Part shown: positions 1-64,000 of the stretch, piece after piece | Layout: every line of letters starts with the position of its first letter | How positions within the stretch are numbered: the stretch's first letter is position 1 | From: an uncultured Elusimicrobia bacterium | Lineage (GTDB): Bacteria > Elusimicrobiota > Elusimicrobia > FEN-1173 | Reading direction: 5' to 3' | DNA length: 64,000 nucleotides | NCBI GenBank assembly: GCA_964482515.1 | Contig: CAYZXT010000001.1 | Location: 102,403-166,402, forward strand | The notes under the pieces: generated by a model | What the model saw: only the letters and a program-made list of their open reading frames with translations | Told to the model about the DNA's origin: nothing | Database searches by the model: none | Made by a program: the position numbers and the translations under genes

Positions 1-645
1 CTGCAGCCCCGGGTCCTGAAATGGGGAATACTGGGCGCGCTGGTCATGCGGTTCATCCTGATACTGGTGGGCGCGGCCCTTATAGAACGGTTCCACTGGA
101 TACTGTATATTTTCGGGGCGTTCCTGATTTACACGGGCATCAAGATGGCTTTTCAAAGCGAGAAGGAAGAATTCAATCCGGAGAAAAATCCTTTCTTCCG
201 ATGGATCACCCGTCTGATGCCGATCACCAAAGTGCAGGATGGCCGCTTTTTCGTGAAGGAAAACGGCGTCCGCCACGCCACTTCGCTTTTCCTCACGCTG
301 GTGGTGGTGGAACTGTCCGACCTGGTATTCGCCCTGGACTCCATCCCGGCGATCTTCGCCATCACGACGGATACCTTCCTGGTGTATACTTCCAATGTTT
401 TCGCCATACTTGGTCTGCGCGCTCTTTATTTCCTTTTGAGCGGATTGGTCCAGATATTCCATTACCTGAAATACGGCGTGGCGTTCATCCTGGCTTTCGT
501 CGGCGTGAAGATGCTCCTGTCTTACGTCTACCACATCTCGACGTTCGTTTCGCTCTCCGTCATCGTTGGAGTGTTGGCTCTGTCCGTGGCCGCGTCGTTC
601 GTTTTTAAGCACGCCGATGCGGCCGAAGTAGAAGGAGGAAAATGA
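1..645 (+). CDS. TerC family integral membrane protein (5' end outside window)
   Basis: Frame 1 is open from nt 1 (LQPRVLKWGILGALVMRFILI...) into listed ORF 46..645. Multi-TM protein with TerC-like segments (DLVFALDSIPAIFAIT, SNVFAILGLRALYF). Confidence 0.8.
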   Translation: MQPRVLKWGILGALVMRFILILVGAALIERFHWILYIFGAFLIYTGIKMAFQSEKEEFNPEKNPFFRWITRLMPITKVQDGRFFVKENGVRHATSLFLTLVVVELSDLVFALDSIPAIFAITTDTFLVYTSNVFAILGLRALYFLLSGLVQIFHYLKYGVAFILAFVGVKMLLSYVYHISTFVSLSVIVGVLALSVAASFVFKHADAAEVEGGK

Positions 646-914
646 TGGATTGGAAGATTGCACTGACGACGTTCGGGGCCCTTTTCCTGGCTGAAATGGG
701 CGACAAGACGCAATTAGCCGTCATCACCCTGACGGCTTCCTCGCAAAGACCCTGGGCCGTTTTCCTGGGCGGAAGCGTTGCGCTGATTTTGGTGACCGGC
801 CTGGGAGCGGTGGCCGGCGGCTTTGTGACCCGTTGGGTCCCTGAGGAAATCATCACCAAGACAGCCGCCATTCTCTTCGTGGCCATCGGTATTTGGACGT
901 GGTTCAAGGGCTGA
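642..914 (+). CDS. UPF0016 / GDT1-TMEM165 family membrane protein, single-domain (90 aa)
   Basis: Family signature E-x-G-D-K-T present (AEMGDKTQLAVI). Three hydrophobic helices. The ATG overlaps the TerC stop (ATGATG). Confidence 0.75.
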   Translation: MMDWKIALTTFGALFLAEMGDKTQLAVITLTASSQRPWAVFLGGSVALILVTGLGAVAGGFVTRWVPEEIITKTAAILFVAIGIWTWFKG

Positions 915-1077
915 TAAAAAAAACTAAACGGCCCTTGTTCGAGATGGGATCATCGGTTAAGTAAGTTGAGCGCCGTTTGGTTGCCGATGGAGAAATGTAT
1001 ATAATTCAGAAGGAACTTGCCCCGAGCGGATGTGTTGGAGTAGTGTCGCCCATTTTGAAATCATAAAGGATGGATTC

Positions 1078-1968
1078 ATGAACTCAATGACGTTAGAAAG
1101 ACCTTCAGTGGAAGCGCCTGCCGAACTAACCCGCCCGGCCTCCGATCGGCGGATAAAATTTTGGGCGTCTATTCCTTTTTTCCTGGCGCATATCGCCTGT
1201 CTGGCCGCTTTTTGGACGGGTGTGGATTGGATCGCTTTTTCCATGTTCGTCGGGCTGTTCCTGATCCGGAAGTTCGGCGTGACCGCGGGATATCACCGGT
1301 ATTTTTCCCATAAAGCTTTTAAGACCAGCCGGCTTGGACAGTTTCTCCTGGCCTTGCTCGCCACGACTTCCACTCAAAAAGGCCCGCTTTGGTGGGCCGC
1401 CCATCACCGGCTGCACCACCGCAGCTCGGACCAACCGGCGGACATCCATTCCCCGAAGCGCGACGGTTTTTGGTGGGCCCATGTGGGTTGGATCCTTTCC
1501 AGCCGCTATGACGAGACCGAGTTCAGCGTGATCCCGGATTTCGCCAAGTATCCAGAACTTCGCTGGCTGAATAAATTCCACGTCATCCCGCCGATCGCCC
1601 TGGCCGTCCTCTGTTTCGCCGCCTATGGGTGGATGGGCTTGGTGTGGGGTTATTTCATCAGCACGACCCTTCTTTGGCACACGACGTTCTTCATCAATTC
1701 GGCCTGCCACATATTCGGCAAGCGCCGGTTCCCCACGAAAGACACCAGCAAGAACAGCCTGATCCTGGCCCTCTTAACACTGGGCGAAGGCTGGCACAAC
1801 AACCATCACTATCACCCCTCCTCGGTCAACCAGGGGTTTTATTGGTGGGAAATCGATGTCACCCTCTACGCCTTGAAGGTTTTGAGTTGGTTCGGCATCG
1901 TCTGGGATCTGCGCAAACCGCCGGAGCGCATCCTGGCCCTCGGACGGCAATTGGACAACGCCGCATAG
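1078..1968 (+). CDS. membrane fatty-acid (delta-9 type acyl-CoA/acyl-lipid) desaturase
   Basis: Three histidine boxes are present: HRYFSH, HRLHHRSSD and HNNHHYH. N-terminal TM helices. ATG 1078 is preceded by AAGGA; listed ORF 1030 is an upstream in-frame alternative. Confidence 0.85.
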   Translation: MNSMTLERPSVEAPAELTRPASDRRIKFWASIPFFLAHIACLAAFWTGVDWIAFSMFVGLFLIRKFGVTAGYHRYFSHKAFKTSRLGQFLLALLATTSTQKGPLWWAAHHRLHHRSSDQPADIHSPKRDGFWWAHVGWILSSRYDETEFSVIPDFAKYPELRWLNKFHVIPPIALAVLCFAAYGWMGLVWGYFISTTLLWHTTFFINSACHIFGKRRFPTKDTSKNSLILALLTLGEGWHNNHHYHPSSVNQGFYWWEIDVTLYALKVLSWFGIVWDLRKPPERILALGRQLDNAA

Positions 1969-1996
1969 AGCCCGGAGCTTCTCCCAAGAGCCTTCC

Positions 1997-2524
1997 ATGA
2001 TCCTGAAAGTCACCGAGCTCGGCCATCCCGTCCTTCGTGCCAAAACGCGGCCCCTCGGCGAGGAGGAAATTCTCGGCCCCATCATCCAGAGGCTCATCGA
2101 CGACATGGTGGAAACTATGCGCGAGTACGACGGCGTGGGCCTGGCCGCCAACCAAGTCCACCAAGGCCTCGCCCTCGCGGTGCTCGAAGTGAAGGACAAT
2201 CCCCGCTATCCCGACCATCGGCATGTGCCCCTCACCGTGATCGTTAATCCCGTGGTCGTCAATAAATCCAAAGAAATGGAAAGCGATTGGGAAGGATGCC
2301 TGAGCATCCCCTTTTTCCGGGGGCAGACGCCCCGCCATTCCAGGATCGTCGTGAACGCCCTGGACCGTTTCGCCAAGCCGATCCAGATCACCGCCGAGGG
2401 CTTCCACGCCCGCGTCATCCAGCACGAGATGGACCATCTCCAGGGCCACGTTTATATGGACCGCATGAAAGACCTCACCACCCTCACTCACCTTAAGGAA
2501 TTCTCCCGCTACTGGGCGAAATAA
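1997..2524 (+). CDS. def: peptide deformylase
   Basis: Canonical motifs GVGLAANQV, EGCLSIP and QHEMDHL; 175 aa. Confidence 0.9.
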   Translation: MILKVTELGHPVLRAKTRPLGEEEILGPIIQRLIDDMVETMREYDGVGLAANQVHQGLALAVLEVKDNPRYPDHRHVPLTVIVNPVVVNKSKEMESDWEGCLSIPFFRGQTPRHSRIVVNALDRFAKPIQITAEGFHARVIQHEMDHLQGHVYMDRMKDLTTLTHLKEFSRYWAK

Positions 2525-2756
2525 ACTTCCAGCGATCAGAATGCCAGGGACTCCATTAAGAAAAAATAGCGGCGCTGATGTTTCTTTCCTGGAATACCTG
2601 CTGGCCGTATCTCTCCCCTTGTCGCTTTGTTTTTTATGAGGATATATTTTCCGCCCTTCTTTTGGATCCCCGAGGCGGCAAGGGATTCCTTTCGTCGGCT
2701 AAAATTTATAAAGTCTCTTTCCTTGCAGGGACATCCCCAGTTGAGGAGGCTCGGAC

Positions 2757-4703
2757 ATGGCGGACATTACCTCGGTTTTGCATGAAAAACGTCTCTTCAG
2801 ACCTTCTGCCCAATTCTCCAGGTCCGCGCACGTCAAAAGCCTCGCGGAATATTATCGGATATACAAAGATTCCATAAAGCACCCGGAAAGATTTTGGACC
2901 CGGCAGGCCTCGCAGCTCCATTGGTTCAGGCCATGGCGCAAAGTCCTCCAATGGAAACCGCCTTTTGCCCAATGGTTCGTCGGAGGAAAACTCAACGCCT
3001 CCTATAACTGTGTGGACCGCCACCTGACGACGTGGCGGAAGAACAAGGCCGCCATCATTTGGGAAGGGGAAACCGGCGAGCAGCGCGTCTACACCTACAT
3101 GGATTTGTATCGGGAGGTCTGTAGCCTGGCCAACGCGCTCAAACGTTTGGGCGCCAAAAAAGGCGACAGGGTTTGCTTGTATATGCCGCTGGTCCCCGAG
3201 CTCACCGTGGCCATGCTGGCCTGCGCGCGCATCGGCGCCACCCATTCCGTCGTCTTCGGCGGTTTCTCGTCCCACGCCATCCGCGAGCGGATCATCGACG
3301 CGGGCTGCCGCTTCGTCGTGACCGCGGACGGCGGGTATCGCCGCGGCGCGATCATCCCGTTGAAGAAGAACGTCGACGAGGCGATCCAGGACACGCCGAC
3401 CGTGGAAAAGGTCATCGTGCTGCGCCGCACTGGCGAAGAGGTCCCCATGCAGCCGGGCCGCGACGTTTGGTGGCACGACGTCATGGCGGAAGGCATCGCC
3501 GATTGCCCGGCGGAGCCGCTGGATTCCGAACACCCGCTTTATATCCTTTACACCTCCGGCAGCACGGGAAAGCCCAAGGGGATCCTTCATACCACCGGCG
3601 GTTATCTGACCCAGGCGGCCTATACCACGAAGTATGTTTTTGATTTGAAGGAGGACGACGTCTATTGGTGCACTGCGGACATCGGTTGGGTGACCGGACA
3701 TTCCTATGTCGTCTACGGCCCTCTGGCGAACGGCGCCACCGTGGTCATGTACGAAGGCGCGCCCAACTGGCCCGAGCCCGACCGTTTCTGGAAGATCATC
3801 GATAAATACAAGGTGACGGTTTTTTATACCGCCCCCACCGCCATCCGCGCGTTCATCAAATGGGGCGGGGAGTGGCCGGCGAAGCACAACCTCTCCAGCC
3901 TCCGTCTCCTCGGCACCGTCGGCGAGCCCATCAACCCCGAGGCCTGGATGTGGTACCGGGACGTGATCGGCGGCGGGCGCTGCCCCATCGTGGACACCTG
4001 GTGGCAGACCGAGACCGGCGGGATCATGATCTCTCCGTTGCCCGGCGCCACTCCGCTCACGCCCGGGTCCGCCACTCTGCCTTTGCCAGGCATCGACGCC
4101 GCGGTGGTGAACAAGCAGGGGAAAGAAGTCCCGGCGAACGCGGGCGGCTATCTGGTGATCCGCAAACCGTGGCCCGGGATGCTGCGCACGATATTCGGCG
4201 ACAATCAACGCTACAAGAAACAGTACTGGAGCGAGTTTCCCGGCATGTATTTCGCGGGCGACGGCGCGCGCCGCGACAGGAACGGCTATTTCTGGATCAT
4301 GGGCCGCATCGACGACGTCATCAAGGTGTCGGGCCATCGGCTCGGCACCGCCGAGATCGAGAGCGCCCTGGTGAGCCATGATTTCGTGGCGGAAGCGGCG
4401 GTTGTGGGCCGGCACGACGATGTCACGGGCGAGGCCGTGGTGGCTTTCGTCACGCTGGAAGGCGACGTCATGCCCACGCATCAATTGAAAGACGAGCTCC
4501 GCCAGCATGTCACCAAGGAGATCGGTGCCATCGCCAGGCCCGCGGAGATCCGTTTCACGGACGCGCTGCCGAAGACGCGCTCCGGCAAGATCATGCGGCG
4601 GCTGCTGCGCGACATCGCGGCCGGCCGCGAAACCACGGGCGACACCACCACGCTTGAGGATCTGAACGTATTATCCCGCCTCCGCAAAGAGGAAGAGGAA
4701 TAG
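2757..4703 (+). CDS. acs: acetyl-CoA synthetase (AMP-forming)
   Basis: 648 aa. AMP-binding motif [32 protein letters not shown]-terminal [21 protein letters not shown] upstream. Confidence 0.95.
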
Positions 4704-4721
4704 ACAACAAGGAGCCAGACA

Positions 4722-5312
4722 ATGAAAATTTTCAGGCGGTTGTACGATTGGGGTTTGAGGCAGGCCGAGTCTCCCCACGCGGAGCGGGCGCTGTTTTGGA
4801 TAGCTTTCGCAGAATCCTCTTTTTTCCCTTTGCCGCCGGATGTACTCCTCATTGCCATGGTGCTGTCTTCCCCGACCAGATGGTTTCGGTATTTTTGGAT
4901 ATGCACTCTGGGGTCCGTCCTGGGAGGCGTCACGGGATACATGATCGGGTTTGCTGTTTGGCACGTCGTGAAAGAGTGGTTTTTCTCCTTTGTGTTTTCG
5001 GAAGCGGCTTTTCTGCGGGTCCAGGGTCTTTATCAAAAGCATGATTACTGGGTTGTGTTCGCCGCGGGGTTCACGCCTATCCCCTATAAAATATTCACCA
5101 TCGCGGCGGGGGTCGCGTCCATCGATATCTTCCACTTTATTGTCGCCTCGGTGGTCGGCCGCGGTTTGCGGTTCATATTGGTCGCGGGGCTGCTATATCA
5201 TTTCGGCGCCAAGATGCGGGTGTTCATCGAAAAATATTTCAACATCCTAACCCTGATCTTTTGCGCTCTCTTGATCGGCGGTTTTATCGTCGTAAAGTAT
5301 TTTGTTCATTAG
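4722..5312 (+). CDS. YqaA/DedA-related (SNARE-associated type) membrane protein
   Basis: 196 aa multi-TM protein; N-terminal FAESSFFPLPPDVLL and GFTPIPYKIFTIAAG segments are typical of the YqaA/DedA superfamily. Confidence 0.7.
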   Translation: MKIFRRLYDWGLRQAESPHAERALFWIAFAESSFFPLPPDVLLIAMVLSSPTRWFRYFWICTLGSVLGGVTGYMIGFAVWHVVKEWFFSFVFSEAAFLRVQGLYQKHDYWVVFAAGFTPIPYKIFTIAAGVASIDIFHFIVASVVGRGLRFILVAGLLYHFGAKMRVFIEKYFNILTLIFCALLIGGFIVVKYFVH

Positions 5313-5491
5313 GATCGCTGCCTTTATATGTAATGCAGAAGTGCTCTGTTCTTCCGAAATGCGTTTCCAAAGTCCACAATTAATCATGTGTTTGAAATGA
5401 TATTCTCTGGCCGGGGACTTTAACCCCTTCTGCGTCAAATGCGTCGATTTGATCTAAAATAGAGGACGATATTCCGGCCAAAGGAAGCAAA

Positions 5492-6415
5492 ATGGAAAAA
5501 AAGAGGGACAAGGTCGCGGTCTTGGTGCCGTGCTATAACGAGGAGTTGACCGTCGGGAAGGTCGTGTCCGATTTCCGGGCGGCCCTCCCGGAGGCGGCGA
5601 TCTATGTTTTCGACAACAACAGCCGCGACAAGACCGCCGAAATAGCCAAAGCAAACGGCGCCGTGGTCGTCCGCGAGAAGAAACAGGGCAAGGGCAACGT
5701 CGTCCGGGCCATGTTTCAGAAAGTGGACGCGGATTACTATGTCATGGTGGACGGCGACGATACCTATCCCGCGGATGACGTGAACAAGCTGCTGGAGGTC
5801 GTCGCCCGGGACCGGGCCGACATGGCGGTCGGGAGCCGTTTGACGAACCACGACGCGAAAGCCTTCCGCCCGTTCCATCTGTTCGGAAACGGTTTGGTGA
5901 AGCTCCTGGTGAACAAGCTCTTCGGCGCCTCGCTGCGGGACATCATGTCGGGCTACCGCGTGATGAGCCGCGACCTCGTCCGGGGCATCACCATCCAAAC
6001 CCTGGGGTTCGAGGTGGAGACGGAACTGACGCTCCAATGTCTCAACAACGGTTTCGTGATCGAGGAAGTGGACATTCCCTACCGCGAGCGTCCGTCGGGA
6101 AGCCATTCGAAATTGAACACCTTCCGGGACGGCTACCGCGTCCTCATGTCGATCTTCACCATTTTCCGGGACTATAAGCCGCTGCTGTTTTTCTCCCTGA
6201 TCTCGGGCGTCCTGTTTTTGGCCGGGGCGGCGAGCGGGACCGTGGTGGTGATGGAATTCATCAAGACGCGCTTCATCACGCATTTGCCGCTGGCCATCCT
6301 GTCCGTGGGCTGTGTTTTGTCCGGCTTGCTGCTGTTCGGGATCGGATTGATTTTGAACGGCATCAAGATCCGGTTCAATGAACTGCAGGCCTATATGAGG
6401 TCAAGGTTGCCCTAA
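5492..6415 (+). CDS. family 2 glycosyltransferase with C-terminal TM helices
   Basis: VAVLVPCYNEE start, DNNSRDKT, MVDGDDTYP (DxD). Two C-terminal TM helices, as in polyprenyl-phosphate sugar transferases. Confidence 0.8.
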   Translation: MEKKRDKVAVLVPCYNEELTVGKVVSDFRAALPEAAIYVFDNNSRDKTAEIAKANGAVVVREKKQGKGNVVRAMFQKVDADYYVMVDGDDTYPADDVNKLLEVVARDRADMAVGSRLTNHDAKAFRPFHLFGNGLVKLLVNKLFGASLRDIMSGYRVMSRDLVRGITIQTLGFEVETELTLQCLNNGFVIEEVDIPYRERPSGSHSKLNTFRDGYRVLMSIFTIFRDYKPLLFFSLISGVLFLAGAASGTVVVMEFIKTRFITHLPLAILSVGCVLSGLLLFGIGLILNGIKIRFNELQAYMRSRLP

Positions 6416-6554
6416 AGACCCGACGGTCCGTCCTCCCGTTTCCCCGTCATCCTCCCCGCAGCATCTTCAACCAAAATTCAGAAATCGTTCATGGGATGTT
6501 CTGACTTCGCGGATAGAATTTCACCGTTGGTGAAATCTTATCCGAGGATAACAC

Positions 6555-9500
6555 ATGAATATTTTCCGAACCGCCGCCGCTTCCGCTTTTCTGATCGTTT
6601 TTTCTTCCCTCGCCTGGGCCGTTGAGAAATCCGGCCCCAATCCGGGCAACCTGGCCCCCAGCGGCTCCCACGACGTCTCCCTTTTCACCGGCGCGTTCAC
6701 CTATGCCTATCCCATCACGGTACCTCCCAACCGGGGCGGCGTGCAGCCGTCGCTGGCGCTCGTCTACAACAGCCAGTCGTCCAACGGCTGGCTGGGAGTG
6801 GGTTGGGACCTGAGCGTAGGTTCCATACAGCGGAGCACAAAAAAGGGAATCCCGAAATACGACGACACGGACACCTTCGTCTTCAATTTGGGCGGGCAGA
6901 GCCAGGAGCTGGTTTCCATCGGCGGAGGCGAATACCGGGCGCAGATCGAGTCCGGGTTCATCAAATTTAAAAAGATAAGCACGTCCGCGTGGCAGGCCTG
7001 GAGCAAGGACGGAAAACGATACGACTTCACGGGATTGGCCCTGCACAGCGCCAGCGGACAGCATTTTTACTGGGGCCTGAGTTCCGTGACGGACCCCCAC
7101 GGCAATTCCATGTCGATCACCTACCCGACGCAACCCTACGGCGGGCCCTACGGCGCGCCCTCTCCGGGCAGCAGCAATTTCGCTCCGGGCGTCAGCGCCG
7201 GAGTCGGCGGGAACAATAGCTATATTCCGAAAGTCATCAGTTATCTGGGGAACGAAATCGTATTTTCCTACGAATACCGCCCGGACACGGCGACCTATGC
7301 CCGCGCCGGGTTCGAACAGAAAATGCAGGAGCGGTTGAAGTCGATAGAAGTTAAGACGAACAATGTCGTGGTCCGCAAGTATGAGCTGGTCTACCAGCTC
7401 AACTCCGCGGGGAATTCCCGGATCTCGGCCATCAGTCAATATGGAAAAAACGGCGCCACCTTGCCGGAGACCGCATTTACCTATCAGGACGGCGTCAGAT
7501 ACTTTAATTGGGGTGATCGGAACACGAGCGGGTTCGGGACCGCACCCTATTCCACCTGGAGGACCGGCGATTTTAACGGCGACGGGCGTAGCGATACCTG
7601 TTTCTATTATGCCGGCGACGGCAATACCTGGGTGGGATTGAGCGCGGAAAATGGCGGAATCAACTACCAGGTCTGGAGCAACAATCCCTTCAGCTCCGCG
7701 CCCTACGGACGGTTAAACGTCGGCGATTTCAACGGGGACGGACGACATGATTTGATCTTTTACAGCGGCGCCGCGACCTACGTCGGCGTCAGCAACGGCG
7801 GCGGGTTCAATTATCAGCTCTGGAACTCTGCTCTGAACTTCGGGACGGCCACCTACAACACTTTCAGCGTGGGGGATTTCAACAACGATGGTCTCAGTGA
7901 CGTCGTCTTTCGGAAGTCGAACGCGACTTGGGTCGGCCTGAGCAACGGGAACTCCATCAGCTATCAGTCGTGGAACTCGAACGAAACCTTTCAGGTGGCG
8001 GACGCCACCTGGCGGGTGGGTGATTTCAACGGCGACGGGTTGAGCGATGTGTCCTTTTACGAGGCATCCACCAACAAGACGTGGGTGGGCGTCAACACGG
8101 GAAGCGGGTTCAGTTATCAGGTTTGGAGCCAGAACAATTTTGGCAACGCCCCCATCAACGGGACCTGGAGCGTGGGGGATTTCAACGGCGACGGGTTGAG
8201 CGATATTTGTTTCTATTATGCCGGAGATGGGAATACATGGGTGGGGTTGAGTCAGGGGAACCACTTTGCGTATCAGTATTGGGACAGGGGAAAATCCTGG
8301 GGAACTGCGCCCTACGGCGCCTGGCGGACAGGTGATTTCAATGGCGATGGGCTAACGGATGTTTCCTTTTATTATGACGGCGACGGCCGCACCTGGGTGG
8401 GCATAAGTCAGGGAAGCAAATTCAATTACGCGGAATGGAGTCTCGAGGCATTCGGTTTGGCGGCTTTGAATACCTGGAGCACCGGAGATTTTAACGGCGA
8501 CGGATTGGATGATTTCGCTTTTTATTGGTCGGGTGACGGTCACACGAACGTCGGCTTCAGCCAGGGCCCAGCCATGAACCTTCTAACGCAGATCGAAAAT
8601 CCCCTCGGCGAGATCGTCGGCGTCGAGTACGAAACCTACAAATCCGGGAATGCGGCAGCACTTCCCTTTCCCGTCACGGTCGTCAAATCCGTCTCCACAT
8701 CCGACGGCATGGGGAATTCCGTCATGACGCGTTATGCGTACGAGGGCGGCTTGTACGATAGATCGCCCTGGGCGGACAGGGAGTTCCTGGGGTTCCGGGA
8801 GGTCACGACCTGGGATGCGGATGATAACCGAACGGTCACGCTGTACCATCAAAACTATAACCCACAGAACGGCGTCAATGTATTCAAAGGCAAGATTGCC
8901 GAACAAACCGTCCGGAACAGCGTGGGAAGCGAACTCGTTCGTACGGTCAACGAATACGGATTGGACACCTACGGCAGCGTCTATTTCCCCAAGCTTTCCC
9001 GGACCAACGTTTATCAGGACGGAAAGCACACGGCGGTGGAATATGCCTATGACGGCTACGGAAACGTTACCCGCGTGGACTCCCTGGGGGACGCGGGCGA
9101 TCCGAACGATGATCGAGTCGAAGTCACGGACTACGCCTACAACACCACCGATTACCTGGTGGGTTTTTCATCGCACAAGAAAGTGGTGGACCGGAACGGC
9201 GCGGCCGTTTCGGAATCGTGGATCTTTTACGACGGCAATTCCATGTCCACGCAGGCGCCGGTCAAGGGCAATGCCACGAAAATCGAAAGCCGCTTGGACG
9301 GCGGATCGAACCCCGTCGTCACGAAGTCCTACGACGCCTTCGGCAACGTGACGGACGAATACGACGCCCGCTGGAACGCCAGTGGCGGGAGCCAGGGGAA
9401 TCACTCGCGCACGGATTACGACGCCGCCTATCACCTGTTCCCAACGACGGTGACCCAGGGCGCCGGTTCCTTCAATTTCACGCAAAGCTACACTTACGAC

Positions 9501-12500
9501 TTCGTCATGGGCCAGGTTCTTTCGCAGACGGACGTCAACGGCCAGACCACGCGCTACTCCTACGATGAGTTCGGCCGTCTCACCAAGGTCGTCGGCCCCA
9601 ACGACACCGACGCCAAGCCTTCCGCGGAGCATTCTTATTCGATCTATTCCGCGCCGCCGCACCGGATCACGCAAAAGAACCGGGTGGTCCACGGCAGCAC
9701 CGTCACGTTGGACACGTACACGTTCCTGGACGGCTTGGGCCGCACCGTCCAGACACGCGCGCCGTCGCCGGACGGCCGCCAGGTCGTTTCCGGTCCCGTC
9801 AAATACAATAACCGCGGCCTGGTCTCGCAAAGCTACGTTCCCTACACGGAAAACTTTTCGACAGCGTATCAGGCGCCGGTTTATTCCAACCCGACCAACA
9901 TGACGTACGATCCACTGGGCCGCGTCACCCGCGTGGATTTCCCGGACGGGACGCACAGGAACGTCGCCTATTCCGGCTGGACGGAGACCGGCGTGGACGC
10001 CAACGGCCATTCCAAGCAAATGATCAAGGACGCCTTCGGACGCGTCACGGAAGTCCACGAATTCAACCAGGGCGCGGAGCCTATCACACGCTATTCCTAT
10101 GATGTCATGGGACGGCTGATCGGAATCGTCAATTCCAAGGGAGACCTCACGTCCATTTCCTATGACAGTCTCGGCCGCAAGGTGGCCATGGACGATCCCC
10201 AGATGGGCCGATGGGAATACGGGTACGACGCCGACGGCAATATGACGAGCCAGAAGGACGCCAACAACAAAACCGTCGTGATGCTATACGACCGCCTGGG
10301 CCGCCTGACGCGGAAGTTCTATCCCGACGGGAAGGCGACCGCCTATCAATACGACGGCGGCGACTACGCCCGCGGACGGCTTTCCGCGATCGAATCTCCC
10401 CTGCCGTCAACGGGAACCGTCGCCACGCTTTTCCTATATGATAACCTCGGCCGCGTCGCCCGGAAGACCCGGATGCTGGACGGGCGCGTCTATTACACGC
10501 AAATATCCTACGACGCCCTGGGCCGGGAAACGGATTTGGTTTATCCGAATGGTTTCACCGTGAAGAACGAGTACGCGGCCGCGTCCCTCTCGGCCGTGAA
10601 ATCCGCAAACGGCGCCGTTTCCTATGCCTCCTTAAGTTACGATCCCGTCGCCGTGGGAAAGCTGAACCGCCTGGCTCTGGGCAACGGCGTCCGCACCGAT
10701 TACACCTACAAGCCGAACAACTTTCTGCTCAACGGCTTCGTCACCGTCAACGCGTCAAGCCAATCGCTCCAGAACTTCGGCTATTCCTACGATGGGGTGG
10801 GAAACATCTCTTCGATCGCGGACGACGCCACCAACATGAGCCAGACGTTTTCCTATGACGATCTGGACCGGTTGGTTCAGGCCGCCGGCCCCTACGGCGC
10901 CAAGACCTACGGCTATGACAGCCTGGGAAATATGACGCGGAACCCGGACGCGCCCGCGGCGGCCTGGGGTTTTGATGCCGGCGCGTCGGGGATCACGTCC
11001 GTGACCAATACGGTTTATTCCGCCAACGGCCGCTGGAACGACGGGTTGTTCTTCGATGGCACGAGCGAGGGGAAACTTTCGGGTGGGGAAAATACCTCGC
11101 CGCAGAACGCCCTAACCATCGAGCTGTGGGTGCGCCCCCTTCAATACGGCGGCGGTTACGCGGTCAACAAACCCGGCGCCTTCGGTTTCCCGCGGTTCAA
11201 CGCGGACGGCAGCATCGACGGAAAGGTCACGGTGGAAACCCCCGGCGGCGCGACAGACCGGATCATCCATGTCTCCAGCGGTATCGCCACGGCCCGCTTC
11301 AACACTTGGAAATATTATGTCATGAGTTACGACGGGGCGGCGATGAAGGTCTACATCAACGGCCAGCTGGCGGCGCAGCAGGCGTCCACCGGAACAGTCA
11401 TGTCCAACGCCAACCCGATCTTCGTCGGCAGCCCCGGCTTCACGGCGTTCGTGGATGAGGCGAACGTGCATGGCCGCGCGCTCACGGCTCAGGAGATCGC
11501 CCGGCGCTTTTCCGACGCGCCGAATTTTCCGCCGAGCCAGCCCTTCGCGCCGGTGTGGCTGTCGACGCAGACCACGACCACCGGGCAAACCGGCACGCTT
11601 TACACGTTCCTTTTCAAGGCCTGGGACCTCGACGGCGATGATTTGAAATACCGGATCGATTGGGGCGACGGCCAAGTGCAGGACACAGCTTTCGTCGTTT
11701 CTGGAAGTTCGGTCTTGGCGGCCCACGCCTGGCCCGCGGTTGGCCAGTACGCCATCCGGATGAAGGCGATCCAGGACGGCAGCGGCGATCTGGAGTCGGA
11801 GTGGAGTCCCGCCTTCACGATTTTCGCGGACACGCCCATCGTCGCCGCCATGAACGGCATTCCGCTGGTGGGTTATTCCGCCTCCACAGGTTCGACCGCG
11901 GACTATTCCCTGGAGAATACCGCCGGGGAGCCGGTCGTGGCGCGCAGCACTTCAACCGCCCATCGGATGGCGCTGGGTTATCAGGGAGCGATCGGCGCCC
12001 GGAGCGACTGGTGGAGTTTGGTTCTGGGCGCGTCCGGCCCTGGCGGAACGGAACCTACGCCGCCGGCGAAGCCGGCCGCCGTTGATTTGGTGAGCCTTTC
12101 CGGTGACACCGCGGAGCAGGCGGGCGTCATCGCCTGGGGCCTGCGGCTGAACCCCGCGGCGGAGTTTAAGGACTCCAACGGGAATTTCCAATTGATTCCC
12201 GGACGCTGGATCAAGTATGATCTCGATAACCGTCCCGTGCGCGTGATTACGGCGGACGCTACCCGGACCGACTACGCCTACGACCACGAAGGGCAGCGCG
12301 TGCGGATGTCCGTGACGCCCTACGGCGGCTTGACCAGCACTACGGCCTACATCGGAACGATCTACGAGGAAGTGACGTCCACGGCGGGGACAACGACCTT
12401 TGCATACATCCACGCGGGCGGGCAGAGGGTGGCCGTGCGGGAGTCCGACGAAACGCTGAACTACTTCCTGCCGGACCACTTGGGGAGCACGCACCGGATG

Positions 12501-13583
12501 GCGGACAGCGCCGGCAACGTCGTCCGCACCAACCTGTATCTTCCCTTCGGCGGGACGTTTTCCACCGGCGGCACGGAGGATTCTCCCTGGAAATACACCG
12601 GCCAACGCCTCGACGACCCCACGGGATTGTATTACTACAACGCCAGATACTACGATCCGAGTTTGGGGAGGTTCATAACGGCTGACACAATTATTCAGGA
12701 TCCATACGACCCGCAGTTTCTTAATCGATATTCCTATTGCAGAAATAATCCAGTAAATAATACTGATCCTTCTGGACATCTGTCATTTAAATTGAGAAAC
12801 GTTTTGGCGACACCCCTCCTTGGAGCTGGTGCGTTTAGTGTTCATCATTGGCATGCTCCCACGATGTGGAACCGCAATAGAGACTCCATTGTTAACGGGG
12901 GAATTGCTTTCATTACAGGCGGTCCAATTGCCGCTGGTGCCGCATTCATCGCGACACAATTTGTTCAATCTCATGCGGGACAACACTTAAGTGGAGAAAT
13001 GGCAAAGATTCTTTATCGAAATGATATTATGAATGAACGTCAGGCGCATTTGTGGTCCGAAGCTATTCTTATGGTCGCGGTTTCTTTGAGCATAGAGAAA
13101 GTCATGGCTTCTGCGTCCGGTGGATTAGCATCGGGGCCAAGAGATTATGATTCCACAAAAGACGCTGATTTATTAAATGGCGGAGGCACAAATCTTGGTA
13201 GAACTCCCCAGGATATACAACGCGAAATTGAAATGGGTAATAAAGCAGCACATCTTAGTGTGATTGAATCTAAAGATGGTACAAAAGCGTTGATAGGGGA
13301 TGTGCCGGTAAATAATCTCGCAATTGCCGATAAACTCAATATCACGCACACTTCTTCAGTTGTTCCCGGATTATCTTCCTCATCTCGCTCTGGCTGGTCG
13401 TATCTTTATCATGGAACGTGTCAGCAATATACGAATGCGAACCTGCTGCGATCAGGATTTGGAGGGACAACGGTTGGCGTCCTTCGAGTAGGGTATACAA
13501 GCAATGTTGTATATGGAATATATGGAGGGCAACTATTATCAAAAATTGCATATGGTTCTTGGCAGAGTGAGCATCATTGGTAG
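6555..13583 (+). CDS. secreted SpvB/TcdB-N + FG-GAP propeller + YD/RHS-repeat protein with LamG and PKD inserts, RHS core and variable C-terminal domain (Tc-toxin B-C fusion-like polymorphic toxin)
   Basis: - Signal peptide ...SSLAWA/VEK.
- SpvB/TcdB N-domain pattern ([65 protein letters not shown]).
- Seven GDFNGDG blades.
- Many YD repeats (YxYDxxGN/R).
- LamG-like LTIELWVRP...KVYINGQL.
- PKD-like YRIDWGDGQ.
- RHS core ending [14 protein letters not shown]...[11 protein letters not shown]. Confidence 0.9.
   Translation: [2342 protein letters not shown]
7557..8575 (+). repeat. seven tandem FG-GAP/VCBS-type blade repeats (about 48-52 codons each) inside the RHS gene
   Basis: Reiterated (W/V/T)GDFNGDG(L/R)xD..F(Y)...TWVG(L/V)S.G..F.YQ.W units counted by eye in the translation, starting [13 protein letters not shown] at nt 7557. 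Confidence 0.8.
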
Positions 13584-13590
13584 GCATGAA

Positions 13591-14298
13591 ATGAAACCAG
13601 GGGTTGTTTTGTTGGCCGTTTTGTTTTCTCTCGCCAGTTTAGGGCAATTGTACGCTGGCAAGGCAGTTGAGAAATCAACCGTTCTTAGGGTTAGTTTCCC
13701 AAATTTGAGGTTGAAACCGACCGCTTTGCCAAATCGAGGAATTATCAATGGTTTGGATTTAGGTTTGCCAATATCGGAGGCTCAAACTATACGAGGATTA
13801 CAATTTACCTTAATTGGTTCGAAATCCGGCAATGCTTACGGGATCCAGGTCGGACCTTTAGGATCAATCGCTCAACAGATGCATGGATTGCAGATGAGTT
13901 TGATTGTAAATAATCCGCCTGAAGTTCTCTCCGGAATAGTTGAACCAAATAAAACTAGCGGCTTGCAGCTTGCGGGTCTAATGAACTTCAGTAAGATGAT
14001 TCGTGGTATGCAGATATCCGCTTTTAACGCTTCTGATGAAATGAAAGGATTTCAGGTTGGTGCAATAAATGGCGGTATTAATCTTAAAGGGGGGCAGATA
14101 GGAATTTGGAATATTGCTGATTCTGTTTCAGGGTTTCAAGTCGGAACTATTAATCAAAGCGATAAGGATTTAGTTGGTATTCAGATTGGGTTTTATAACT
14201 ATTGTCGAAATCTCAAGGGGATACAGCTTGGGGTTATCAATCGGATCAAAAACCGTTCTTATATGACCATTACCCCATTGATTAATTGGGCGTGGTAA
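13591..14298 (+). CDS. exported repeat protein with reiterated G-x-Q-x-G motifs
   Basis: ATG 13591 gives the signal peptide MKPGVVLLAVLFSLASLGQLYA. About 10 repeats of (G)(L/F/I/M)Q(L/V/I/F)(G/A/S) every ~17-20 aa (GLQFT, GIQVG, GLQMS, GLQLA, GMQIS, GFQVG, GGQIG, GFQVG, GIQIG, GIQLG). Confidence 0.7.
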   Translation: MKPGVVLLAVLFSLASLGQLYAGKAVEKSTVLRVSFPNLRLKPTALPNRGIINGLDLGLPISEAQTIRGLQFTLIGSKSGNAYGIQVGPLGSIAQQMHGLQMSLIVNNPPEVLSGIVEPNKTSGLQLAGLMNFSKMIRGMQISAFNASDEMKGFQVGAINGGINLKGGQIGIWNIADSVSGFQVGTINQSDKDLVGIQIGFYNYCRNLKGIQLGVINRIKNRSYMTITPLINWAW

Positions 14299-14349
14299 AT
14301 CAGGAAAACAAACCGTGCCGGAATTGACAGATTAACAGGAGGCTATCCA

Positions 14350-15063
14350 GTGAAAACGATTCTGCGTATCCTTCCGCTCGCTTTGATTTTTCTTGTCTGT
14401 TCTTGCAACAAGGGGCAAAAAGATAGGCTCCTTCTCGGGAAGGGTGCAGACGAAGATGTTTTATCGGCCACACATGGATCGCTTGTTCTTATGCAGGGGG
14501 GTGTTTCTTCTCCGAGTCCGCAATATGCTCCCATAGGGTCGGGTAGTTTCAGTCCGCCCGCATCCGTACTTGGTAGCGTGGCCACCGGAATTACCATCAC
14601 GTCCTTGGAAATATCTACCGATGGGAACACCTGGATCCCAATCATTTCTCCTGACAAACCGTTGCGCGTCGCCCTGTCTGGATCCATGGGAAACCTCATG
14701 AACTTGAATGTGGATCCCGTGAGAGTGCCCGCGGGCGAGTACAGCGCGGTCAGGATTAAGTTTCAGCCTGATCCTGAGCAGCAGTATGAAGAAAGCGGGA
14801 TTGTTTATGACTACACGCCTCTTCCTTATATCTTTACGACCACCAACGGAAGTATGTGGACGGCCCGTAATGAAGGACAGATCGATACCTTGACAGTATC
14901 AAGCAGGAATGGATTTTTGGTTCCGTTTACTATAGAGAGAGGGAAAACAATGTATTTAGCGCTGGGAATATCGAACAGTGGCTTCAATTATCTGAACACC
15001 ACACTCAATGTTTATATGTGGAGCATATCCGTAGTTGTTCGCGCCACTCGATTGGCGGCCTAG
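14350..15063 (+). CDS. probable lipoprotein (DUF4382-like beta-sandwich, tentative)
   Basis: GTG start 7 nt after AGGAGG. N-terminus MKTILRILPLALIFLVCSCNKG with Cys after the hydrophobic core. The LEISTDGNTWIPI...VPAGEYSAVRIKF pattern resembles DUF4382. Confidence 0.6.
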   Translation: MKTILRILPLALIFLVCSCNKGQKDRLLLGKGADEDVLSATHGSLVLMQGGVSSPSPQYAPIGSGSFSPPASVLGSVATGITITSLEISTDGNTWIPIISPDKPLRVALSGSMGNLMNLNVDPVRVPAGEYSAVRIKFQPDPEQQYEESGIVYDYTPLPYIFTTTNGSMWTARNEGQIDTLTVSSRNGFLVPFTIERGKTMYLALGISNSGFNYLNTTLNVYMWSISVVVRATRLAA

Positions 15064-15064
15064 C

Positions 15065-15928
15065 ATGGAAAAACTGATGTTGTGGTCTATTATCGCTGGG
15101 ATGGCGTTCGCTTGCCTGGCCACAAACGGTCGGTGCGAACCGCTGATTTTGGAACAGGCGTCCAATGTGGCTGGAAAGGGGCAGATTGAGGTTGGACTGA
15201 ACGGAGCCTACGGCACCGATGAATTTACGTTGGCAGGTTCCCAGGGAACGGATTTCACCTACACTGCTCAACGGTACGACTTTTTCCTGAGGCACGGATT
15301 TACCAATCGACTGGAATGGAAAGCGATTGCTCCTTTTGTGGCATGGACGATGCGGCAAGAGAGCTCATCCATGAAAACTTCACAAACGAAAAGTGGTTTC
15401 GGCGACATGGGGTTCCAAATAAAAGCGAATCTTTGGACGATCAACAACGCCGTCGATACGGCGGTTTTGATGAATGTTATTTTGCCAACAGGGGACGCTA
15501 ACAAAGGACTCGGAGAGGGTTTGAATTTGACGCCAGGAGTCGTTTTAAGCCGGAAGTCCGGCGTACTGCCGCTGGATATGAATCTTGCCTACAGTGTGAC
15601 GCGCGAATATACGGTTTCTGGGACTAAAGTGAATACTGGGGATGTCGTCCTGTATGGTATTTCCGGAGGTTATAAAAAAGGAGCTTGGACTTTCTTAACG
15701 GAGTTGATCGGAGAAACCTTTGGGCAAGAGAAACAGAATGGAATCAATGTGTCTAAAACGGCGGGAAGCCGATTGGACTTGGTTCCAGGGATTCGATACC
15801 ATCGGGGCACCCTAAAGTTAAAAAGTGGGGTGAAAGTCGCGTTGGGGCAGGAATCCATGAGACAGTATGACTGGCAAGCTTTTCTTGGCGTGAGTGTGTC
15901 GGGGCGTCTTTCCTTCCGCATGAATTAA
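15065..15928 (+). CDS. outer-membrane beta-barrel, MetA-pathway/transporter (Phenol_MetA_deg-like) family
   Basis: ATG 15065 lies 1 nt after the upstream stop. Signal peptide; alternating beta-strand pattern; GFGDMGFQIK...ILPTGDANKGLGEG is typical of that family. Confidence 0.6.
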   Translation: MEKLMLWSIIAGMAFACLATNGRCEPLILEQASNVAGKGQIEVGLNGAYGTDEFTLAGSQGTDFTYTAQRYDFFLRHGFTNRLEWKAIAPFVAWTMRQESSSMKTSQTKSGFGDMGFQIKANLWTINNAVDTAVLMNVILPTGDANKGLGEGLNLTPGVVLSRKSGVLPLDMNLAYSVTREYTVSGTKVNTGDVVLYGISGGYKKGAWTFLTELIGETFGQEKQNGINVSKTAGSRLDLVPGIRYHRGTLKLKSGVKVALGQESMRQYDWQAFLGVSVSGRLSFRMN

Positions 15929-16072
15929 TGCGTAACATTAGAAATAATTGCTGATTTTTTCAAAACCCGCCACACTTCCGCAGTTAGCTGTCCCCCGCCC
16001 TGGACGATCCCGCCGGACTTTATTAACATAGTCCCAATCGAAACCTTGCGAAGGGGGCTCCCTGTGGCTGCC

Positions 16073-16855
16073 GTGAAAATTCCTCCCACGCTTTTGTTCT
16101 TGTCCGTTTTTTGTCTCGTTCCCGCGCTCCGCGCCGAGTGGATCGAACCGGCCGCGTCCACGATGACCGTTCCCGCTTCCGATACGCCTGCGCCGGAAAG
16201 CGGGCAAAGCGCCCCCGCGCCCGCCGTTTCCGAATTTCCACCGATCCCCCAAGCCGACCGCGTGCGCGCGTTCATCAGCCTGGAGGGGTTCCACCGGTCC
16301 TTCGGGGGAGACTTCAACGGCGATACGTTCGTGGTGGCGAGCGATAATTCGCAGGCGATCCTGGTTCCCAAGATCAAGGGTGGAAACGGCCTCGCGGGGA
16401 AGTTGGGCGTGCGCCGCTTCTCGGACCGCGCGGTCGACATCGGGGCGGACGTGGGCTTCAGCGTGTCCTCCCATCGCGGCGAACAGATGCCGTGGAGCGG
16501 CGATGTCGCGTTGTTGACGTTTGACGGGAACCTGTCGGTTTATTTCAATTCGGTTTCGCGCGCCCTGACGCCCTACCTCACGGCCGGTTTGACGCTGCCC
16601 TTCCTGAACATCGACAACGGCGCGTTCACGCCGGGAGGAAGGGAACAGTCCGCCCTCTACACCGGCTTTGGTTTCAACGCCGGGGCCGGGCTGGAATGGA
16701 CGATGGGGGAACATTGGGCCCTGCAAGGCGGCGTGCTGTTCAAATGGATGGAATTCACCAACGTCAACGGCATCGACGCGAAACGACTCGAATTGGATGA
16801 CGGACTGGCCCTGTCCGGCGTCTCGCCGCGCCTCGGCTTGATGTATTTCTTTTGA
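16073..16855 (+). CDS. outer-membrane beta-barrel protein (OmpA-like/porin-family barrel)
   Basis: Signal peptide (V)KIPPTLLFLSVFCLVPALRA/EW, alternating amphipathic strands, and a C-terminal ...LGLMYFF terminal-Phe OMP signature. The start is uncertain (TTG 16046, GTG 16064 or 16073). Confidence 0.65.
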   Translation: MKIPPTLLFLSVFCLVPALRAEWIEPAASTMTVPASDTPAPESGQSAPAPAVSEFPPIPQADRVRAFISLEGFHRSFGGDFNGDTFVVASDNSQAILVPKIKGGNGLAGKLGVRRFSDRAVDIGADVGFSVSSHRGEQMPWSGDVALLTFDGNLSVYFNSVSRALTPYLTAGLTLPFLNIDNGAFTPGGREQSALYTGFGFNAGAGLEWTMGEHWALQGGVLFKWMEFTNVNGIDAKRLELDDGLALSGVSPRLGLMYFF

Positions 16856-16869
16856 TATAGTGGAGAACT

Positions 16870-17559
16870 ATGAAACTGTCCGTCGTCATCCCCTGCTATA
16901 ACGAGGCCGCGACCGTGGAGACGTTGCTGCGCGCGGTTCAATCTTCGCCCGTGGCGGACAAGGAAATCATCGCCGTGGACGACGCCTCCTCGGACGGCAC
17001 GTGGGAAAAACTGAAGTCCATCCAGGGGATTCCCGGCCTGCGCGTGTTCCGCCACGAGAAGAACCAGGGCAAAGGCGCGGCCCTGCGCACGGGTATCGCC
17101 CAGGCCACGGGCGACATCGTGATCATCCAGGACGCGGACCTCGAATACGACCCCGCCGAGCATCCCCATATCATCCAACCGATCCTAGACGGCAAAGCCG
17201 ACGTCGTGTACGGGTCCCGTTTCGTGGGCGCGGGTCCTCACCGCGTGGTTTATTACTGGCACTGGGTGGGGAACTACTTCCTGACGACGCTTTCCAACAT
17301 GTTCACCAACATCAACCTCACGGACATGGAGACCTGTTTCAAAGCTTTCCGCCGGGAAGTCATCCAGTCCATCAAGATCGAGGAAGACCGCTTCGGCTTC
17401 GAGCCCGAGATCACCGCGAAGGTGGTGAAAAAGCGTTGCCGAATCTACGAAGTCGGCATCTCCTATTCCGGCCGGACCTACGAAGAGGGCAAGAAGATCG
17501 GCTGGCGTGACGGCGTCCGCGCGATCTGGTGCATACTCAAATACAACCTGTTCTCTTAA
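16870..17559 (+). CDS. family 2 glycosyltransferase (polyprenyl-phosphate glycosyltransferase-like)
   Basis: [30 protein letters not shown] (DxD); 229 aa. Confidence 0.85.
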
Positions 17560-17579
17560 ATGCTAACATCCCATTTCAA

Positions 17580-18383
17580 ATGACGGACATTTACCTCTTT
17601 CAGAAATTCATCTTGGGCGTCGTCCAGGGGCTGGCTGAGTTCCTGCCTGTCTCCAGTTCGGCCCACCTTATCCTGATCCCCCGGTTGTTCCATTGGACGG
17701 ATTTCGGACTCGCTTTCGACGTCTCGCTCCATCTGGGGACGCTGGCCGCGGTGATTGTTTATTATTGGAAGGACCTCTGGAAGCTGGCCGTATCGATTAT
17801 TAAGTTTTCCGATCCATCCTTGGCGGGCGACCGCCGGCTGGTGGGATATTTGATTCTGGCCACGATACCCGGCGCCTTGGTGGGCTTGGCGCTGGAGCAC
17901 AAGGTCGAAACCGTTTTCCGGTCGCCTTTCCTGGTCGCCTGGACACTCATGGGGTTGGCCATCGCGCTTTACGCGGCGGACCGGTTCTTGAGCGGCGACA
18001 AGAAATTGTCCGATATCACCTGGCGCACCGCTCTGGTGCTTGGCGTCGCCCAGAGCCTGGCCATCGTCCCGGGAATTTCGCGTTCCGGCATCACCATCAC
18101 CGTGGCGCTGGCGTTGAGTTTCAGCCGGAAGGAGGCCGCGCGTTTTTCCTTTCTGATGTCCGTGCCCATCATCGCGGGTGCGGGTTTGTTGAAGGCGCCG
18201 GAAATTTTCAGGTCCCCGGACCAATTAGGAATCCTGGTCGGTTTCTTGAGCGCCGCCGTGACGGGTTTCCTGGCCATTTGGGTGCTGATCCGCTACGTTC
18301 AGACCCACCGCTACACGCCCTTCGTCCTTTACCGCCTGGCCCTCGGCTTGTTCATCCTGTTCAACCTCAGCAAATTCCACTAA
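17580..18383 (+). CDS. uppP: undecaprenyl-diphosphate phosphatase
   Basis: VVQGLAEFLPVSSSAHL and PGISRSGITI motifs, 8 TM-like segments. ATG 17580 was chosen over the upstream in-frame ATG 17529, which overlaps the GT2 gene. Confidence 0.9.
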   Translation: MTDIYLFQKFILGVVQGLAEFLPVSSSAHLILIPRLFHWTDFGLAFDVSLHLGTLAAVIVYYWKDLWKLAVSIIKFSDPSLAGDRRLVGYLILATIPGALVGLALEHKVETVFRSPFLVAWTLMGLAIALYAADRFLSGDKKLSDITWRTALVLGVAQSLAIVPGISRSGITITVALALSFSRKEAARFSFLMSVPIIAGAGLLKAPEIFRSPDQLGILVGFLSAAVTGFLAIWVLIRYVQTHRYTPFVLYRLALGLFILFNLSKFH

Positions 18384-18593
18384 GCGCCCTTCCACCATAC
18401 ATATCCGGTTAAAACGGCCCTATTTTTGGGGGAGTTTTTATGGCTTTTTGCCGGCGGTGGAAACCCGTTTCTCCGATGGAAAACCGATGAAATCAGCCAT
18501 CTTTGGGGGTAGACTTATGTGTCCTAAGAACGGACACGGACCTTCCGCACTACCGAGCGTCGCGCTCCAGGGATCCGGAAGGCGGAGCCAGCC

Positions 18594-19217
18594 ATGGAGA
18601 CAGGTCGGGAGAGGGGCCTTTCCATCGCAGTCGCAGCCGTCTTGTTCGCCGGGACGATGTCGTCCGGCGTCCGCGCGGAAGAAAGCCTCATGGGGCTTTC
18701 CCCCGAACCTATCGTCATCACGCAGACCGTCCCCTCGTTTCAGCCTGCCCCCTTGACGCAACCTCCCCAAGCCAAAAAAATCCACTACCGTCTATTGGGG
18801 GGAGCCATGCGCTTGACCAAGCCCATGAGGCACGTGGCGGCCGTGGTATTTGATCAACAGTCGCGCATGCTTCCTTCGGGAAAGAAACTGCCGGCCCATC
18901 TGCGGCGGGGGCATGACGACTACCCGTTGCTCTTCGCCTGGATCCCCCGTTCGTGGACGGCGTTCTTTTGGGGGGAGCCCAGCATGATCATCGGGAACCA
19001 GAAGCATTTCCTGGGAGACAGCCCCAAGCCCATCGGCGAGCCCGGAAGTTTTCAGGTTTCGCGGTTCCCGGACCTGCCCATCCCGTTTTCCTGGCTGCCG
19101 CTTTATATCGCCTTCACCACCCCGAACGGATGGCACGTCCGCCTCGGCGCCCGCTGGGACGACGTGGACTCCTACATCCAAGTGCCCACCATCGCCTTCA
19201 AAGACAACGTCAAATAA
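18594..19217 (+). CDS. hypothetical exported protein
   Basis: Signal-like N-terminus (LSIAVAAVLFAGTMSSGVRA/EE). No recognisable family motif. Coding-like composition compared with the overlapping ORFs. Confidence 0.5.
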   Translation: METGRERGLSIAVAAVLFAGTMSSGVRAEESLMGLSPEPIVITQTVPSFQPAPLTQPPQAKKIHYRLLGGAMRLTKPMRHVAAVVFDQQSRMLPSGKKLPAHLRRGHDDYPLLFAWIPRSWTAFFWGEPSMIIGNQKHFLGDSPKPIGEPGSFQVSRFPDLPIPFSWLPLYIAFTTPNGWHVRLGARWDDVDSYIQVPTIAFKDNVK

Positions 19218-19287
19218 TTTTCCCAACTATTAAGCCCTGTCTGAATTTCGCCCGGGGCTAAATTCTCCGTGCCAATCAATAAATTAA

Positions 19288-19385
19288 GAAGCGGATTCGT
19301 TCCTCCGAGGACACCGGACTGTCCCCCGTCGAAGACGGGGGCTGGGGGGAGGGTAGGTGTCCGCAGGAGGGGACGAATCCGCTTC
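19288..19385. repeat. long imperfect inverted repeat (about 98 nt compound hairpin) between convergent genes
   Basis: GAAGCGGATTCGT...ACGAATCCGCTTC outer arms, GGACACC/GGTGTCC middle arms, and an inner CCCCCGTC-gaa-GACGGGGG hairpin. Confidence 0.5.
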
Positions 19386-19387
19386 GC

Positions 19388-19428
19388 AAAAAAGAAAACG
19401 GCGCCCATCCCCGAGCGCCGTTTTCAAA
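19388..19428 (-). terminator. Rho-independent terminator for the nifJ/DHOD-like operon (potentially bidirectional)
   Basis: AAAACGGCGC-(10 nt loop)-GCGCCGTTTT. On the - strand the stem is followed by TTTTCTTTTTTGCG. It lies about 25 nt downstream of the stop at 19452. Confidence 0.6.
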
Positions 19429-19451
19429 TTCTATAAGGAACTAAGTTCGTT

Positions 19452-20450
19452 CTATGGGTGCGTCGTGAAGGTCGTCAACGCTTTCATGTACTGGGCCCGC
19501 TCGAAGGCCGCGGGGTTTTCCGAGTTGCGGTGGCTCATGCTGCCGCGCATCTGGGTAACGGACTCGTATTCGTTGTCCTCCATCCAGATTTTAAGTTCGT
19601 TCAAAACGTGCGACAGGTGCGTGATGCCGTACTTGAACAGGGCCGAACACATCATGGTGGCGCTGGCGCCGGCCATGAGCATCTTCAGGACGTCCGGGGC
19701 CTGGTGCACGCCGCTGGTGGCCGCCATGTCGGCCTTGATCTGGCCGTAGAGGATCGCGATCCAACGGAGGGGGAGCCTCGCCGCCTGGGGCGTGCTCAGC
19801 AGGACATTCGGTACCACTTCCAGGTTGTCCAGATCGATGTCCGGTTGATAGAACCGGTTGAAGAGGACCAGCCCGTTGGCGCCGGCCTGGTCCAGTTTTT
19901 TCGCCATGTTGGCCATGGCGCTGTAGTAGGGGCTGAGCTTCACGGCCACCGGGATGGACACGCTGGCCTTGACCGACTTCAAAATGTCCAGGGTCCGCTG
20001 TTCGACGGTCGTGCCGTCGACGGAGGGATCCGTGGGGAGGAAATAGATGTTCAGTTCCAGCGCGTCGGCGCCGGCTTCCTGGATGTGCTTGGCGTATTCG
20101 GTCCAGCCGCCGTTGGAATGGCAGTTCAGGCTTCCGATGATGGGGATCTTCACGGCTTCCTTGGCGCGGCGGATGTTCTCCAGGTATTCCTCCGGTCCCA
20201 GGGCGTAGTTGTCCAGGTCGGGGAAATAGGTGAGGGCCTCGGCGAAGCTCTCGGTGCCGAAGCTCAGGTGGTGCTGCAGCTCGCGCTTCTCGTTGGTGAG
20301 CTGTTCTTCGTAGAGGGAATGTTTCACCACCGCGGCCGCGCCCGCGTCCTCCAGCCGCCTGAGGTTCGTGACGCTTTCCGTGATGGGGGACGCCGAGACG
20401 ACCAGCGGGTTCTTGAGCTTGAGGCCAAGGTAGTTGGTGGAGAGATCCAT
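19452..20450 (-). CDS. dihydroorotate dehydrogenase-like (class 1 DHOD fold) protein
   Basis: N-terminus MDLSTNYLGLKLKNPLVVSASP, a TIM-barrel DHOD-like pattern with GADALELN and VAVKLSP, plus a C-terminal extension. The start overlaps the nifJ stop by 1 nt (TAATG). Confidence 0.8.
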   Translation of the reverse strand: MDLSTNYLGLKLKNPLVVSASPITESVTNLRRLEDAGAAAVVKHSLYEEQLTNEKRELQHHLSFGTESFAEALTYFPDLDNYALGPEEYLENIRRAKEAVKIPIIGSLNCHSNGGWTEYAKHIQEAGADALELNIYFLPTDPSVDGTTVEQRTLDILKSVKASVSIPVAVKLSPYYSAMANMAKKLDQAGANGLVLFNRFYQPDIDLDNLEVVPNVLLSTPQAARLPLRWIAILYGQIKADMAATSGVHQAPDVLKMLMAGASATMMCSALFKYGITHLSHVLNELKIWMEDNEYESVTQMRGSMSHRNSENPAAFERAQYMKALTTFTTHP

Positions 20451-23400
20451 TAGGCTTTTTCTCCTTTGGTGTCGCTGTCGGTGGCCTTCGGTTCGGGCGC
20501 GCGGGTCGCCATATACTGATAGAGCTTCCAGCGTTCCTGCGCGTCCAGTTGGGCGCTGTCCATGAGGAGCTTGGCTTGGTCCGGATGGCTCTTCGTCAAC
20601 ATTTTATAACGGTTTTCGCGATACGCATAATCCTTTATGGAGATGGACGGCGCCTGGGAATCCAGCTGGAACGGGTTCTTGTTCTGCAGGACGAGGTCCG
20701 GGTTGTAGCGGAACAGCGGCCAATGGCCGGATTGCACCGCGGCCTTTTGCTGCTGCATGCCGGCCGTCATGTTGATGCCGTGGGCGATGCAGTGGCTGTA
20801 GGCGATGATGAGCGACGGGCCCTGGTAGGCTTCCGCTTCGAGGAACGCCTTCAGCGTGTGCTCGTCGCGGGCGCCCATGGCGACCTTCGCCACGTAGACG
20901 TTGCCGTAGCTCATGGCGATGAGGCCCAGGTCCTTTTTCGCGATGGGTTTTCCGGCGGCCGCGAACTTCGCCACTGCGGCGCGCGGCGTGGACTTCGAAT
21001 TCTGTCCGCCGGTGTTGGAGTAGACTTCCGTGTCCAGCACCAGGATGTTGACGTTCTTGCCCGACGCGATCACGTGGTCCAGCCCGCCGAAGCCGATGTC
21101 GTAGGCCCAACCGTCGCCGCCCACGATCCAGACGCTCTTCTTCACCAGCCAGTCCGCCAGGGCCAAAAGCTGTTTGGCTTCCGGCGAACTCTGGGATTTC
21201 AACTTCTCCTTCAATAAGGTCACGCGTTCCCGCTGTTCGTAGATGTCCGCTTCGTCCTTCTGCGGCGACTCGATCAACGCCTTCACCAGTTCCGTCCCGA
21301 TGACGGATTCCATTTTCTTCAGCATCTCGCCCGCGAACTCCATCTGTTTGTCGATCGAGATGCGGAATCCGAGGCCGAACTCGGCGTTGTCCTCGAAGAG
21401 GGAGTTCGCCCAGGCGGGGCCGCGGCCGTCCTTGTTCACGCTCCAGGGCGTGGTGGGGAGGTTGCCGCCGTAGATGGAGGAGCAGCCCGTGGCGTTGGCG
21501 ATGATGGAACGGTCGCCGAAGAGCTGCGACATGAGTTTCAAATAAGGCGTTTCGCCGCAGCCCGAGCAGGCGCCGGAGAACTCGAAGAGCGGCTCCAGGA
21601 TCTGGGACGAGCGCACCATCTCCCGCTTGATCTTGCGGCGGTCGTATTCCGGGATCTCCAGGAAGAAGTCCCAGTTCTTGCTTTCCGCTTCCCGCAGCGG
21701 CGGCTGGGGGACCATGTTGATGGCCTTCAGCCGCGTTTCGGATTTGTTCTTGGCCGGGCAGACGTCCACGCAGAGCGCGCAGCCCGTGCAATCTTCGGGC
21801 GCGACCTGGATGGTGTATTTCAATCCGGCGAAGTCTCTATCTTTGCAATTGGATGACTTAAAGGTTTCGGGCGCGCCCTTGAGCTTGTCTTCCTCGTAGA
21901 TCTTGACGCGGATGACGGAGTGGGGGCAGACCATGGCGCACTTGCCGCACTGGATGCAGACGCTGGAATCCCAGGCGGGGATTTCCAGGGCGATGTTCCG
22001 CTTCTCCCATTTGGCCGTGGCCATGGGGAAAGTTCCATCCACGGGCATGGCGCTGACCGGCATGGCGTCGCCTTTGCCCGCGATCATGGGGGCCGTCACC
22101 TTTTGGACGAACTCGGGCGCGGCGGCGGGCACCGGGGGGCGCATTTCGATCTTGCCGTCGGCCTTGGCCGGCACTTTCACTTCGTGCAGGTGGGCGAGGG
22201 CCTTGTCCACGGCGCCGTAGTTCATGGCGAGGACGTCGTCGCCCTTGGAGCCGTAGGATTTCTTGATGGAATATTTGATGGCTTCGATGGCCTGGTCCTT
22301 GGGCAGGACGCCGGCGATCGCGAAGAAGCAGGTCTGCATGATGGTGTTGATGCGTCCGCCCATGCCCGCGTCCTTGGCCACGGAGTAGGCGTCGATGACG
22401 AAGAACTTCAGTTTCTTCTTGATGATCTGGTCCTGATGGACGCGCGGCAGCTGGCTCCAGACTTCATCCGGCCCGTAGGTGCTGTTGAGCAGGAACGTCC
22501 CGCCTTCCACCGCCTGTTCCAGCAGGTCGAATTTTTCCAGGAAGTTGAATTGGTGGCAGGCGATGAAGTTGGCGCGCTCGACCAGATAGGGGGCGCGGAT
22601 CACGCCCGGCCCGAAGCGCAGGTGTGACGTCGTGGTCGAGCCCGACTTCTTGGAATCGTAGACGAAATATCCCTGGGCGTACTGCGGCGTGTTCTCGCCG
22701 ATGATCTTGATGGAATTCTTATTGGCGCTGACGGTGCCGTCGGCCCCGAGGCCGTAGAAGATGGCGCGCACGCGGTCCGCCGGTTCCACGGAGAACGACG
22801 GATCGTATGAGAGGCTGGTGTGGGAGACGTCGTCGTTGATGCCGATGGTGAAATGGTTCTTGGGTTTGGCTTTGGCCGCGTCGTCGAACACGCCCTTGGC
22901 CATGGCGGGAGTGAACTCCTTGGACGACAGGCCGTAGCGTCCGCCGACGATGCGCGGCCGGCTTTTGAAGCCCGCGTCCTCGAAGCCTTCGTTGACCGCG
23001 TTGACCACGTCGAGATAGAGCGGTTCGCCCGCGCTGCCGGACTCCTTGCAGCGGTCCAGGACGGTCAGCGTCTTCACGGTTTTCGGGAGGGACTTCAGGA
23101 AAGTCGCGATGGAGAACGGACGGTAGAGCCGCACGCGCAGCACGCCGACTTTTTCGCCGGCTTTGTTCAGCGCGTCCGCCGTGTCTTCCAGCGTTTCCGC
23201 GCCGGAACCCATGACGACGGCCACGCGGTCCGCGTCCGGGGCGCCGTGGTAATCGAAAAGGTGGTATTGGCGTCCCACTATTTTGGCGAACTTGTCCATG
23301 GTCTTCTGGACGATGTCCGGGCAGGCGTCGTAAAAGGGGTTGCAGGCTTCCCGGGCCTGGAAGAACACGTCCGGGTTCTGGGCGGTGCCGCGCAGCACGG

Positions 23401-24052
23401 GCCGGTCCGGCGTCAGGGCGCGGGAGCGGTGGGCCAGCACCAGTTTTTCATCGATCATGGCGCGGATGTCGTCGTCCGTCAGCGATTCGATCTTGGAGAC
23501 TTCGTGGGAAGTGCGGAAACCGTCGAAAAAGTGGAGGAAGGGGATGCGGGACTCGAGCGAGGCGGCCTGGGAGATCAGGGCGAAGTCCATGGCTTCCTGG
23601 ACGGAGACGGCGGATAGCAGCGCGAAGCCGGTGGAACGGGCGAGCATGACGTCGGAATGGTCGCCGAAAATGGAGAGCGCGTGCGTGGCCAGGGAGCGCG
23701 CCGCGACGTGGAACACGCAGGGCGTCAGTTCGCCCGCGATCTTGAACATGTTGGGGATCATCAGCAGCAACCCTTGGGAAGCGGTGAAAGTGGTGGTGAG
23801 GCACCCGGTCTGGAGCGCGCCGTGGACGGCGCCGGCCACGCCGGCTTCGCTTTGCATCTCCTGGACGACGGGGATGGTCCCCCAGATGTTTTTCTTGTTC
23901 ACCGCGGACCAGGCGTCGGCCCATTCGGCCATATTGGAGGAAGGGGTGATGGGATATATGGCGATGACTTCGTTGGTCTTGTAGGCGACGATGGCGCAGG
24001 CTTCGTTTCCGTCGATAGTGAGCGTGGGGCGCGCAGATTTCACAGTTTCCAA
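20450..24052 (-). CDS. nifJ: pyruvate:ferredoxin (flavodoxin) oxidoreductase, single-polypeptide
   Basis: 1200 aa. Ferredoxin-type motifs CIQCGKCAMVCP and CTGCALCVDVCP. TPP-binding GGDGWAYDIGFGGLDH. The N-terminal TIDGNEA...AIYPITPSS is typical of PFOR. Confidence 0.95.
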   Translation of the reverse strand: METVKSARPTLTIDGNEACAIVAYKTNEVIAIYPITPSSNMAEWADAWSAVNKKNIWGTIPVVQEMQSEAGVAGAVHGALQTGCLTTTFTASQGLLLMIPNMFKIAGELTPCVFHVAARSLATHALSIFGDHSDVMLARSTGFALLSAVSVQEAMDFALISQAASLESRIPFLHFFDGFRTSHEVSKIESLTDDDIRAMIDEKLVLAHRSRALTPDRPVLRGTAQNPDVFFQAREACNPFYDACPDIVQKTMDKFAKIVGRQYHLFDYHGAPDADRVAVVMGSGAETLEDTADALNKAGEKVGVLRVRLYRPFSIATFLKSLPKTVKTLTVLDRCKESGSAGEPLYLDVVNAVNEGFEDAGFKSRPRIVGGRYGLSSKEFTPAMAKGVFDDAAKAKPKNHFTIGINDDVSHTSLSYDPSFSVEPADRVRAIFYGLGADGTVSANKNSIKIIGENTPQYAQGYFVYDSKKSGSTTTSHLRFGPGVIRAPYLVERANFIACHQFNFLEKFDLLEQAVEGGTFLLNSTYGPDEVWSQLPRVHQDQIIKKKLKFFVIDAYSVAKDAGMGGRINTIMQTCFFAIAGVLPKDQAIEAIKYSIKKSYGSKGDDVLAMNYGAVDKALAHLHEVKVPAKADGKIEMRPPVPAAAPEFVQKVTAPMIAGKGDAMPVSAMPVDGTFPMATAKWEKRNIALEIPAWDSSVCIQCGKCAMVCPHSVIRVKIYEEDKLKGAPETFKSSNCKDRDFAGLKYTIQVAPEDCTGCALCVDVCPAKNKSETRLKAINMVPQPPLREAESKNWDFFLEIPEYDRRKIKREMVRSSQILEPLFEFSGACSGCGETPYLKLMSQLFGDRSIIANATGCSSIYGGNLPTTPWSVNKDGRGPAWANSLFEDNAEFGLGFRISIDKQMEFAGEMLKKMESVIGTELVKALIESPQKDEADIYEQRERVTLLKEKLKSQSSPEAKQLLALADWLVKKSVWIVGGDGWAYDIGFGGLDHVIASGKNVNILVLDTEVYSNTGGQNSKSTPRAAVAKFAAAGKPIAKKDLGLIAMSYGNVYVAKVAMGARDEHTLKAFLEAEAYQGPSLIIAYSHCIAHGINMTAGMQQQKAAVQSGHWPLFRYNPDLVLQNKNPFQLDSQAPSISIKDYAYRENRYKMLTKSHPDQAKLLMDSAQLDAQERWKLYQYMATRAPEPKATDSDTKGEKA

Positions 24053-24285
24053 AGTTTCCTCCGTTCGTTCTATGGGAAAAAGGCGGGTTATTCGATATTG
24101 ATATCATAATTTTGGCAGAGCCGGGAGGCGTTGACCATGATGCGCGTCATAATTATGGATTTCATCCGCCGCATATTTATGACCTGTGTCATATTCCCTC
24201 CGGTTTTCGCATAATATACTGACTCCGCGAAGTTTATTTATGGATGCGGCGAGATGCGTGCGCCATAATAAAAGGAGATCACGAA

Positions 24286-24870
24286 ATGAAAACGATGACT
24301 CGAAGCCTTTGCCTCGTCCTGGCGTTCGCTTTGGCGTGTCAGAGCGCCCCATTGAGGGCCGAAGAAACAGGCTCGAACTTGTCCCTGGATGATTTGGGTT
24401 TTTCACAAGCGCAAACCCAAGGCGATGCGAAACTCCAGGAAACTCTCCACCGCCGCTCTAAAATGTTGAAGACCCACCAGATTTTGGGCCTTGCCACGAC
24501 GGTTCCGATGATGGCCGCCCTTTTCACCGGCGAAAAAGCGGGTTACGGAGAACCCAAATCGAAGCGGAATTTCCACGCCGCCATGGGCATGACGGCCGGC
24601 GCCATGTATTTCACCACGGCTTCCTTCGCCCTGTTCGCTCCCGAGGGGCCGCAAGCGGGGAAGAACGCGGGCCTCACGAAAGTCCACCGCGCCCTGGCTT
24701 GGGTCCATTTCCCGGCCATGGTCCTGGCCCCGTTCATGGGCTACCAGGCCAAGAAACAGCTGGACCGGGGTGAAAGCGCCCACGGGTTCGCCAAGCACCA
24801 CGCAACCGTCGCCGGAATTGCGGCGGGATCCTTCGGCGCGGCGATGTTGGTGATGGTCTTTAACTTTTGA
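24286..24870 (+). CDS. hypothetical membrane protein with signal peptide and four His-bearing hydrophobic helices
   Basis: ATG 24286 is preceded by AAAGGAG. Signal MKTMTRSLCLVLAFALACQSAPLRA. The helices contain H residues (KTHQILGLATT, NFHAAMGMTAG, KVHRALAWVHFPAMV, HHATVAGIAAG). Confidence 0.55.
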   Translation: MKTMTRSLCLVLAFALACQSAPLRAEETGSNLSLDDLGFSQAQTQGDAKLQETLHRRSKMLKTHQILGLATTVPMMAALFTGEKAGYGEPKSKRNFHAAMGMTAGAMYFTTASFALFAPEGPQAGKNAGLTKVHRALAWVHFPAMVLAPFMGYQAKKQLDRGESAHGFAKHHATVAGIAAGSFGAAMLVMVFNF

Positions 24871-24878
24871 GGGGCGAT

Positions 24879-25418
24879 ATGCGACTTTTGGTAGGTATAT
24901 CCGTTTTATTGTTGCCGTTGACCGCGCTGGCCGGTCAAAACTCCAAATGGGTTCTGGAGAAATCGGAACTGACGTATAAGGTCTCCCACACCCTCCACAG
25001 CTCGGAGGGAACCAGCCGCCAAACCCGCGGTAAGGGCGTTTGCGATGAGAGCGGGTGCAAGTTCCTGGCCGCGTCGCCGGTGAACGCCTTCGAGTCGGGC
25101 GACACCAACCGCGACCTCCATATGATCGAGACCACGCGCGGCGCCCAGTTTCCCATGGTGACGGTGAACGTGGCGATGCCCGCGGTCCCGGAGGGGACGG
25201 ATTTCGCCGCGGACCTGGATATCCAGTTCGCCGGCGAGAAGGCGCAATACCCGCAGGTGAAGTTCCAAATCGTGGACCGGTCCGGGGAAAGCGTCCATTT
25301 CAAGGGCGTCATCCCCATGAAGGTGACGGATTTCAAGATCCCGGCCCCCTCTCTGCTCGGCATATCCATCAAGAACGACGTGCCTATCACGGTGGATATG
25401 ACGTGGAAGAAAATATAA
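24879..25418 (+). CDS. YceI-like periplasmic polyisoprenoid-binding family protein
   Basis: Signal MRLLVGISVLLLPLTALA. YceI-like pattern: W.LEKSELTYKVSH, ESGDTNRDLHM, FPMVTV. Confidence 0.65.
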   Translation: MRLLVGISVLLLPLTALAGQNSKWVLEKSELTYKVSHTLHSSEGTSRQTRGKGVCDESGCKFLAASPVNAFESGDTNRDLHMIETTRGAQFPMVTVNVAMPAVPEGTDFAADLDIQFAGEKAQYPQVKFQIVDRSGESVHFKGVIPMKVTDFKIPAPSLLGISIKNDVPITVDMTWKKI

Positions 25419-25450
25419 CGTAATCCCCTGAACCGCAAAGGAATGTTCCC

Positions 25451-26881
25451 ATGAGTTTCGATGTCGCCATGCTGTCCCGGCTCCAGTTCGCCCTGACCAT
25501 CATGTTCCATTATCTCTTCCCGCCGATCACGATCGGGCTGGGCGTCCTGCTGGTCGCCATGGAGGGGATGTACCTCAAGACGGGCGACCGGCAATACGCC
25601 GCCATGGCCCGTTTCTGGACGCGGATCTTCGCCGTGAACTTCGCGGTGGGCGTGGCGACCGGCATCGTGATGGAGTTCCAGTTCGGCACCAATTGGGCGA
25701 GCTACTCACGGTTCGTCGGCGACGTCTTCGGTTCGGCCCTGGCCGCGGAAGGGGTCTTTGCCTTCTTCCTGGAATCCGGCTTCCTGGCCGTGGTGGTCTT
25801 CGGGTGGGACAAGGTGTCGCCGCGCATGCACTTTTTCTCCACCATCATGGTCTCCCTCGGGTCGATCTTCTCGGCCATCTGGATCGTGGTGGCGAATTCC
25901 TGGCAGCAGACGCCGGCCGGCTACCATATAGTGGGGGAAGGGTTGGCCCGCCGCGCGGAGATCACGGATTTTTGGGCCATGGTGTTCAACCCGTCCAGCA
26001 TGCACCGGCTGAACCACGTATTGCTCGGCGCCTTCGTCCTCGGCGCTTTTTTCGTCATGAGCATTTCGGCCTACTACATCCTCAAGCACCGGCACGAAGT
26101 CTTCGCCAAGAAATCCTTCATCCTCGCCCTCGGTTTGGCCGTCCTTTCCAACGTGGCGATCCTGGTCTCGGGGCATTTCCAGGCCCGGACCGTGGCGCTG
26201 ACCCAGCCGGCGAAGCTGGCGGCCTTCGAAGGCCATTTCGTCACGGGCGAAGGGGGGACGCCGATGTATTTGTTAGGGATCCCCGACGTCGCCAACGAGC
26301 GGGTCCGCTTCGGCGTGAAGGTCCCCGGTTTGTTGAGCCTCCTTGTCCACGATGATATGTCGACGCCGGTGATCGGCCTCGACCAGTTCACTCCGGAAGA
26401 CAGGCCGCCCGTGGCCGCGTCATTTTACACCTACCGTTTGATGCTCGTGCTCTGGGTCTTCATGATCGGGCTTTCGCTGTTGGGCCTGGCGCTCCTGCCG
26501 GGCGGCGTGCTGTTCCGCAAGCGATGGGTTTTGTGGACCTATGTCTTCGGCGTGGCCGCGCCCTTCATCGCCAACCAATCGGGATGGGTGGCGGCGGAAG
26601 TCGGACGGCAGCCTTGGATCGTCTACGGTTTATTGAGGACGAAGGACGGACTGTCTAAATCCGTTACCGCGGACCAGGTCCTGTTCTCCATCATCATGTT
26701 CGGCCTGATTTATATTTTGCTCTTCGCCGTCTGGCTTTTCGTCCTGAACGACAAGATCCAACACGGCCCGGAAGATCCGGACACCCTGCCGTTGAAACCC
26801 CTATCGGGCGGATGGGTCCAGGCCGCAGCCCAGTTGAAGGGTCACGGCGGGTCGTTGACCGACGTGAAGGACAAGGAATAA
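25451..26881 (+). CDS. cydA: cytochrome bd-type quinol oxidase subunit I
   Basis: Characteristic N-terminus [23 protein letters not shown] and [13 protein letters not shown] near the C-terminus; 476 aa. Confidence 0.95.
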
Positions 26882-26885
26882 TCCC

Positions 26886-27902
26886 ATGGACCTGAACATA
26901 TTCTGGTTTTTCACCCTCGGCGTCCTGCTCGCCGGTTACGCGATCCTCGACGGGTTCGATCTGGGCGTGGGGATCCTTCATCTCGCCGTCCGGAAGGACG
27001 AGGAGCGCCGGATCCTGCTCAATTCCATCGGACCGCTCTGGGACGGCAACGAAGTGTGGCTGGTGACCTTTGGCGGCGCGCTTTTCGCCGCGTTCCCGCA
27101 CGCCTACGCCACCGCTTTCTCGGGGTTCTACACGGCGTTCATGGTCCTGCTCTTCGCCCTGATCTTCCGCGCCGTGTCCATCGAGTTCCGCAGCAAGCGG
27201 GAGTCGAAGGCGTGGCGCGGTTTTTGGGACGCGGCTTTTTGCGGGGCCAGCGCCGTGGCGACGTTCCTCTTCGGCGTGGCGGTCGGGAACTCCATGCGCG
27301 GCCTGCCCATCGGCGCGGACCATGAGTTCGTCGGAAAATTTTTGGATTTGCTCAGCCCCTATTCGCTGCTCGTGGGCGTCTTCGCCGTGGCGACCTTCGC
27401 CATGCACGGGGCCATCTACCTTTACCTGAAGACCGAGGGAGATTTGCAAAGGCGCATCCACGGCTGGATCTGGCGTGCCTTCGGCTTATTCCTCGTGACC
27501 TATATCCTCACCACCATTTACACGTTGGTCGCCATGCCGGCCGCTGTGCGGAACTTCGAAGAGATCCCCGGGGCCTGGGCCGTGGTGTTGTTGAACGTGC
27601 TGGCCATCGCCAACATCCCGCGCGCCATCTTCCTGAACAAACCGCTCTACGCCTTCGTCTCGTCGTCCTGCACCATCGCCGCGCTGACGTTCCTTTTCGG
27701 CTTCGCGTTGTTCCCGAACCTGATCGTCTCCAGCCTCGACCCGGCCTGGAACCTGACCATCTACAACGCGGCCTCTTCGCAAAAGACCCTGGCCATCATG
27801 CGCATCATCGCGTTCCTGGGGATGCCCTTCGTTTTGTCGTACACCGCCATCATCTATTGGATCTTCCGGGGGAAAGTCCAGCTCGGAAAGTTCAGTTATT
27901 AA
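26886..27902 (+). CDS. cydB: cytochrome bd-type quinol oxidase subunit II
   Basis: Starts 5 nt after cydA. AILDGFDLGVGIL and GPLWDGNEVWLV motifs; 338 aa. Confidence 0.9.
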   Translation: MDLNIFWFFTLGVLLAGYAILDGFDLGVGILHLAVRKDEERRILLNSIGPLWDGNEVWLVTFGGALFAAFPHAYATAFSGFYTAFMVLLFALIFRAVSIEFRSKRESKAWRGFWDAAFCGASAVATFLFGVAVGNSMRGLPIGADHEFVGKFLDLLSPYSLLVGVFAVATFAMHGAIYLYLKTEGDLQRRIHGWIWRAFGLFLVTYILTTIYTLVAMPAAVRNFEEIPGAWAVVLLNVLAIANIPRAIFLNKPLYAFVSSSCTIAALTFLFGFALFPNLIVSSLDPAWNLTIYNAASSQKTLAIMRIIAFLGMPFVLSYTAIIYWIFRGKVQLGKFSY

Positions 27903-27922
27903 GCACCCGTAAATTATTCTCA

Positions 27923-27987
27923 GTCGTCGCCCCGGCGTAGGCCGGGGCCCCATTTATTGATGGGATTCCGGCCTTCGCCGGAATGAC
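27923..27987. repeat. double-hairpin REP-like element, copy A
   Basis: gtcgtc-GCCCCGGC-gtag-GCCGGGGC ... ATTCCGGC-cttc-GCCGGAAT-gac. Same architecture as copies at 47129 and 55979. Confidence 0.7.
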
Positions 27988-28008
27988 AACAAAAATCGAG
28001 GGACAATC

Positions 28009-29676
28009 ATGGAAGCGTTAATGCAGTCGTTCGCGTTCAGCTCGGTCGCCCAGGCCGTGCTGGTCATCAGCCTCATTACGGCGCTCGGTCTGGCGTTGGG
28101 CAACGTGAAGGTGCTGGGCTTCAGCCTGGGCATCGCCGGCGTTCTGTTCATCGGGCTTCTCTTCGGGCATTTCAAGATCGCCATCAACGAGCACATCCTC
28201 GAGTTCGCCCGCGAGTTCGGGCTGATCCTCTTCGTCTACACCATCGGCCTGCAGGTCGGGCCGGGTTTCTTCTCCTCCTTGCGCAAGGAGGGCTTGCCTC
28301 TGAATATCATGGCTGCGGCGATCGTGATCCTCGGCGTGTTCATGACGTTGATGTTCGCGTCCGTGGGCCGCATCGACCTGCCCGCCGCCGTCGGCTTGTT
28401 TTCCGGCGCCACCACCAACACGCCGAGCCTGGCCGCGGCGCAGCAGGCGCTCAAAGACGTTCCCTGGCTGACGGAGGAGGCGCGGAAGCTGCCCGGCATG
28501 GGGTACGCCGTGGCCTATCCCTTCGGCATCATGGGCATCATTTTCACCATGCTGATGGTGCGGCGGTTCTTTAAAGTCGACGTGAAGAAGGAGCTTGAAG
28601 CTTTTACCAGTTCGAAGAAAAGCGCGGCCAACGTTTCCACGGTCAACCTGGAAGTGCAGAACCCCAACATCGCGGGGCTGCCGGTCCGGCAGATCCCGTC
28701 GATCAAGGAATCCAACGTGGTGATCTCGCGCTACATGCATGAAGGCGCGGTCGACGTCGTGCAGGCCGATACCCGGCTGGCCGTGGGCGACGTGATCCTG
28801 GTGGTCGGCGCGCCGGAAAGCCTCGAAAAGATGCGGCTGATCATCGGCAAAGTGAGCGACAGGGACTTGCGCACGGCGCCCAGCGAGCTTACCACGCGGC
28901 GCGTGATCGTGACCAAGAAGGACGTCTTGGGAAAGACCATCGCGGACCTGGACCTGGCGCGGCAGTTCGACGTGATCGTCACGCGCGTTGGACGCAGCGA
29001 AGTCCAGTTCATGGCCCACGCGGACCTGCAGCTCAAGTTCGCGGATACGCTTCTCCTCGTGGGCGAGCCGGCCGCCATCCAAAAGGCGTCGGACTTCCTG
29101 GGGAATTCCACCAAGGAACTGAACCATCCGCAGGCCATCCCCGTTTTCGTCGGGATCGCGCTCGGCGTCCTCGTGGGTTCCCTTCCCATCCATCTGCCCG
29201 GCATGCCGGCGCCGGTGAAGCTCGGTTTGGCGGGAGGGCCGCTCATCGTGGCCTTGGTGCTCAGCCGGATCGGCCGCGTCGGTCCTCTGGTCTGGTACAT
29301 GCCCATCAGCGCCAACTTCATGCTGCGGGAGCTCGGCATCTCCCTGTTCCTGGCCTGCGTCGGGTTGAAGGCGGGCGACAAGTTTTTTGAGATCCTCTTC
29401 CAGGGCCCGGGTTTTTATTGGATGGCCTGCGCCGCGGCGATCACGCTCGTGCCCCTGCTGATCGTCGCCCTGGTGGCGCGCGCCGTTTACAAAGTGAACT
29501 ACGTCTCGCTTTGCGGACTGCTGGCCGGCAGCATGACCGACCCGCCCGCGCTGGCCTTCGCCAACTCCATGGCGGGGTCGGACGCGCCGTCCATCTCCTA
29601 CGCGACGGTCTATCCGCTGACCATGCTGCTGCGGGTGCTCTTCGCCCAGGGGATGGTGCTGTTGTTCATGCGCTGA
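28009..29676 (+). CDS. YidE/YbjL (AspT/AAE) family transporter with two central RCK-C (TrkA-C) domains
   Basis: 555 aa with duplicated membrane halves (GLALGNVKVLGFSLGIAGVLFIGLLFGH; VKLGLAGGPLIVALVLSRIG). The soluble middle has the VGDVILVVG pattern. Confidence 0.85.
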   Translation: MEALMQSFAFSSVAQAVLVISLITALGLALGNVKVLGFSLGIAGVLFIGLLFGHFKIAINEHILEFAREFGLILFVYTIGLQVGPGFFSSLRKEGLPLNIMAAAIVILGVFMTLMFASVGRIDLPAAVGLFSGATTNTPSLAAAQQALKDVPWLTEEARKLPGMGYAVAYPFGIMGIIFTMLMVRRFFKVDVKKELEAFTSSKKSAANVSTVNLEVQNPNIAGLPVRQIPSIKESNVVISRYMHEGAVDVVQADTRLAVGDVILVVGAPESLEKMRLIIGKVSDRDLRTAPSELTTRRVIVTKKDVLGKTIADLDLARQFDVIVTRVGRSEVQFMAHADLQLKFADTLLLVGEPAAIQKASDFLGNSTKELNHPQAIPVFVGIALGVLVGSLPIHLPGMPAPVKLGLAGGPLIVALVLSRIGRVGPLVWYMPISANFMLRELGISLFLACVGLKAGDKFFEILFQGPGFYWMACAAAITLVPLLIVALVARAVYKVNYVSLCGLLAGSMTDPPALAFANSMAGSDAPSISYATVYPLTMLLRVLFAQGMVLLFMR

Positions 29677-29739
29677 ATTCGCCCCGAAAAAGCGGCCCGG
29701 ACGGATTTGCCGCGCTTGGAAAAATGATAATATAGCGGC

Positions 29740-30408
29740 ATGTCGCTGGAAACCAAGAAATTCCTCAGCACGATCACGCCCTTCAGCATCCTTCCCGACG
29801 TCGAACTCGACCGCCTGTCCCATTTCGTCTTCAAACGCACCGTCGAGCCCGGCGAAAAGGTCTTCGCGGAGGGGGACAAGGCCCATGTGACGTGGGTCGT
29901 GCAGACCGGGCAGATGAAGATAACGAAGATGGCCTTTGACGGCAAGCCGCTGACCGTGGAAATGATCCGGCCCGGGGAAGTCTTCGGCTGCGTCGGCTGC
30001 ATCGATTCCGGGTTTTATCCCTGCGAAGCCACGGCCTCCCTCACGGCCGTCGTGATCGGCATTCCGACCCAGGACTTCCTCTCCCTCGTCGAGCGCTATC
30101 CCAAGTTCGCCCGCGGCGTCTATATGGAAATGGGCGCGCGGGTGCGCGAGGCCCAGAACATGCGGACGCTGGCCCTGCATTCCGTCGAAAAGCGGATCGC
30201 CGGCGTGCTGCTGTGGCTTCGGGGGAAGTTCGGCGATACGCTGCCCTTCACGCGGCAGTCCATCGCCGAGATGGCGAACACGACGCCCGAATCCACGATC
30301 CGGACCATGATCCATCTCCGCAAGAAGGGCTACATCAAGACCGCCTGGAAAAAGATCATCCTGCAAAAGCCCGACGAGCTGAAAACCCTCCTCGAAGAAA
30401 TCCAATAG
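29740..30408 (+). CDS. Crp/Fnr family transcriptional regulator
   Basis: cNMP-binding-like beta-roll (GEKVFAEGDKA...) and a C-terminal HTH (TRQSIAEMANTTPESTIRTMIHLRKKGYI). No N-terminal Fnr Cys cluster. Confidence 0.85.
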   Translation: MSLETKKFLSTITPFSILPDVELDRLSHFVFKRTVEPGEKVFAEGDKAHVTWVVQTGQMKITKMAFDGKPLTVEMIRPGEVFGCVGCIDSGFYPCEATASLTAVVIGIPTQDFLSLVERYPKFARGVYMEMGARVREAQNMRTLALHSVEKRIAGVLLWLRGKFGDTLPFTRQSIAEMANTTPESTIRTMIHLRKKGYIKTAWKKIILQKPDELKTLLEEIQ

Positions 30409-30467
30409 AGCAATTATGACAGGCGTCATAGATAGGGCGCCGCCATCCGGGCTAGACTGTCGGCAGA

Positions 30468-30887
30468 ATGGCTCATCCAATATTCATTCAGTCGATGTTG
30501 AAAGAGCAGCGCGCGGCCTCGAACGCATGCCGCGTGTGGATCACTCCGCAACGCCCCAAGCACGAGAAGGCCTCCGACCATAACGTCTGGATGCCGGAGC
30601 TGGCTCCGGAAGAAGAGATCCTCAAGCTCTTAAAGTCGGGCAAGATGGCCTGGGCCGAGTTCGAGGCCTACTATCAGGCCCGGCTGGGCTCCGCGTCCTC
30701 CCAGGACGACCTTCGCGCGCTCGCCTGCCTTTCCCAGGACACCGCTTTGATGCTGATGTGCGGCTGCGCGGACACCACGCAGTGTTATCTTCCCGTGCTG
30801 GTCCACGTGATCCAGGAATACCGCGAGCGCAAGGACTTCAAACTCTCCCTCGGCGATTTCAACGATTGGCTGAAGCGCCAATGCTGA
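30468..30887 (+). CDS. DUF488-like protein
   Basis: RVWITPQRPK...VWMPELAPEEEILK...WAEFEAYYQARL...LMLMCGC follows the DUF488 pattern (tentative). The stop overlaps the next start (ATGCTGA). Confidence 0.55.
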   Translation: MAHPIFIQSMLKEQRAASNACRVWITPQRPKHEKASDHNVWMPELAPEEEILKLLKSGKMAWAEFEAYYQARLGSASSQDDLRALACLSQDTALMLMCGCADTTQCYLPVLVHVIQEYRERKDFKLSLGDFNDWLKRQC

Positions 30888-31972
30888 CCGCGCTGGCGCT
30901 GGACGCTTCCCCGCGGGCCAACGCGAAGGTCCGCCTCTTCTCCCGCCTCAAGATCGCGGACCTGCTCCAGGTGCCCGAGAACGAGATGGCCCGCGTCATC
31001 CGGGACCTGGAAAAAGACCCCGTCTTCAAAAAGTTTTTGGGCCTCGAGGGGAGTTCCTACCGCATCTTCCATCGCCAACGCTACGCCGGAACGCAGATCT
31101 CCGGACGCTTCTACGACCTGCAGGAAGACTTCCTGTCCTCGGAAGGACGGTTCGACGCCCAGGGGTTCCTGGCGAGCCGCTCCTCCGCCATCGCGCTGAT
31201 CCGGTCCATCGGGAAAACCGACTTCGAGCGATACTTCCTCTACCAGCAGGCCGGAGCCAGCCGGTCCGAAACCGCCGAGACACTGGGGATCACGCCGGCC
31301 CAGGTGGACGACGTTTTCGATTTCCTTTTGGAATTTTCCGTGCAGGCGGAGTTCATCCATCACAGTTCTTTGCGTACGGAAAACGCTTCCCGCCCGGTCT
31401 GCCTGGGCCGCATCGAGGGCAATGCGCTGGACGGATTTTCCCTGGCCTGCTTCCTGCCCCACATGGCGCGGGGGAAATACCGGATCGACTACGACGCCTG
31501 GAAGGAGCTGCGCGAGAGGGAAGCCCTGCCGCCGGAGGACATCAGGCGCGGTTCCCAGATCATCCAGGAAGTGGAGATGATCAACCTGCGCTCCGACAAT
31601 TTTCACCGCGCGTTCCAGGAATCCCTGCAGACCGCCCGCGCCTATCTGGCGACGGGCCGCCCGGAGAAGCAGCGGGTCCTGAGCCTGCGCGAAGCGTCAC
31701 GGCGGATCGGCGTTTCCTCCAGCACGGTCTGCCGCCTGGTGGCGGGGCGCAGCGTCATCCTGCCCTGGGGCGAGGAAGTCATGCTGTCCCGGCTGTTCCC
31801 TCAAAAAAAACAGGTGCTCTGCGAGATCCTCAAGAACCGCCAGGCGGAAATTTCCGAGGCCGGTGACGGCGACGTGCAGCGGTTCCTGTTGCGCGATTAT
31901 CAGCTCCGCGTGCCGCGCCGCACCGTCAATTATTGGCGCGGCCGGCTCCGCGGGAATGCGGGGGCGGCGTGA
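30881..31972 (+). CDS. short, divergent sigma-54 (RpoN)-like protein, 363 aa
   Basis: - C-terminal LSLREASRRIGVSSSTVCRLVAGRSVILPWGEEVMLSRLF matches the sigma-54 HTH region pattern.
- RVPRRTVNYWR resembles the RpoN box ARRTVAKYR.
- N-terminal LLQVPENEMARVIRDLEKDPVF resembles the LLQL...EL...NP.LE segment. Confidence 0.6.
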   Translation: MLTALALDASPRANAKVRLFSRLKIADLLQVPENEMARVIRDLEKDPVFKKFLGLEGSSYRIFHRQRYAGTQISGRFYDLQEDFLSSEGRFDAQGFLASRSSAIALIRSIGKTDFERYFLYQQAGASRSETAETLGITPAQVDDVFDFLLEFSVQAEFIHHSSLRTENASRPVCLGRIEGNALDGFSLACFLPHMARGKYRIDYDAWKELREREALPPEDIRRGSQIIQEVEMINLRSDNFHRAFQESLQTARAYLATGRPEKQRVLSLREASRRIGVSSSTVCRLVAGRSVILPWGEEVMLSRLFPQKKQVLCEILKNRQAEISEAGDGDVQRFLLRDYQLRVPRRTVNYWRGRLRGNAGAA

Positions 31973-32823
31973 AAAGGACATCGGACGGACTCGGCCGGCT
32001 CCTGGGGCAAAGCCCGGCGATGGCGGCCGCGTTCAAACTGATCAAGAAAGCCGCGCCGACGGAAGCGAACATCCTCCTTCAGGGCGAAACCGGCACGGGC
32101 AAGGAACTGGCGGCCCAGGCGCTGCACCTGCATTCGAACCGCGCGGCCGGGCCCTTCGTGCCCGTGGACTGCGCGAGCCTGCCCGAGAATTTGCTGGAAG
32201 CGGAGCTCTTCGGAAGGGAAAAAGGCGCCTACACCGACGCGCACCAGTCCCGGCCCGGCCTCCTCGAAGCGGCGGACGGGGGAACGCTTTTCCTCGACGA
32301 GATCGGCGACATGCCGCTGGCGCTTCAAACGAAGCTTCTGCGCGTGATCCAGGAGAGGCAGATCCGCCGGCTTGGGTCCAACCGGTTCCTTTCGCTGAAC
32401 GTGCGGGTCATCGCCGCGACCCACCGCAACCTCGAGGAGATGGCGGCCCAGAAGAAATTCCGCCAGGACCTCTATTACCGCCTCAACGTCATTTCGATCC
32501 CGCTCCCGCCGTTGCGCCACCGGGCCGGCGACGTCGACTTCCTGGCGCGGCATTTCCTCCAGCAATTCTCCAAGGCCTATGGCCGCGGCATCGACGGTTT
32601 CGACGATTCGGCCATTCGCCTTCTACGGTCTTACTCCTGGCCGGGCAACGTGCGGGAACTTCAGAACGCCGTGGAGCGCGCCGTGGCCCTCGCCGAGGAA
32701 CGCCTGATTCACCCCGATGATTTGCCGGAACAAATCCGCCGCCCCGTCCTGGAGGCGGGCCGGGTGGACGAAATGCTGGACCGCCTCTCTCCGCTGCGAA
32801 AAGAATTCAACAGCTCCCACTAA
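31969..32823 (+). CDS. sigma-54-interaction AAA+ domain protein (bEBP core only; no sensor and no DNA-binding domain)
   Basis: - Walker A GETGTGKE and Walker B TLFLDEIGDM.
- The GAFTGA position reads GAYTDA.
- FRQDLYYRLNV and WPGNVRELQN are present.
- GTG 31969 overlaps the upstream stop (GTGA); TTG 31933 is the listed alternative. Confidence 0.85.
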   Translation: MKRTSDGLGRLLGQSPAMAAAFKLIKKAAPTEANILLQGETGTGKELAAQALHLHSNRAAGPFVPVDCASLPENLLEAELFGREKGAYTDAHQSRPGLLEAADGGTLFLDEIGDMPLALQTKLLRVIQERQIRRLGSNRFLSLNVRVIAATHRNLEEMAAQKKFRQDLYYRLNVISIPLPPLRHRAGDVDFLARHFLQQFSKAYGRGIDGFDDSAIRLLRSYSWPGNVRELQNAVERAVALAEERLIHPDDLPEQIRRPVLEAGRVDEMLDRLSPLRKEFNSSH

Positions 32824-32889
32824 AAAAGATACCGACCCCGAAAACTGGGAAGTCCTTCGGCGACTTGCTATAATTTCCCAAGACCAGCC

Positions 32890-33348
32890 ATGAAAAAAAA
32901 TCAGAAACTACCGTTGGAACAGCCGGTGATTTTTCCCCAGATCGTCAACGACGGCCTGCAGGTCATCCTTTATTTTTCCTCGAACACGCTGGGGACGGTC
33001 TTCACATCGAAGGATCTGGCGCGCGGCGTGGAATTAAAGGGCAAGCGTCTGGGCGACGTCCTGCGCCTGCTGGTGAAAGCGAAGATGCTGGCGTCGCGCG
33101 GCGGCGGATACCTTTTGCGTCGCTCGCCGCACTCCCTGACGCTGTTCGACGCCGTGAACGTGTTGATGGGCGGGTTCACCCTCCGGCCCTGCCAGAGGAA
33201 TTCCCGCCTTTGCAGCCGCTCCCACGCCTGCGCCTTCCGACCGTTCTGGAACGAGATGCGCCGCGAGATGGAGCGCCGGATGTCCGGCCAGAACTTCGGC
33301 GCGCTGGCGCGGAACGGCTTCTGGAAAGGGGCCGTGCCGTGGCGATGA
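32890..33348 (+). CDS. Rrf2 (IscR/BadM-like) family transcriptional regulator
   Basis: Winged-helix region TSKDLARGVELKGKRLGDVLRLLVKAKMLASRGGGYLLRR and a Cys triad C-x6-C-x5-C (CQRNSRLCSRSHAC). Confidence 0.7.
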   Translation: MKKNQKLPLEQPVIFPQIVNDGLQVILYFSSNTLGTVFTSKDLARGVELKGKRLGDVLRLLVKAKMLASRGGGYLLRRSPHSLTLFDAVNVLMGGFTLRPCQRNSRLCSRSHACAFRPFWNEMRREMERRMSGQNFGALARNGFWKGAVPWR

Positions 33349-34490
33349 AAGAGATTTATTTCGACAACTCCGCCACCTCTTTTCCCAAACCCGCTTCGGT
33401 CGTCGGGAGCCTGGCGGAGTTCAACCGCCGCTACGGCGCCAGCGCCGGCCGCGGCGCCTACCGGCGGGCCGTGGCCACGGGGGAAATCCTCTCCGGTTGC
33501 CGGTCGGCCCTGGCGGACATGTTCCATGTCTCCGATCCGCGCCGCATCGTTTTCACCTTGAACGCTTCGGACGCGTTGAACCTCGCCATCCACGGTCTCC
33601 CCTGGCGGCCCGGCGACCGCGCCCTGGTGTCTCCCTTTGAACACAATTCCGTCCTGCGCCCGCTGCACGAGCTTCGCGACCGGCTCGATATCGGGATCGA
33701 CGTCATGCCGACGGATCCCGACGGCCGCGTCATCACCGATAAAATCAAAGCCCTCATCCGCTCGCGCACGCGGCTGGTGGCCTGCGTACACGTGTCCAAC
33801 GTGACCGGCGTCATCCAGCCGGTGGAAGAGGTGGGCCGTATCGTGCGCCCCTTCGGCATTACCTATTTAGTCGACGCCGCCCAGTCCGTCGGCGCCCTGC
33901 CGGTGGATGCGGTCAAGATGAGGGCGGACCTGTTGGCTTTCCCGGGGCACAAAGGATTGTTGGGCCCCCTGGGCACGGGCGGACTTTATATGCGGCCGGG
34001 GTTGGATTTGAATCCGTTGCGCGAAGGCGGCACGGGGAGTTCCTCCGAGCAGGAGCGGCAGCCGGATTTCCTGCCCGACCGTTACGAGCCGGGGAGCCAT
34101 AACGCTCCGGGGCTTTTGGGTTTGCTGCGCGGCGTGCAATACATTCAGAAGCGCGGCGTGAAGAACGTCCGCGCCCACGAACTGGAATTGTTGGGGGAAT
34201 TTTTGGAGGGCGTGAAAAAAATCCCAAGGTTGCGGCGGCACGGCCCGCGCCGGGCGAAGGACATGGCGGCGGTGGTGTCGTTTTCCTTCGAGCGCTGGAA
34301 ACCCCTGGAGGCGGCGCAACGGCTTTGGAAGAAGCACGGCCTCATGGTCCGGGCCGGGCTGCATTGCGCGCCCTGGGCCCACCGGACCATCGGGACGTTC
34401 CCCGTCGGGACGGTCCGCTTTTCCTTCGGGCCTTTCAATACCCGCGAACAGATCCGCCACGCCCTCAAAGCCCTCCGCGCCGTCGCGTAA
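33345..34490 (+). CDS. class V aminotransferase-fold PLP enzyme, cysteine desulfurase family
   Basis: The MKEIYFDNSATSFPKP start overlaps the Rrf2 stop (ATGA). PLP-Lys context FPGHKGL and active-site-type AGLHCAP near the C-terminus. Confidence 0.85.
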   Translation: MKEIYFDNSATSFPKPASVVGSLAEFNRRYGASAGRGAYRRAVATGEILSGCRSALADMFHVSDPRRIVFTLNASDALNLAIHGLPWRPGDRALVSPFEHNSVLRPLHELRDRLDIGIDVMPTDPDGRVITDKIKALIRSRTRLVACVHVSNVTGVIQPVEEVGRIVRPFGITYLVDAAQSVGALPVDAVKMRADLLAFPGHKGLLGPLGTGGLYMRPGLDLNPLREGGTGSSSEQERQPDFLPDRYEPGSHNAPGLLGLLRGVQYIQKRGVKNVRAHELELLGEFLEGVKKIPRLRRHGPRRAKDMAAVVSFSFERWKPLEAAQRLWKKHGLMVRAGLHCAPWAHRTIGTFPVGTVRFSFGPFNTREQIRHALKALRAVA

Positions 34491-34496
34491 CTTCCT

Positions 34497-35750
34497 TCAG
34501 TACACGAACTCCCGGATATCGTAGAGCGCCGTGACGGGCATCCGCCCGTCAAAGGACACCTTCGCTTTTTCGATGATGGCCTCCATCTGGCGGCGTTTTT
34601 CCTCGTCGGTGCAGGCCGTCCAGCCTTCCTGCGCCATCTTCCGGTCATAATCCGGCTCCGTCTGGATCGGCGAGAAATAAAGGATGTCCCGTTCGTCTAG
34701 GGGGAGGCTGTTCAGGAGGTCCGACGTCGCGCCGGTATGGGCGTCGCCGTTTTTCCGGCCTCCCAGGCCCAGCAGCGACACCAACCCCACGCTCATTCCC
34801 GCGGCTTTCACGCGCTCCACGGCCCGCCGCGCGTCGTCCGCCGTGCCGGGTTTGTGGGCCCAACGGCGCAGCGCGTCGTCCCCCGTTTCCAGCCCGATAT
34901 AGATCCGCCGCATTCCGGCCCGCCCCAAGTCCCTCAAATCCTCCGGCGACCATTGGAGGATCCGCCGCGCCTCGCCGAAACAATAGATGCCGCCGATGCC
35001 GTCTTTCTGGGGCCGCGCCTGTTCGGGGAAGACCCGCGCGAGCTCTTCGCACGTGCGCAGGAGAAGGTCCGCCGGCGCGTCCATGGCGTTGGCGTCGCCG
35101 AGGAATATGGAGCAGCGCCGCGGCAGGGAGGCGCCGAAATAATTTTTCACCTCGCTGATGTGCGACCGGATTTCCGCTTCGGTGCGGACGCGGGCGGGGC
35201 GGTCGCGGTAGAAATGGCAGAAGGCGCAGCGGTTCCAGGAACAGCCTTCGGTCACTTGGATGACCAGGGACAGATATTGGTCCGGCGGCAGGATGCCGAT
35301 GGGACGATAGACGGTTTTGAACATGATCTCATCTTCTGTCAGTGATTTGATGTTGTAGGCCAATAGCGAATTCAGGAGGTGGATCGTCCGGGTATCGGAC
35401 CCCTGGACTTTTTGGCCTTGCACGAGCATCTGGAGGTTCCCGGTTTCCTGCAGCCGCGGGACCTGGTCAAGGCATTTTTCCAGGACGCCGCAGAGCCGTT
35501 GCCGCACGAGCAGCGCTTCCTCTTCCGCGAGTAAGCGGATGCGCCGGGCCCGTCCGCCTTCCGGAAGCCATTTCTTTTCCACGAAACGGCCGTCCAGGCC
35601 CCGGACGAAATAGAGATCGTCCCAATTGATGCCGATGGGGCGGCCGCAAAGGTCGAAGGAAAGGGTCGCGCGCGGCGCCGCGACCAGGGAAATGGCCCGG
35701 CCCGTGAGCCCAATGGTCAGGTTTTGGATGGGGGACATGCCAATAATCAC
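34497..35750 (-). CDS. radical SAM-type protein with about 160-aa N-terminal domain of unknown function
   Basis: Cluster motif EGCSWNRCAFCHFY (spacing C-x4-C-x2-C as read from the translation), GDANAM, and a YIGLETGDD Elp3/MiaB-like barrel pattern. Confidence 0.75.
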   Translation of the reverse strand: MIIGMSPIQNLTIGLTGRAISLVAAPRATLSFDLCGRPIGINWDDLYFVRGLDGRFVEKKWLPEGGRARRIRLLAEEEALLVRQRLCGVLEKCLDQVPRLQETGNLQMLVQGQKVQGSDTRTIHLLNSLLAYNIKSLTEDEIMFKTVYRPIGILPPDQYLSLVIQVTEGCSWNRCAFCHFYRDRPARVRTEAEIRSHISEVKNYFGASLPRRCSIFLGDANAMDAPADLLLRTCEELARVFPEQARPQKDGIGGIYCFGEARRILQWSPEDLRDLGRAGMRRIYIGLETGDDALRRWAHKPGTADDARRAVERVKAAGMSVGLVSLLGLGGRKNGDAHTGATSDLLNSLPLDERDILYFSPIQTEPDYDRKMAQEGWTACTDEEKRRQMEAIIEKAKVSFDGRMPVTALYDIREFVY

Positions 35751-35905
35751 GCATCGGGGTGGCCAAAAACATTGCGATTTATAGGTTTATAACGTTTGTT
35801 GGATGGAAATGCGCAGCTTTCATGATTTAGATCATGGTTTTCCGACGGTGGCGGGAGTAACCTTGTACTCATTGATTTTCACGCGCGATATCCCGAGGGG
35901 GAAGC

Positions 35906-36163
35906 ATGGTAAAGACACCGCATTTGAACCTGATTTGGGGAAATGATGTGTTGGGCCTGCCTGAAATCCACACCAAATTAAGCGCATCCCGTCACGGCCG
36001 GATCGTGGACCTTGTCGTGGGATTGGACCGGATCGTCAGCGTTCGCGATGTCCTGCGGCAGGACGGCTGGGCGATCGTCAGCGTCGTCTCGCTGCCGGAC
36101 GAGGACGGGTTTCTGGTTCGGGCCCGCAAAAAATCCCGGATGGAAGCCGCAAAAAATTTTTAA
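35906..36163 (+). CDS. hypothetical small protein (85 aa)
   Basis: ATG is preceded by GAGGGGGAAG. No family recognised. This is only an ORF plus an RBS. Confidence 0.3.
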   Translation: MVKTPHLNLIWGNDVLGLPEIHTKLSASRHGRIVDLVVGLDRIVSVRDVLRQDGWAIVSVVSLPDEDGFLVRARKKSRMEAAKNF

Positions 36164-36241
36164 GACCGGAATGATTCCTTAATAAATTTGGTAAGCTCAA
36201 AGGGCTGACAAATTTTATCCTACTTCGCTGGGGGGAGTCCT

Positions 36242-36778
36242 GTGAATAAAAAGGTCGGACTATTTTTTCTCATGATGTTCAGCCTCATCGCCTGTAACAA
36301 GGTGTCCCAGCCGCCCGCCCTCTCACGCCAGTTCACAGACCAGCAACTCACCGCCGATTTTCCCTCGGACCTGGGGCCAGAGCGGATCGACGTTGCCGCC
36401 TACCCTCCCGAACAACAATCGGGTTACGACCTCTTCGTCCAAAAATGCGGCCAGTGCCACACGCTGGCGAGGCCCATCAACGCGGCCCTGAGCACCGAAG
36501 AGGAGTGGACCCGCTATATCGAGCGGATGCACGGAAAGGCGGAAAGCCGCTTCAAGGAAAAGACGATGACCGCCGATGAGGCGAAGAGGATCGTCGAGTT
36601 CCTCGTGTTCGACTCACGGGAGCGCAAATTGAACCACCCGCAGGAATTTCAACGGCAGCAGGAACAGCTCCGGGAAATGTTCAAGGCCGTCCAGGAAGAA
36701 CGGACGCGCGTTCAAAACCAGGAGGGCCGCGAGAAAGCCCGCGAATCCGCGCCCTATATGGGCGACAAACCTTCCTAG
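36242..36778 (+). CDS. monohaem c-type cytochrome lipoprotein
   Basis: GTG start after GGGGGAG. Lipobox LIAC. Single CGQCH haem motif with a distal Met candidate (IERMH). Confidence 0.7.
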   Translation: MNKKVGLFFLMMFSLIACNKVSQPPALSRQFTDQQLTADFPSDLGPERIDVAAYPPEQQSGYDLFVQKCGQCHTLARPINAALSTEEEWTRYIERMHGKAESRFKEKTMTADEAKRIVEFLVFDSRERKLNHPQEFQRQQEQLREMFKAVQEERTRVQNQEGREKARESAPYMGDKPS

Positions 36779-36923
36779 TGACGCTTTTCCAGCCCCGCGG
36801 TTCGACGCCAAACATCCATCCTGAAAAAAGTTTTCCCTATTTATGACGCCGGTCATAGTTGAACGTATGGACTTGTCGTATCTTTGAAGAGGAAGGACTA
36901 AGTTTTGTTTTGCATCGGGAGGG

Positions 36924-38213
36924 ATGCTTGACGAACGAACGTGTCGACAGCTGCGGAGCGATCGGATCATGATGCCGGCGAGCCCGCGGCTTATTTTTTG
37001 GGAAACCACGGCGGGCTGCAACCTCCGGTGCACCCATTGCCGCCGGCTCGACGTCATGGACGCCGTGTCCCGCGACGACATGGACACCGCCCGCGCCAAA
37101 GCCTTCATCGACGATATTTCCTCCCACTATAAACCCATCCTCGTGCTCTCCGGCGGAGAACCGCTTTTCCGAAACGATATTTTAGAGCTGGCCGCCCATG
37201 CCCGCGACCGCGGTCTGCGCGTGGCCCTCGCCACCAACGGCACGCTGGTGACGCGGCAGAAGGCCAAAGAAATCAAGGTGGCCGGCATCGCCCGCGTCAG
37301 CATCTCTTTGGACGGCGCGCGCCCCGAGTCCCACGACCGCATGCGCGGCGAGGGGAATTTCGTCCGCGCCCTGGAAGGCTTCCGCCACCTCTCGGAAGAA
37401 GGCGTCAGCCTCCAGGTCAACATGACCGTCACCCGCCACAACGCCCACGAGCTCCCCGAACTTTACGAGAAATGCCTGGACTTGAAAGCCGACGCCCTCC
37501 ACCTCTTCATGCTGGTTCCGGTGGGCTGCGGCGTTGAGATCGCGGACACGGACATGCTGCCCCCCGTGGAATACGAGAAATGGCTCAACTGGTTTTACGA
37601 CCGGGAATGGGAAGGCAGGATCGAGATGAAGGCCACCTGCGCGCCCCATTATTTTCGCATCGTCCGCCAGCGGTCGCACGAGCATGGCGGACTCACGCCG
37701 AGCCACCATCGCCAGATGTCCAAAGGCGGACGTCCTTCCACGTCCGAGCCCTCCGGCGTTGGCGCCGGCGAGAGCCACGGTCATCAGGCGCTGCACCAAA
37801 CGACCAAAGGCTGTTTGGCCGGTTCCGGCGTCGCCTTCGTTTCCCACAAAGGCGAAGTCTTCCCCTGCGGATACCTTCCCTTGACCGCCGGCAACGTCCA
37901 TCAGCAATCCTTTCAAGATATCTGGGAAAACTCCCCCGTCTTTCAAAAACTGCGCCAACCGGATCTGCTTGAAGGCAAATGCGGCGAATGCTCCTTCCGC
38001 TTCGTCTGCGGCGGTTGCCGCGCGCGGGCCTATTATCAAAGCGGCAGCGAACTCGCCGAGGAACCGTTTTGCGTCTATGAACCCCCGCATAAAGAACAAT
38101 CCTGCTGCGGCTCCGGCCAGGGGAATTGCGATTCGAAGGGTTCATGCCACGCTGCCGCGCCGGTCAATTTCCTCCGAGACATCCCGCATTTCCCCATCGG
38201 GGGGCGGCCATGA
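36924..38213 (+). CDS. radical SAM/SPASM protein of the AhbD/NirJ (haem b / haem d1 maturation) type
   Basis: FWETTAGCNLRCTHC (C-x3-C-x2-C). SPASM region GCLAGSGVAFVSHKGEVFPCGYLP...GKCGECSFRFVCGGCRARAY...EPFCVYEP. The start may instead be ATG 36969. Confidence 0.8.
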   Translation: MLDERTCRQLRSDRIMMPASPRLIFWETTAGCNLRCTHCRRLDVMDAVSRDDMDTARAKAFIDDISSHYKPILVLSGGEPLFRNDILELAAHARDRGLRVALATNGTLVTRQKAKEIKVAGIARVSISLDGARPESHDRMRGEGNFVRALEGFRHLSEEGVSLQVNMTVTRHNAHELPELYEKCLDLKADALHLFMLVPVGCGVEIADTDMLPPVEYEKWLNWFYDREWEGRIEMKATCAPHYFRIVRQRSHEHGGLTPSHHRQMSKGGRPSTSEPSGVGAGESHGHQALHQTTKGCLAGSGVAFVSHKGEVFPCGYLPLTAGNVHQQSFQDIWENSPVFQKLRQPDLLEGKCGECSFRFVCGGCRARAYYQSGSELAEEPFCVYEPPHKEQSCCGSGQGNCDSKGSCHAAAPVNFLRDIPHFPIGGRP

Positions 38214-39298
38214 ACGGATCGAATATTTTCCTCGTCGGCATCAGCCATAAAGACACGCACTTCTCCCTGCTGGAGAAAGTCGCCGTGCCCAAGGCGGGCC
38301 TGGCGGAAATGCTGCGCGAGGTGAAAGCGTTGGCCGAGCTGGACGAGGTCGTGATCGTCTCCACCTGCAGCCGCGTGGAGATCGCCGCGGTGGCGCGCAA
38401 TCCCAACGAAGCGGCGGAGCGTTTGCGGGGCTGGTTCCGCGGGCGGGGCGGGAACGGTCTCGCCGTATATACGCACGAAGGGGAGGACGTCGTCCGGCAT
38501 TTGATCCGCGTGTCGGCGGGGCTGGATTCCTGGATCATCGGCGAGTCAGAAATCCTCCGTCAGGTGAAGGAATCCTACGGCCAGGCGCTGGACGCCGGTT
38601 TTTCGGGGCGGTTCCTGAACAAGATTTTCCAGCGCGCCGTCGGTTCGGGCAAGGACATCCGCGCGGTGACCGGCCTGCAGAACGGCATCAAGTCCATCGG
38701 CGGCGCGGCGGCGCTCCTGGCGAAAAAGATTTTCGGCGAGATGACCGACGGCCGCGTGCTGGTGTTCGGTGCTGGCCAGGCGGCGGAAGCCGTGGTGCGG
38801 CACCTGCTCACGAAGAATTTCAAAGAGATCCTCGTGGCCAACCGCACGGTGGAGAACGCCCAATCGCTGGCCGCGTGTCTGGGCGGAAAGGCCCTGTCCC
38901 TGGAGGAGGGGCTCGAAGCCTTGGCGCATGCGGACGTCGCCGTGTTTTCCGCTTCGACCAATGATTATTTGTTGGACCCCGCCCTCCTTCAGCGCTACAC
39001 GGCCCGCCGTTCCCGTTCCCTTTTCCTCATCGACCTCGGCATGCCCCGCAACGTGGACCCGTCCTGCGGGGATTGCGAGGGCGTCTACCTATATTCCCTG
39101 GGCGAGTTGAAGAACGTGGTGGAGGAGAACACGGCGCAGAAATCGTCTTCCGTGGCCGAGGCCGAGGCCCTTTCCTCCCGGTTCGCGGACAAATTATGGG
39201 ATGAGTTATCACGGGCGTTTTCCATGACCGAAACGCCGTTGGACCTTGGCCTGCGTGTTCCCATGGCCGGGGCGGAAGAGGTTGCCGCTGTATCTTAG
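38210..39298 (+). CDS. hemA: glutamyl-tRNA reductase
   Basis: LVGISHKDT, active-site VSTCSRVEI, NADPH-binding VFGAGQAAEAVVRHL. The ATG overlaps the upstream stop (ATGA). Confidence 0.9.
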   Translation: MNGSNIFLVGISHKDTHFSLLEKVAVPKAGLAEMLREVKALAELDEVVIVSTCSRVEIAAVARNPNEAAERLRGWFRGRGGNGLAVYTHEGEDVVRHLIRVSAGLDSWIIGESEILRQVKESYGQALDAGFSGRFLNKIFQRAVGSGKDIRAVTGLQNGIKSIGGAAALLAKKIFGEMTDGRVLVFGAGQAAEAVVRHLLTKNFKEILVANRTVENAQSLAACLGGKALSLEEGLEALAHADVAVFSASTNDYLLDPALLQRYTARRSRSLFLIDLGMPRNVDPSCGDCEGVYLYSLGELKNVVEENTAQKSSSVAEAEALSSRFADKLWDELSRAFSMTETPLDLGLRVPMAGAEEVAAVS

Positions 39299-39331
39299 AT
39301 TTGACGCAGTCTTAAATATCAGGAGGAATCC

Positions 39332-40321
39332 ATGGACGTTTTAAACTTCAAAATGAAATGGGGACATGGATTGATGGTCGCCATCGCACTGGGGATCGCA
39401 GCGTTCTTCGGAACGCCGGGCATTTGCTCGGCCGAAGACGCGGCGACGCCGGCTGATGCGCCGTCGACGGTCCCCAGTTTCGTCGGGTCGGAGAGCTGCT
39501 TGGCGTGTCACGCGGACCAGGCTGCCTTCAAAGGAAGCATCCACGAGAAGGGCTTCCTCCATAAGAAAGGGCTCACGGGCGAACAGTCCTGCGAGACCTG
39601 CCACGGGCCCGGGTCCCTGCACGCGGACGCGGCCGGCGATAAAACCAATCCCGGCTTCGCCACGGTGACCGCGTTCATGAAGGCGTCCCCTTCCGCGGTC
39701 AACGAAAGCTGCCTGAAGTGCCACGACGACGCGGCGCAGTCCCATTGGAGCGGCAGCATGCACGAAGCCCGCGGGCTTTCCTGCCTTTCCTGCCACAGCG
39801 TTCATACCGCCAAGGCGGAAAAAAACCTACTGAAGAAGGCGAACGTGGAGGAGACCTGCTATCAATGCCATAAGGACGTGAAGGCGAAGATGAGCCGCTC
39901 GAGCCATCACCCCGTCAAAGAAGGCAAGATGTCCTGCTCGGACTGCCACCAGCCCCACGGCACCGAAGGCGTCAAGATGCTGACGGGCGGCACGCTCAAC
40001 GAGACGTGCTTCCAGTGCCACGCGGAAAAGCGCGGACCGATGCTCTTTGAACACAGGCCGGTCAGCGAGAACTGCGGCGCCTGCCACGAGCCCCACGGCT
40101 CCAACCACGGCAAGCTGCTGACCAAGAAGACGCCGTTCCTCTGCCAGTCCTGCCATTCCAACAGCCGGCACCCCGGCACGATGTACGCGGGCAATCCCGC
40201 CACGGCCGGGTCGGACAACTATCAGAAACTGAACAACCGGGCGGTCTACAGGAACTGCATGAACTGCCATTCGAACATACACGGCAGCAACCATCCGTCG
40301 GGCGTGTACTTTGTCAGGTAA
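39332..40321 (+). CDS. periplasmic decahaem c-type cytochrome, MtrA/DmsE/PioA/MtoA family
   Basis: Signal peptide. Ten CXXCH motifs counted in 329 aa (CLACH, CETCH, CLKCH, CLSCH, CYQCH, CSDCH, CFQCH, CGACH, CQSCH, CMNCH). MtrA-like C-terminus CHSNIHGSNHPSG. AGGAGG RBS. Confidence 0.85.
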   Translation: MDVLNFKMKWGHGLMVAIALGIAAFFGTPGICSAEDAATPADAPSTVPSFVGSESCLACHADQAAFKGSIHEKGFLHKKGLTGEQSCETCHGPGSLHADAAGDKTNPGFATVTAFMKASPSAVNESCLKCHDDAAQSHWSGSMHEARGLSCLSCHSVHTAKAEKNLLKKANVEETCYQCHKDVKAKMSRSSHHPVKEGKMSCSDCHQPHGTEGVKMLTGGTLNETCFQCHAEKRGPMLFEHRPVSENCGACHEPHGSNHGKLLTKKTPFLCQSCHSNSRHPGTMYAGNPATAGSDNYQKLNNRAVYRNCMNCHSNIHGSNHPSGVYFVR

Positions 40322-40334
40322 GGGGGGGCAACCT

Positions 40335-42515
40335 ATGAAAGCAATGAGATTCTTTTTGAGCGTCGCGCTGACGGCGCTCCTGGCGTTTCCGGCCCCTTCT
40401 TGGGCGATCGAAGGCGACGTGACGATGGGCGTGGAGGTTACTGCCGGGGATTACGACAACGCCAAGTTCCGGGAGTACCGCTACAACACCGATGGTCCCA
40501 TCAATGGTTATATGGATATTGAGATGACGGGCGAGCCCGGCGGCGCGCGGTTCTACGGGCTCAACCTGAAGACCCGCACGGCCGAGGACGTGGACCTGTC
40601 CCTCGAGACGGGGGCCTACGGGAAATACCGTTTCGGCATGGACTTCCGCCGCTTCGGCCACAACTTCGCCTTCGGGGCGAAGTCCCTCTACTCCGGGATC
40701 GGGAGCGATACGCTGACTCTCTCGGACAGCCTGCAAACAAGGCTGCAGCTGACCTCGGCGTCTGGCCTGCCGGCGGCGCTGCGTTCGGCGTTGAACGGCG
40801 CGGGGCTGGTGGACATCGGCCTGCGCCGGGACCAGGCCGGAATGGACCTGGCCTGGAACCTCTCGGACCCCCTGGCTTTCAATATGGCCGTCGACTACGA
40901 GAAGAGGAAAGGGGTCCGCCCCTTCGGAGTCGCCTTCGGCAGCCCCGGCGGCAACTCGGTGGAAATCTTCGAGCCCATCGATTACGACACCACCCGCCTG
41001 GAAAACGGCCTGGCCTATAACGGGAAGTCCTTCTCCGCCGGCATCCGGCATTCGCTGTCGGTCTTCACCAACGCCAACAGCTTCGTCCGGTATGATAACC
41101 CGCTCCGTTCGACGCCCAGCGCCACGCTCGGGCCTGTCGCCGGACAAACGGCCTTGGCGCCCGACAACATGGCCAACCATCTTTCCGCCTCCTTCAGCCA
41201 GAAGCTTCCCCTGCATTCGCGCGTGACGGCGACGGCGAGCGCCGGCTGGTTCCGGCAGAACGCCGACCTCCTGCCCGTGACCATCAACAGCGCGCTGACC
41301 ACGGTGGGTACGTCCCCCAGGAAAAGCGCCGAAGCCAAGGTGGACACGCGGAACTACGGATTGAGCCTCGCGTCCCGTCCGCTCAAGAAGCTCCACGTGA
41401 AAGCGGGCTACCGCTACGATTCCCACGACAACAACACGCCGGTCTACTCCATCTCCAACTGGTCCGTGAGCGACGCCAGCATCTCGGCCAGCCCCAAAAG
41501 CTCCAACTACGTGAGCGTGGTCAAGCGCATATCGGAAGTGGAAGCCGCTTACGACGTCTTCTCCAAGACAGTGCTGAGCGTCGGCGCCGAGAACGAGCAC
41601 GCCAACTTCGTGAACGGTTCGGCCGACAAGGAGAACGAGAACATCTACAAGGTCTCCCTGGACACCCGCAAGATCAAGGCGACCGACCTGCGGCTGACCT
41701 TCGAACATTCCAACAAAAACTCGGACTACGCCAATTACACCTCGGCCAACGCGGAGCTTCCCTGGATGCGCAAGTATTACGCGGCGTCCCGGGACCGCAA
41801 CCGGGCCATCGTCATGGCGTCGGTCTCGCCCTTCGACCGGCTGACCACGGGCGTGGAATATTCCATGGGAGCGGATAAATACCCGCAGTCGGCCTTCGGC
41901 ATCACGGACAGCGTTTTCCAGTCCGTTTCCGTCGATGCGGACTATGAGGTCACCGACCGTATCCGCGTGGCGCCCTTCTACACCTTCGAGTTCTACAAGA
42001 CCCACCAGCGGAGCCGGCAGTGGACGCCGGGCGCCATCGGCGATCCCTACGGCCAGTACACGGCCGTCGAAACGCCGAGCAACTGGACCCTGGAATACCG
42101 CGACGTGATCCATACGCCGGGAATCAACCTGGACGTGGTCCTGGTGCGCGAGAAACTGAACTGGAGCTCCCAGGGTTCCGTGGCGGTGGCGGACAACAAG
42201 CTGAACTTCGACAGCGGCGTCGGGACGGCGGCCAACGACGCCACGGCCTTCGTTCCCATCGACGCGAACGACGCCGACGACAGCTACCTCATGGCCCTCA
42301 ACACCCGGTTCGATTACGCGGTGAAGAAGGACGTGAGCGTGAGCCTCGGGTACGCCTACGAGCGCTGGAGAGTCCAGGACGATTACATCTATAACGGTTA
42401 TGTCCCGGTGGAAGTCACCGGCGCCGGGGCCTATGGAAATTTGACGACCATGGACACGATGTATAAGTCCTATAATGTCCATGCTGTGTATGTCCAAGGC
42501 TCCTATCGCTTCTAA
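40335..42515 (+). CDS. MtrB/PioB-type decahaem-associated outer-membrane beta-barrel
   Basis: It immediately follows the decahaem gene. Signal MKAMRFFLSVALTALLAFPAPSWA. About 700 aa of alternating-strand sequence rich in Y/D/N/S, with a C-terminal ...VYVQGSYRF. Confidence 0.75.
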   Translation: MKAMRFFLSVALTALLAFPAPSWAIEGDVTMGVEVTAGDYDNAKFREYRYNTDGPINGYMDIEMTGEPGGARFYGLNLKTRTAEDVDLSLETGAYGKYRFGMDFRRFGHNFAFGAKSLYSGIGSDTLTLSDSLQTRLQLTSASGLPAALRSALNGAGLVDIGLRRDQAGMDLAWNLSDPLAFNMAVDYEKRKGVRPFGVAFGSPGGNSVEIFEPIDYDTTRLENGLAYNGKSFSAGIRHSLSVFTNANSFVRYDNPLRSTPSATLGPVAGQTALAPDNMANHLSASFSQKLPLHSRVTATASAGWFRQNADLLPVTINSALTTVGTSPRKSAEAKVDTRNYGLSLASRPLKKLHVKAGYRYDSHDNNTPVYSISNWSVSDASISASPKSSNYVSVVKRISEVEAAYDVFSKTVLSVGAENEHANFVNGSADKENENIYKVSLDTRKIKATDLRLTFEHSNKNSDYANYTSANAELPWMRKYYAASRDRNRAIVMASVSPFDRLTTGVEYSMGADKYPQSAFGITDSVFQSVSVDADYEVTDRIRVAPFYTFEFYKTHQRSRQWTPGAIGDPYGQYTAVETPSNWTLEYRDVIHTPGINLDVVLVREKLNWSSQGSVAVADNKLNFDSGVGTAANDATAFVPIDANDADDSYLMALNTRFDYAVKKDVSVSLGYAYERWRVQDDYIYNGYVPVEVTGAGAYGNLTTMDTMYKSYNVHAVYVQGSYRF

Positions 42516-42533
42516 AGAAAGAGGGATCAACTC

Positions 42534-43196
42534 ATGAATCAATATTCGAAATCAGTTTCCATCGTGGCCGCCGGTTTGTTGTGCCTGTCCGTTTCGGCTT
42601 TCGCGGCGGACGGCAAGGCGGTCTACGAACAGAAATGCGCGTCCTGCCACGGCAAGGACGGCAAGGGCAATCCGAAGATGGCCACCGTGTTCAAAGTGGA
42701 CAACGCTCTTTTGGACATGACTAAAAAGGCCACCACGGACAAATCCGAGGCGGAACTGGTCGACGTCACGAAAAAAGGCGTGGGTAAGATGCCCGCCTAT
42801 GAGGGAAAACTGACTGAGGCGGAGATCGCCGCGTCCGTTTCATACATGCTGAGCCTGGCGGGCGGATCGTCTTCAGCTTCGGCCCCGGCCGCGGATAAGC
42901 CCGCCGCCCCGACGGCCGCCAAGGCGGATACCGGCGCTGCAGCCGGCGTCTATCAGTCGAAGTGCGCGTCCTGCCACGGCAAGGACGGTAAGGGGAATCC
43001 ATCGATGGCCAAAGTTCTTAAACTGGACGATGCAGCCCTGGACCTGACCGACGCGGCCACGCAGGGGAAATCCGAAGCGGACTTGACGGCGATCACGCAT
43101 AAAGGCGCGGGGAAGATGCCCGCCTACGAGGGGAAACTGAAGGACGGGGAAATCACGGCCCTCTCCGCTTACATTAAGTCCCTCGGAGGGAAATAG
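42534..43196 (+). CDS. dihaem class-I c-type cytochrome (tandem duplicated domain)
   Basis: Signal peptide and two near-identical units (KCASCHGKDGKGNP...GKMPAYEGKL...EI) joined by an Ala/Pro-rich linker. Confidence 0.85.
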   Translation: MNQYSKSVSIVAAGLLCLSVSAFAADGKAVYEQKCASCHGKDGKGNPKMATVFKVDNALLDMTKKATTDKSEAELVDVTKKGVGKMPAYEGKLTEAEIAASVSYMLSLAGGSSSASAPAADKPAAPTAAKADTGAAAGVYQSKCASCHGKDGKGNPSMAKVLKLDDAALDLTDAATQGKSEADLTAITHKGAGKMPAYEGKLKDGEITALSAYIKSLGGK

Positions 43197-43340
43197 ATCC
43201 CGCATTTGGGCGTTTGCGTCCGTCGCTTGGACGCATTCAATAAAACCGGGGGAGGGGTCTGAGGGAGGAAAGCTTGTGGTCCAGGGGGCCATGGGAATTC
43301 TTCAGCGGATCGCTCCCCCGGATTGTTTTCGGGGACTGTT

Positions 43341-45248
43341 ATGGGACGAAACGGAATGAATCATAGGAAGAAAATGCCGTTCGCGGGATTGATGGTTTTG
43401 ATCGCCGCCGGATTCTTCATTTCCGTCTCGCCGTCCGTGCGCGCCGCCGACAACAGCGATTGCATGGTCTGTCACGGACAGGAGGGGATGGGCGCCCCGC
43501 TTATTGATGAAAAAGAGTTCACGCGCTCCATCCACGGCGGAAACCTCTGCGCCTCCTGCCACCAGGACGCGGCCAACCTTCCCCACGCCGACAAGCTGAA
43601 GCCCGTTTCCTGCGGCAATTGCCACCGCGTGGAAACCCAGATCTATTTGAATTCCGATCACGGCCGCGCCGTGAGCAAAGGCCGCGTGGAAGCGGCTTCC
43701 TGCAAGGACTGCCACGGCCACAGCCATACCCTGCTCAACTCCCGCGATCCGAACTCTCCCGTCAACCGACGCAACATCGCCAAGACCTGCGCCCAGTGCC
43801 ACGCCGACACCGAGCGCATGGCGAAAGTCAAACTGACGGAGCGCGATCCCCTGGATTCCTACAACCACACGATCCACGGCGAGGCCTTCGCCAAGGGGAA
43901 CATCAACGCCGCCGTCTGCAGCGACTGCCACGGCACCCACGATCTCCACGGGTCCTTCAACCCGCAAAGCCGCTTGTTCAAGAACAACATTCCCGACACC
44001 TGCGGGCGCTGCCACCAGAACGTCAGCGCCGTCTTCAAACAAAGCATCCACGGCCAGGCCATCGAGGCGGGGATCAAAGAGTCCCCGGTCTGCACGGACT
44101 GCCACGGCGAGCACACCATCCGCTCGCCCAAGGACCCGTCGTCCACCGTGTGGTCGGGCGCGGTGACGGAAACCTGTTCCGCCTGCCACGACTCGGCGCG
44201 GCTGAACATGAAGTTCGGCCTGCCCACGGACCGGTTGAAAACGTTCCTCGATACCTATCACGGCCTCGCTTCGAAACGGGGCGACCTGCACGTCGCCAAC
44301 TGCGCCTCCTGTCACGGGTTTCACGACGTGCTTCCGTCCTCCGATCCGCGTTCGTCCATCAACAAGCTGAACCTCGCCAACACCTGCGGGCGCTGCCATC
44401 CGGGCGCCGGGCAGAAATTGTCCACCGGCTACGTGCACGGGCCGCCGACCGGGAAGCATTTCGCGATTTCCTGGGCGAAAATTTTCTACCTCATCGTCAT
44501 CCCGTTCACGCTCGGGTTCATGCTGTTGCACAACCTCTTGGACTGGCTGCGAAAGTCGCTCGACCCCGTTCCGGCGCATGAGCAGGTTTCCGAGGACGAC
44601 GGCCCCATCCGACTGACGGTCAACGAGCGCTGGCAGCACGCCCTCTTGATGGCGACGTTCGTCCTGTTGGCCTACACCGGGTTCGCTTTGCGATACCACG
44701 ACGCAGGCTGGATGCAGTTCCTGGCGCCCTTCGGCGAAGACGTCCGCCGCTCGATCCACCGCTGGAGCGCCTTCGTCTTCAGCCTGCTCGCGGTCTACCA
44801 CGTCTTCTACCTGGCGTTCACGCGGCGGGGGCGCTTCGTCCTGAAGGAAATGCTGCCGCTGTGGGCCGACGCGAAGGTGTTCTTCCAGCGGACGGCCTAC
44901 AACATCGGCCTGCGGAAGTCTCCGCCGGACCATAAATCCTTCTACCACTATCCGGAAAAGATCGAGTATTGGTCCCTGGTTTGGGGCTCCCTGATCATGG
45001 TGGCGACGGGCGGCGTCCTGGTGTTCAATAATTTCGTGCTGAAGCATTTCCCGCTGTGGATGTCGGACCTGGCGGGGATGATCCATTACTACGAGGCCGT
45101 GCTCGCCTGCCTGGCGATCCTGATCTGGCACCTCTACGGGGTGATGTTCGACCCCAGCGTCTATCCGATGAACTGGTCCTGGCTCATCGGCCGGCCGCGG
45201 AAAAAGCGGGAATCGCTTCCGAAAAATCCCGGCGATAAACCGTCATAG
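43341..45248 (+). CDS. fusion of an 11-haem c-type cytochrome domain to a C-terminal cytochrome-b (FdnI/HydC-like) membrane domain; CbcL-like
   Basis: 11 CXXCH motifs were counted. The C-terminal about 250 aa has 4-5 TM helices with conserved His (WQHALLMATF, SIHRWSAFVF, MIHYYEAVLA). Start uncertain (TTG 43323, ATG 43341 or 43356). Confidence 0.8.
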   Translation: MGRNGMNHRKKMPFAGLMVLIAAGFFISVSPSVRAADNSDCMVCHGQEGMGAPLIDEKEFTRSIHGGNLCASCHQDAANLPHADKLKPVSCGNCHRVETQIYLNSDHGRAVSKGRVEAASCKDCHGHSHTLLNSRDPNSPVNRRNIAKTCAQCHADTERMAKVKLTERDPLDSYNHTIHGEAFAKGNINAAVCSDCHGTHDLHGSFNPQSRLFKNNIPDTCGRCHQNVSAVFKQSIHGQAIEAGIKESPVCTDCHGEHTIRSPKDPSSTVWSGAVTETCSACHDSARLNMKFGLPTDRLKTFLDTYHGLASKRGDLHVANCASCHGFHDVLPSSDPRSSINKLNLANTCGRCHPGAGQKLSTGYVHGPPTGKHFAISWAKIFYLIVIPFTLGFMLLHNLLDWLRKSLDPVPAHEQVSEDDGPIRLTVNERWQHALLMATFVLLAYTGFALRYHDAGWMQFLAPFGEDVRRSIHRWSAFVFSLLAVYHVFYLAFTRRGRFVLKEMLPLWADAKVFFQRTAYNIGLRKSPPDHKSFYHYPEKIEYWSLVWGSLIMVATGGVLVFNNFVLKHFPLWMSDLAGMIHYYEAVLACLAILIWHLYGVMFDPSVYPMNWSWLIGRPRKKRESLPKNPGDKPS

Positions 45249-45305
45249 GAAGGCAAGGGCGCGGCGTGTAGGAATCGAAATAATTTGCGTAAAAGCGGGG
45301 GGACT

Positions 45306-46244
45306 ATGAAACGACAGCATGCGGCATCATTCCCAATTTCGGCGATAGCGGCGGCGCGGCTCCTTGGGCTGGCCGCCGTTTTGCTTATCGGCGGACCCGC
45401 ACTCCGCGCCGCGGACTTCGTCGGCCCGGACACCTGCGCGGACTGCCATCCCAAGGAATCGGGCGATTGGAAGGGCTCCATCCACGCGGGCGCCTTCAGC
45501 GACAAGTTCAAGAAAGTCTGGAAGGAACACGACAGCCGCCCCGCCTGTCTGGAATGCCACACCACTGGCCATAAGAAGGGCACCGCGAATTTCGTCCACG
45601 CCGGCGTCAGCTGCGAATCCTGCCACGGCGCCATGACGCCGGGCCATCCGGCGGAAAAGATGTCCCTGCCCGTTTCCTCCGAGATGTGCGCCGGTTGCCA
45701 CAAGAAATCCCACCAGGAATGGAAGCTGAGCAAGCACGGGCAAAAGGGCATCCGCTGCTTCGACTGCCACAACGTCCACTCCCAGGGTTTGCGTCTGGGC
45801 GGCGGCGACGCGCTCTGTGGCTCCTGCCACGCAACCAAGCAGAAGGATTTCGCCCACGCCACGCACCACGTGGAAGGGTTGAAGTGCGCCACCTGCCACT
45901 TCCCGGCCTACCCGGACAAGGCGGACGCCATCCAGGGCACGGGCGCGCCCGGGCACTCGCTTTCCGTCGGCGCGGAAGTCTGCTCGCGCTGCCACGAGGA
46001 AATGGTCCACAAGAGCTCGCACATGAACGAACTTCGGACGGAAGTCAGCGAATTTAAAAAACAGATGTCCCTCGCGGGCGTGAACAGCGTGTTCGACCTG
46101 AAGGAGCAGGAACGCGACCTGCGGTGGCGGCTGGACCGGGCGAAGCAGAGCGCCTGGCTGACGGCGCTGCTCGGGTTTCTGGCCGGCCTCGGGTTCGGAT
46201 GGCTCGGCGGCTGGTATCTGCTGCGCAGGAAGTCCGTCAAATGA
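45306..46244 (+). CDS. octahaem c-type cytochrome with C-terminal membrane anchor
   Basis: Signal peptide, eight CXXCH motifs (CADCH, CLECH, CESCH, CAGCH, CFDCH, CGSCH, CATCH, CSRCH), and a C-terminal TM WLTALLGFLAGLGFGWLGGWYLL. Confidence 0.8.
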   Translation: MKRQHAASFPISAIAAARLLGLAAVLLIGGPALRAADFVGPDTCADCHPKESGDWKGSIHAGAFSDKFKKVWKEHDSRPACLECHTTGHKKGTANFVHAGVSCESCHGAMTPGHPAEKMSLPVSSEMCAGCHKKSHQEWKLSKHGQKGIRCFDCHNVHSQGLRLGGGDALCGSCHATKQKDFAHATHHVEGLKCATCHFPAYPDKADAIQGTGAPGHSLSVGAEVCSRCHEEMVHKSSHMNELRTEVSEFKKQMSLAGVNSVFDLKEQERDLRWRLDRAKQSAWLTALLGFLAGLGFGWLGGWYLLRRKSVK

Positions 46245-47128
46245 AGCCGGAACTGAATCCATCGCTCTCGCGGCGTGGGTTCCTCAAGACCGCCGGCGCC
46301 CTCGGGCTGGTGAATTTATTTCCCCGTTCCGCGCGCGCGCAGACCGGCCGGGTCTCCAAGGGGGAAGTCTTCTCCACGCTCGTGGACCTCACGCGCTGCA
46401 TCGGCTGCCGTTCCTGCATGCGCGCCTGCAAGACCGCTAACCGCCTCCCGGGTTCCCAGGAGGCCATGGACATCGCCCATCTGGACCAGCGGCATGAACT
46501 CAATTTTAATATGTGGACGGTGGTCAACCGGGAGGGGAAAGGCGACGCCCTCCGCCACGTGAAGCAGCAGTGCATGCACTGCCTGGAACCGGCCTGCGTG
46601 TCCGTCTGTCCCGTGGCCGCCCTCGACCAAACGCCCCAGGGGCCGGTCATCTACCGCGAAAGCCGCTGCATCGGCTGCCGCTACTGCATGATCGCCTGTC
46701 CCTTCGACGTGCCGCGCTTCGAATGGAACAACGGGCTCACGCCCGTGATCGGCAAATGCCAGTTCTGCGCCCAGGAACGTCTGTTCCGCGGCTTGAATCC
46801 GGCCTGCACGGAATCCTGCCCCACGGGCGCGCTCAAGTTCGGCAAGCGGTCGGACCTGCTCTCCGAGGCCCACGCGCGCATCAAGTCCCGCCCCGACCGT
46901 TACGTCGACCATGTTTTCGGCGAGGAAGAAGTGGGCGGTACCTCGTGGCTATACATTTCGGACGTTCCCTTCGAGGAAGTGGGTTTCAAAAAGGGCCTGC
47001 CCAAGCGGCCCATGCCGTCGCTGACCTGGGACGTGGTTTCCTACATCCCGGCTTTGGTGGCGGTGCTGGCGTCGCTCTTCGGTATGGTCGCCTACAAACT
47101 ATCGAAGCATGAAAAGCGAGAATCGTAA
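46241..47128 (+). CDS. Tat-exported 4x[4Fe-4S] ferredoxin-type subunit (NrfC/HybA/DmsB-like) with C-terminal TM
   Basis: Twin-arginine signal SRRGFLKTAGALGL. Four Cys clusters (CIGCRSCMRAC, CMHCLEPACVSVCP, CIGCRYCMIACP, CQFC...CTESCP). The ATG overlaps the upstream stop. Confidence 0.85.
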   Translation: MKPELNPSLSRRGFLKTAGALGLVNLFPRSARAQTGRVSKGEVFSTLVDLTRCIGCRSCMRACKTANRLPGSQEAMDIAHLDQRHELNFNMWTVVNREGKGDALRHVKQQCMHCLEPACVSVCPVAALDQTPQGPVIYRESRCIGCRYCMIACPFDVPRFEWNNGLTPVIGKCQFCAQERLFRGLNPACTESCPTGALKFGKRSDLLSEAHARIKSRPDRYVDHVFGEEEVGGTSWLYISDVPFEEVGFKKGLPKRPMPSLTWDVVSYIPALVAVLASLFGMVAYKLSKHEKRES

Positions 47129-47191
47129 GTCGTCACCCCGGCGGAAGCCGGGGTCCAGATTAACCTGTATTCCGGCTTTCGCCGGAATGAC
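47129..47191. repeat. double-hairpin REP-like element, copy B (intercistronic)
   Basis: gtcgtc-ACCCCGGC-ggaa-GCCGGGGT-ccag ... ATTCCGGC-tttc-GCCGGAAT-gac. It sits directly between the NrfC-like stop and the GGAGGGGAG RBS of the NrfD-like gene. Confidence 0.7.
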
Positions 47192-47206
47192 GGAGGGGAG
47201 TTTACA

Positions 47207-48427
47207 GTGATCGGCTGGATTTATTTACTGGCGACCACGGGGATTTTGATCTTCATTGCGGCGCGTACGGCCATGGACCGCCCCCTGACGCGCTTTCGTT
47301 GGATCGGGTGGGTGACGCTCGCCAATCTTTGGGTCGTGACCGCCGTGCTGCTGGGGATCCGCTTCATCAAGGGGATGGGCGCCGTCACGAACATGACGGA
47401 CGTCAACCCCTGGGGCGTCTGGGTGGGATTGCTGCAGGCGGGCGTGGCGCTTTCCGCCGGCGGGTTCCTCATGGCGGCGACGGTCCACATCTTCCACATC
47501 AAGCGTTTCGAGCCGGTCCTGAAGCCCATGGTCCTGACCGCGTTCCTCGGCTATTCCTTCGTCGCGACCACTCTCTTCATCGAGGTCGGGCGGCCCTACC
47601 AGCTCTGGCATCCGCTGGTGATGTGGCAGCACCACTCCATCATGTTCGAAGTGGCCTGGTGCGTCACGCTCTACATGACGGTTTTGTTCGTGGAGTTCAG
47701 CCCGGTGATCTTCGAGCGTTTGAAGATGGACCGCGTGGTGAAGGTTTTGCACGCGGCCGCGATCCCCATCGTCATCGTCGGCGTCATACTCTCCACCCTG
47801 CATCAATCCTCCATGGGGTCCATGTTCCTGATCACGCCGCAGAAGATCCACCCCGTTTGGTATTCGCCGCTCCTGCCGGTTTTCTTTTTCGTTTCCTGCG
47901 CGGCCGTGGGGCTTTGCGTCACCATCGTGGAATCCTTTTATTCCGAGAAGATCTTCAAACAGGAGCTCGACCACGAACTGCTGATGAATTTGGGACGGGC
48001 GGCGTCCTTCTTCCTTTTTCTATATGTGGGAATCCGGGTCATCGATATCACGGCCCGCGGCGCCTGGGGTTCCCTGGCCGGACATCCGCTTTTGACGGCG
48101 GAGCTGGTCCTTGAGTTGGTCGTGGGGGGAATTGTTCCGGCTTGTCTCCTGTTGTGGAAACCCGTTTTGCAAAACCGCGGGCGGCTTTTCCTGGCGTGCC
48201 TTCCCGTTTTGATCGGCATCGTGTTCAACCGCCTCACCGTCAGCTGGTTCGCGATGGTGCCCTACACCGGGCCGGGCTATTTCCCGACCTGGATGGAGCT
48301 GGCCATCTCCCTCACCGTCTTCACGGTCCTCGTCGTCCTGTTCGGCCTCGCCGTCAAGTTCCTCCCCGTGTTCGCGCAGGAAGAAGAGGAAGTCGAAGCG
48401 GAAGCGCCCGCCCACCTGCTGAACTGA
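47207..48427 (+). CDS. NrfD/PsrC-family polytopic quinone-interacting membrane subunit
   Basis: 406 aa with about 10 TM helices. GTG start 6 nt after GGAGGGGAG. Its position after the NrfC-like FeS protein fits this call. Confidence 0.8.
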   Translation: MIGWIYLLATTGILIFIAARTAMDRPLTRFRWIGWVTLANLWVVTAVLLGIRFIKGMGAVTNMTDVNPWGVWVGLLQAGVALSAGGFLMAATVHIFHIKRFEPVLKPMVLTAFLGYSFVATTLFIEVGRPYQLWHPLVMWQHHSIMFEVAWCVTLYMTVLFVEFSPVIFERLKMDRVVKVLHAAAIPIVIVGVILSTLHQSSMGSMFLITPQKIHPVWYSPLLPVFFFVSCAAVGLCVTIVESFYSEKIFKQELDHELLMNLGRAASFFLFLYVGIRVIDITARGAWGSLAGHPLLTAELVLELVVGGIVPACLLLWKPVLQNRGRLFLACLPVLIGIVFNRLTVSWFAMVPYTGPGYFPTWMELAISLTVFTVLVVLFGLAVKFLPVFAQEEEEVEAEAPAHLLN

Positions 48428-48871
48428 AAAGTTTTCTCACCTGTAAATCCTCGTTCGTAATATTTTTGATCTCGCAAAAAATTTACATGTCAGCGCAAAA
48501 CAAAAATCACTTCATTAAAACGACACAATTTCAAATCCTGATCTTATTCGTAGTAAAAATGAAAATTAATTGTTGACACTATAAGCAGTTAATTGGCTTA
48601 ATTGCACTTGTTGTAATTGTCTTGATGTTGCGGGGGCTTCAAAGGCGTTTCATTCTTCGCCTGAAGGTTTGACATCAAAAAGATCAAAGCGGTCCTCCTC
48701 GGTATTCTCCTCTCACCCGGCGCTCTCTGGGCCACGGAACTGATTTCCAGCACCGTCGACTCCGGCGGCAATGTTGATCCCAACCAAAACCCTCAAGTCA
48801 TCTCCGTAGGCCAAAGCGTCATAACCTATCCTTACTCCGGTTCGGAAAACCCGAAGGTCGGGTTTGTTTAT

Positions 48872-51800
48872 ATGCTTAACCTGGAATTAAGTACGCCCAC
48901 TCTATTGAGTCCGCTGGCTGGTGGAGAGATCGGCCAAGTGTGTAACTTCGATTGGACAGACGTTGATTCCGCCGTTTCTTATGAGACGCAGATTTCCTCT
49001 GTCAGTGATTTTTCATTCGTCACCTACAGCACGATCACATCCGCTTCATCGGTCATAGTCAGCTCCACTAGCCTTTTGCCTGGAACGATGTTTTGGTGGC
49101 GAGTACGAGCGAAGGACAACCTGAACACATACAGTACCTACAGTTCAACGGGGCCATTTACTTTTGATCTTACGCCTCCTAGTGCCATCACAAATCTTGT
49201 GGCGACATCTACGACCGTTGCAACGGGCCTTGTCCGTTTGACATGGACTGCACCTGGAGATGATGGCGCAACGGGCATGGCAACTCAATATGACATCCGA
49301 TATACGACCATGGGAATTATAAACACAGAAGCCAAATTCTCCGTCGCGACGCAGGCTTCTGGAGAGCCCTACCCACCACTATTTGTGGGAGGAACGGAAG
49401 TTTTTAACGTTCCAGGATTGGATATCGGAAAGACTTATTTCTTTGCGATTAAAACGATGGACAATGTGGGAAATTGGTCAATCATTGACTGGAGCACGGC
49501 AAATATTACGACCCTGTACGATAATGGGCAAGGGACGATTCAATGGATTGGAGAGTTTGATATAAATATTTCAACAGTAGATGGCGGAGGTATGCATGGG
49601 ATGACAATAGATAATCAAGAAAACATCTACATTGTTGATGATACTATTCAAAATTCATACGGAGCGGGAAATAGGATTTTGAAATTTGATTCAAATGGAT
49701 CATACATTACATCGTGGGGAGAGGATTTGTTTCAGGATGTTACAGATATTGTTATTAACAAATCAAATGAATTAGTTGTGTCTGATTTAGGGGCAAATAA
49801 GATATACGTTTTTTCCTCGAATGGAGGAATGCCGTTATATCAGTGGGATTTTACCCAGCCTTTCAAGATGGCTGTAGATTTAAATAATAATATTCTTGTG
49901 CATTCTATTTACGGAAGTGATTTATACATTTATACCTCAACAGGAGGATATGTCGACTCCTGGTCAACAAATCTTTCTATGACTAACGTATCGATCGACC
50001 ATGCAAATAATGTGTATTTGATAAACAATTACGGGCTAAACAATATTTATAAATATACATACCACGGAGATTTTTTAAAATTATTTGCACGTGCTGTAGG
50101 AACAGAAGGGTATTTCGAAGTGCTTAATGATATTAATAATAATGTTTATTCCAGCGTGCGTTATTCTCAGAGCGAACCAACCTGCCCTAATCTTGGTGTT
50201 CAAGAATATAATCCAAACGGGGTGTATGTTTCATCTTATGTTGATGGAGCTTGTTCTAATATTGGTTATTCTGGAGGATTTGGAGCAGCTGGAGGAGTAC
50301 CATTACAAATAGAGATTTCTACAATTACAAATAATATATATATCGGAGATCTTGTCCGTCGAAGAATCCAAATTTTCCGTCAAAGTTTCTCCGATATCAC
50401 CCCTCCTGCCAAAATCACTTCGCTTGTAGCAAGTTCGCCTAGATCTAATTCAGTCTGTTTAACCTGGACCGCTCCCGGGGCGGATATTTATACCGGAACA
50501 GCAAGTTCCTACGACATTCGCTTTGCCACGTTTTCAATAAACAACGGGAATTTCTCGTTAGCATCGCAATGGACTGGTGTGATTCCTCAATCCTCTGGAA
50601 ATGTGGAGATAACAACAGTTAATGTCCTTGCCGCCGGAACAACCTACTTCTTCGCCGTCAAAGCCATCGACAATAATGGGAATGTTGGGCCGCTTTCTCG
50701 ATTGGCAATGGCCTATACTCCAATCAACCGGACACTGTTAATCAACGAAGTCGCGGCAGCGGAGACCAATGACTTTGTTGAATTTTATGTGGCTGAAAGA
50801 ACAATGGCGGGTGGATTCTCCCTTTATGAGGATGATACGCTCGTCAAGCAATTCCTCAGTACCGGCGCTTGGTCGTCGGAAATAGCCTCGGGGACATACA
50901 TCACGCTCCATTTTAACGGGGACCCGGCCAGTGATGGCGTTCCGTCGTCCACCACAGCGACTGCTTTCGATATTTATACGGCCGCGGCCGGTCTCGACAA
51001 TACGGACAGCGTGCTCTTATTGAAGGATAGCGGTGGCGCTTTGATCGATATGGTGGCTTACGCAGATCAGAGCACAAACACTCTGTCGGGATCGTTTCAA
51101 GGAAAACTCGTCAGCGGCAAACAGCAGGGGCAATGGAACTTCGAAAGCTCCACTCCCACCAAGTTTGATTGCGTGAATTCCCGCGGCATGACCCAGTCCG
51201 GCCGCGCCATTGCCCGCGATCAATTCTCCAGCAAAAGCGCAGCGCAACCCTCCAAGTATGACTGGGTCTATCGTACAGACTTATCGCCCGGCTCCGTGAA
51301 CAGCTCTACTTCCGCCTCCTCCGGCCTAGGGGCGGCTTGGATTGCAGATTTGAACGGCGTCGCCATCTCCACCATCACTCCCAATACGAATCGCACTTTA
51401 GTCTTTAATTATCGCGTCTCGACGGCCATCACAAGTAACGACGGCTACATGCTCACCATTGATATCCCCAATGGTTGGACTCAACCAACTCTTGATGCAG
51501 GACCAGGCCATATCGCTATAAGCACACCGGCTTTGTCCACCGCCACTTATAACGTTTCTATCGCCGCGGGGATTTCAAGCGAGATAATCGGCCGGATCAT
51601 TGTTCCTTTGGGCGCGCTTACAGGCGGAACCACGGTTCAGGTCGTCTATGGAGCCGACAGTTACGCGACAAGCCCATCCACCGCGGGTGTGTACATGTTT
51701 ACCGTGAGGGATGATCTGACAGGAACCAATGTCCTTGATATATCTTCGTCCCCCAGCCTGGGCGTTGGAAGTTCTGGTGGGATGGGGGCGCCACAGATCG

Positions 51801-52135
51801 CTGTCATCACTGGTCCCGATCCGACTTTCACCTTGGGCGAAGTCTACAGCTTTCCGAACCCGGCTAAGAAAGGACGACGGCCCACGATCCACGTGGAAGT
51901 GGGAATCGCCGATTCCGTCAATTTGAGGTTCTATGATGTGGCCGGGGATTTGGTCCATGAGACCGAGTTGACCGGCACGCCGCCCGTCATAGACGACGGC
52001 CAGGGTCCGCAATACGCCTATGAATACACTTGGAGCCAGAACGTGGCCAGCGGCGTCTACATCTACGCCATGCGGGCGAAGAAGAACGGTTATCCGGACC
52101 TGCAGAAGATCTCCAAGCTGGCGGTGATCCGATGA
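48872..52135 (+). CDS. large surface protein: Fn3-like domains, NHL-repeat propeller, lamin-tail-like domain, T9SS type-A C-terminal sorting domain (true start probably upstream, see findings)
   Basis: - Fn3-like domains: PPSAITNLVA...LTWTAPGDDG...YDIRY, twice.
- NHL-like repeats: NRILKFDSNGSY, NKIYVFSSNGG, NNIYKYTYHGDF.
- Lamin-tail-like LLINEVAA..NDFVEFYV.
- C-terminal sorting domain VYSFPNPAKKG...ASGVYIYAM...KLAVIR. Confidence 0.8.
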   Translation: MLNLELSTPTLLSPLAGGEIGQVCNFDWTDVDSAVSYETQISSVSDFSFVTYSTITSASSVIVSSTSLLPGTMFWWRVRAKDNLNTYSTYSSTGPFTFDLTPPSAITNLVATSTTVATGLVRLTWTAPGDDGATGMATQYDIRYTTMGIINTEAKFSVATQASGEPYPPLFVGGTEVFNVPGLDIGKTYFFAIKTMDNVGNWSIIDWSTANITTLYDNGQGTIQWIGEFDINISTVDGGGMHGMTIDNQENIYIVDDTIQNSYGAGNRILKFDSNGSYITSWGEDLFQDVTDIVINKSNELVVSDLGANKIYVFSSNGGMPLYQWDFTQPFKMAVDLNNNILVHSIYGSDLYIYTSTGGYVDSWSTNLSMTNVSIDHANNVYLINNYGLNNIYKYTYHGDFLKLFARAVGTEGYFEVLNDINNNVYSSVRYSQSEPTCPNLGVQEYNPNGVYVSSYVDGACSNIGYSGGFGAAGGVPLQIEISTITNNIYIGDLVRRRIQIFRQSFSDITPPAKITSLVASSPRSNSVCLTWTAPGADIYTGTASSYDIRFATFSINNGNFSLASQWTGVIPQSSGNVEITTVNVLAAGTTYFFAVKAIDNNGNVGPLSRLAMAYTPINRTLLINEVAAAETNDFVEFYVAERTMAGGFSLYEDDTLVKQFLSTGAWSSEIASGTYITLHFNGDPASDGVPSSTTATAFDIYTAAAGLDNTDSVLLLKDSGGALIDMVAYADQSTNTLSGSFQGKLVSGKQQGQWNFESSTPTKFDCVNSRGMTQSGRAIARDQFSSKSAAQPSKYDWVYRTDLSPGSVNSSTSASSGLGAAWIADLNGVAISTITPNTNRTLVFNYRVSTAITSNDGYMLTIDIPNGWTQPTLDAGPGHIAISTPALSTATYNVSIAAGISSEIIGRIIVPLGALTGGTTVQVVYGADSYATSPSTAGVYMFTVRDDLTGTNVLDISSSPSLGVGSSGGMGAPQIAVITGPDPTFTLGEVYSFPNPAKKGRRPTIHVEVGIADSVNLRFYDVAGDLVHETELTGTPPVIDDGQGPQYAYEYTWSQNVASGVYIYAMRAKKNGYPDLQKISKLAVIR

Positions 52136-53070
52136 AATCCCTCTCTAGAATAATGTTGGCTGCCGGCTGCTTATCTTTGACCGCGAGTGGGTGGGCGAAA
52201 GACACGGGAGCCGCGTTCCTAAAGATCGGCGCGGGCGCGCGCTCCGTGGCCATGGCGTCGGCTTTCACGGGGGTGGCGGACGACGCCAGCGCAATTTACT
52301 GGAACCCCGCCGGTATCGCCTCGGTTCCCAAACGCCAGATCATGGCCACGCACTCGGACTGGCTGTTGGACATGAATTACGATTTTGCCGGTTACGTCCA
52401 GCCGACGCGGGCAGGAGCGGTGGGGTTTGGACTTTCGTATCTATCACAGGGAAACCTGGAGGGTCGCGGCGAGAACCGCGAGAAGACGTCGGACTTTACG
52501 GGCTCCGACCTCTGCGGGACCGTTTCCTTCAGCCGGCGCAACAGGCTGGGCGGTTTGGGGATGAACATAAAATTCGTCCAGCAGAAGCTTGAATCCAACC
52601 AGGCCACGGGGTTCGCTTTCGATTTCGGGGGGAAACTGTCGAAGCCCGGATCGGCCCTCAGCTTCGGGGCCGCGCTGCAGAACGTGGGGCCGGGAATGCG
52701 GTTCATTGAGAATAAATATTCCCTGCCGCTCACGTTGGCGACCGGCGCGGGATACAAGATCGGACGTTCGCTGACTTTATCCATGGATGTCCGCCGTCGG
52801 CTATATACCGGCAACACGAGCGTCAGCGTGGGAACGGAATATTGGCTGCTGAACGCCGTGGCGCTTCGGACAGGCTATCTCTCGCGGATCGGATCGTTTT
52901 CCAAAACCACAAGCAGTTTAAGTAATAACACGGACAACCGTTTGGATTCGCTGACGGCTTTAGGCGCCGGAATCGGATTGCGATTGGGCAGTTATCAAAT
53001 CGACTACGCCCTTACACCCTACGGCGACCTTGGCAGCACGCAGCGGATTTCGCTGACGGCCAATTTTTAA
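52132..53070 (+). CDS. PorV/PorQ-family (FadL-like) outer-membrane protein
   Basis: The ATG overlaps the adhesin stop (ATGA). Signal peptide, then GAAFLKIGAGARSVAMASAFTGVADDASAIYWNPAGIA, which is typical of the PorV/PorQ family. Confidence 0.65.
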   Translation: MKSLSRIMLAAGCLSLTASGWAKDTGAAFLKIGAGARSVAMASAFTGVADDASAIYWNPAGIASVPKRQIMATHSDWLLDMNYDFAGYVQPTRAGAVGFGLSYLSQGNLEGRGENREKTSDFTGSDLCGTVSFSRRNRLGGLGMNIKFVQQKLESNQATGFAFDFGGKLSKPGSALSFGAALQNVGPGMRFIENKYSLPLTLATGAGYKIGRSLTLSMDVRRRLYTGNTSVSVGTEYWLLNAVALRTGYLSRIGSFSKTTSSLSNNTDNRLDSLTALGAGIGLRLGSYQIDYALTPYGDLGSTQRISLTANF

Positions 53071-53098
53071 TGATTTCATTATCTGATCGGAGGAAATT

Positions 53099-53974
53099 GT
53101 GAAAAAAATGATATTGACCCTAGGTATAATTCTGATGCCAATAATAAGTAGGGCTGATGTACCTACAAAGATCAATTTTCAAGGGCGCTTCAATTCAACC
53201 ACGACATTCCATGTTAACTTTCACATTACAGCAAGTTCACCATCCAGTAGTCCTATTTGGAGTGAAACCGGGGTTACTATTGATACACCAAATGGGGTGG
53301 GAAATTACCTTCTTGGCATATCAAGTCCCATTTCTGCGGGGGTATTCTCAGCGGGATCAACGCGGTATTTAAAAATTGAGCCGGTCTCGCCATCGACAGG
53401 AAGCGACCAATATATTCCCTTGGTCTCAATTCCATATGCTTGTGTTGCTTCCTACTCCGACCAACTTGCTGGGGGAACAACAGTTCAAGGGACGTTGAAT
53501 ATAACTGGTAATTTCACAGCATCTACAATCACTGTAACTAACGCTATCTTGGGCAACAACTTTAGCGCCCGTGTCACAAGGAGCTCGACATTGGGAGATC
53601 AATCTTTATCTGCCAATACAATGACGGATATTATTTTTGATTCAGAAATATTTGATAATGGGAATCTGCATGCAAGTGGCAGTAATGCGGCTTTGACTGC
53701 CCCAATTTCAGGTATCTATGTGATTTCAGCCAATGTACAACAGGCGTCGGATTACGATGCAATTATGCAGATCATTGTTAATGATACGGATGTCATCGCC
53801 AGAAATGTTATTTCAAAAGGATGGAATTTAGGCGCGGTGTCATCGATATGTCAACTCACAGCTGGCGACACAATCAAATTGCAAGTGGCGATCTATACAG
53901 CTGGTGGAGGTTCAATAAAGAGACACGCCTATTGGTCTCCCGTGCTCTCTATGTCACGCATTTCAGGGAATTAG
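53099..53974 (+). CDS. exported protein with tail-fibre-like N-terminal module and C-terminal C1q/TNF-like globular domain
   Basis: GTG start after GGAGGA. Signal peptide, INFQGRF module. C1q-like pattern FSARV...IIFDSEIFDNGN...LTAPISGIYVISANV...IIVND. Confidence 0.65.
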   Translation: MKKMILTLGIILMPIISRADVPTKINFQGRFNSTTTFHVNFHITASSPSSSPIWSETGVTIDTPNGVGNYLLGISSPISAGVFSAGSTRYLKIEPVSPSTGSDQYIPLVSIPYACVASYSDQLAGGTTVQGTLNITGNFTASTITVTNAILGNNFSARVTRSSTLGDQSLSANTMTDIIFDSEIFDNGNLHASGSNAALTAPISGIYVISANVQQASDYDAIMQIIVNDTDVIARNVISKGWNLGAVSSICQLTAGDTIKLQVAIYTAGGGSIKRHAYWSPVLSMSRISGN

Positions 53975-54090
53975 GATCAGAATTAGTTTTAGATAGTCAA
54001 AATTGCGGTCAGATCTCACCCTCGTATATCAAAAGTAACTTTTGTATAATTCCCCTCACTTAAGTAAATTCCCGGCAATGGTGAAAAACA

Positions 54091-54990
54091 ATGAATAGAC
54101 ATGCCACATGCATCGCATGCAATGGCCAAGAGTTCGTAGGCTATAATTACAATAACCACAAAAACACACGGTCATGGAAGTCCGCCGTTAAATCGTTCTT
54201 GCCGATGTTCGATGCGTTAATCCCCAAGAGTAGCCGCCTGAAAAAGTTTTCCAAGGAAATATTTTCCGGGAAAGTTCTGGTTTGTCGGAATTGCGGTCAT
54301 GGAAAATTAGACCGCCGCCTCAGTGAGGCGCAAGTCATGCGCTATTATCAGCAGACGTATTGGGACGATAGAAATATGAGGCTGGAGGTCGATAGTAAAA
54401 TTGATGTTAGGGCCCAGTCTCAGTTCGATTTTTTGGGGGGGCAATTCCCTGCTAATGGTTCGACCGTAAATATTTTAGAGATCGGAGCAGGACGCGCGTT
54501 GTCCTCCCAGCTGCTCCGAGAGAAATATCCCAACACGAGAATTTATGTGTGCGAGGCAGGCAGGCAGTTTGAAGAGTATTATCGCGGGAGAAACATCCAA
54601 AGAATCGCAAGTTTCTTTCCGTTTCATACCGACATAAAATTCAACTATATCCATGCCAGCCATTGGTTAGAGCATGTCCTAGATCTGCCGGCCACAATCA
54701 ATACCCTCAGAGGGATGCTTTCCGATAATGGAATGATCTTCATAGAGGTTCCCAACACCGCTGTTTCCTATTGGGAACTGCCGGTTACCGATTCTCCCCA
54801 TATTCATTTTTTCACGCCCACGTCTTTAAAAAATAGCTTTGAAAAAAAAGGATTTTCGTGTCTGACAATCGGAGAGTATGGCCCTTCTTTTCAACAGATG
54901 GTCGAAGGGTACAAGTTTAATGGGACAGCAGATTACTTTGTGAATGATGGGAAAGGCGGCTTTCTTCGCGCTTTATTCAAAAAAGTCTAG
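54091..54990 (+). CDS. class I SAM-dependent methyltransferase with N-terminal Cys4 zinc-ribbon
   Basis: CIACNG...CRNCGHG ribbon. Motif I VNILEIGAGRA. HASHWLEHV and FIEVPN are typical of Methyltransf_11/23-type enzymes. Confidence 0.8.
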   Translation: MNRHATCIACNGQEFVGYNYNNHKNTRSWKSAVKSFLPMFDALIPKSSRLKKFSKEIFSGKVLVCRNCGHGKLDRRLSEAQVMRYYQQTYWDDRNMRLEVDSKIDVRAQSQFDFLGGQFPANGSTVNILEIGAGRALSSQLLREKYPNTRIYVCEAGRQFEEYYRGRNIQRIASFFPFHTDIKFNYIHASHWLEHVLDLPATINTLRGMLSDNGMIFIEVPNTAVSYWELPVTDSPHIHFFTPTSLKNSFEKKGFSCLTIGEYGPSFQQMVEGYKFNGTADYFVNDGKGGFLRALFKKV

Positions 54991-55016
54991 CTTGTCTTTT
55001 TCCTCTGGATTCTCGA

Positions 55017-55202
55017 ATGAAAAAATTAACTATTGTTGGTTGGATTAGGTGCCACGTTCTAATGCGCCACTGTTGGGATTCCGGACTGGAAGGTAATTTT
55101 TCAGGTCCTAAGTCACATCGGGATGCACGGCAGATATTTCCGGGCATTCTGTTTCGTTGTAGGAACTGCGGAGCGGAGAAATTTATGTGGCCGCGTTTAT
55201 AA
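55017..55202 (+). pseudogene. probable truncated paralogue of the upstream methyltransferase (N-terminal zinc-ribbon fragment only)
   Basis: KSHRDARQIFPGILFRCRNCGAEKF aligns by eye with KSSRLKKFSKEIFSGKVLVCRNCGHGKL of the 54091 gene. The ORF stops after 61 codons at the island edge. Confidence 0.35.
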
Positions 55203-55290
55203 ATAGATAGCTGCGATATCCTTTCCTTGAGGCTCACCCAGCCCAAAGAAGTTCACGGACAACACAAAATCCCCGTCACATACATTTTTC

Positions 55291-55346
55291 TTGACAGCTC
55301 TCCGCGGCGACTGCTAGTCTTTCCCTTCTGACTGACCAGTTAGTCA
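55291..55346 (+). promoter_or_regulatory. candidate sigma-70 promoter plus TetR-type operator upstream of the efflux operon
   Basis: TTGACA (55291-55296), an 18-nt spacer, then TAGTCT (55315-55320). An imperfect 18-bp inverted repeat TGACTGAC-ca-GTTAGTCA (55329-55346) lies just upstream of the GGAG RBS and ATG 55365. Confidence 0.4.
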
Positions 55347-55364
55347 TTTTCCCGGAGACTGTGG

Positions 55365-55958
55365 ATGGCCGTTCAAACCCTGACCAAAACCCAAGACAAG
55401 AAGCAGCGCATCCTGGACGCGGCCCGCGAGCTGATGGTGCGCCGCGGTTTCCAGGACCTGGTGATGGACGACATCGCCCGCGAGGCGGACATCGCCAAGG
55501 GGACGCTGTTCCTCTATTTCAAAAGCAAGGAAGACCTCTTCGCCGCGGCCTTCGCCGACCTGGTGGACAAGCTGGGGGAAGAACTTGAAGAGATGCGGCA
55601 CTCGGAACTAAAAGGCGAAGCTTTGGTTCAAGAAACAGTGCGGAAGATCCTGTCCCATTTCGACAAATACCGGGACTTCACGTCCAACTACGCCGCGAGC
55701 GGGAAATTTCCCCATTGCGGGGCGCACTCGAACAAGACGCTGATGGGAAAGTTCAAGCGGAACATGGAATTGTTGGGTCAGGTGATCCGCCGGGTGTCCA
55801 GGAAGGCGTCCCCCGTTGCCAGTTTCGCCTCCTACGCGCTCTTCAGCCTTTGCCGCAGCGCGGCGATGATGAAGAACACGTCGGACGCGGACTATCCGCT
55901 GGAGGCCAGGGCGCGGGAGATCGTGGAATTCTTTTTTTACGGGCTGAGGGGTATTTGA
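55365..55958 (+). CDS. TetR/AcrR family transcriptional regulator
   Basis: N-terminal HTH ILDAARELMVRRGFQDLVMDDIAREADIAKGTLFLYFKSKEDLF. Confidence 0.9.
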   Translation: MAVQTLTKTQDKKQRILDAARELMVRRGFQDLVMDDIAREADIAKGTLFLYFKSKEDLFAAAFADLVDKLGEELEEMRHSELKGEALVQETVRKILSHFDKYRDFTSNYAASGKFPHCGAHSNKTLMGKFKRNMELLGQVIRRVSRKASPVASFASYALFSLCRSAAMMKNTSDADYPLEARAREIVEFFFYGLRGI

Positions 55959-57307
55959 TGGACTTTATCAGTAAAGATGTCATTCCGGCGGAAGCCGGAA
56001 TCCAGAGGTGGCGTTGTTTGAAAAAAATCAGCATCTGGACCCCGGCTTTCGCCGGGGTGACGATTCTTATGTTGATGGCGAATTTCGCACTGGCTGAAGT
56101 CTCCCCGCGCCCCATTACCCTCGACGAAGCCTTCGCGCTGGCGTTGAAGCGCAGTGAGTCCCTGGCCGTGAGCGAGGCGAGCGTGGCCGAGGCGCTGGCG
56201 CGGATCGACGAGATCGCGTCCGCCGTCAAGCCGGAGATTTCCTTCCGCGCCTCGAACCAATGGCAGGACGCCCCCGACGCCGGCGCCGGCTCCACCAACA
56301 GTTCCTTCAGTCAGCGCAGCCGCCCGCAGGTCAACCTCAACGCCCATCAGCCCCTCTTCAGCGGATTCCGGGAGTTCCTCGCCTACAAGGCCGCGAAGCG
56401 CCAGGGGGAAAGCGCCCGGTTGGACCTGCAGCGCGCCCAGGACTTGCTGTATCAGGACGTGGCCCAATCCTATTTGAATCTGCTCGGCATGCAGAAGGAA
56501 ATCCAGATCCGCCTGGAGACCCAGAACATTTCCGCGGAGCGCCTGAAGGACCTTCGGGAATGGGAGCGCATCGGCCGTTCCCGGCGAAGCGAAGTTCTGG
56601 CTGCGCAAACCCAGCTGGCCCAGCTGGAGGCGGACCTGTCGCGCGCGCGCAGCCGCGAATTCCAATACGAAGAGACTCTTCGCTTTTTGACGGGTTTGAC
56701 CGATGTTTTGGCCCCGGCGGACGTTCCGTTTCCGGCGGCGGACCCCTTGGAAACCGTGTTGTCCCAGGCCCGCGCCCGCGCCGACGTCATGGCCCGGGAA
56801 AAGGAATACGAAGCGGCCAAGTTGGCCACGGACGTTTACCGCCGGCAGCGATGGCCGACCATCGCCGCGGACGGCAACTACTATTTCAAGCGCCCCTCCG
56901 GGTTCCAGGAAACCATCGAGTGGGACGCGCTGCTGTCGCTGGATTTTCCGCTCTACACCGGCGGGGCGATCAAGTCCCAGGTGGAACAGTCCCGCGCGCG
57001 GGAGAAGATCGCCGAGCAGAACCTGTCGCTCGCCCGCCGCCGCGCCGAGTTCGAGGCGCGCACGGCCGCGCGGGACCTGACGTTCTCCCTCGACACGCTG
57101 CAGGCGCTGGAGAAGGCCGAGACGCTGGCGCAGCAAAACATCCGGGCCCAGACCGCGGACTACCGCCACGGGTTGGTCACCAATTTGGAAGTGTTGAGCA
57201 CCCTGGCCTCCGTGCAGGAAATCCGGCTCAACCTCAATGAGGTCAAGATGACGGCGGCGTTCGACCGGGCGCGGCTCGCCGTGGCCGCGGGAAAGGTCCT
57301 CCCATGA
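55958..57307 (+). CDS. TolC-like outer-membrane efflux protein (OMF family)
   Basis: ITLDEAFALALKRSESL start of the mature region, with duplicated coiled-coil/beta pattern. ATG 55958 overlaps the TetR stop (TGATG). The listed ORF start 55715 lies inside the TetR gene. Confidence 0.8.
   Translation: MDFISKDVIPAEAGIQRWRCLKKISIWTPAFAGVTILMLMANFALAEVSPRPITLDEAFALALKRSESLAVSEASVAEALARIDEIASAVKPEISFRASNQWQDAPDAGAGSTNSSFSQRSRPQVNLNAHQPLFSGFREFLAYKAAKRQGESARLDLQRAQDLLYQDVAQSYLNLLGMQKEIQIRLETQNISAERLKDLREWERIGRSRRSEVLAAQTQLAQLEADLSRARSREFQYEETLRFLTGLTDVLAPADVPFPAADPLETVLSQARARADVMAREKEYEAAKLATDVYRRQRWPTIAADGNYYFKRPSGFQETIEWDALLSLDFPLYTGGAIKSQVEQSRAREKIAEQNLSLARRRAEFEARTAARDLTFSLDTLQALEKAETLAQQNIRAQTADYRHGLVTNLEVLSTLASVQEIRLNLNEVKMTAAFDRARLAVAAGKVLP
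55979..56063. repeat. double-hairpin REP-like element, copy C (inside the 5' end of the TolC-like ORF)
   Basis: gtc-ATTCCGGC-ggaa-GCCGGAAT-ccag ...(longer spacer)... ACCCCGGC-tttc-GCCGGGGT-gacga. Same order of loops and flanks as copies A and B, but with the two stem variants exchanged. Confidence 0.7.
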
Positions 57308-60300
57308 AATTATCCGATTTATCGATCAAGCAGCCCGTCTTCGCCTGGATGCTGATGATCGGCCTCATCGTGTTCGGGGCCATCAGCTTCTCGCGCATGG
57401 GCATCAGCCAGCTGCCCGACGTGGACTATCCCATGGTCAACATCCGCGTGACCTGGGAAGGCGCGGCCCCCGAGGTCGTGGAAACCGAAGTGAGCGACGT
57501 CATCGAGGACGCGGTGATGAGCGTGGAGGGGATCAAGGAAGTGTCCTCTTCGTCCCGCCAGGGGCAATCCAACGTCAACATCGAATTCAACCTGGACCGG
57601 GACATCGACGTGGCCCTTCAGGAAGTGCAGGCCAAGCTGGCCCAGGCCCAGCGCAACCTTCCCGCCGAGATCGATCCGCCGGTCATTTCCAAGAACAATC
57701 CCGAAGACCAGCCCATCATGTGGGTCGCCCTCACCGGCGACCGTTCCACCAAGGACCTGATGGAATACACCAAGGACCGGCTGAAGGACGCGTTCACCGC
57801 GGTCCCCGGCGTCGGGGAAGTGTTCCTGGGCGGCTACATCGAGCCGAACCTCCGGGTCTGGCTGGACAAGGACAAGATGCGGGCGAACCAGCTGACCGTG
57901 GATGACGTCATCAACACGGTCCGCACGCAGCATTCCGAATTGCCCGCGGGGCGCATCGAAACGGCGCAGCGCGACCTGACCATCCGGGTGATGGGCGAGG
58001 CGGCGACGGTGGAAGAGTTTGAAAAGATCATCATCCCGTCGCGCCAGGGCTCTCCGCTGTGGAAGACCTTCCGCATCGGCGACGTCGGCTCCGTCGAGGA
58101 CGGGCTGGACGATATCCGCCGCATCTCCCGCAGCATGGGGAAGCTGGCCGTGGGCATGGGCATCCGCAAGCAGCGCGGGTCCAACGCGGTCGAGGTGGCC
58201 AGGGCGGTCAAGGCGAAAGTGGCGGAAATCAGGAAGACCCTGCCCCAGGGGATGGACCTGAACCTGGTCTTCGACACCACGCGGTTCATCGAGGAGGCGA
58301 CCCACGAGCTGAACCTGCACCTGCTGCTGGCGGCCTGCCTCACTGGCATCGTCTGCTGGCTGTTCCTCGGCTCCTGGAGTTCCACGGTCAACGTACTGCT
58401 TTCCATCCCCGTGTCCATCGTGGGCGCCTTCACGATTTTGAATTTGATGGGTTTCACGCTTAACACCTTTACGCTCCTGGGCCTGACGCTGGCCATCGGC
58501 ATCGTGGTGGACGACGCCATCATGGTGCTGGAAAACATCGTTCGCTACCACGAGAAAGGGTTGTCCCGCGTGAAGGCGGCGCTCATGGGCTCGCGGGAGA
58601 TCACCTCCGCCGCCATCGCCGCCACCGCGGCCATATTGGCGATCTTCATCCCGGTGGTCTTCATGCCCGGCATCGTGGGGAAATTCCTGTTCCAGTTCGG
58701 CGTGACCATGTCCGTGGCGGTGGCGCTCTCCCTGCTGGAAGCCCTCACCATCACGCCCATGCGCTGTTCCCAGTTCCTGCAAGTGGGCCACACCACCTTC
58801 ATCGGGCGGGGCATGGACCGTTTCATGAACGCGCTGACGCGTTTGTACCGCTGGCAGCTGGCCTGGGTGCTGGACCACCGTTGGACGACCATCGTTTTCG
58901 CCCTGCTCGTGTTTTCCCTGGTGATCCCTTTGGCGGGGACCGTCAAGCGGGAGTTCATCCCGTCCCAGGACCAAAGCCGGTTCCTCGTCCGGACCCAGAC
59001 CCCGATCGGTTCCTCCCTGGAGTTCACCAGCAACGTGTTCATCGAGCTGGAGAAAAAAATCCTCGAAAACCCGACCGTGGAACGCTATTTCTGCGCGGTG
59101 GGTGGGTTCGGCGGCGGCGAGACGGACACGGGCAACATGTTCGTGACGCTGAAGCCGCCCAAGGAACGTCCGGTAGATGAAAAGCTGGGCCGCCGCCCCA
59201 AGCAGTCCGACGTGATGGCGTGGGTCCGCAAGGAGTTCAGCGCGGTCCCGGGCGTGAAGCGCGCCATCGTGCAGGACCTCTCGCAGCAGGGCTTTTCCTC
59301 GCAGCGCGGGTTCCCGGTGGAAGTCAGCCTCTTGGGGCGCGATTGGGAAACATTGGCGAAGTTGAGCGAACAGTTTCAGGAAAAGATGGCGGCCTCCGGG
59401 TTGATGACGGACGTGGACACCGATTACCGGCTGGGGATGCCGGAGATCCGCGTGGTGCCGGACCGGGCGAAGGCCGCGGCCCGCGGCGTCAGCATCGAAT
59501 CCATCGGCAACGCCATCAACGCCATGATCGGCGGCGTGCGGATCGGGAAATACACGCGCGGCGGGAAGCGCTACGACATCCGCCTGCGCCTGGTGGACAA
59601 GGACCGCTCCCGCCCGGAGGACATCGAAGACATTTGGGTGCGGAACAACCGCGGCGAAGTGATCCCGCTGTCCGAGGTGGTCGAGCTGAAGGAACAGGCG
59701 AGCCTGGTATCCATCACCCGGAAGGACCGCCAGCGCGCGGTCCGGGTGTTTGCCAACGTGGCGCCGGGCCATTCCCAGGGCGAGGCGCTTGCGGAAATGC
59801 AGCGCATCGGGAAGGATTTATTGCCGGAAGGCTACCGGCTGGTCTTCTCCGGCAGCGCCGCGACCTACGGGGAATCCAACCAGGGGATGATGTTCGTCTT
59901 CATCCTGGGCCTCTTCACGGCCTACATGGTGCTGGCGTCCCAGTACAACAGTTTCATCCATCCCTTCACCGTCCTCCTGGCCCTGCCCTTCAGCGTGACG
60001 GGCGCCTTCATCGCGCTCTGGCTCACCGGCAACACCTTGAACCTCTACAGCGCCATCGGCCTGATCCTGCTGATGGGGATCGTGAAGAAGAACTCCATAT
60101 TGCTGGTGGACTTCACCAACGAGAGGCGGAAGCACGGGCAGAACGTCCACGACGCGCTCATGGAAGCCTGCCCGGTGCGCCTGCGGCCAATTTTGATGAC
60201 TTCCGTTTCCTCCATCTCCGCGGTCATCCCCACGGCCATGGCCTTCGGCGCCGGCGCGGAAATCCGCGCCCCCATGGCGCAGGTCGTCATCGGCGGCGTG

Positions 60301-60480
60301 ATCCTCTCCACGCTGCTCACGCTCCTCGTGGTCCCCGCGGCCTACAGCCTCCTGACCAACCTGGAAAGCCACAGCCACGACCGCGACCTCAAGGAAGCCC
60401 TCCAGGAACTGGGGGAACTGCCCCACGACGGCAAGGCCCCGCACGGAACCAAACCGCCGGAACCCGTTTCGCACCGTTAA
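57304..60480 (+). CDS. RND (AcrB/AcrD/AcrF, HAE1-type) efflux transporter
   Basis: 1058 aa. The N-terminus LSIKQPVFAWMLMIGLIVFGAISFSRMGISQLPDVDYP and 12-TM/two-loop architecture are typical of AcrB. The start overlaps the TolC-like stop (ATGA). Confidence 0.95.
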   Translation: MKLSDLSIKQPVFAWMLMIGLIVFGAISFSRMGISQLPDVDYPMVNIRVTWEGAAPEVVETEVSDVIEDAVMSVEGIKEVSSSSRQGQSNVNIEFNLDRDIDVALQEVQAKLAQAQRNLPAEIDPPVISKNNPEDQPIMWVALTGDRSTKDLMEYTKDRLKDAFTAVPGVGEVFLGGYIEPNLRVWLDKDKMRANQLTVDDVINTVRTQHSELPAGRIETAQRDLTIRVMGEAATVEEFEKIIIPSRQGSPLWKTFRIGDVGSVEDGLDDIRRISRSMGKLAVGMGIRKQRGSNAVEVARAVKAKVAEIRKTLPQGMDLNLVFDTTRFIEEATHELNLHLLLAACLTGIVCWLFLGSWSSTVNVLLSIPVSIVGAFTILNLMGFTLNTFTLLGLTLAIGIVVDDAIMVLENIVRYHEKGLSRVKAALMGSREITSAAIAATAAILAIFIPVVFMPGIVGKFLFQFGVTMSVAVALSLLEALTITPMRCSQFLQVGHTTFIGRGMDRFMNALTRLYRWQLAWVLDHRWTTIVFALLVFSLVIPLAGTVKREFIPSQDQSRFLVRTQTPIGSSLEFTSNVFIELEKKILENPTVERYFCAVGGFGGGETDTGNMFVTLKPPKERPVDEKLGRRPKQSDVMAWVRKEFSAVPGVKRAIVQDLSQQGFSSQRGFPVEVSLLGRDWETLAKLSEQFQEKMAASGLMTDVDTDYRLGMPEIRVVPDRAKAAARGVSIESIGNAINAMIGGVRIGKYTRGGKRYDIRLRLVDKDRSRPEDIEDIWVRNNRGEVIPLSEVVELKEQASLVSITRKDRQRAVRVFANVAPGHSQGEALAEMQRIGKDLLPEGYRLVFSGSAATYGESNQGMMFVFILGLFTAYMVLASQYNSFIHPFTVLLALPFSVTGAFIALWLTGNTLNLYSAIGLILLMGIVKKNSILLVDFTNERRKHGQNVHDALMEACPVRLRPILMTSVSSISAVIPTAMAFGAGAEIRAPMAQVVIGGVILSTLLTLLVVPAAYSLLTNLESHSHDRDLKEALQELGELPHDGKAPHGTKPPEPVSHR

Positions 60481-60509
60481 TTAACCACACCTTCGTCCTT
60501 TAACCGAAA

Positions 60510-60543
60510 GCGCCCCGGGAGAACCCCCGGGGCGTTTTTTATT
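60510..60543 (+). terminator. Rho-independent terminator after the RND gene
   Basis: CGCCCCGGG-agaacc-CCCGGGGCG followed by TTTTTTATT. Confidence 0.7.
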
Positions 60544-60656
60544 CTCCCGACAAACTTCAGAATCCCTTTATCTCCTCTTTAGATCCGTTCCGTATCCTGT
60601 TTGTGTGGGCAGCGGTCCACGGCGGGAATGACTATCCAATCAAAGAGGTGATCAAA

Positions 60657-61964
60657 ATGGCGTGCATGAAACGTTTGGCGTTTATGATGATTTGTTTGTT
60701 GGCGTTCGTCGTCCGGGGTTTCAGCGGCGATAAGTTGATCAACGTTCAGGGGAGGCTGTCGGATTCCCAGAACAATCCGCTCTCGGGCAACCGGGCCGTG
60801 ACCTTCCGGCTCTACAACAGCACCGCTGACCCGGTCGCCGCCCGCGTATGGGAGGATTCCATGAGCGTAAACTTCAGCAGCGGGATCTTCAACGTGGCGT
60901 TGGGCAAAGGGACCAACTCCTTGGACGCGACGCCCTTCAACAAGCTCTATTACCTCGGCATCCAGGTTTCCGGCGACGCCAACGAGATGAAGCCTCGGCA
61001 GCTCCTGGGCGCGTCGGCCTATTCCTTGGGGAGCCTGGGGGATTTCAACGTGAAAGGGAAGGTCGGCATCGGCACGACGAACCCCATCGCGCCTTTGGAG
61101 ATCATGAGCGACACGCTCCCGCAAGTCTTCCTCCGCCACAAAAGCCTGCCGAACTATTCCATGCTTATCAATAACTTCGGCGGATTCGAATTGTACCCCG
61201 GGGATTCCACCTCCACCTATAAGTTTTCCATCGCCGGCAGCGAGAAGATGCGGATCACGAACGACGGAAAGGTCGGGATTGGGACGACCGCGCCCCAGCA
61301 TAAGCTGCAGATCGTGGATTCTGTGAACGGGACCATGCGTGCGCAAATTCAAAACATCAACGTTTCAACCGGCCAATTCCGGCTCACCCACCTGGAAGTG
61401 CAAGGGAACAACGGCGCTCACCAGGTCGTCCTGCGGGCAGGCAGAGACGGCTCAAACAATCCATATGAGATGATTCACGGCGATAGCATGATTCAACTCG
61501 GCGTGGGCGGGATTGAACGCCTGCGCGTCAAAAATGGGATAGAGCCCGGAGCGGAGGGGACGACAGTAAAGATCAGCTCGCCTTGGACAGGAAGCCATGC
61601 CTATTACAGCTTCGTGGGCGGCTGGGATGGAAACGGCACCATGCAATTCGCCATTCGTGGGAACGGCGACTATTACCAGGTGTCCAGCCGGAACCTAAAA
61701 AGCGATATCCAGGGGCTGTCCGGGTCGTTGAACACCGTCTCACGTTTGAGCGGAGTGTCGTATAAGTTCAAAAAGGACATGCTTGGAAAACGAAAGATCG
61801 GTTTCATCGCGGAAGATCTGAAAGAGATCATCCCGGAAGCGGTGGACGAGGAAAGAATGATGGTCAACTATAGCGCCATCGTCCCGATGCTTGTGGAAAG
61901 CATCAAGGAATTAAAGGCAAAAGTGGAATATTTGGAAAAGAAATTGGCGGAGGCGCGGCCTTGA
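60657..61964 (+). CDS. tail-fibre-like exported protein with C-terminal peptidase S74 (intramolecular chaperone) domain
   Basis: ATG after AAGAGG. Signal peptide. N-module INVQGRLSDSQNNPLSGNRAVTFRLYN...VWEDS. C-terminus SSRNLKSDIQGL...GVSYKFK...IGFIAEDLKEIIPEAV...VNYSAIVPMLVESIKELKAK. Confidence 0.75.
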   Translation: MACMKRLAFMMICLLAFVVRGFSGDKLINVQGRLSDSQNNPLSGNRAVTFRLYNSTADPVAARVWEDSMSVNFSSGIFNVALGKGTNSLDATPFNKLYYLGIQVSGDANEMKPRQLLGASAYSLGSLGDFNVKGKVGIGTTNPIAPLEIMSDTLPQVFLRHKSLPNYSMLINNFGGFELYPGDSTSTYKFSIAGSEKMRITNDGKVGIGTTAPQHKLQIVDSVNGTMRAQIQNINVSTGQFRLTHLEVQGNNGAHQVVLRAGRDGSNNPYEMIHGDSMIQLGVGGIERLRVKNGIEPGAEGTTVKISSPWTGSHAYYSFVGGWDGNGTMQFAIRGNGDYYQVSSRNLKSDIQGLSGSLNTVSRLSGVSYKFKKDMLGKRKIGFIAEDLKEIIPEAVDEERMMVNYSAIVPMLVESIKELKAKVEYLEKKLAEARP

Positions 61965-62599
61965 TGCTGCGGCATTTGCCGCGTTTTGAGACTTTTTCCT
62001 TCGACCTCTTCCTCCAACGGAATATCGTCCATCTCATAAAACGGGGGAAAGGATTCATCGCCGGCCTGAAAAGCAGGCGGTTTCGCGCGGAGGATTATCC
62101 GGCGCTGCGGGTCGCGGCGTGGACACTTTGGGGGATATCGGGCGCGCTCGTTCTTTACGCGTTCGGAGATTTTTTCCGCGGCGTCTCCGATCCCCGGCGT
62201 CTTGGTATTGAAACGCTGTTCGCGGCGGGAGATAAATTTCCGAGCGAAAAATCATCAGGGCCGGAAATCCGGAACGATTCACTGGATTTGAAGGCGCTGG
62301 CCGGACGCAATCCCTTCCGCCCGCTCGCCGGAACGGAGCCCTCTAAGCCGCCGGTTCTCGTGCTTCCGCCCGCGCCGCCTCCGCCGCCGAAGGTGCCGAT
62401 CAAAGACAGGGCGGCGCGCCTGCGTTTGACGGGAATCCTGTCCGTCGACCCGGTCCAGGCCGTCCTGGAGGATGCGTCGGAGCAGCGCACGCTCTATCTG
62501 TCGGAAGGGGAATCCATCCACGGGTTGCTGGTGGAAAAAATCCTGCCGGGAAAGATCATCTTGAAATTCGAAGACGAACGGCTCGAGCTGCTTCTGTAA
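61964..62599 (+). CDS. membrane-anchored protein with Pro-rich linker and PilP/GspC-like C-terminal domain (putative secretin partner)
   Basis: One TM (AAWTLWGISGALVLYAF), a PPVLVLPPAPPPPPKVP linker, and a small beta-domain LTGILSVDPVQAVLED...LYLSEGESIHGLLVEKILPGKIILKF. It lies directly upstream of a secretin gene. Confidence 0.4.
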   Translation: MLRHLPRFETFSFDLFLQRNIVHLIKRGKGFIAGLKSRRFRAEDYPALRVAAWTLWGISGALVLYAFGDFFRGVSDPRRLGIETLFAAGDKFPSEKSSGPEIRNDSLDLKALAGRNPFRPLAGTEPSKPPVLVLPPAPPPPPKVPIKDRAARLRLTGILSVDPVQAVLEDASEQRTLYLSEGESIHGLLVEKILPGKIILKFEDERLELLL

Positions 62600-62608
62600 A
62601 GGAAGACC

Positions 62609-64000
62609 ATGAAAAAAGCCGCCCCTCTCATTTTCCTCGTGCATCTTCTGTTCCTTGGCGCCGGGTTCGCCGCGGACTCCTCCGTCAATCGGGAATCTTG
62701 GGGAAATCTGATGATCGAGCGGGGCGTGAAGCCCGGTGATCAGGTTTCTCCAGCGGAATGGAACCGTTTGTTGAACAGTCTTGTGGCTTTGGCCGCGGAT
62801 TCCGGCGAAGCGCCGGACCCCAGCATGTCGCCGGAACAGTGGCGGGTCCTGCTGGAGCGGGCGCGGATGCGGATGCCGTTGCCGGAAGCGCCGCCGATGG
62901 CCGTTTCCTCGGCTCCGGCCGGGATTTCGGGCGCGCTCACGCCGATCTACGCGGCTGAAGAGCCGAAGCCGGGAGCCCCGCCCACGGTGAGCGTTCCCGT
63001 GGTGGAAATGAACAATGCGGCTGGCGATGACTCTTCAGGGCTCAAGCCGGTTTCCCTCGATTTGAGGGAGATGGACATCGTGGAAGTGTTGAAGATACTT
63101 TCGCGGCAGAGCGGGCTCAACATCGTGGTGGGGAAGAACGTGGCGGGCCGCGTGACAGTCTTCCTGAACCAGGTGAATTTTTGGGACGCGCTGCGGACGA
63201 TCCTGGACACGCGGGATTTGGCCTACACGCGCGAAGGAGATTTGATCAAAGTCATGACGGAGCAGGATTACGAACAGGACTACGGCGAGCCCTTCGCCCC
63301 GAAAAAAATCCGCCGCAATTTCACCCTCGCGAACCTGCCGGCCCAGGCGGCGAAGTCGATGCTCGAGCCGCTGCGGGGACGGTCGGGGACTCTCCACGTC
63401 AACGAGGCCGACAACACGCTGGCGGCGGAGGACGGCCCCGCGCAGATCGCGCGGATGGAAAAACGTTTGTCAGAGATCGACGCGCCGGTCGCGTCGCGTG
63501 TCTTCGCGCTCAACCACGCCGCGGTGGACGATATCATGCCGAAGGTGAGCGGCCTGGTCAGCAAGGATTTCGGCAACATCCAGTCCGATAAGCGCTCCAA
63601 CACCATCGTGGTCAAGGACAATCCGGCTCGGATCCACGAGATTGAGGAGATCGTCAAGGCCTTCGACGTCCGGAACAAGGCTGTGCTTATCGAAGCCAAG
63701 ATCGTACAGGTGACGCTCAACGACAGTTTTCAATGGGGGATCAACTGGCAGGGAGTGGACTGGACTTATTTCTTCAACCGCATGCGGGACTATCGCGCGG
63801 GCGGGCGCGTGGCCCAGAACTTTCTGCTGGTGCCGCCGGAGACGGCGGCCGGTCTCCAGCCGACGGCCCGCGGGATCACCGCCACCGTTGGCGTCCTGGA
63901 GAAACCGAATTTCAGCGCGGTGATCAATTTCCTGAACACCGCGGGGACCACCAACCTGTTGTCGTCGCCGCGGGTCATGGCGCTGAACAACCAGGAAGCC
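62609..64000 (+). CDS. secretin (PilQ/GspD family), 3' end outside window
   Basis: Not in the ORF track because there is no stop in the window. I translated 464 codons from ATG 62609 (RBS AAGGAAG) without a stop. Signal peptide; N-domains (VSLDLREMDIVEVLKILSRQSGLNIVVG, NTIVVKDNPARIHEIEEIV); secretin-domain onset NLLSSPRVMALNNQEA. Confidence 0.8.
   Translation, partial: MKKAAPLIFLVHLLFLGAGFAADSSVNRESWGNLMIERGVKPGDQVSPAEWNRLLNSLVALAADSGEAPDPSMSPEQWRVLLERARMRMPLPEAPPMAVSSAPAGISGALTPIYAAEEPKPGAPPTVSVPVVEMNNAAGDDSSGLKPVSLDLREMDIVEVLKILSRQSGLNIVVGKNVAGRVTVFLNQVNFWDALRTILDTRDLAYTREGDLIKVMTEQDYEQDYGEPFAPKKIRRNFTLANLPAQAAKSMLEPLRGRSGTLHVNEADNTLAAEDGPAQIARMEKRLSEIDAPVASRVFALNHAAVDDIMPKVSGLVSKDFGNIQSDKRSNTIVVKDNPARIHEIEEIVKAFDVRNKAVLIEAKIVQVTLNDSFQWGINWQGVDWTYFFNRMRDYRAGGRVAQNFLLVPPETAAGLQPTARGITATVGVLEKPNFSAVINFLNTAGTTNLLSSPRVMALNNQEA

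Follow-up and report, generated by a model that had tools for sequence, protein, structure and literature searches.

A compact sigma-54-type factor and an AAA+-only activator in a candidate Crp/Fnr-gated operon of an uncultured Elusimicrobia bacterium

Introduction

To our knowledge, sigma-54 alone among bacterial sigma factors requires an ATP-driven activator, and its domain plan has been treated as nearly invariant. The usual neighbours of housekeeping rpoN are lptB/hpf/ptsN-type genes. Here we analyse a stretch of 64,000 nt from an uncultured Elusimicrobia bacterium (GCA_964482515.1, CAYZXT010000001.1:102,403–166,402, forward strand; hereafter the window), in which the gene of a 363-aa sigma-54-like protein adjoins not such genes but that of a bacterial enhancer-binding protein (bEBP), and is itself preceded by a DUF488 gene. 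Is this short protein a sigma-54 factor at all, and how would such a pair be switched on? The best explanation, to which we assign a probability of roughly 0.58 as a whole, is a Crp/Fnr-gated operon with DUF488 as its first gene, encoding a compact sigma-54 and an activator consisting of the AAA+ core only.

Organization of the locus

The trio lies on the forward strand and comprises the gene of a DUF488-N3a protein (30468–30887; 139 aa), the gene of the compact sigma-54-type factor (from the ATG at 30881 to the stop at 31972; 363 aa) and a bEBP gene encoding an AAA+ core and lid (31969–32823; 284 aa counted from a GTG). The start of DUF488 is uncertain: a database entry begins nine codons later, at 30495, giving 130 aa. 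Upstream, on the same strand, is a gene for a Crp/Fnr-family regulator of 222 aa (29740–30408; Pfam cNMP_binding, 55.9 bits; HTH_Crp_2, 51.4 bits). The open reading frames and both junctions, ATGCTGA (30881–30887) between DUF488 and the sigma gene and GTGA (31969–31972) between the sigma and bEBP genes, are as the original prediction had described them. The trio is also present in a sister genome, on a single 14.8-kb contig, where the sigma, DUF488 and bEBP proteins are 87%, 88% and 85% identical, respectively.

DUF488 is tied more tightly to the upstream Crp/Fnr gene and its box (see below) than to the sigma gene. Crp–DUF488 adjacency was found in all five genomes examined (that of the window, L011, G128, G188 and G150), with Crp/Fnr orthologues directly upstream of DUF488 in the latter four; the sigma gene follows this pair in only three of the five. 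Two sequencing runs whose library text reads metatranscriptomic (that they represent RNA is a guess) contain contigs identical to stretches of each of the three genes. One contig per run spans the sigma/bEBP junction (31516–32099 and 31815–32153), and these contigs do not show a single transcript of the trio.

The middle protein is a compact sigma-54 relative

When the three Pfam models of sigma-54 domains were run on the 363-aa protein, Sigma54_DBD (PF04552) matched residues 231–308 with 28.8 bits (cut-off 22.8), and Sigma54_AID (PF00309) and Sigma54_CBD (PF04963) were silent, even at E up to 1. The pattern extends to the family: PF04552 was matched by all 28 aligned members, and the other two domains were absent from the 25 most-matched families for these members. 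The protein carries an RpoN-box-like RVPRRTVNYWR, the RRTVN core of which is nearly invariant among the 28. A full-length RpoN score was not obtained, as the NCBIfam model rpoN_sigma (TIGR02395) gave 27.6 bits against a cut-off of 277.35, over model positions 289–426 only, in its C-terminal part.

The profile of the 28 members, searched against the PDB, matched Aquifex sigma-54 (5ui5_I) with an E value of 1e-19; for chains of the E. coli/Klebsiella type the value was about 2e-11. In hhalign, family columns 130–362 paired with residues 216–452 of a canonical RpoN (probability 97.2%), a span that covers the DBD and the C-terminal part of the canonical Pfam CBD (residues 102–289). Part of the CBD thus survives, as its last ~75 residues are aligned, whereas hhalign detected no counterpart in the compact family for its N-terminal ~110 residues. 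The protein lacks Region II and also the N-terminal half of the core-binding domain, in agreement with the divergence that had been predicted across the core-binding region.

The AlphaFold2 (AF2) model of the protein (pLDDT 86.7, pTM 0.83) retrieved sigma-54 chains exclusively in Foldseek ranks 1–26 and VIA ranks 1–29. The best structural match was 8f1i_M (Z 12.7, r.m.s.d. 7.3 over 224 residues), in which model residues 15–360 aligned with chain residues 12–469. Profile and fold agree with the Sigma54_DBD match on the sigma-54-type C-terminal HTH and RpoN box of the original prediction. The N-termini were left unaligned by hhalign; in VIA the alignment opens by pairing model residue 15 with chain residue 12, and the family consensus L-S-x-S-E ... 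L-E-x-D-P-L-F looks, by eye, like Region I of the canonical RpoN of the phylum (G109; see below). Judged from the fold model and this by-eye motif only, the N-terminus may resemble Region I. The predicted parts of the compact form are an N-terminal pair of Region-I-like helices, a core-binding region of reduced extent, an ELH-HTH and the RpoN box.

The shortness of the protein is no artefact of start-codon choice. The family, with a typical length of about 345–420 aa, comprises at least 318 clusters at 50% identity (E ≤ 1e-30), and in the best 150 clusters lengths are mostly 333–420 aa and the profile is matched end to end. Together these data support a genuine relative of sigma-54 whose shortness is a property of its family. 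It may bind core RNA polymerase and depend on a bEBP and ATP to open -24/-12 promoters, for which the association of the family with bEBPs and the sites beside family genes in other genomes (see below) are indirect indications.

The compact family stands in for canonical RpoN in the phylum

Among 201 Elusimicrobiota genomes scanned, 58 gave a match to TIGR02395, in all but one case to the C-terminal part only. A single genome (G109) scored above the cut-off; its canonical RpoN, the only one found in the phylum, is 461 aa long. In 57 of the 58 matching genomes no sigma-54 type other than the compact family was found, and across the 201 genomes scanned this family stands in the place of canonical RpoN. 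The idea of an alternative sigma factor beside a housekeeping rpoN does not hold for the genome of the window either (~4% of which is missing), where neither a canonical rpoN nor a Sigma54_CBD match was found (the best CBD match, E 0.117, lies elsewhere). This genome instead contains two compact sigma-54 paralogues and two true bEBPs. The second paralogue, on contig C19, is also compact, and the two fall into sister clades in a quick tree (SH-aLRT 82).

Compact sigma factors and bEBPs occur together. A strong match to the activator domain (PF00158) was present in 56 of the 201 genomes; 54 genomes have both sigma and bEBP, 4 the sigma only, 2 the bEBP only and 141 neither. The numbers are one and one in 23 genomes and two and two in 13. 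At 51 of 84 sigma loci a bEBP AAA+ domain is encoded within 10 kb, and at 35 within 2 kb, 32 of them on the same strand. The adjacency that had made this locus appear unusual is thus a habit of the phylum.

A 2011 survey (PMC3162934) reports that sigma-54, together with its activators, is missing from Elusimicrobium minutum. Our scan agrees with this for the small-genome families of the phylum, and other lineages carry the compact form. No description of this form was found in the titles and abstract openings of papers on Elusimicrobia or Elusimicrobiota sigma-54 or RpoN, and PMC12316311 does not mention Elusimicrobiota. A scan of metagenome contigs with the subfamily alignment returned no relative.

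These distributions bear on whether the protein is a sigma factor or a DNA-binding regulator derived from the DNA-binding half of sigma-54, which would not bind core polymerase and on which the AAA+ protein would act, or be recruited, on DNA. The silence of the AID and CBD models, the missing N-terminal half of the CBD and the low TIGR02395 score would all fit such a regulator. However, residues 15–360 of the fold model, N-terminal helices included, can be aligned with whole sigma-54 chains, and the C-terminal part of the CBD is kept. Moreover, the GAFTGA-type bEBPs of the phylum have no other sigma-54 with which to work, since 54 genomes contain both partners and canonical rpoN is confined to 1 of 201. 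We regard a regulator of this kind as quite improbable and treat the protein as a compact sigma-54.

The activator is an AAA+ core without flanking domains

The bEBP gave strong matches to Sigma54_activat (PF00158; 237.1 bits) and AAA_lid_14 (94.4 bits) and has a Walker A motif GETGTGK and a Walker B motif LFLDEI. The GAFTGA motif of the L1 loop is the sigma-54 contact in bEBPs; here the loop reads GAYTDA, two positions off. Loops of bEBPs that neighbour other family members read GAFTGA, GAFTDA, GSFTGA or GAYTDA. As all AAA+ motifs are kept, the activator looks functional.

Neither Response_reg nor HTH_8 (PF02954) was matched, even at E up to 1, and from the bEBP stop to the next gene there are only 66 nt. 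Aligned with REC-AAA(-HTH) relatives, the protein matches them over the AAA+ core, where Walker A, Walker B and L1 are conserved, and their REC and HTH are cleanly missing from it. Pfam and alignment thus concur with the predicted operonic bEBP without a DNA-binding domain. The frame is open from 31933, and the sister protein, 85% identical and also AAA-only, is annotated from an internal Met (267 aa); the conserved GL-R--G-SP-M stretch upstream of this Met favours a GTG or TTG start over it. For a bEBP without a DNA-binding domain, enhancer-independent activation is the natural reading. According to PMC3844500, the AAA+ domain of DctD by itself acts constitutively and does not need an enhancer, and an AAA+ domain without a DNA-binding domain activated nearly all sigma-54 promoters of Salmonella.

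Relatives of the cassette encode a histidine kinase and a receiver domain, in some cases also an HTH, so the version here could be decaying. It would then be a remnant that has lost kinase, receiver and HTH, its AAA+ stub and perhaps its sigma paralogue being without function, and the paralogue on contig C19 with its NtrC-type bEBP, a complete pair, would be the sole working system; the lack of targets found for the pair in the window (see below) would fit. Yet the reading frames are uninterrupted and continue to overlap, the AAA+ motifs are all retained, and the box and -10-like hexamer described below are conserved and in place. The reduced architecture is itself conserved in the second genome, at 85–88% protein identity and including the C-terminal tail past the lid. 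REC-AAA forms without an HTH also occur in the same bEBP clade, so that domain loss there has recurred and is no isolated accident. We give decay little credence, and an intact, Crp/Fnr-gated pair remains the better account.

A candidate Crp/Fnr-type promoter precedes DUF488

A feature that the original prediction did not include lies between the Crp/Fnr gene and DUF488. At 30415–30430 there is a perfect palindrome, TATGACAGGCGTCATA (TATGAC-N4-GTCATA), a candidate Crp/Fnr-type box, and 22 nt past it on the forward strand a -10-like hexamer, TAGACT (30453–30458), ends 9 nt before the DUF488 ATG. By position and sequence, the hexamer may serve as a promoter -10 and the box as a binding site of the Crp/Fnr protein, and the input of the operon is probably a class-II-like promoter of this type. 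The box is conserved in five genomes, its position between the Crp gene and DUF488 recurring in L011, G128, G188 and G150, and so is the layout of box, ~21–22 nt and TAnnCT (TAGGCT in G128, TAATCT in L011, TATACT in G188 and G150). This conservation of box and hexamer suggests that a Crp/Fnr-type regulator probably gates the operon.

The box is enriched. With up to two mismatches it occurs five times in the window against 0.55 expected, and in its perfect form six times in the genome against 0.06 expected. Each of the six perfect copies lies within 250 nt of one or more ORF starts, the nearest of them 36–75 nt away. Two further perfect copies are in the window, one (24178–24193) upstream of a cytochrome bd oxidase operon (ORFs from 24244), with a divergent PFOR gene on its other side, and one (36842–36857) 67 nt upstream of a radical SAM/SPASM gene at 36924, which is followed by hemA.

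The DUF488 protein

The first protein of the trio matched DUF488-N3a (PF22751) with 61.1 bits (cut-off 27) and PF04343 with 43.1 bits. Its residues C98 and C100 are invariant among nine aligned relatives. No PDB sequence matched, and Foldseek returned nothing at E ≤ 0.001. The fold model (pLDDT 83.1) weakly resembles rhodanese/PTP-like and other alpha/beta chains (Z 4–7); in a wide VIA search the best match was 3g5j_B (Z 6.9) and many PTP/DUSP and tetrapyrrole-methylase chains scored Z 4–5.7, all within the noise band of the tool. In G188, DUF488 is not followed by cyd genes. Among papers mentioning DUF488, the titles and abstract openings yielded none on its function, and no paper was found that joins DUF488 with sigma-54.

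Search for target promoters

No -24/-12 site was found upstream of the trio operon, and the impression that the window has no convincing site survives counting, with 77 loose matches against 67.7 expected. Genome-wide, a scan of TGGCAC-N5-TTGC type gave two perfect matches against ~7 expected, one of which (C1:167044) sits within a GspE-like gene and was discarded as a target; the other is at C45:206. The pattern GGC-N7-TTGC[AT] was found 12 times in the noncoding DNA of the genome against ~14 expected, so that no excess of such promoters emerged. The orthologous locus of L011 was similar, with 14 matches against 12.1 expected. We dropped a TGGCC...TTGC at 35760–35775 for its spacing of 11 nt, not 10, and a variant TGGCA-N4-TGATGC was not robust, with two occurrences in the genome, one of which looks coding, and one in L011.

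In other genomes, the noncoding DNA next to family genes carries sites of the canonical type (L012, L013, L023, L026, L029 and L040), and in L018 and L020 such sites lie immediately upstream of the sigma gene itself. The lack of -24/-12 targets in the genome of the window would suit a mere DNA-binding regulator; the near-consensus sites beside family genes elsewhere speak against it.

A few noncoding -24/-12-like candidates do exist in the genome (among them C19:8820 and C32:13103/13001), one just downstream of the C19 bEBP gene. Together with the broad action of an AAA+ domain without a DNA-binding domain in Salmonella (PMC3844500) and the sister-clade relationship of the two paralogues, they raise the possibility that the pair works but is promiscuous, the untethered AAA+ core also firing promoters of the C19 holoenzyme, so that the operon would boost all compact-sigma promoters globally. 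One-to-one numbers and the sigma–bEBP adjacency across the phylum suggest dedicated pairs instead, and the L1 loop, GAYTDA here, reads GAFTGA in the C19 bEBP. We consider such a booster unlikely, and a dedicated pair accords better with these observations.

A model for the operon

In the preferred reading of a Crp/Fnr-gated operon, a sigma-70-type promoter, activated by the adjacent Crp/Fnr-family regulator from a box centred ~42 nt upstream of the presumed transcription start, would transcribe the trio into a leaderless or near-leaderless mRNA. The products would be the compact sigma-54-type factor, a bEBP stripped to its AAA+ ATPase core and the DUF488 cysteine protein. Lacking both a receiver to restrain it and an HTH for tethering to an enhancer, the AAA+ core, once made, would assemble and, acting from solution, remodel the compact-sigma holoenzyme. 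The signal would then enter through transcription of the operon and not through phosphorylation of the activator, and under such gating the AAA+-only activator would work without an enhancer.

A bolder version is possible but doubtful as a whole: the phylum would use a minimal sigma-54 that binds core through half a CBD and works in private pairs, and the locus here would be an ECF-like switch thrown by a redox- or oxygen-sensing Crp/Fnr protein, with an always-on AAA+ partner and DUF488 as modulator.

Were the compact form confirmed, a phylum-wide sigma-54 ~100 residues shorter would define what core binding and the activator-dependent block need, and its small size would make it convenient for structural studies. 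The locus adds a natural AAA+-only activator, its gene overlapping that of its sigma partner, under what is probably a Crp/Fnr-type promoter, and thus a sigma-54 circuit in which transcription of the pair may have taken over regulation from the activator protein. Natural, mutually divergent sigma/activator pairs may also be of interest for building orthogonal sigma-54 expression systems.

Comparison with known systems

The compact fold model has the chain topology of canonical sigma-54 (RpoN/SigN) of Aquifex aeolicus and E. coli/Klebsiella (5UI5, 5NWT, 8F1I), and the family likewise co-occurs with bEBPs. It differs in length (363 aa against 461 aa for the RpoN of G109) and in having no Region II.

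Natural bEBPs that do without a flanking domain include CtcC of Chlamydia and FlgR of Helicobacter, which have no DNA-binding domain, and PspF and HrpR/S, which have no regulatory domain. These similarly activate while dispensing with either an enhancer or a sensor domain in cis, but each misses one flanking domain, whereas the bEBP here misses both. No PspA- or HrpV-like trans-inhibitor is evident here, unless DUF488 serves as one. DctD250, an engineered AAA+ domain of Sinorhizobium DctD (PMC3844500), also has neither regulatory nor DNA-binding domain and is of similar size (250 against 284 aa). DctD250 is a laboratory truncation, whereas the bEBP here occurs naturally; it is conserved in a sister genome, and its gene overlaps that of the probable sigma partner.

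Multiple rpoN genes with cognate activators are found in Rhodobacter sphaeroides (RpoN1–4) and Xanthomonas (rpoN2–fleQ). As there, the genome of the window has more than one sigma-54, each linked to a particular bEBP; the paralogues of Rhodobacter and Xanthomonas are full-length, whereas here both are compact and pairing is the rule across the phylum.

The trio locus and its surroundings

Three genes on the same strand overlap pairwise in the window: a DUF488 gene (30468–30887, + strand; Pfam DUF488-N3a, 61.1 bits), a gene for a 363-aa sigma-54-like protein (30881–31972, + strand; Pfam Sigma54_DBD, 28.8 bits against a cut-off of 22.8) and an AAA+ gene (31969–32823, + strand; Pfam Sigma54_activat, 237.1 bits, and AAA_lid_14, 94.4 bits). 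The ATG of the sigma gene lies within ATGCTGA at the first junction and the GTG of the AAA+ gene within GTGA at the second, the AAA+ frame being open from 31933; the ORFs, both junctions and the Pfam matches confirm the overlapping trio of the original prediction. All three genes are matched in part by contigs from two runs labelled metatranscriptomic (that they represent RNA is not certain), and the sigma/bEBP junction is crossed as well. A Crp/Fnr-type gene (29740–30408) lies upstream, and genes for an Rrf2 regulator and a class-V aminotransferase lie downstream. An extended -10-like element, TTGCTATAAT (32850–32889), is found just 5' of the Rrf2 gene, which suggests that the Rrf2 and aminotransferase genes are served by a sigma-70-type promoter of their own and lie outside the operon of the trio. 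The wider neighbourhood is one of redox, haem and Fe-S functions (PFOR, cytochrome bd oxidase, radical SAM enzymes, hemA, multihaem cytochromes and an MtrB-type porin).

A compact sigma-54 family

At 363 aa, the sigma-54-like protein is short by design. A word-indexed search returned 40 relatives, nearly all of 333–374 aa, and conservation runs the whole length of the 28 family members that were aligned. In a full HMM search against 1.84 billion representative proteins, 318 clusters reached E ≤ 1e-30, of which the best 150 are mostly 333–420 aa long and cover profile positions ~5 to ~358. Short length is thus a family trait, and the artefact of start choice that the original prediction had allowed for does not apply.

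Of the three Pfam sigma-54 models, the DNA-binding model matched, in all 28 aligned members, and the activator-interacting and core-binding models did not match the 363-aa protein. The family profile also matches Aquifex sigma-54 (E 1e-19). The one canonical RpoN of the phylum has 461 aa (AID 12–50, CBD 102–289, DBD 304–460), and profile–profile alignment places family columns 130–362 on its residues 216–452. By this alignment the CBD keeps its last ~75 residues, and no counterpart is detectable for its first ~110 or for Region II; Region I was detected by neither Pfam nor hhalign. The AF2 model (pLDDT 86.7) has N-terminal helices, and its VIA superposition on whole sigma-54 chains starts with model residue 15 facing chain residue 12. 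The best VIA match (224 residues aligned, rmsd 7.3) has a Z of 12.7, which is only at the edge of the safe range of the tool for helical proteins. VIA ranks 1–29 and Foldseek ranks 1–26 consist exclusively of sigma-54 chains, and it is this exclusivity, together with the sequence evidence, that carries the predicted sigma-54 fold.

Sigma-54 genes in the genome and the phylum

The genome to which the window belongs (2.9 Mb, 96% complete) has no canonical rpoN that we could find, and a second compact gene was found instead. TIGR02395 and PF04552 each match two places, the window gene and a 374-aa paralogue (C19:366–1490); neither gene reaches the TIGR02395 cut-off, and PF04963 finds no match in the genome. 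PF00158 has two strong matches, the AAA+ gene of the trio and a REC-AAA-HTH_8 gene ~6 kb downstream of the paralogue. The observation of a short sigma-54 relative with a neighbouring AAA+-only bEBP holds, and the interpretation put on it is supported in part: an extra sigma factor beside a housekeeping rpoN is not what this genome shows. The paralogue begins ~50 nt after an apparent tRNA gene (241–315); after it come an HlyD-type gene, a block of two-component genes, an NtrC-type bEBP gene and a gene for a 1681-aa fn3-repeat protein, with a site, CGGCAATTGTGTTGCA, 11 nt before the last ORF.

Among 201 genomes of the phylum, each at least 80% complete, the rpoN model matched in 58, in all but one through the C-terminal part only. 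The sole genome above the cut-off (G109) carries its full-length rpoN on a small contig (C163) and lacks a strong bEBP match; this rpoN could come from bin contamination or be a real exception. Strong bEBP matches occur in 56 genomes, so distributed that 54 genomes have both sigma and bEBP, 4 sigma only, 2 bEBP only and 141 neither; the commonest counts are a single sigma with a single bEBP (23 genomes) and two with two (13). A bEBP AAA+ domain lies within 10 kb of 51 of 84 sigma places and within 2 kb of 35 (32 on the same strand), figures that are lower bounds owing to short contigs. Two large families of small genomes are nearly free of sigma (1 of 59 and 0 of 63), in agreement with a 2011 report that describes Elusimicrobium minutum as lacking sigma-54 and its activators (PMC3162934).

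The bEBPs neighbouring family genes keep GAFTGA-type loops. Near-consensus -24/-12 sites occur in noncoding DNA beside family genes at six loci (L012, L013, L023, L026, L029 and L040) and directly 5' of the sigma gene itself at two (L018 and L020). Because the phylum counts, the loops and these sites point the same way together, a working, activator-dependent sigma factor is the best reading of the compact family. The family was in none of the papers that literature searches on sigma-54 in Elusimicrobia or Elusimicrobiota turned up.

The labels Elusimicrobia, Elusimicrobiota or Endomicrobiales apply to 18 of 23 related loci. Members on MAG contigs labelled Dehalococcoidales, Clostridia and Chloroflexota (L021, L023 and L025) form one well-supported group with Elusimicrobia sequences in a quick tree; mis-binning or horizontal transfer could account for them.

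Probable control of the trio and candidate targets

A perfect TATGAC-N4-GTCATA palindrome, TATGACAGGCGTCATA (30415–30430), a candidate Crp/Fnr-type box, lies upstream of a TAGACT hexamer by 22 nt and of the DUF488 ATG by 37 nt. The genome has six perfect copies against 0.06 expected from base composition, each within 250 nt of one or more ORF starts (nearest 36–75 nt). Three are in the window, before the cytochrome bd operon (24178–24193), the trio operon and a radical SAM/SPASM-hemA operon (36842–36857); the others are at C2:11059, C2:17362 and C36:12443, and one precedes an ECF sigma gene. Together the six boxes mark a small regulon comprising the cytochrome bd/PFOR region, the trio operon, the radical SAM-hemA operon, the ECF sigma gene and an intergenic region by a PEPCK gene. 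Copies with one mismatch are at C8:36017 and C11:13551. The box–spacer–hexamer layout is repeated between the Crp/Fnr and DUF488 genes at locus L011 and in genomes G128, G188 and G150. A class-II-like Crp/Fnr-dependent promoter would thus precede DUF488, the mRNA leader would be very short or absent, and the input of the trio is probably transcriptional.

The -24/-12 scans of the window, the genome and L011 found no promoters read by the sigma factor of the window. Elsewhere in the genome, two divergent GGC-N7-TTGC-type sites (C32:3502–3517 and 3604–3619) share a 214-nt intergenic region flanked by genes for a receiver-domain protein and a GspE-N-like/receiver protein, and are possible compact-sigma promoters.

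In G128, the sigma of which falls in a different clade of the family in a quick tree, a -24/-12-like site, TGGCTGTTTTGTTGCT, comes after the cassette and before a gene for a 195-aa protein with a CxxCH motif. This gene and the next, a radical SAM/SPASM gene, are homologous to window 36242–36778 and 36924–38213, so that synteny extends beyond the cassette despite the difference in sigma clade. The window genes have no such -24/-12-like site, and the gene at 36924–38213 has a Crp/Fnr-type box in its place. A short NifU-like ORF (G128:C2, ~4440–4670, minus strand) lies between the G128 bEBP gene and the -24/-12-like site, where the window has the Rrf2 gene and a cysteine-desulfurase-like gene; both arrangements indicate that the surroundings of the cassette have an Fe-S theme.

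In each of the five genomes examined DUF488 adjoins the Crp/Fnr gene, and it is with this gene that DUF488 travels. The sigma/bEBP pair follows directly only in the window and G128; in L011 two radical SAM genes come in between. The DUF488 product is modelled (pLDDT 83.1) as a small alpha/beta protein, with an invariant C-x-C following a central strand. Structural matches are weak (best Z 6.9) and mix a rhodanese-like N-terminal domain, cysteine phosphatases and tetrapyrrole methylase domains; a cysteine-based enzyme or a redox-sensitive protein is plausible.

An AAA+-only activator

Pfam searches at E up to 1 find neither a receiver nor HTH_8 in the AAA+ protein of the trio. The relative closest to it (85% identity), annotated at 267 aa, shares this AAA+-only architecture and is encoded on a 14.8-kb contig together with a sigma 87% identical and a DUF488 88% identical to those of the trio. 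The next relatives (62–70% identity) have a receiver; P0191 and P0193 stop straight after the lid without an HTH, the alignment gives P0190 a Fis-like stretch at the C terminus, which Pfam leaves uncalled, and P0194, from G128, has HTH_8 by Pfam. Domains have thus been shed stepwise within the clade, with every AAA+ motif kept in the alignment. What the locus adds is an AAA+-only activator and probable Crp/Fnr-type control. The engineered AAA+ domain of DctD sets a precedent: such a core is constitutive and works without an enhancer (PMC3844500).

Follow-up and report, generated by a model that had tools for sequence, protein, structure and literature searches.

The only solved MtrAB structure is that of the Shewanella MtrCAB complex (6R2Q), in which the barrel is MtrB, a protein with an N-terminal CXXC motif. 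Geobacter pairs CbcL and ImcH with Pcc/Ext conduits and is not known to pair them with MtrAB. In Gallionella capsiferriformans ES-2 and Dechloromonas aromatica RCB, both Fe(II) oxidisers, the Mto genes are ordered mtoA-mtoB-mtoD-mtoC and MtrC is lacking (Shi et al. 2012; Zhong and Shi 2018, PMC6295460). The 2018 survey already tabulated CbcL/MtoC homologues for Elusimicrobia, reported such homologues adjoining mtrAB/mtoAB, found imcH never adjoining these genes, and discussed CbcL and ImcH as Geobacter quinol oxidases for acceptors of different potential (PMC6295460). In Sideroxydans lithotrophicus ES-1, the MtoAB/MtoD/PmcA set is partnered by the tetrahaem ImoA, a CymA-type component of the Mto cluster (PMC13390432).

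[quoted passage not shown] Its ten genes are:

g1, 36242..36778, + strand: monohaem c-type cytochrome lipoprotein, 178 aa, lipobox LIAC, one CXXCH
g2, 36969..38213, + strand: AhbD/NirJ-like radical SAM/SPASM protein, 414 aa
g3, 38210..39298, + strand: short glutamyl-tRNA reductase (HemA), 362 aa
g4, 39332..40321, + strand: periplasmic decahaem cytochrome of the MtrA/MtoA/DmsE family, 329 aa, 10 CXXCH, Sec signal peptide
g5, 40335..42515, + strand: MtrB/PioB-family 26-strand outer-membrane barrel, 726 aa, Cys-free, ending GSYRF
g6, 42534..43196, + strand: soluble dihaem class-I cytochrome c, 220 aa, 2 CXXCH
g7, 43374..45248, + strand: CbcL/MtoC/MtrH-type inner-membrane fusion, 624 aa, 11 CXXCH
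g8, 45306..46244, + strand: octahaem cytochrome c of an uncharacterised family, 312 aa, 8 CXXCH
g9, 46241..47128, + strand: Tat-exported four-[4Fe-4S] protein, HmcB/HybA/FdnH-like, 295 aa
g10, 47207..48427, + strand: NrfD-family integral membrane subunit, HmcC/HybB-like, 406 aa

All ten open reading frames of the cluster were found on the plus strand at 36242-48427, where the preliminary description had placed them. Gene starts were corrected after the gene-caller starts on an identical public contig: the barrel gene begins with the ATG at 40335 and encodes 726 aa, and the lengths of g7, g8 and g9 become 624, 312 and 295 aa. An exact recount of CXXCH motifs (1/0/0/10/0/2/11/8/0/0 for g1-g10) reproduced the 32 previously counted by eye in five proteins. 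When the whole window was scanned in six frames, every multi-CXXCH frame fell within the cluster and the sole CXXCH outside it was a single one in an upstream radical-SAM gene, and the clustering is therefore far from chance. Short gaps or overlaps, as described before, separate many of the genes (-4, 13, 18, 33, 57 and 78 nt) but not g1 from g2 (190 nt) or g6 from g7 (177 nt), where there could be room for internal promoters. The signal for internal terminators in the cluster, including between the modules, was not above chance (15 found versus 16.1 expected). The suggested T9SS-type neighbourhood was not borne out, as the neighbour in question, a PorV/PorQ-family barrel, lies past a 445-nt AT-rich gap in a distinct low-GC island, and the gene product next to it showed no T9SS sorting domain.

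The outer-membrane conduit and small cytochromes

The MtrA/MtrB-type pair is genuine. The decahaem g4 exceeds the cut-off of the DmsE-family model TIGR03508 (262.8 bits versus 192.2) and matches MtrA (6r2q_A, E 5.7e-60, residues 51-326), with which it aligns over all ten haem sites. The barrel g5 clears the MtrB/PioB model TIGR03509 (261.9 bits, cut-off 240), scores 310.6 bits against PF11854, and matches 6r2q_B in sequence comparison (E 1.6e-26). Its AF2 model (pLDDT 85.9, pTM 0.80) has 26 long strands, in line with the roughly 26 that had been expected, and the top Foldseek match is again MtrB (6r2q_B, TM 0.80/0.89, E 2e-38), with the following matches at TM <0.5. The identity of the system rests on these curated cut-offs, the 6R2Q matches and the 26-strand model. 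In contrast to Shewanella MtrCAB, g5 has no Cys residue, the locus lacks CymA and has an inner-membrane partner of another type, and no MtrC/OmcA-type surface cytochrome was found anywhere in the 64 kb window by the six-frame scan, as the preliminary description had noted for the locus. The conduits of the MtoAB and PioAB oxidisers likewise lack such a cytochrome, an observation that speaks against outward electron flow.

The order of g4-g7 (decahaem, MtrB/PioB barrel, small class-I cytochrome c, multihaem-c/cytochrome-b fusion) is that published for mtoA-mtoB-mtoD-mtoC. A layout unlike the textbook clusters thus cannot be claimed for this core, whereas the full combination is indeed rare, with the conduit and the g7-g10 block occurring together in only two of 90 related loci. 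MtoC (Galf_2006, 673 aa; Daro_1404, 655 aa) shares the architecture of g7 but has nine CXXCH motifs instead of 11, and the monohaem MtoD corresponds to a tandem dihaem protein with His/Met-type motifs. The Elusimicrobia locus also adds the octahaem, FeS and NrfD proteins, HemA, the AhbD-like protein and the monohaem lipoprotein. Its host belongs to Elusimicrobiota and not to Betaproteobacteria, and any Fe(II) oxidation by this system is hypothetical.

The soluble shuttle candidate g6 is supported as a class-I cytochrome c (PF13442, 108.6 bits over two stretches). It consists of two domains, 64% identical and joined by an Ala/Pro-rich linker, in each of which CXXCH is followed by GKMPAY, a His/Met-type motif; the corresponding DNA contains an internal repeat (42621-42832 versus 42948-43159), and the position is occupied in relatives by one or two separate monohaem genes. 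Class-I cytochromes of the His/Met type usually have high potentials, so that electrons would tend to pass from MtrA to such carriers, which also speaks against outward flow. Electron flow from an MtrA-type protein to a small cytochrome is now proposed for MtoD (PMC13390432). The lipoprotein g1 ends in a long charged helix and matches PF13442 weakly, below the cut-off (23.8 bits). Its homologue in the nearest relative, locus L001, lies at the same place (52% identity), and others are found behind an AhbD-like gene in L005 and behind a Mo/FeS/NrfD set in L008. In Sideroxydans lithotrophicus ES-1, small monohaem-type cytochromes likewise lie in the periplasm between an MtoAB-type conduit and the inner membrane, but ImoA stands in place of a CbcL/MtoC-type fusion and an FeS/NrfD module.

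Inner-membrane genes, haem supply and their conservation

Profile matches support both a CbcL-type c/b fusion and an FeS/NrfD module. In g7, a periplasmic domain with 11 haems c precedes a C-terminal FdnI/HydC-type cytochrome b domain (PF01292, 41.5 bits, cut-off 30.1; TIGR01583, 44.8 bits, under its cut-off), with invariant His residues in transmembrane helices at positions 422, 462, 476, 571 and 586. The architecture, which is that of Geobacter sulfurreducens CbcL, and the CXXCH spacing agree with entries in Table S2 of PMC6295460, and more than 7800 homologues were found at E<1e-10. The octahaem g8 carries a signal peptide and, towards its C-terminus, a long helix and a hydrophobic tail anchor; it matches PF13435 (47.5 bits). 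Its homologues (79 representatives at E<1e-30, 332 at E<1e-10) are all annotated as 'hypothetical' or 'multiheme cytochrome', and a PDB fold search with its AF2 model (pLDDT 80.4) gave no significant match. The ATG of g9 overlaps the g8 stop. This protein has a Tat motif (RRGFLK) with a TAT_signal match, four-cluster Fer4 and PF13247 matches, and a transmembrane anchor at its C-terminus (helix residues 265-283), and its best solved relative is FdnH (1kqf_B, E 5.7e-36). About 10-11 transmembrane helices are present in g10, which exceeds the cut-off of PF03916 (60.7 bits versus 25.8).

Desulfovibrio Hmc/Nhc, E. coli HybA-HybB and NrfBCD also combine a periplasmic multihaem cytochrome, an anchored Tat-exported four-cluster FeS protein and an NrfD-type subunit, and Hmc likewise joins the NrfD-type subunit with a cytochrome b subunit. 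The best scores of g9 and g10 come from the HmcB and HmcC models, yet both proteins remain under every equivalog cut-off (g9: NF045715, HmcB, 300.9 versus 420, and HybA 232.6 versus 263; g10: NF045714, HmcC, 296 versus 550, and HybB 249 versus 450). Unlike in these systems, the multihaem component g8 is an unrelated tail-anchored octahaem of about 300 aa, the cytochrome b part is of the FdnI type and forms a fusion with 11 c-haems, the locus contains no cytoplasmic HmcF-like subunit, and an outer-membrane conduit accompanies the module. HmcB/HmcC and HybA/HybB work as quinone reductases, and it counts against outward flow that they are the best-scoring models here.

The closest relatives of the locus are Elusimicrobia MAGs, and most related contigs come from peat, bog and soil metagenomes. 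L001 has g1 and g3-g10 in the same order (52-70% protein identity), and L005 has all parts in permuted order. The g7-g10 block is present in ten of the 90 related loci and recurs in Elusimicrobia, Omnitrophica, Verrucomicrobia (Verrucomicrobiae) and other MAGs, including one unclassified bacterium. It is often translationally coupled, with gene overlaps of 4-14 nt in L089 and L091, and in L090 the cytochrome b is encoded as a separate gene. Two different inner-membrane modules, as proposed earlier, were thus an overstatement; that g7-g10 act as one unit is the likeliest reading, at about even odds. An ImcH-like gene, encoding a NapC/NirT region, six CXXCH and one CXXXCH, adjoins the g7 homologue in 49 of the 90 loci, including every close Elusimicrobia relative; in contrast to the 2018 survey, it adjoins mtrAB/mtoAB-type genes in L001, L002, L004 and L005. 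The 64 kb window itself contains no ImcH-like gene, which was either lost or never there. The conduit-core order g4-g7, which is published, recurs in many peat and soil contigs, whereas no published description of the full combination was found and the g7-g10 block, usually with an ImcH-like cytochrome, is not described. What is new is the phylum and the extra conserved inner-membrane module on the conduit; the parts and the core order were already known.

Haem-biosynthesis genes in the cluster are likewise supported. HemA (g3), whose ATG overlaps the g2 stop (ATGA), exceeds the TIGR01035 cut-off (275 bits versus 209.6) and has GlutR_N and Shikimate_DH domains, with no match to the dimerisation domain in the domain search. 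The adjoining g2 passes PF04055 and PF13186 and is a radical SAM/SPASM protein, with a tail rich in Cys and roughly 35 inserted residues, but misses the cut-offs of AhbD (TIGR04545, 413 versus 500) and TIGR04053 (337 versus 395). Haem-supply genes recur beside these cytochromes: a g2-type gene lies next to g7/ImcH-like genes in 14 of the 90 loci, and a HemA-like gene near g7 homologues in six, including Verrucomicrobia L089. Both enzymes probably help to provide the roughly 34 haems per protein set.

Direction of electron flow and linkage of the modules

The best explanation overall, with a probability of roughly 0.55, is an Mtr/Mto-type chain with an outward lean. The g4 decahaem wire would thread the 26-strand barrel g5, g6 and possibly g1 would act as periplasmic carriers, and the g7-g10 assembly would connect the chain with the quinone pool. 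Heterotrophic metabolism would supply the quinol that is oxidised at the inner membrane, and its electrons would pass outward to soluble or colloidal acceptors able to reach the barrel mouth, for example humic substances or chelated Fe(III). The direction cannot be read from the sequence, as was stated before, and the conduit is probably reversible; outward flow appears the likelier working direction, at about even odds and unproven. This lean rests on CbcL and ImcH being Geobacter quinol oxidases (to our knowledge the only family members with experimental evidence), the frequent ImcH-like neighbour, the heterotroph-like genes of the window (PFOR, acetyl-CoA synthetase and cytochrome bd quinol oxidase), nrfHA as another quinol-oxidising branch directly upstream in L001, and the peat, bog and soil origin of most related contigs.

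A truly Mto-like inward uptake is rather doubtful. Electrons from extracellular Fe(II), reduced humics, a mineral or a cathode would enter through g4/g5 and pass to g6 and g1. From there they would go either to a terminal reductase of high potential or, through g7 and/or g8-g10 serving as quinone reductases, into the quinone pool, and the quinol might then be burnt by cytochrome bd or nitrite reductase. The mtoA-mtoB-mtoD-mtoC order of Fe(II) oxidisers, the lack of an extracellular MtrC, the His/Met-type motif in g6, the HmcBC and HybAB matches of g9 and g10, and the presence of cydAB 8 kb upstream and of adjacent nrfHA in L001 are all consistent with it. However, quinone reduction by a high-potential periplasmic cytochrome c would be uphill in redox, and, with the quinone site of an FdnI-type cytochrome b facing the cytoplasm (Fdn-N redox loop), it would also work against the membrane potential. 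The ImcH-like genes of the relatives are of a kind known only from metal reduction, and no autotrophy or cytochrome-c oxidase gene was found in the 64 kb window, which has PFOR and Acs. In the revised Mto model, monohaem cytochromes link MtoA to the inner membrane and to high-potential acceptors (PMC13390432), which favours uptake, but the role of MtoC in the oxidisers is itself only putative.

Functional linkage of the parts into the outward-leaning chain is suggested by the L001 collinearity, the permuted L005 set, the recurrence of g7-g10 and the recurring haem-supply genes. The lack of an ImcH-like gene in the window, the 177-190 nt gaps and the separate occurrence of modules are observations against one co-transcribed system. 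It is improbable that independent respiratory modules (the conduit and its small cytochrome, g7-g10 as a separate quinone-linked multihaem complex, and the haem-synthesis genes) merely adjoin and serve different pathways. Such modules do occur apart, with the conduit and g7 lacking g8-g10 in L004 and g7-g10 lacking a conduit within 10 kb in L008, L010 and L091; the rarity of the combined set, the position of the wide gaps at module borders and the other respiratory genes nearby (cydAB, and nrfHA in L001) agree with this. However, a conduit would serve no purpose without a partner in the inner membrane, the terminator signal between modules does not exceed chance, all multihaem genes of the window sit in the cluster, g7 is common to both module types, and the parts are collinear in L001 and reunited in another order in L005.

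Cluster layout and the outer-membrane conduit

The ten genes of the cluster (g1 to g10, window 36242-48427, + strand) lie where the preliminary description had placed them, and its total of 32 CXXCH motifs was reproduced from the translated products. Start codons were refined from the gene calls of an identical stretch on the public Logan contig SRR14787577. In a six-frame scan of the whole 64 kb window, all multihaem ORFs were confined to 36.2-46.3 kb, so the concentration of CXXCH motifs is not due to chance; outside the cluster only one CXXCH was present, in the upstream radical-SAM gene. The G+C content of the cluster (59-63%) is the same as that of the flanking genome.

Genes of the cluster (36242-48427, + strand), their CXXCH motifs and the junction with the following gene
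g1, monohaem lipoprotein; 1 CXXCH; 190 nt to g2
g2, AhbD-like radical-SAM protein; 0 CXXCH; -4 nt to g3
g3, HemA; 0 CXXCH; 33 nt to g4
g4, decahaem cytochrome; 10 CXXCH; 13 nt to g5
g5, MtrB/PioB-type barrel; 0 CXXCH; 18 nt to g6
g6, dihaem class-I cytochrome c; 2 CXXCH; 177 nt to g7
g7, CbcL/MtoC-type 11-haem/cytochrome-b fusion; 11 CXXCH; 57 nt to g8
g8, octahaem cytochrome; 8 CXXCH; -4 nt to g9
g9, four-cluster FeS protein; 0 CXXCH; 78 nt to g10
g10, NrfD-type membrane subunit; 0 CXXCH

The short gaps or overlaps that had been reported between the genes apply to most junctions but not to g1-g2 and g6-g7, where gaps of 190 nt and 177 nt could accommodate internal promoters. A consensus scan found 15 terminators within the cluster versus 16.1 expected, thus no excess over chance, and no promoter signals above chance inside it, a result that neither proves nor disproves an operon. 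No Rfam family was matched at the gathering threshold anywhere in the window, and hence there is no riboswitch lead.

The MtrA/MtrB-type pair proposed at the outset is borne out by both of its members. The g4 product (329 aa, ten CXXCH motifs, signal peptide) exceeds the cut-off of the DmsE/MtrA family model TIGR03508 (262.8 vs 192.2 bits), and its residues 51-326 align to MtrA of the solved Mtr complex 6R2Q (6r2q_A) across the entire ten-haem core (E 5.7e-60). The adjoining g5, separated by the 13-nt gap, passes the MtrB/PioB model TIGR03509 (261.9 vs 240.05 bits) and PF11854 (310.6 vs 23 bits, with the profile covered over its full length), and its sequence matches MtrB of the same complex (6r2q_B, E 1.6e-26). 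An AlphaFold2 model of g5 built from 34 homologues (pLDDT 85.9, pTM 0.80) contains 26 long strands and is not the fold of a small porin; in a Foldseek search its best PDB match by far was MtrB 6r2q_B (TM 0.80/0.89, E 2e-38), whereas 22-strand TonB-dependent receptors reached TM values of at most 0.49. The decahaem g4 would accordingly be expected to sit inside the g5 barrel, as MtrA does in 6R2Q.

No MtrC/OmcA-type surface decahaem lipoprotein accompanies the pair, in agreement with the preliminary description: the 64 kb hold no further multihaem ORF, and the sole lipoprotein cytochrome is g1, with one haem. In this respect the window differs from the Shewanella-type MtrCAB conduit, in which an MtrC/OmcA-type surface decahaem occurs with MtrAB. 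A role of g1 as a substitute for MtrC was not upheld, given its single haem and the inner-membrane-type context of its homologue in an Omnitrophica locus (L008). The g6 product consists of two class-I domains in tandem (PF13442, 108.6 bits) that are 64% identical to each other, each with a CXXCH followed by GKMPAY, and its position in relatives is taken by one or two separate monohaem genes. Both g6 and g1 may serve as electron shuttles.

The inner-membrane block and its distribution

The g7 product joins an 11-haem periplasmic domain to a cytochrome b domain of the FdnI/HydC type (PF01292, 41.5 vs 30.1 bits), with four to five hydrophobic segments after the haem domain, and 37 homologues all retain histidines 422, 462, 476, 571 and 586 of its transmembrane helices. 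It therefore has the CbcL/MtoC/MtrH architecture of a multihaem c domain followed by a C-terminal HydC/FdnI-type b domain with conserved His, and an 11-CXXCH member with near-identical spacing is listed in Table S2 of PMC6295460. The tail-anchored octahaem g8 belongs to a family without any named member; its fold search gave no significant match (best cytochrome c554, E 0.036), so that no structural homologue can be named. The Tat-exported four-cluster FeS protein g9 carries a C-terminal anchor and has FdnH as its closest solved relative, and g10, with approximately 10-11 hydrophobic segments, belongs to the NrfD family (PF03916, 60.7 bits vs gathering score 25.8). A PDB sequence search with g7 and g10 returned no matches. 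The best models for g9 (HmcB, 300.9 vs 420 bits; HybA, 232.6 vs 263 bits) and for g10 (HmcC, 296 vs 550 bits; HybB, 249 vs 450 bits) stay below their cut-offs, and the two proteins thus differ from an Hmc/Nhc- or HybAB-type FeS and NrfD module at the equivalog level. Together, g7 to g10 would link the chain to quinone.

To trace these genes in other genomes, 90 related loci were compiled (two from reference genomes, 80 from a metagenome scan with the g7 profile and the rest by exact homologue look-up) and annotated by profile searches and CXXCH counts. The nearest loci in a species-representative genome collection belong to two Elusimicrobia MAGs, whose barrels are 66% and 50% identical to g5; among named homologues, those nearest to g5, g7 and g8 likewise come from Elusimicrobia or Elusimicrobiota. 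An upstream Asp-Al_Ex permease and the divergent radical-SAM gene are common to the window and the Elusimicrobia assembly GCA_016721625.1. Locus L001, from an uncultured Elusimicrobia bacterium, is collinear with g1 to g10 without the AhbD-like gene, its proteins being 52-70% identical to those of the window; nrfH-nrfA precede its cluster and an ImcH-like gene, encoding a multihaem cytochrome, follows it. In L005 all of the parts are present in a different order (AhbD-like, g1, two monohaem c, g7, g8, g9, g10, ImcH-like, MtrA, MtrB). These two are the only ones among the 90 loci to combine the conduit with the g7-g10 block. The order decahaem, barrel, class-I c and g7-type fusion was also found in L004 and several peat/soil contigs (e.g. 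L026, L028, L035 and L058).

The block itself appears in 10 of the related loci, including those of Omnitrophica (L008) and Verrucomicrobiae (L089). Overlaps of 4-14 nt occur between its genes in L089 and L091, and in L090 their order is permuted, with cytochrome b as a separate gene. This pattern of recurrence and overlap argues for one unit and against the two different candidate inner-membrane modules that had originally been distinguished. In 49 of the 90 loci the g7 homologue has an ImcH-like gene (NapC/NirT region, six CXXCH and one CXXXCH) next to it; the window has none. No description of the block was found in the literature. Tentatively, and at well below even odds, g7 to g10 together with the ImcH-like gene of the relatives might constitute a previously unrecognised inner-membrane respiratory supercomplex in Elusimicrobiota, Omnitrophota, Verrucomicrobiota and others. 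Such an assembly would bring together 19 c-haems, four FeS clusters and two different subunits that interact with quinone: the quinone site would face the cytoplasm in the FdnI-type dihaem cytochrome b and the periplasm in the NrfD-type subunit. If so, a quinone loop could operate, or the assembly could change from one site to the other, and whether the cell conserves energy or spends membrane potential could be set by the potential of its partner outside the cell. A single machine would then match what Geobacter divides among its separate ImcH, CbcL and CbcBA routes.

Relation to known Mto systems and direction of electron flow

The layout had been regarded as unlike the textbook clusters; this does not hold for the core, since g4-g5-g6-g7 corresponds to the published order mtoA-mtoB-mtoD-mtoC. 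In Gallionella ES-2 and Dechloromonas RCB, the CbcL homologue mtoC is clustered with mtoA, mtoB and mtoD (Zhong and Shi 2018, PMC6295460), and mtrH/mtoC adjoins mtrAB/mtoAB in seven further species (PMC6295460). At the position of the monohaem MtoD of the Mto cluster, g6 is likewise a class-I cytochrome c but a tandem dihaem with the GKMPAY motif. Two Elusimicrobia homologues of CbcL/MtoC in the same survey are not of the g7 subtype, as each has about 900 aa and about 20 haems (PMC6295460). No paper was found on an Mtr/Mto conduit in Elusimicrobiota, other co-mentions in the literature being incidental, and iron, multihaem cytochromes and porins go unmentioned in the main comparative genomics study of the phylum. 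The full combination, which had looked undescribed at the outset, was found in no paper. The cluster is genuine and clearly delimited. Since its protein families are all known and its core order has been published, it is not categorically new; the novelty lies in the phylum of the host, in the rare association of an MtoAB-type conduit with a block conserved across phyla (CbcL-like fusion, octahaem, FeS and NrfD) and in the repeated linkage to haem-supply genes.

The 2018 survey found no mtrAB/mtoAB beside imcH in any genome (PMC6295460); contrary to this, an ImcH-like gene occurs with MtrA/MtrB in one cluster in Elusimicrobia relatives.

ImcH-like genes beside MtrA/MtrB in related loci
L001 17869-19440, ImcH-like gene
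L002 9442-10989, ImcH-like gene
L004 2701-4242, ImcH-like gene
L005 15002-16516, ImcH-like gene

Outward electron flow is the preferred reading, at a probability of about one half. Apart from CbcL and ImcH, no member of either family is known to have been studied by experiment. Both are treated as Geobacter quinol oxidases in the literature (PMC6295460), which counts for outward flow, as does the presence of ImcH-like genes with the system in relatives. The outward lean also draws on the following genes of the window and of L001.

Metabolic and respiratory genes of the window and of L001
Window 2757-4703 (+), acetyl-CoA synthetase
Window 20450-24052 (-), PFOR (TIGR02176, 1867 bits)
Window 25451-27902 (+), cydA and cydB, quinol oxidase cytochrome bd (PF01654, 551 bits; PF02322, 346 bits), 8 kb upstream of the cluster
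L001 4866-6813, nrfH (tetrahaem NapC/NirT) and nrfA (Cytochrome_C552, 443 bits), directly upstream of the g1 homologue

PFOR and acetyl-CoA synthetase form a heterotroph-type context of carbon metabolism, and no autotrophy marker was found in the window. With cytochrome bd in the window and nrfHA in L001, the region resembles a set of alternative quinol-oxidising branches; in the window, the place of nrfH/nrfA is taken by aminotransferase and radical-SAM genes.

Inward flow, that is, electron uptake, is the less probable direction. It is consistent with the lack of an extracellular cytochrome in the window, with the His/Met-type class-I motif of g6 and with the likeness of g9/g10 to HmcBC and HybAB, which points to quinone reduction. 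Against it, and by analogy with the Fdn-N redox loop, reduction of quinone through the FdnI-type b domain of g7 would be unfavourable on two counts if the donor is a high-potential cytochrome. Uptake is also in line with the revised Sideroxydans pathway, in which monohaem cytochromes accept electrons from MtoA (PMC13390432), and with a published opinion that MtoA and MtrA are perhaps interchangeable and reversible. The probability left over by these two directions falls to independent modules or other uses.

Fermentation and the respiration of oxygen or nitrate are the ways of life described for Elusimicrobiota. To these a complete quinone-wired conduit would add extracellular electron exchange, with a part in the cycling of iron or humics in peat, groundwater and soils. 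The recurrent four-gene block is a concrete candidate for the inner-membrane coupling of MtrAB/MtoAB-type conduits outside Proteobacteria. Organisms of this kind may be misassigned in marker-gene surveys in which "MtoAB without MtrC" is taken to mean iron oxidation.

Haem-supply genes and flanking regions

For the two haem-biosynthesis genes reported in the cluster, the assignment is firm for HemA: g3 scores 275.1 bits against the TIGR01035 cut-off of 209.55, with profile positions 1-324 of 416 matched and no match to the dimerisation domain. The best-scoring model for g2 is that of AhbD (TIGR04545), which remains its closest resemblance, but the score of 413.4 bits is below the equivalog cut-off of 500 and the match is split by an insertion. 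Beside the cytochrome genes of the 90 related loci, AhbD-like genes were found in 14 loci and HemA-like genes in six, a recurrence that supports a role in haem supply. Both g3 (38210-39298, 362 aa) and the HemA beside the block in L089 (6233-7318, 361 aa) are short, and the cluster-linked HemA may be a dedicated paralogue.

Features flanking the cluster in the window
6555-16000, 2342-aa RHS/YD-repeat protein and following ORFs
29740-30408, Crp/Fnr-type regulator, after cydAB
31933-32823 (+), sigma-54-type AAA+ activator
32890-34490 (+), Rrf2-family regulator (IscR/NsrR-like), then class-V aminotransferase resembling cysteine desulfurase
34497-35750 (-), radical-SAM protein (PF04055 only), divergent from the cluster
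48428-56000, low-GC island with a 1087-aa fn3/Ig protein, a PorV/PorQ-family barrel, a BclA_C-like protein and a methyltransferase

The T9SS-type neighbourhood of the preliminary description was judged incidental. The ORF at 52030-53070 passes the broad PorV/PorQ family model (171 vs 90 bits) and is below the equivalog cut-offs of PorQ, PorV and PorV2; the adjacent 1087-aa protein has fn3/Ig matches only, with no T9SS C-terminal sorting domain found on it. The ORF lies past a 445-nt AT-rich gap in an island of 47-50% G+C, compared with about 61% for the cluster, and the PorV/PorQ neighbourhood is treated as unrelated to the cluster. Similarity to L001 ends directly after g10, where the island starts. 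The island occupies the exact place of the ImcH-like multihaem gene in L001, L010 and L091, which suggests that an insertion removed or displaced the gene. Neither a repeat nor a tRNA boundary of the island was found, and as no tRNA was found in the window, there is no integration-site lead.

Upstream, cydAB, the Crp/Fnr-type regulator and the cluster look like a respiratory neighbourhood. The sigma-54-type activator has a counterpart in L001 (1120-1878, 70% identity), also upstream, and in Verrucomicrobia L089 a histidine kinase and a sigma-54 response regulator follow the g7-g10 block. As the activator is conserved upstream in the window and L001, a sigma-54 promoter was sought before g1 (TGGCAC-N5-TTGCW, at most two mismatches) and dropped, the 11 matches being fewer than the 26.8 expected and none correctly placed. 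The Rrf2/aminotransferase pair may provide Fe-S cluster supply beside this FeS-rich, haem-rich locus. The divergent radical-SAM protein, whose divergent pairing with an AhbD-like gene is also kept in L005, L010 and L091, could act in cofactor or cytochrome maturation. Further upstream, the C-terminal end of the RHS/YD-repeat protein and three following no-hit ORFs fall in a second low-GC stretch (47-50%), an arrangement suggestive of a polymorphic toxin whose tip varies and of accompanying immunity genes.
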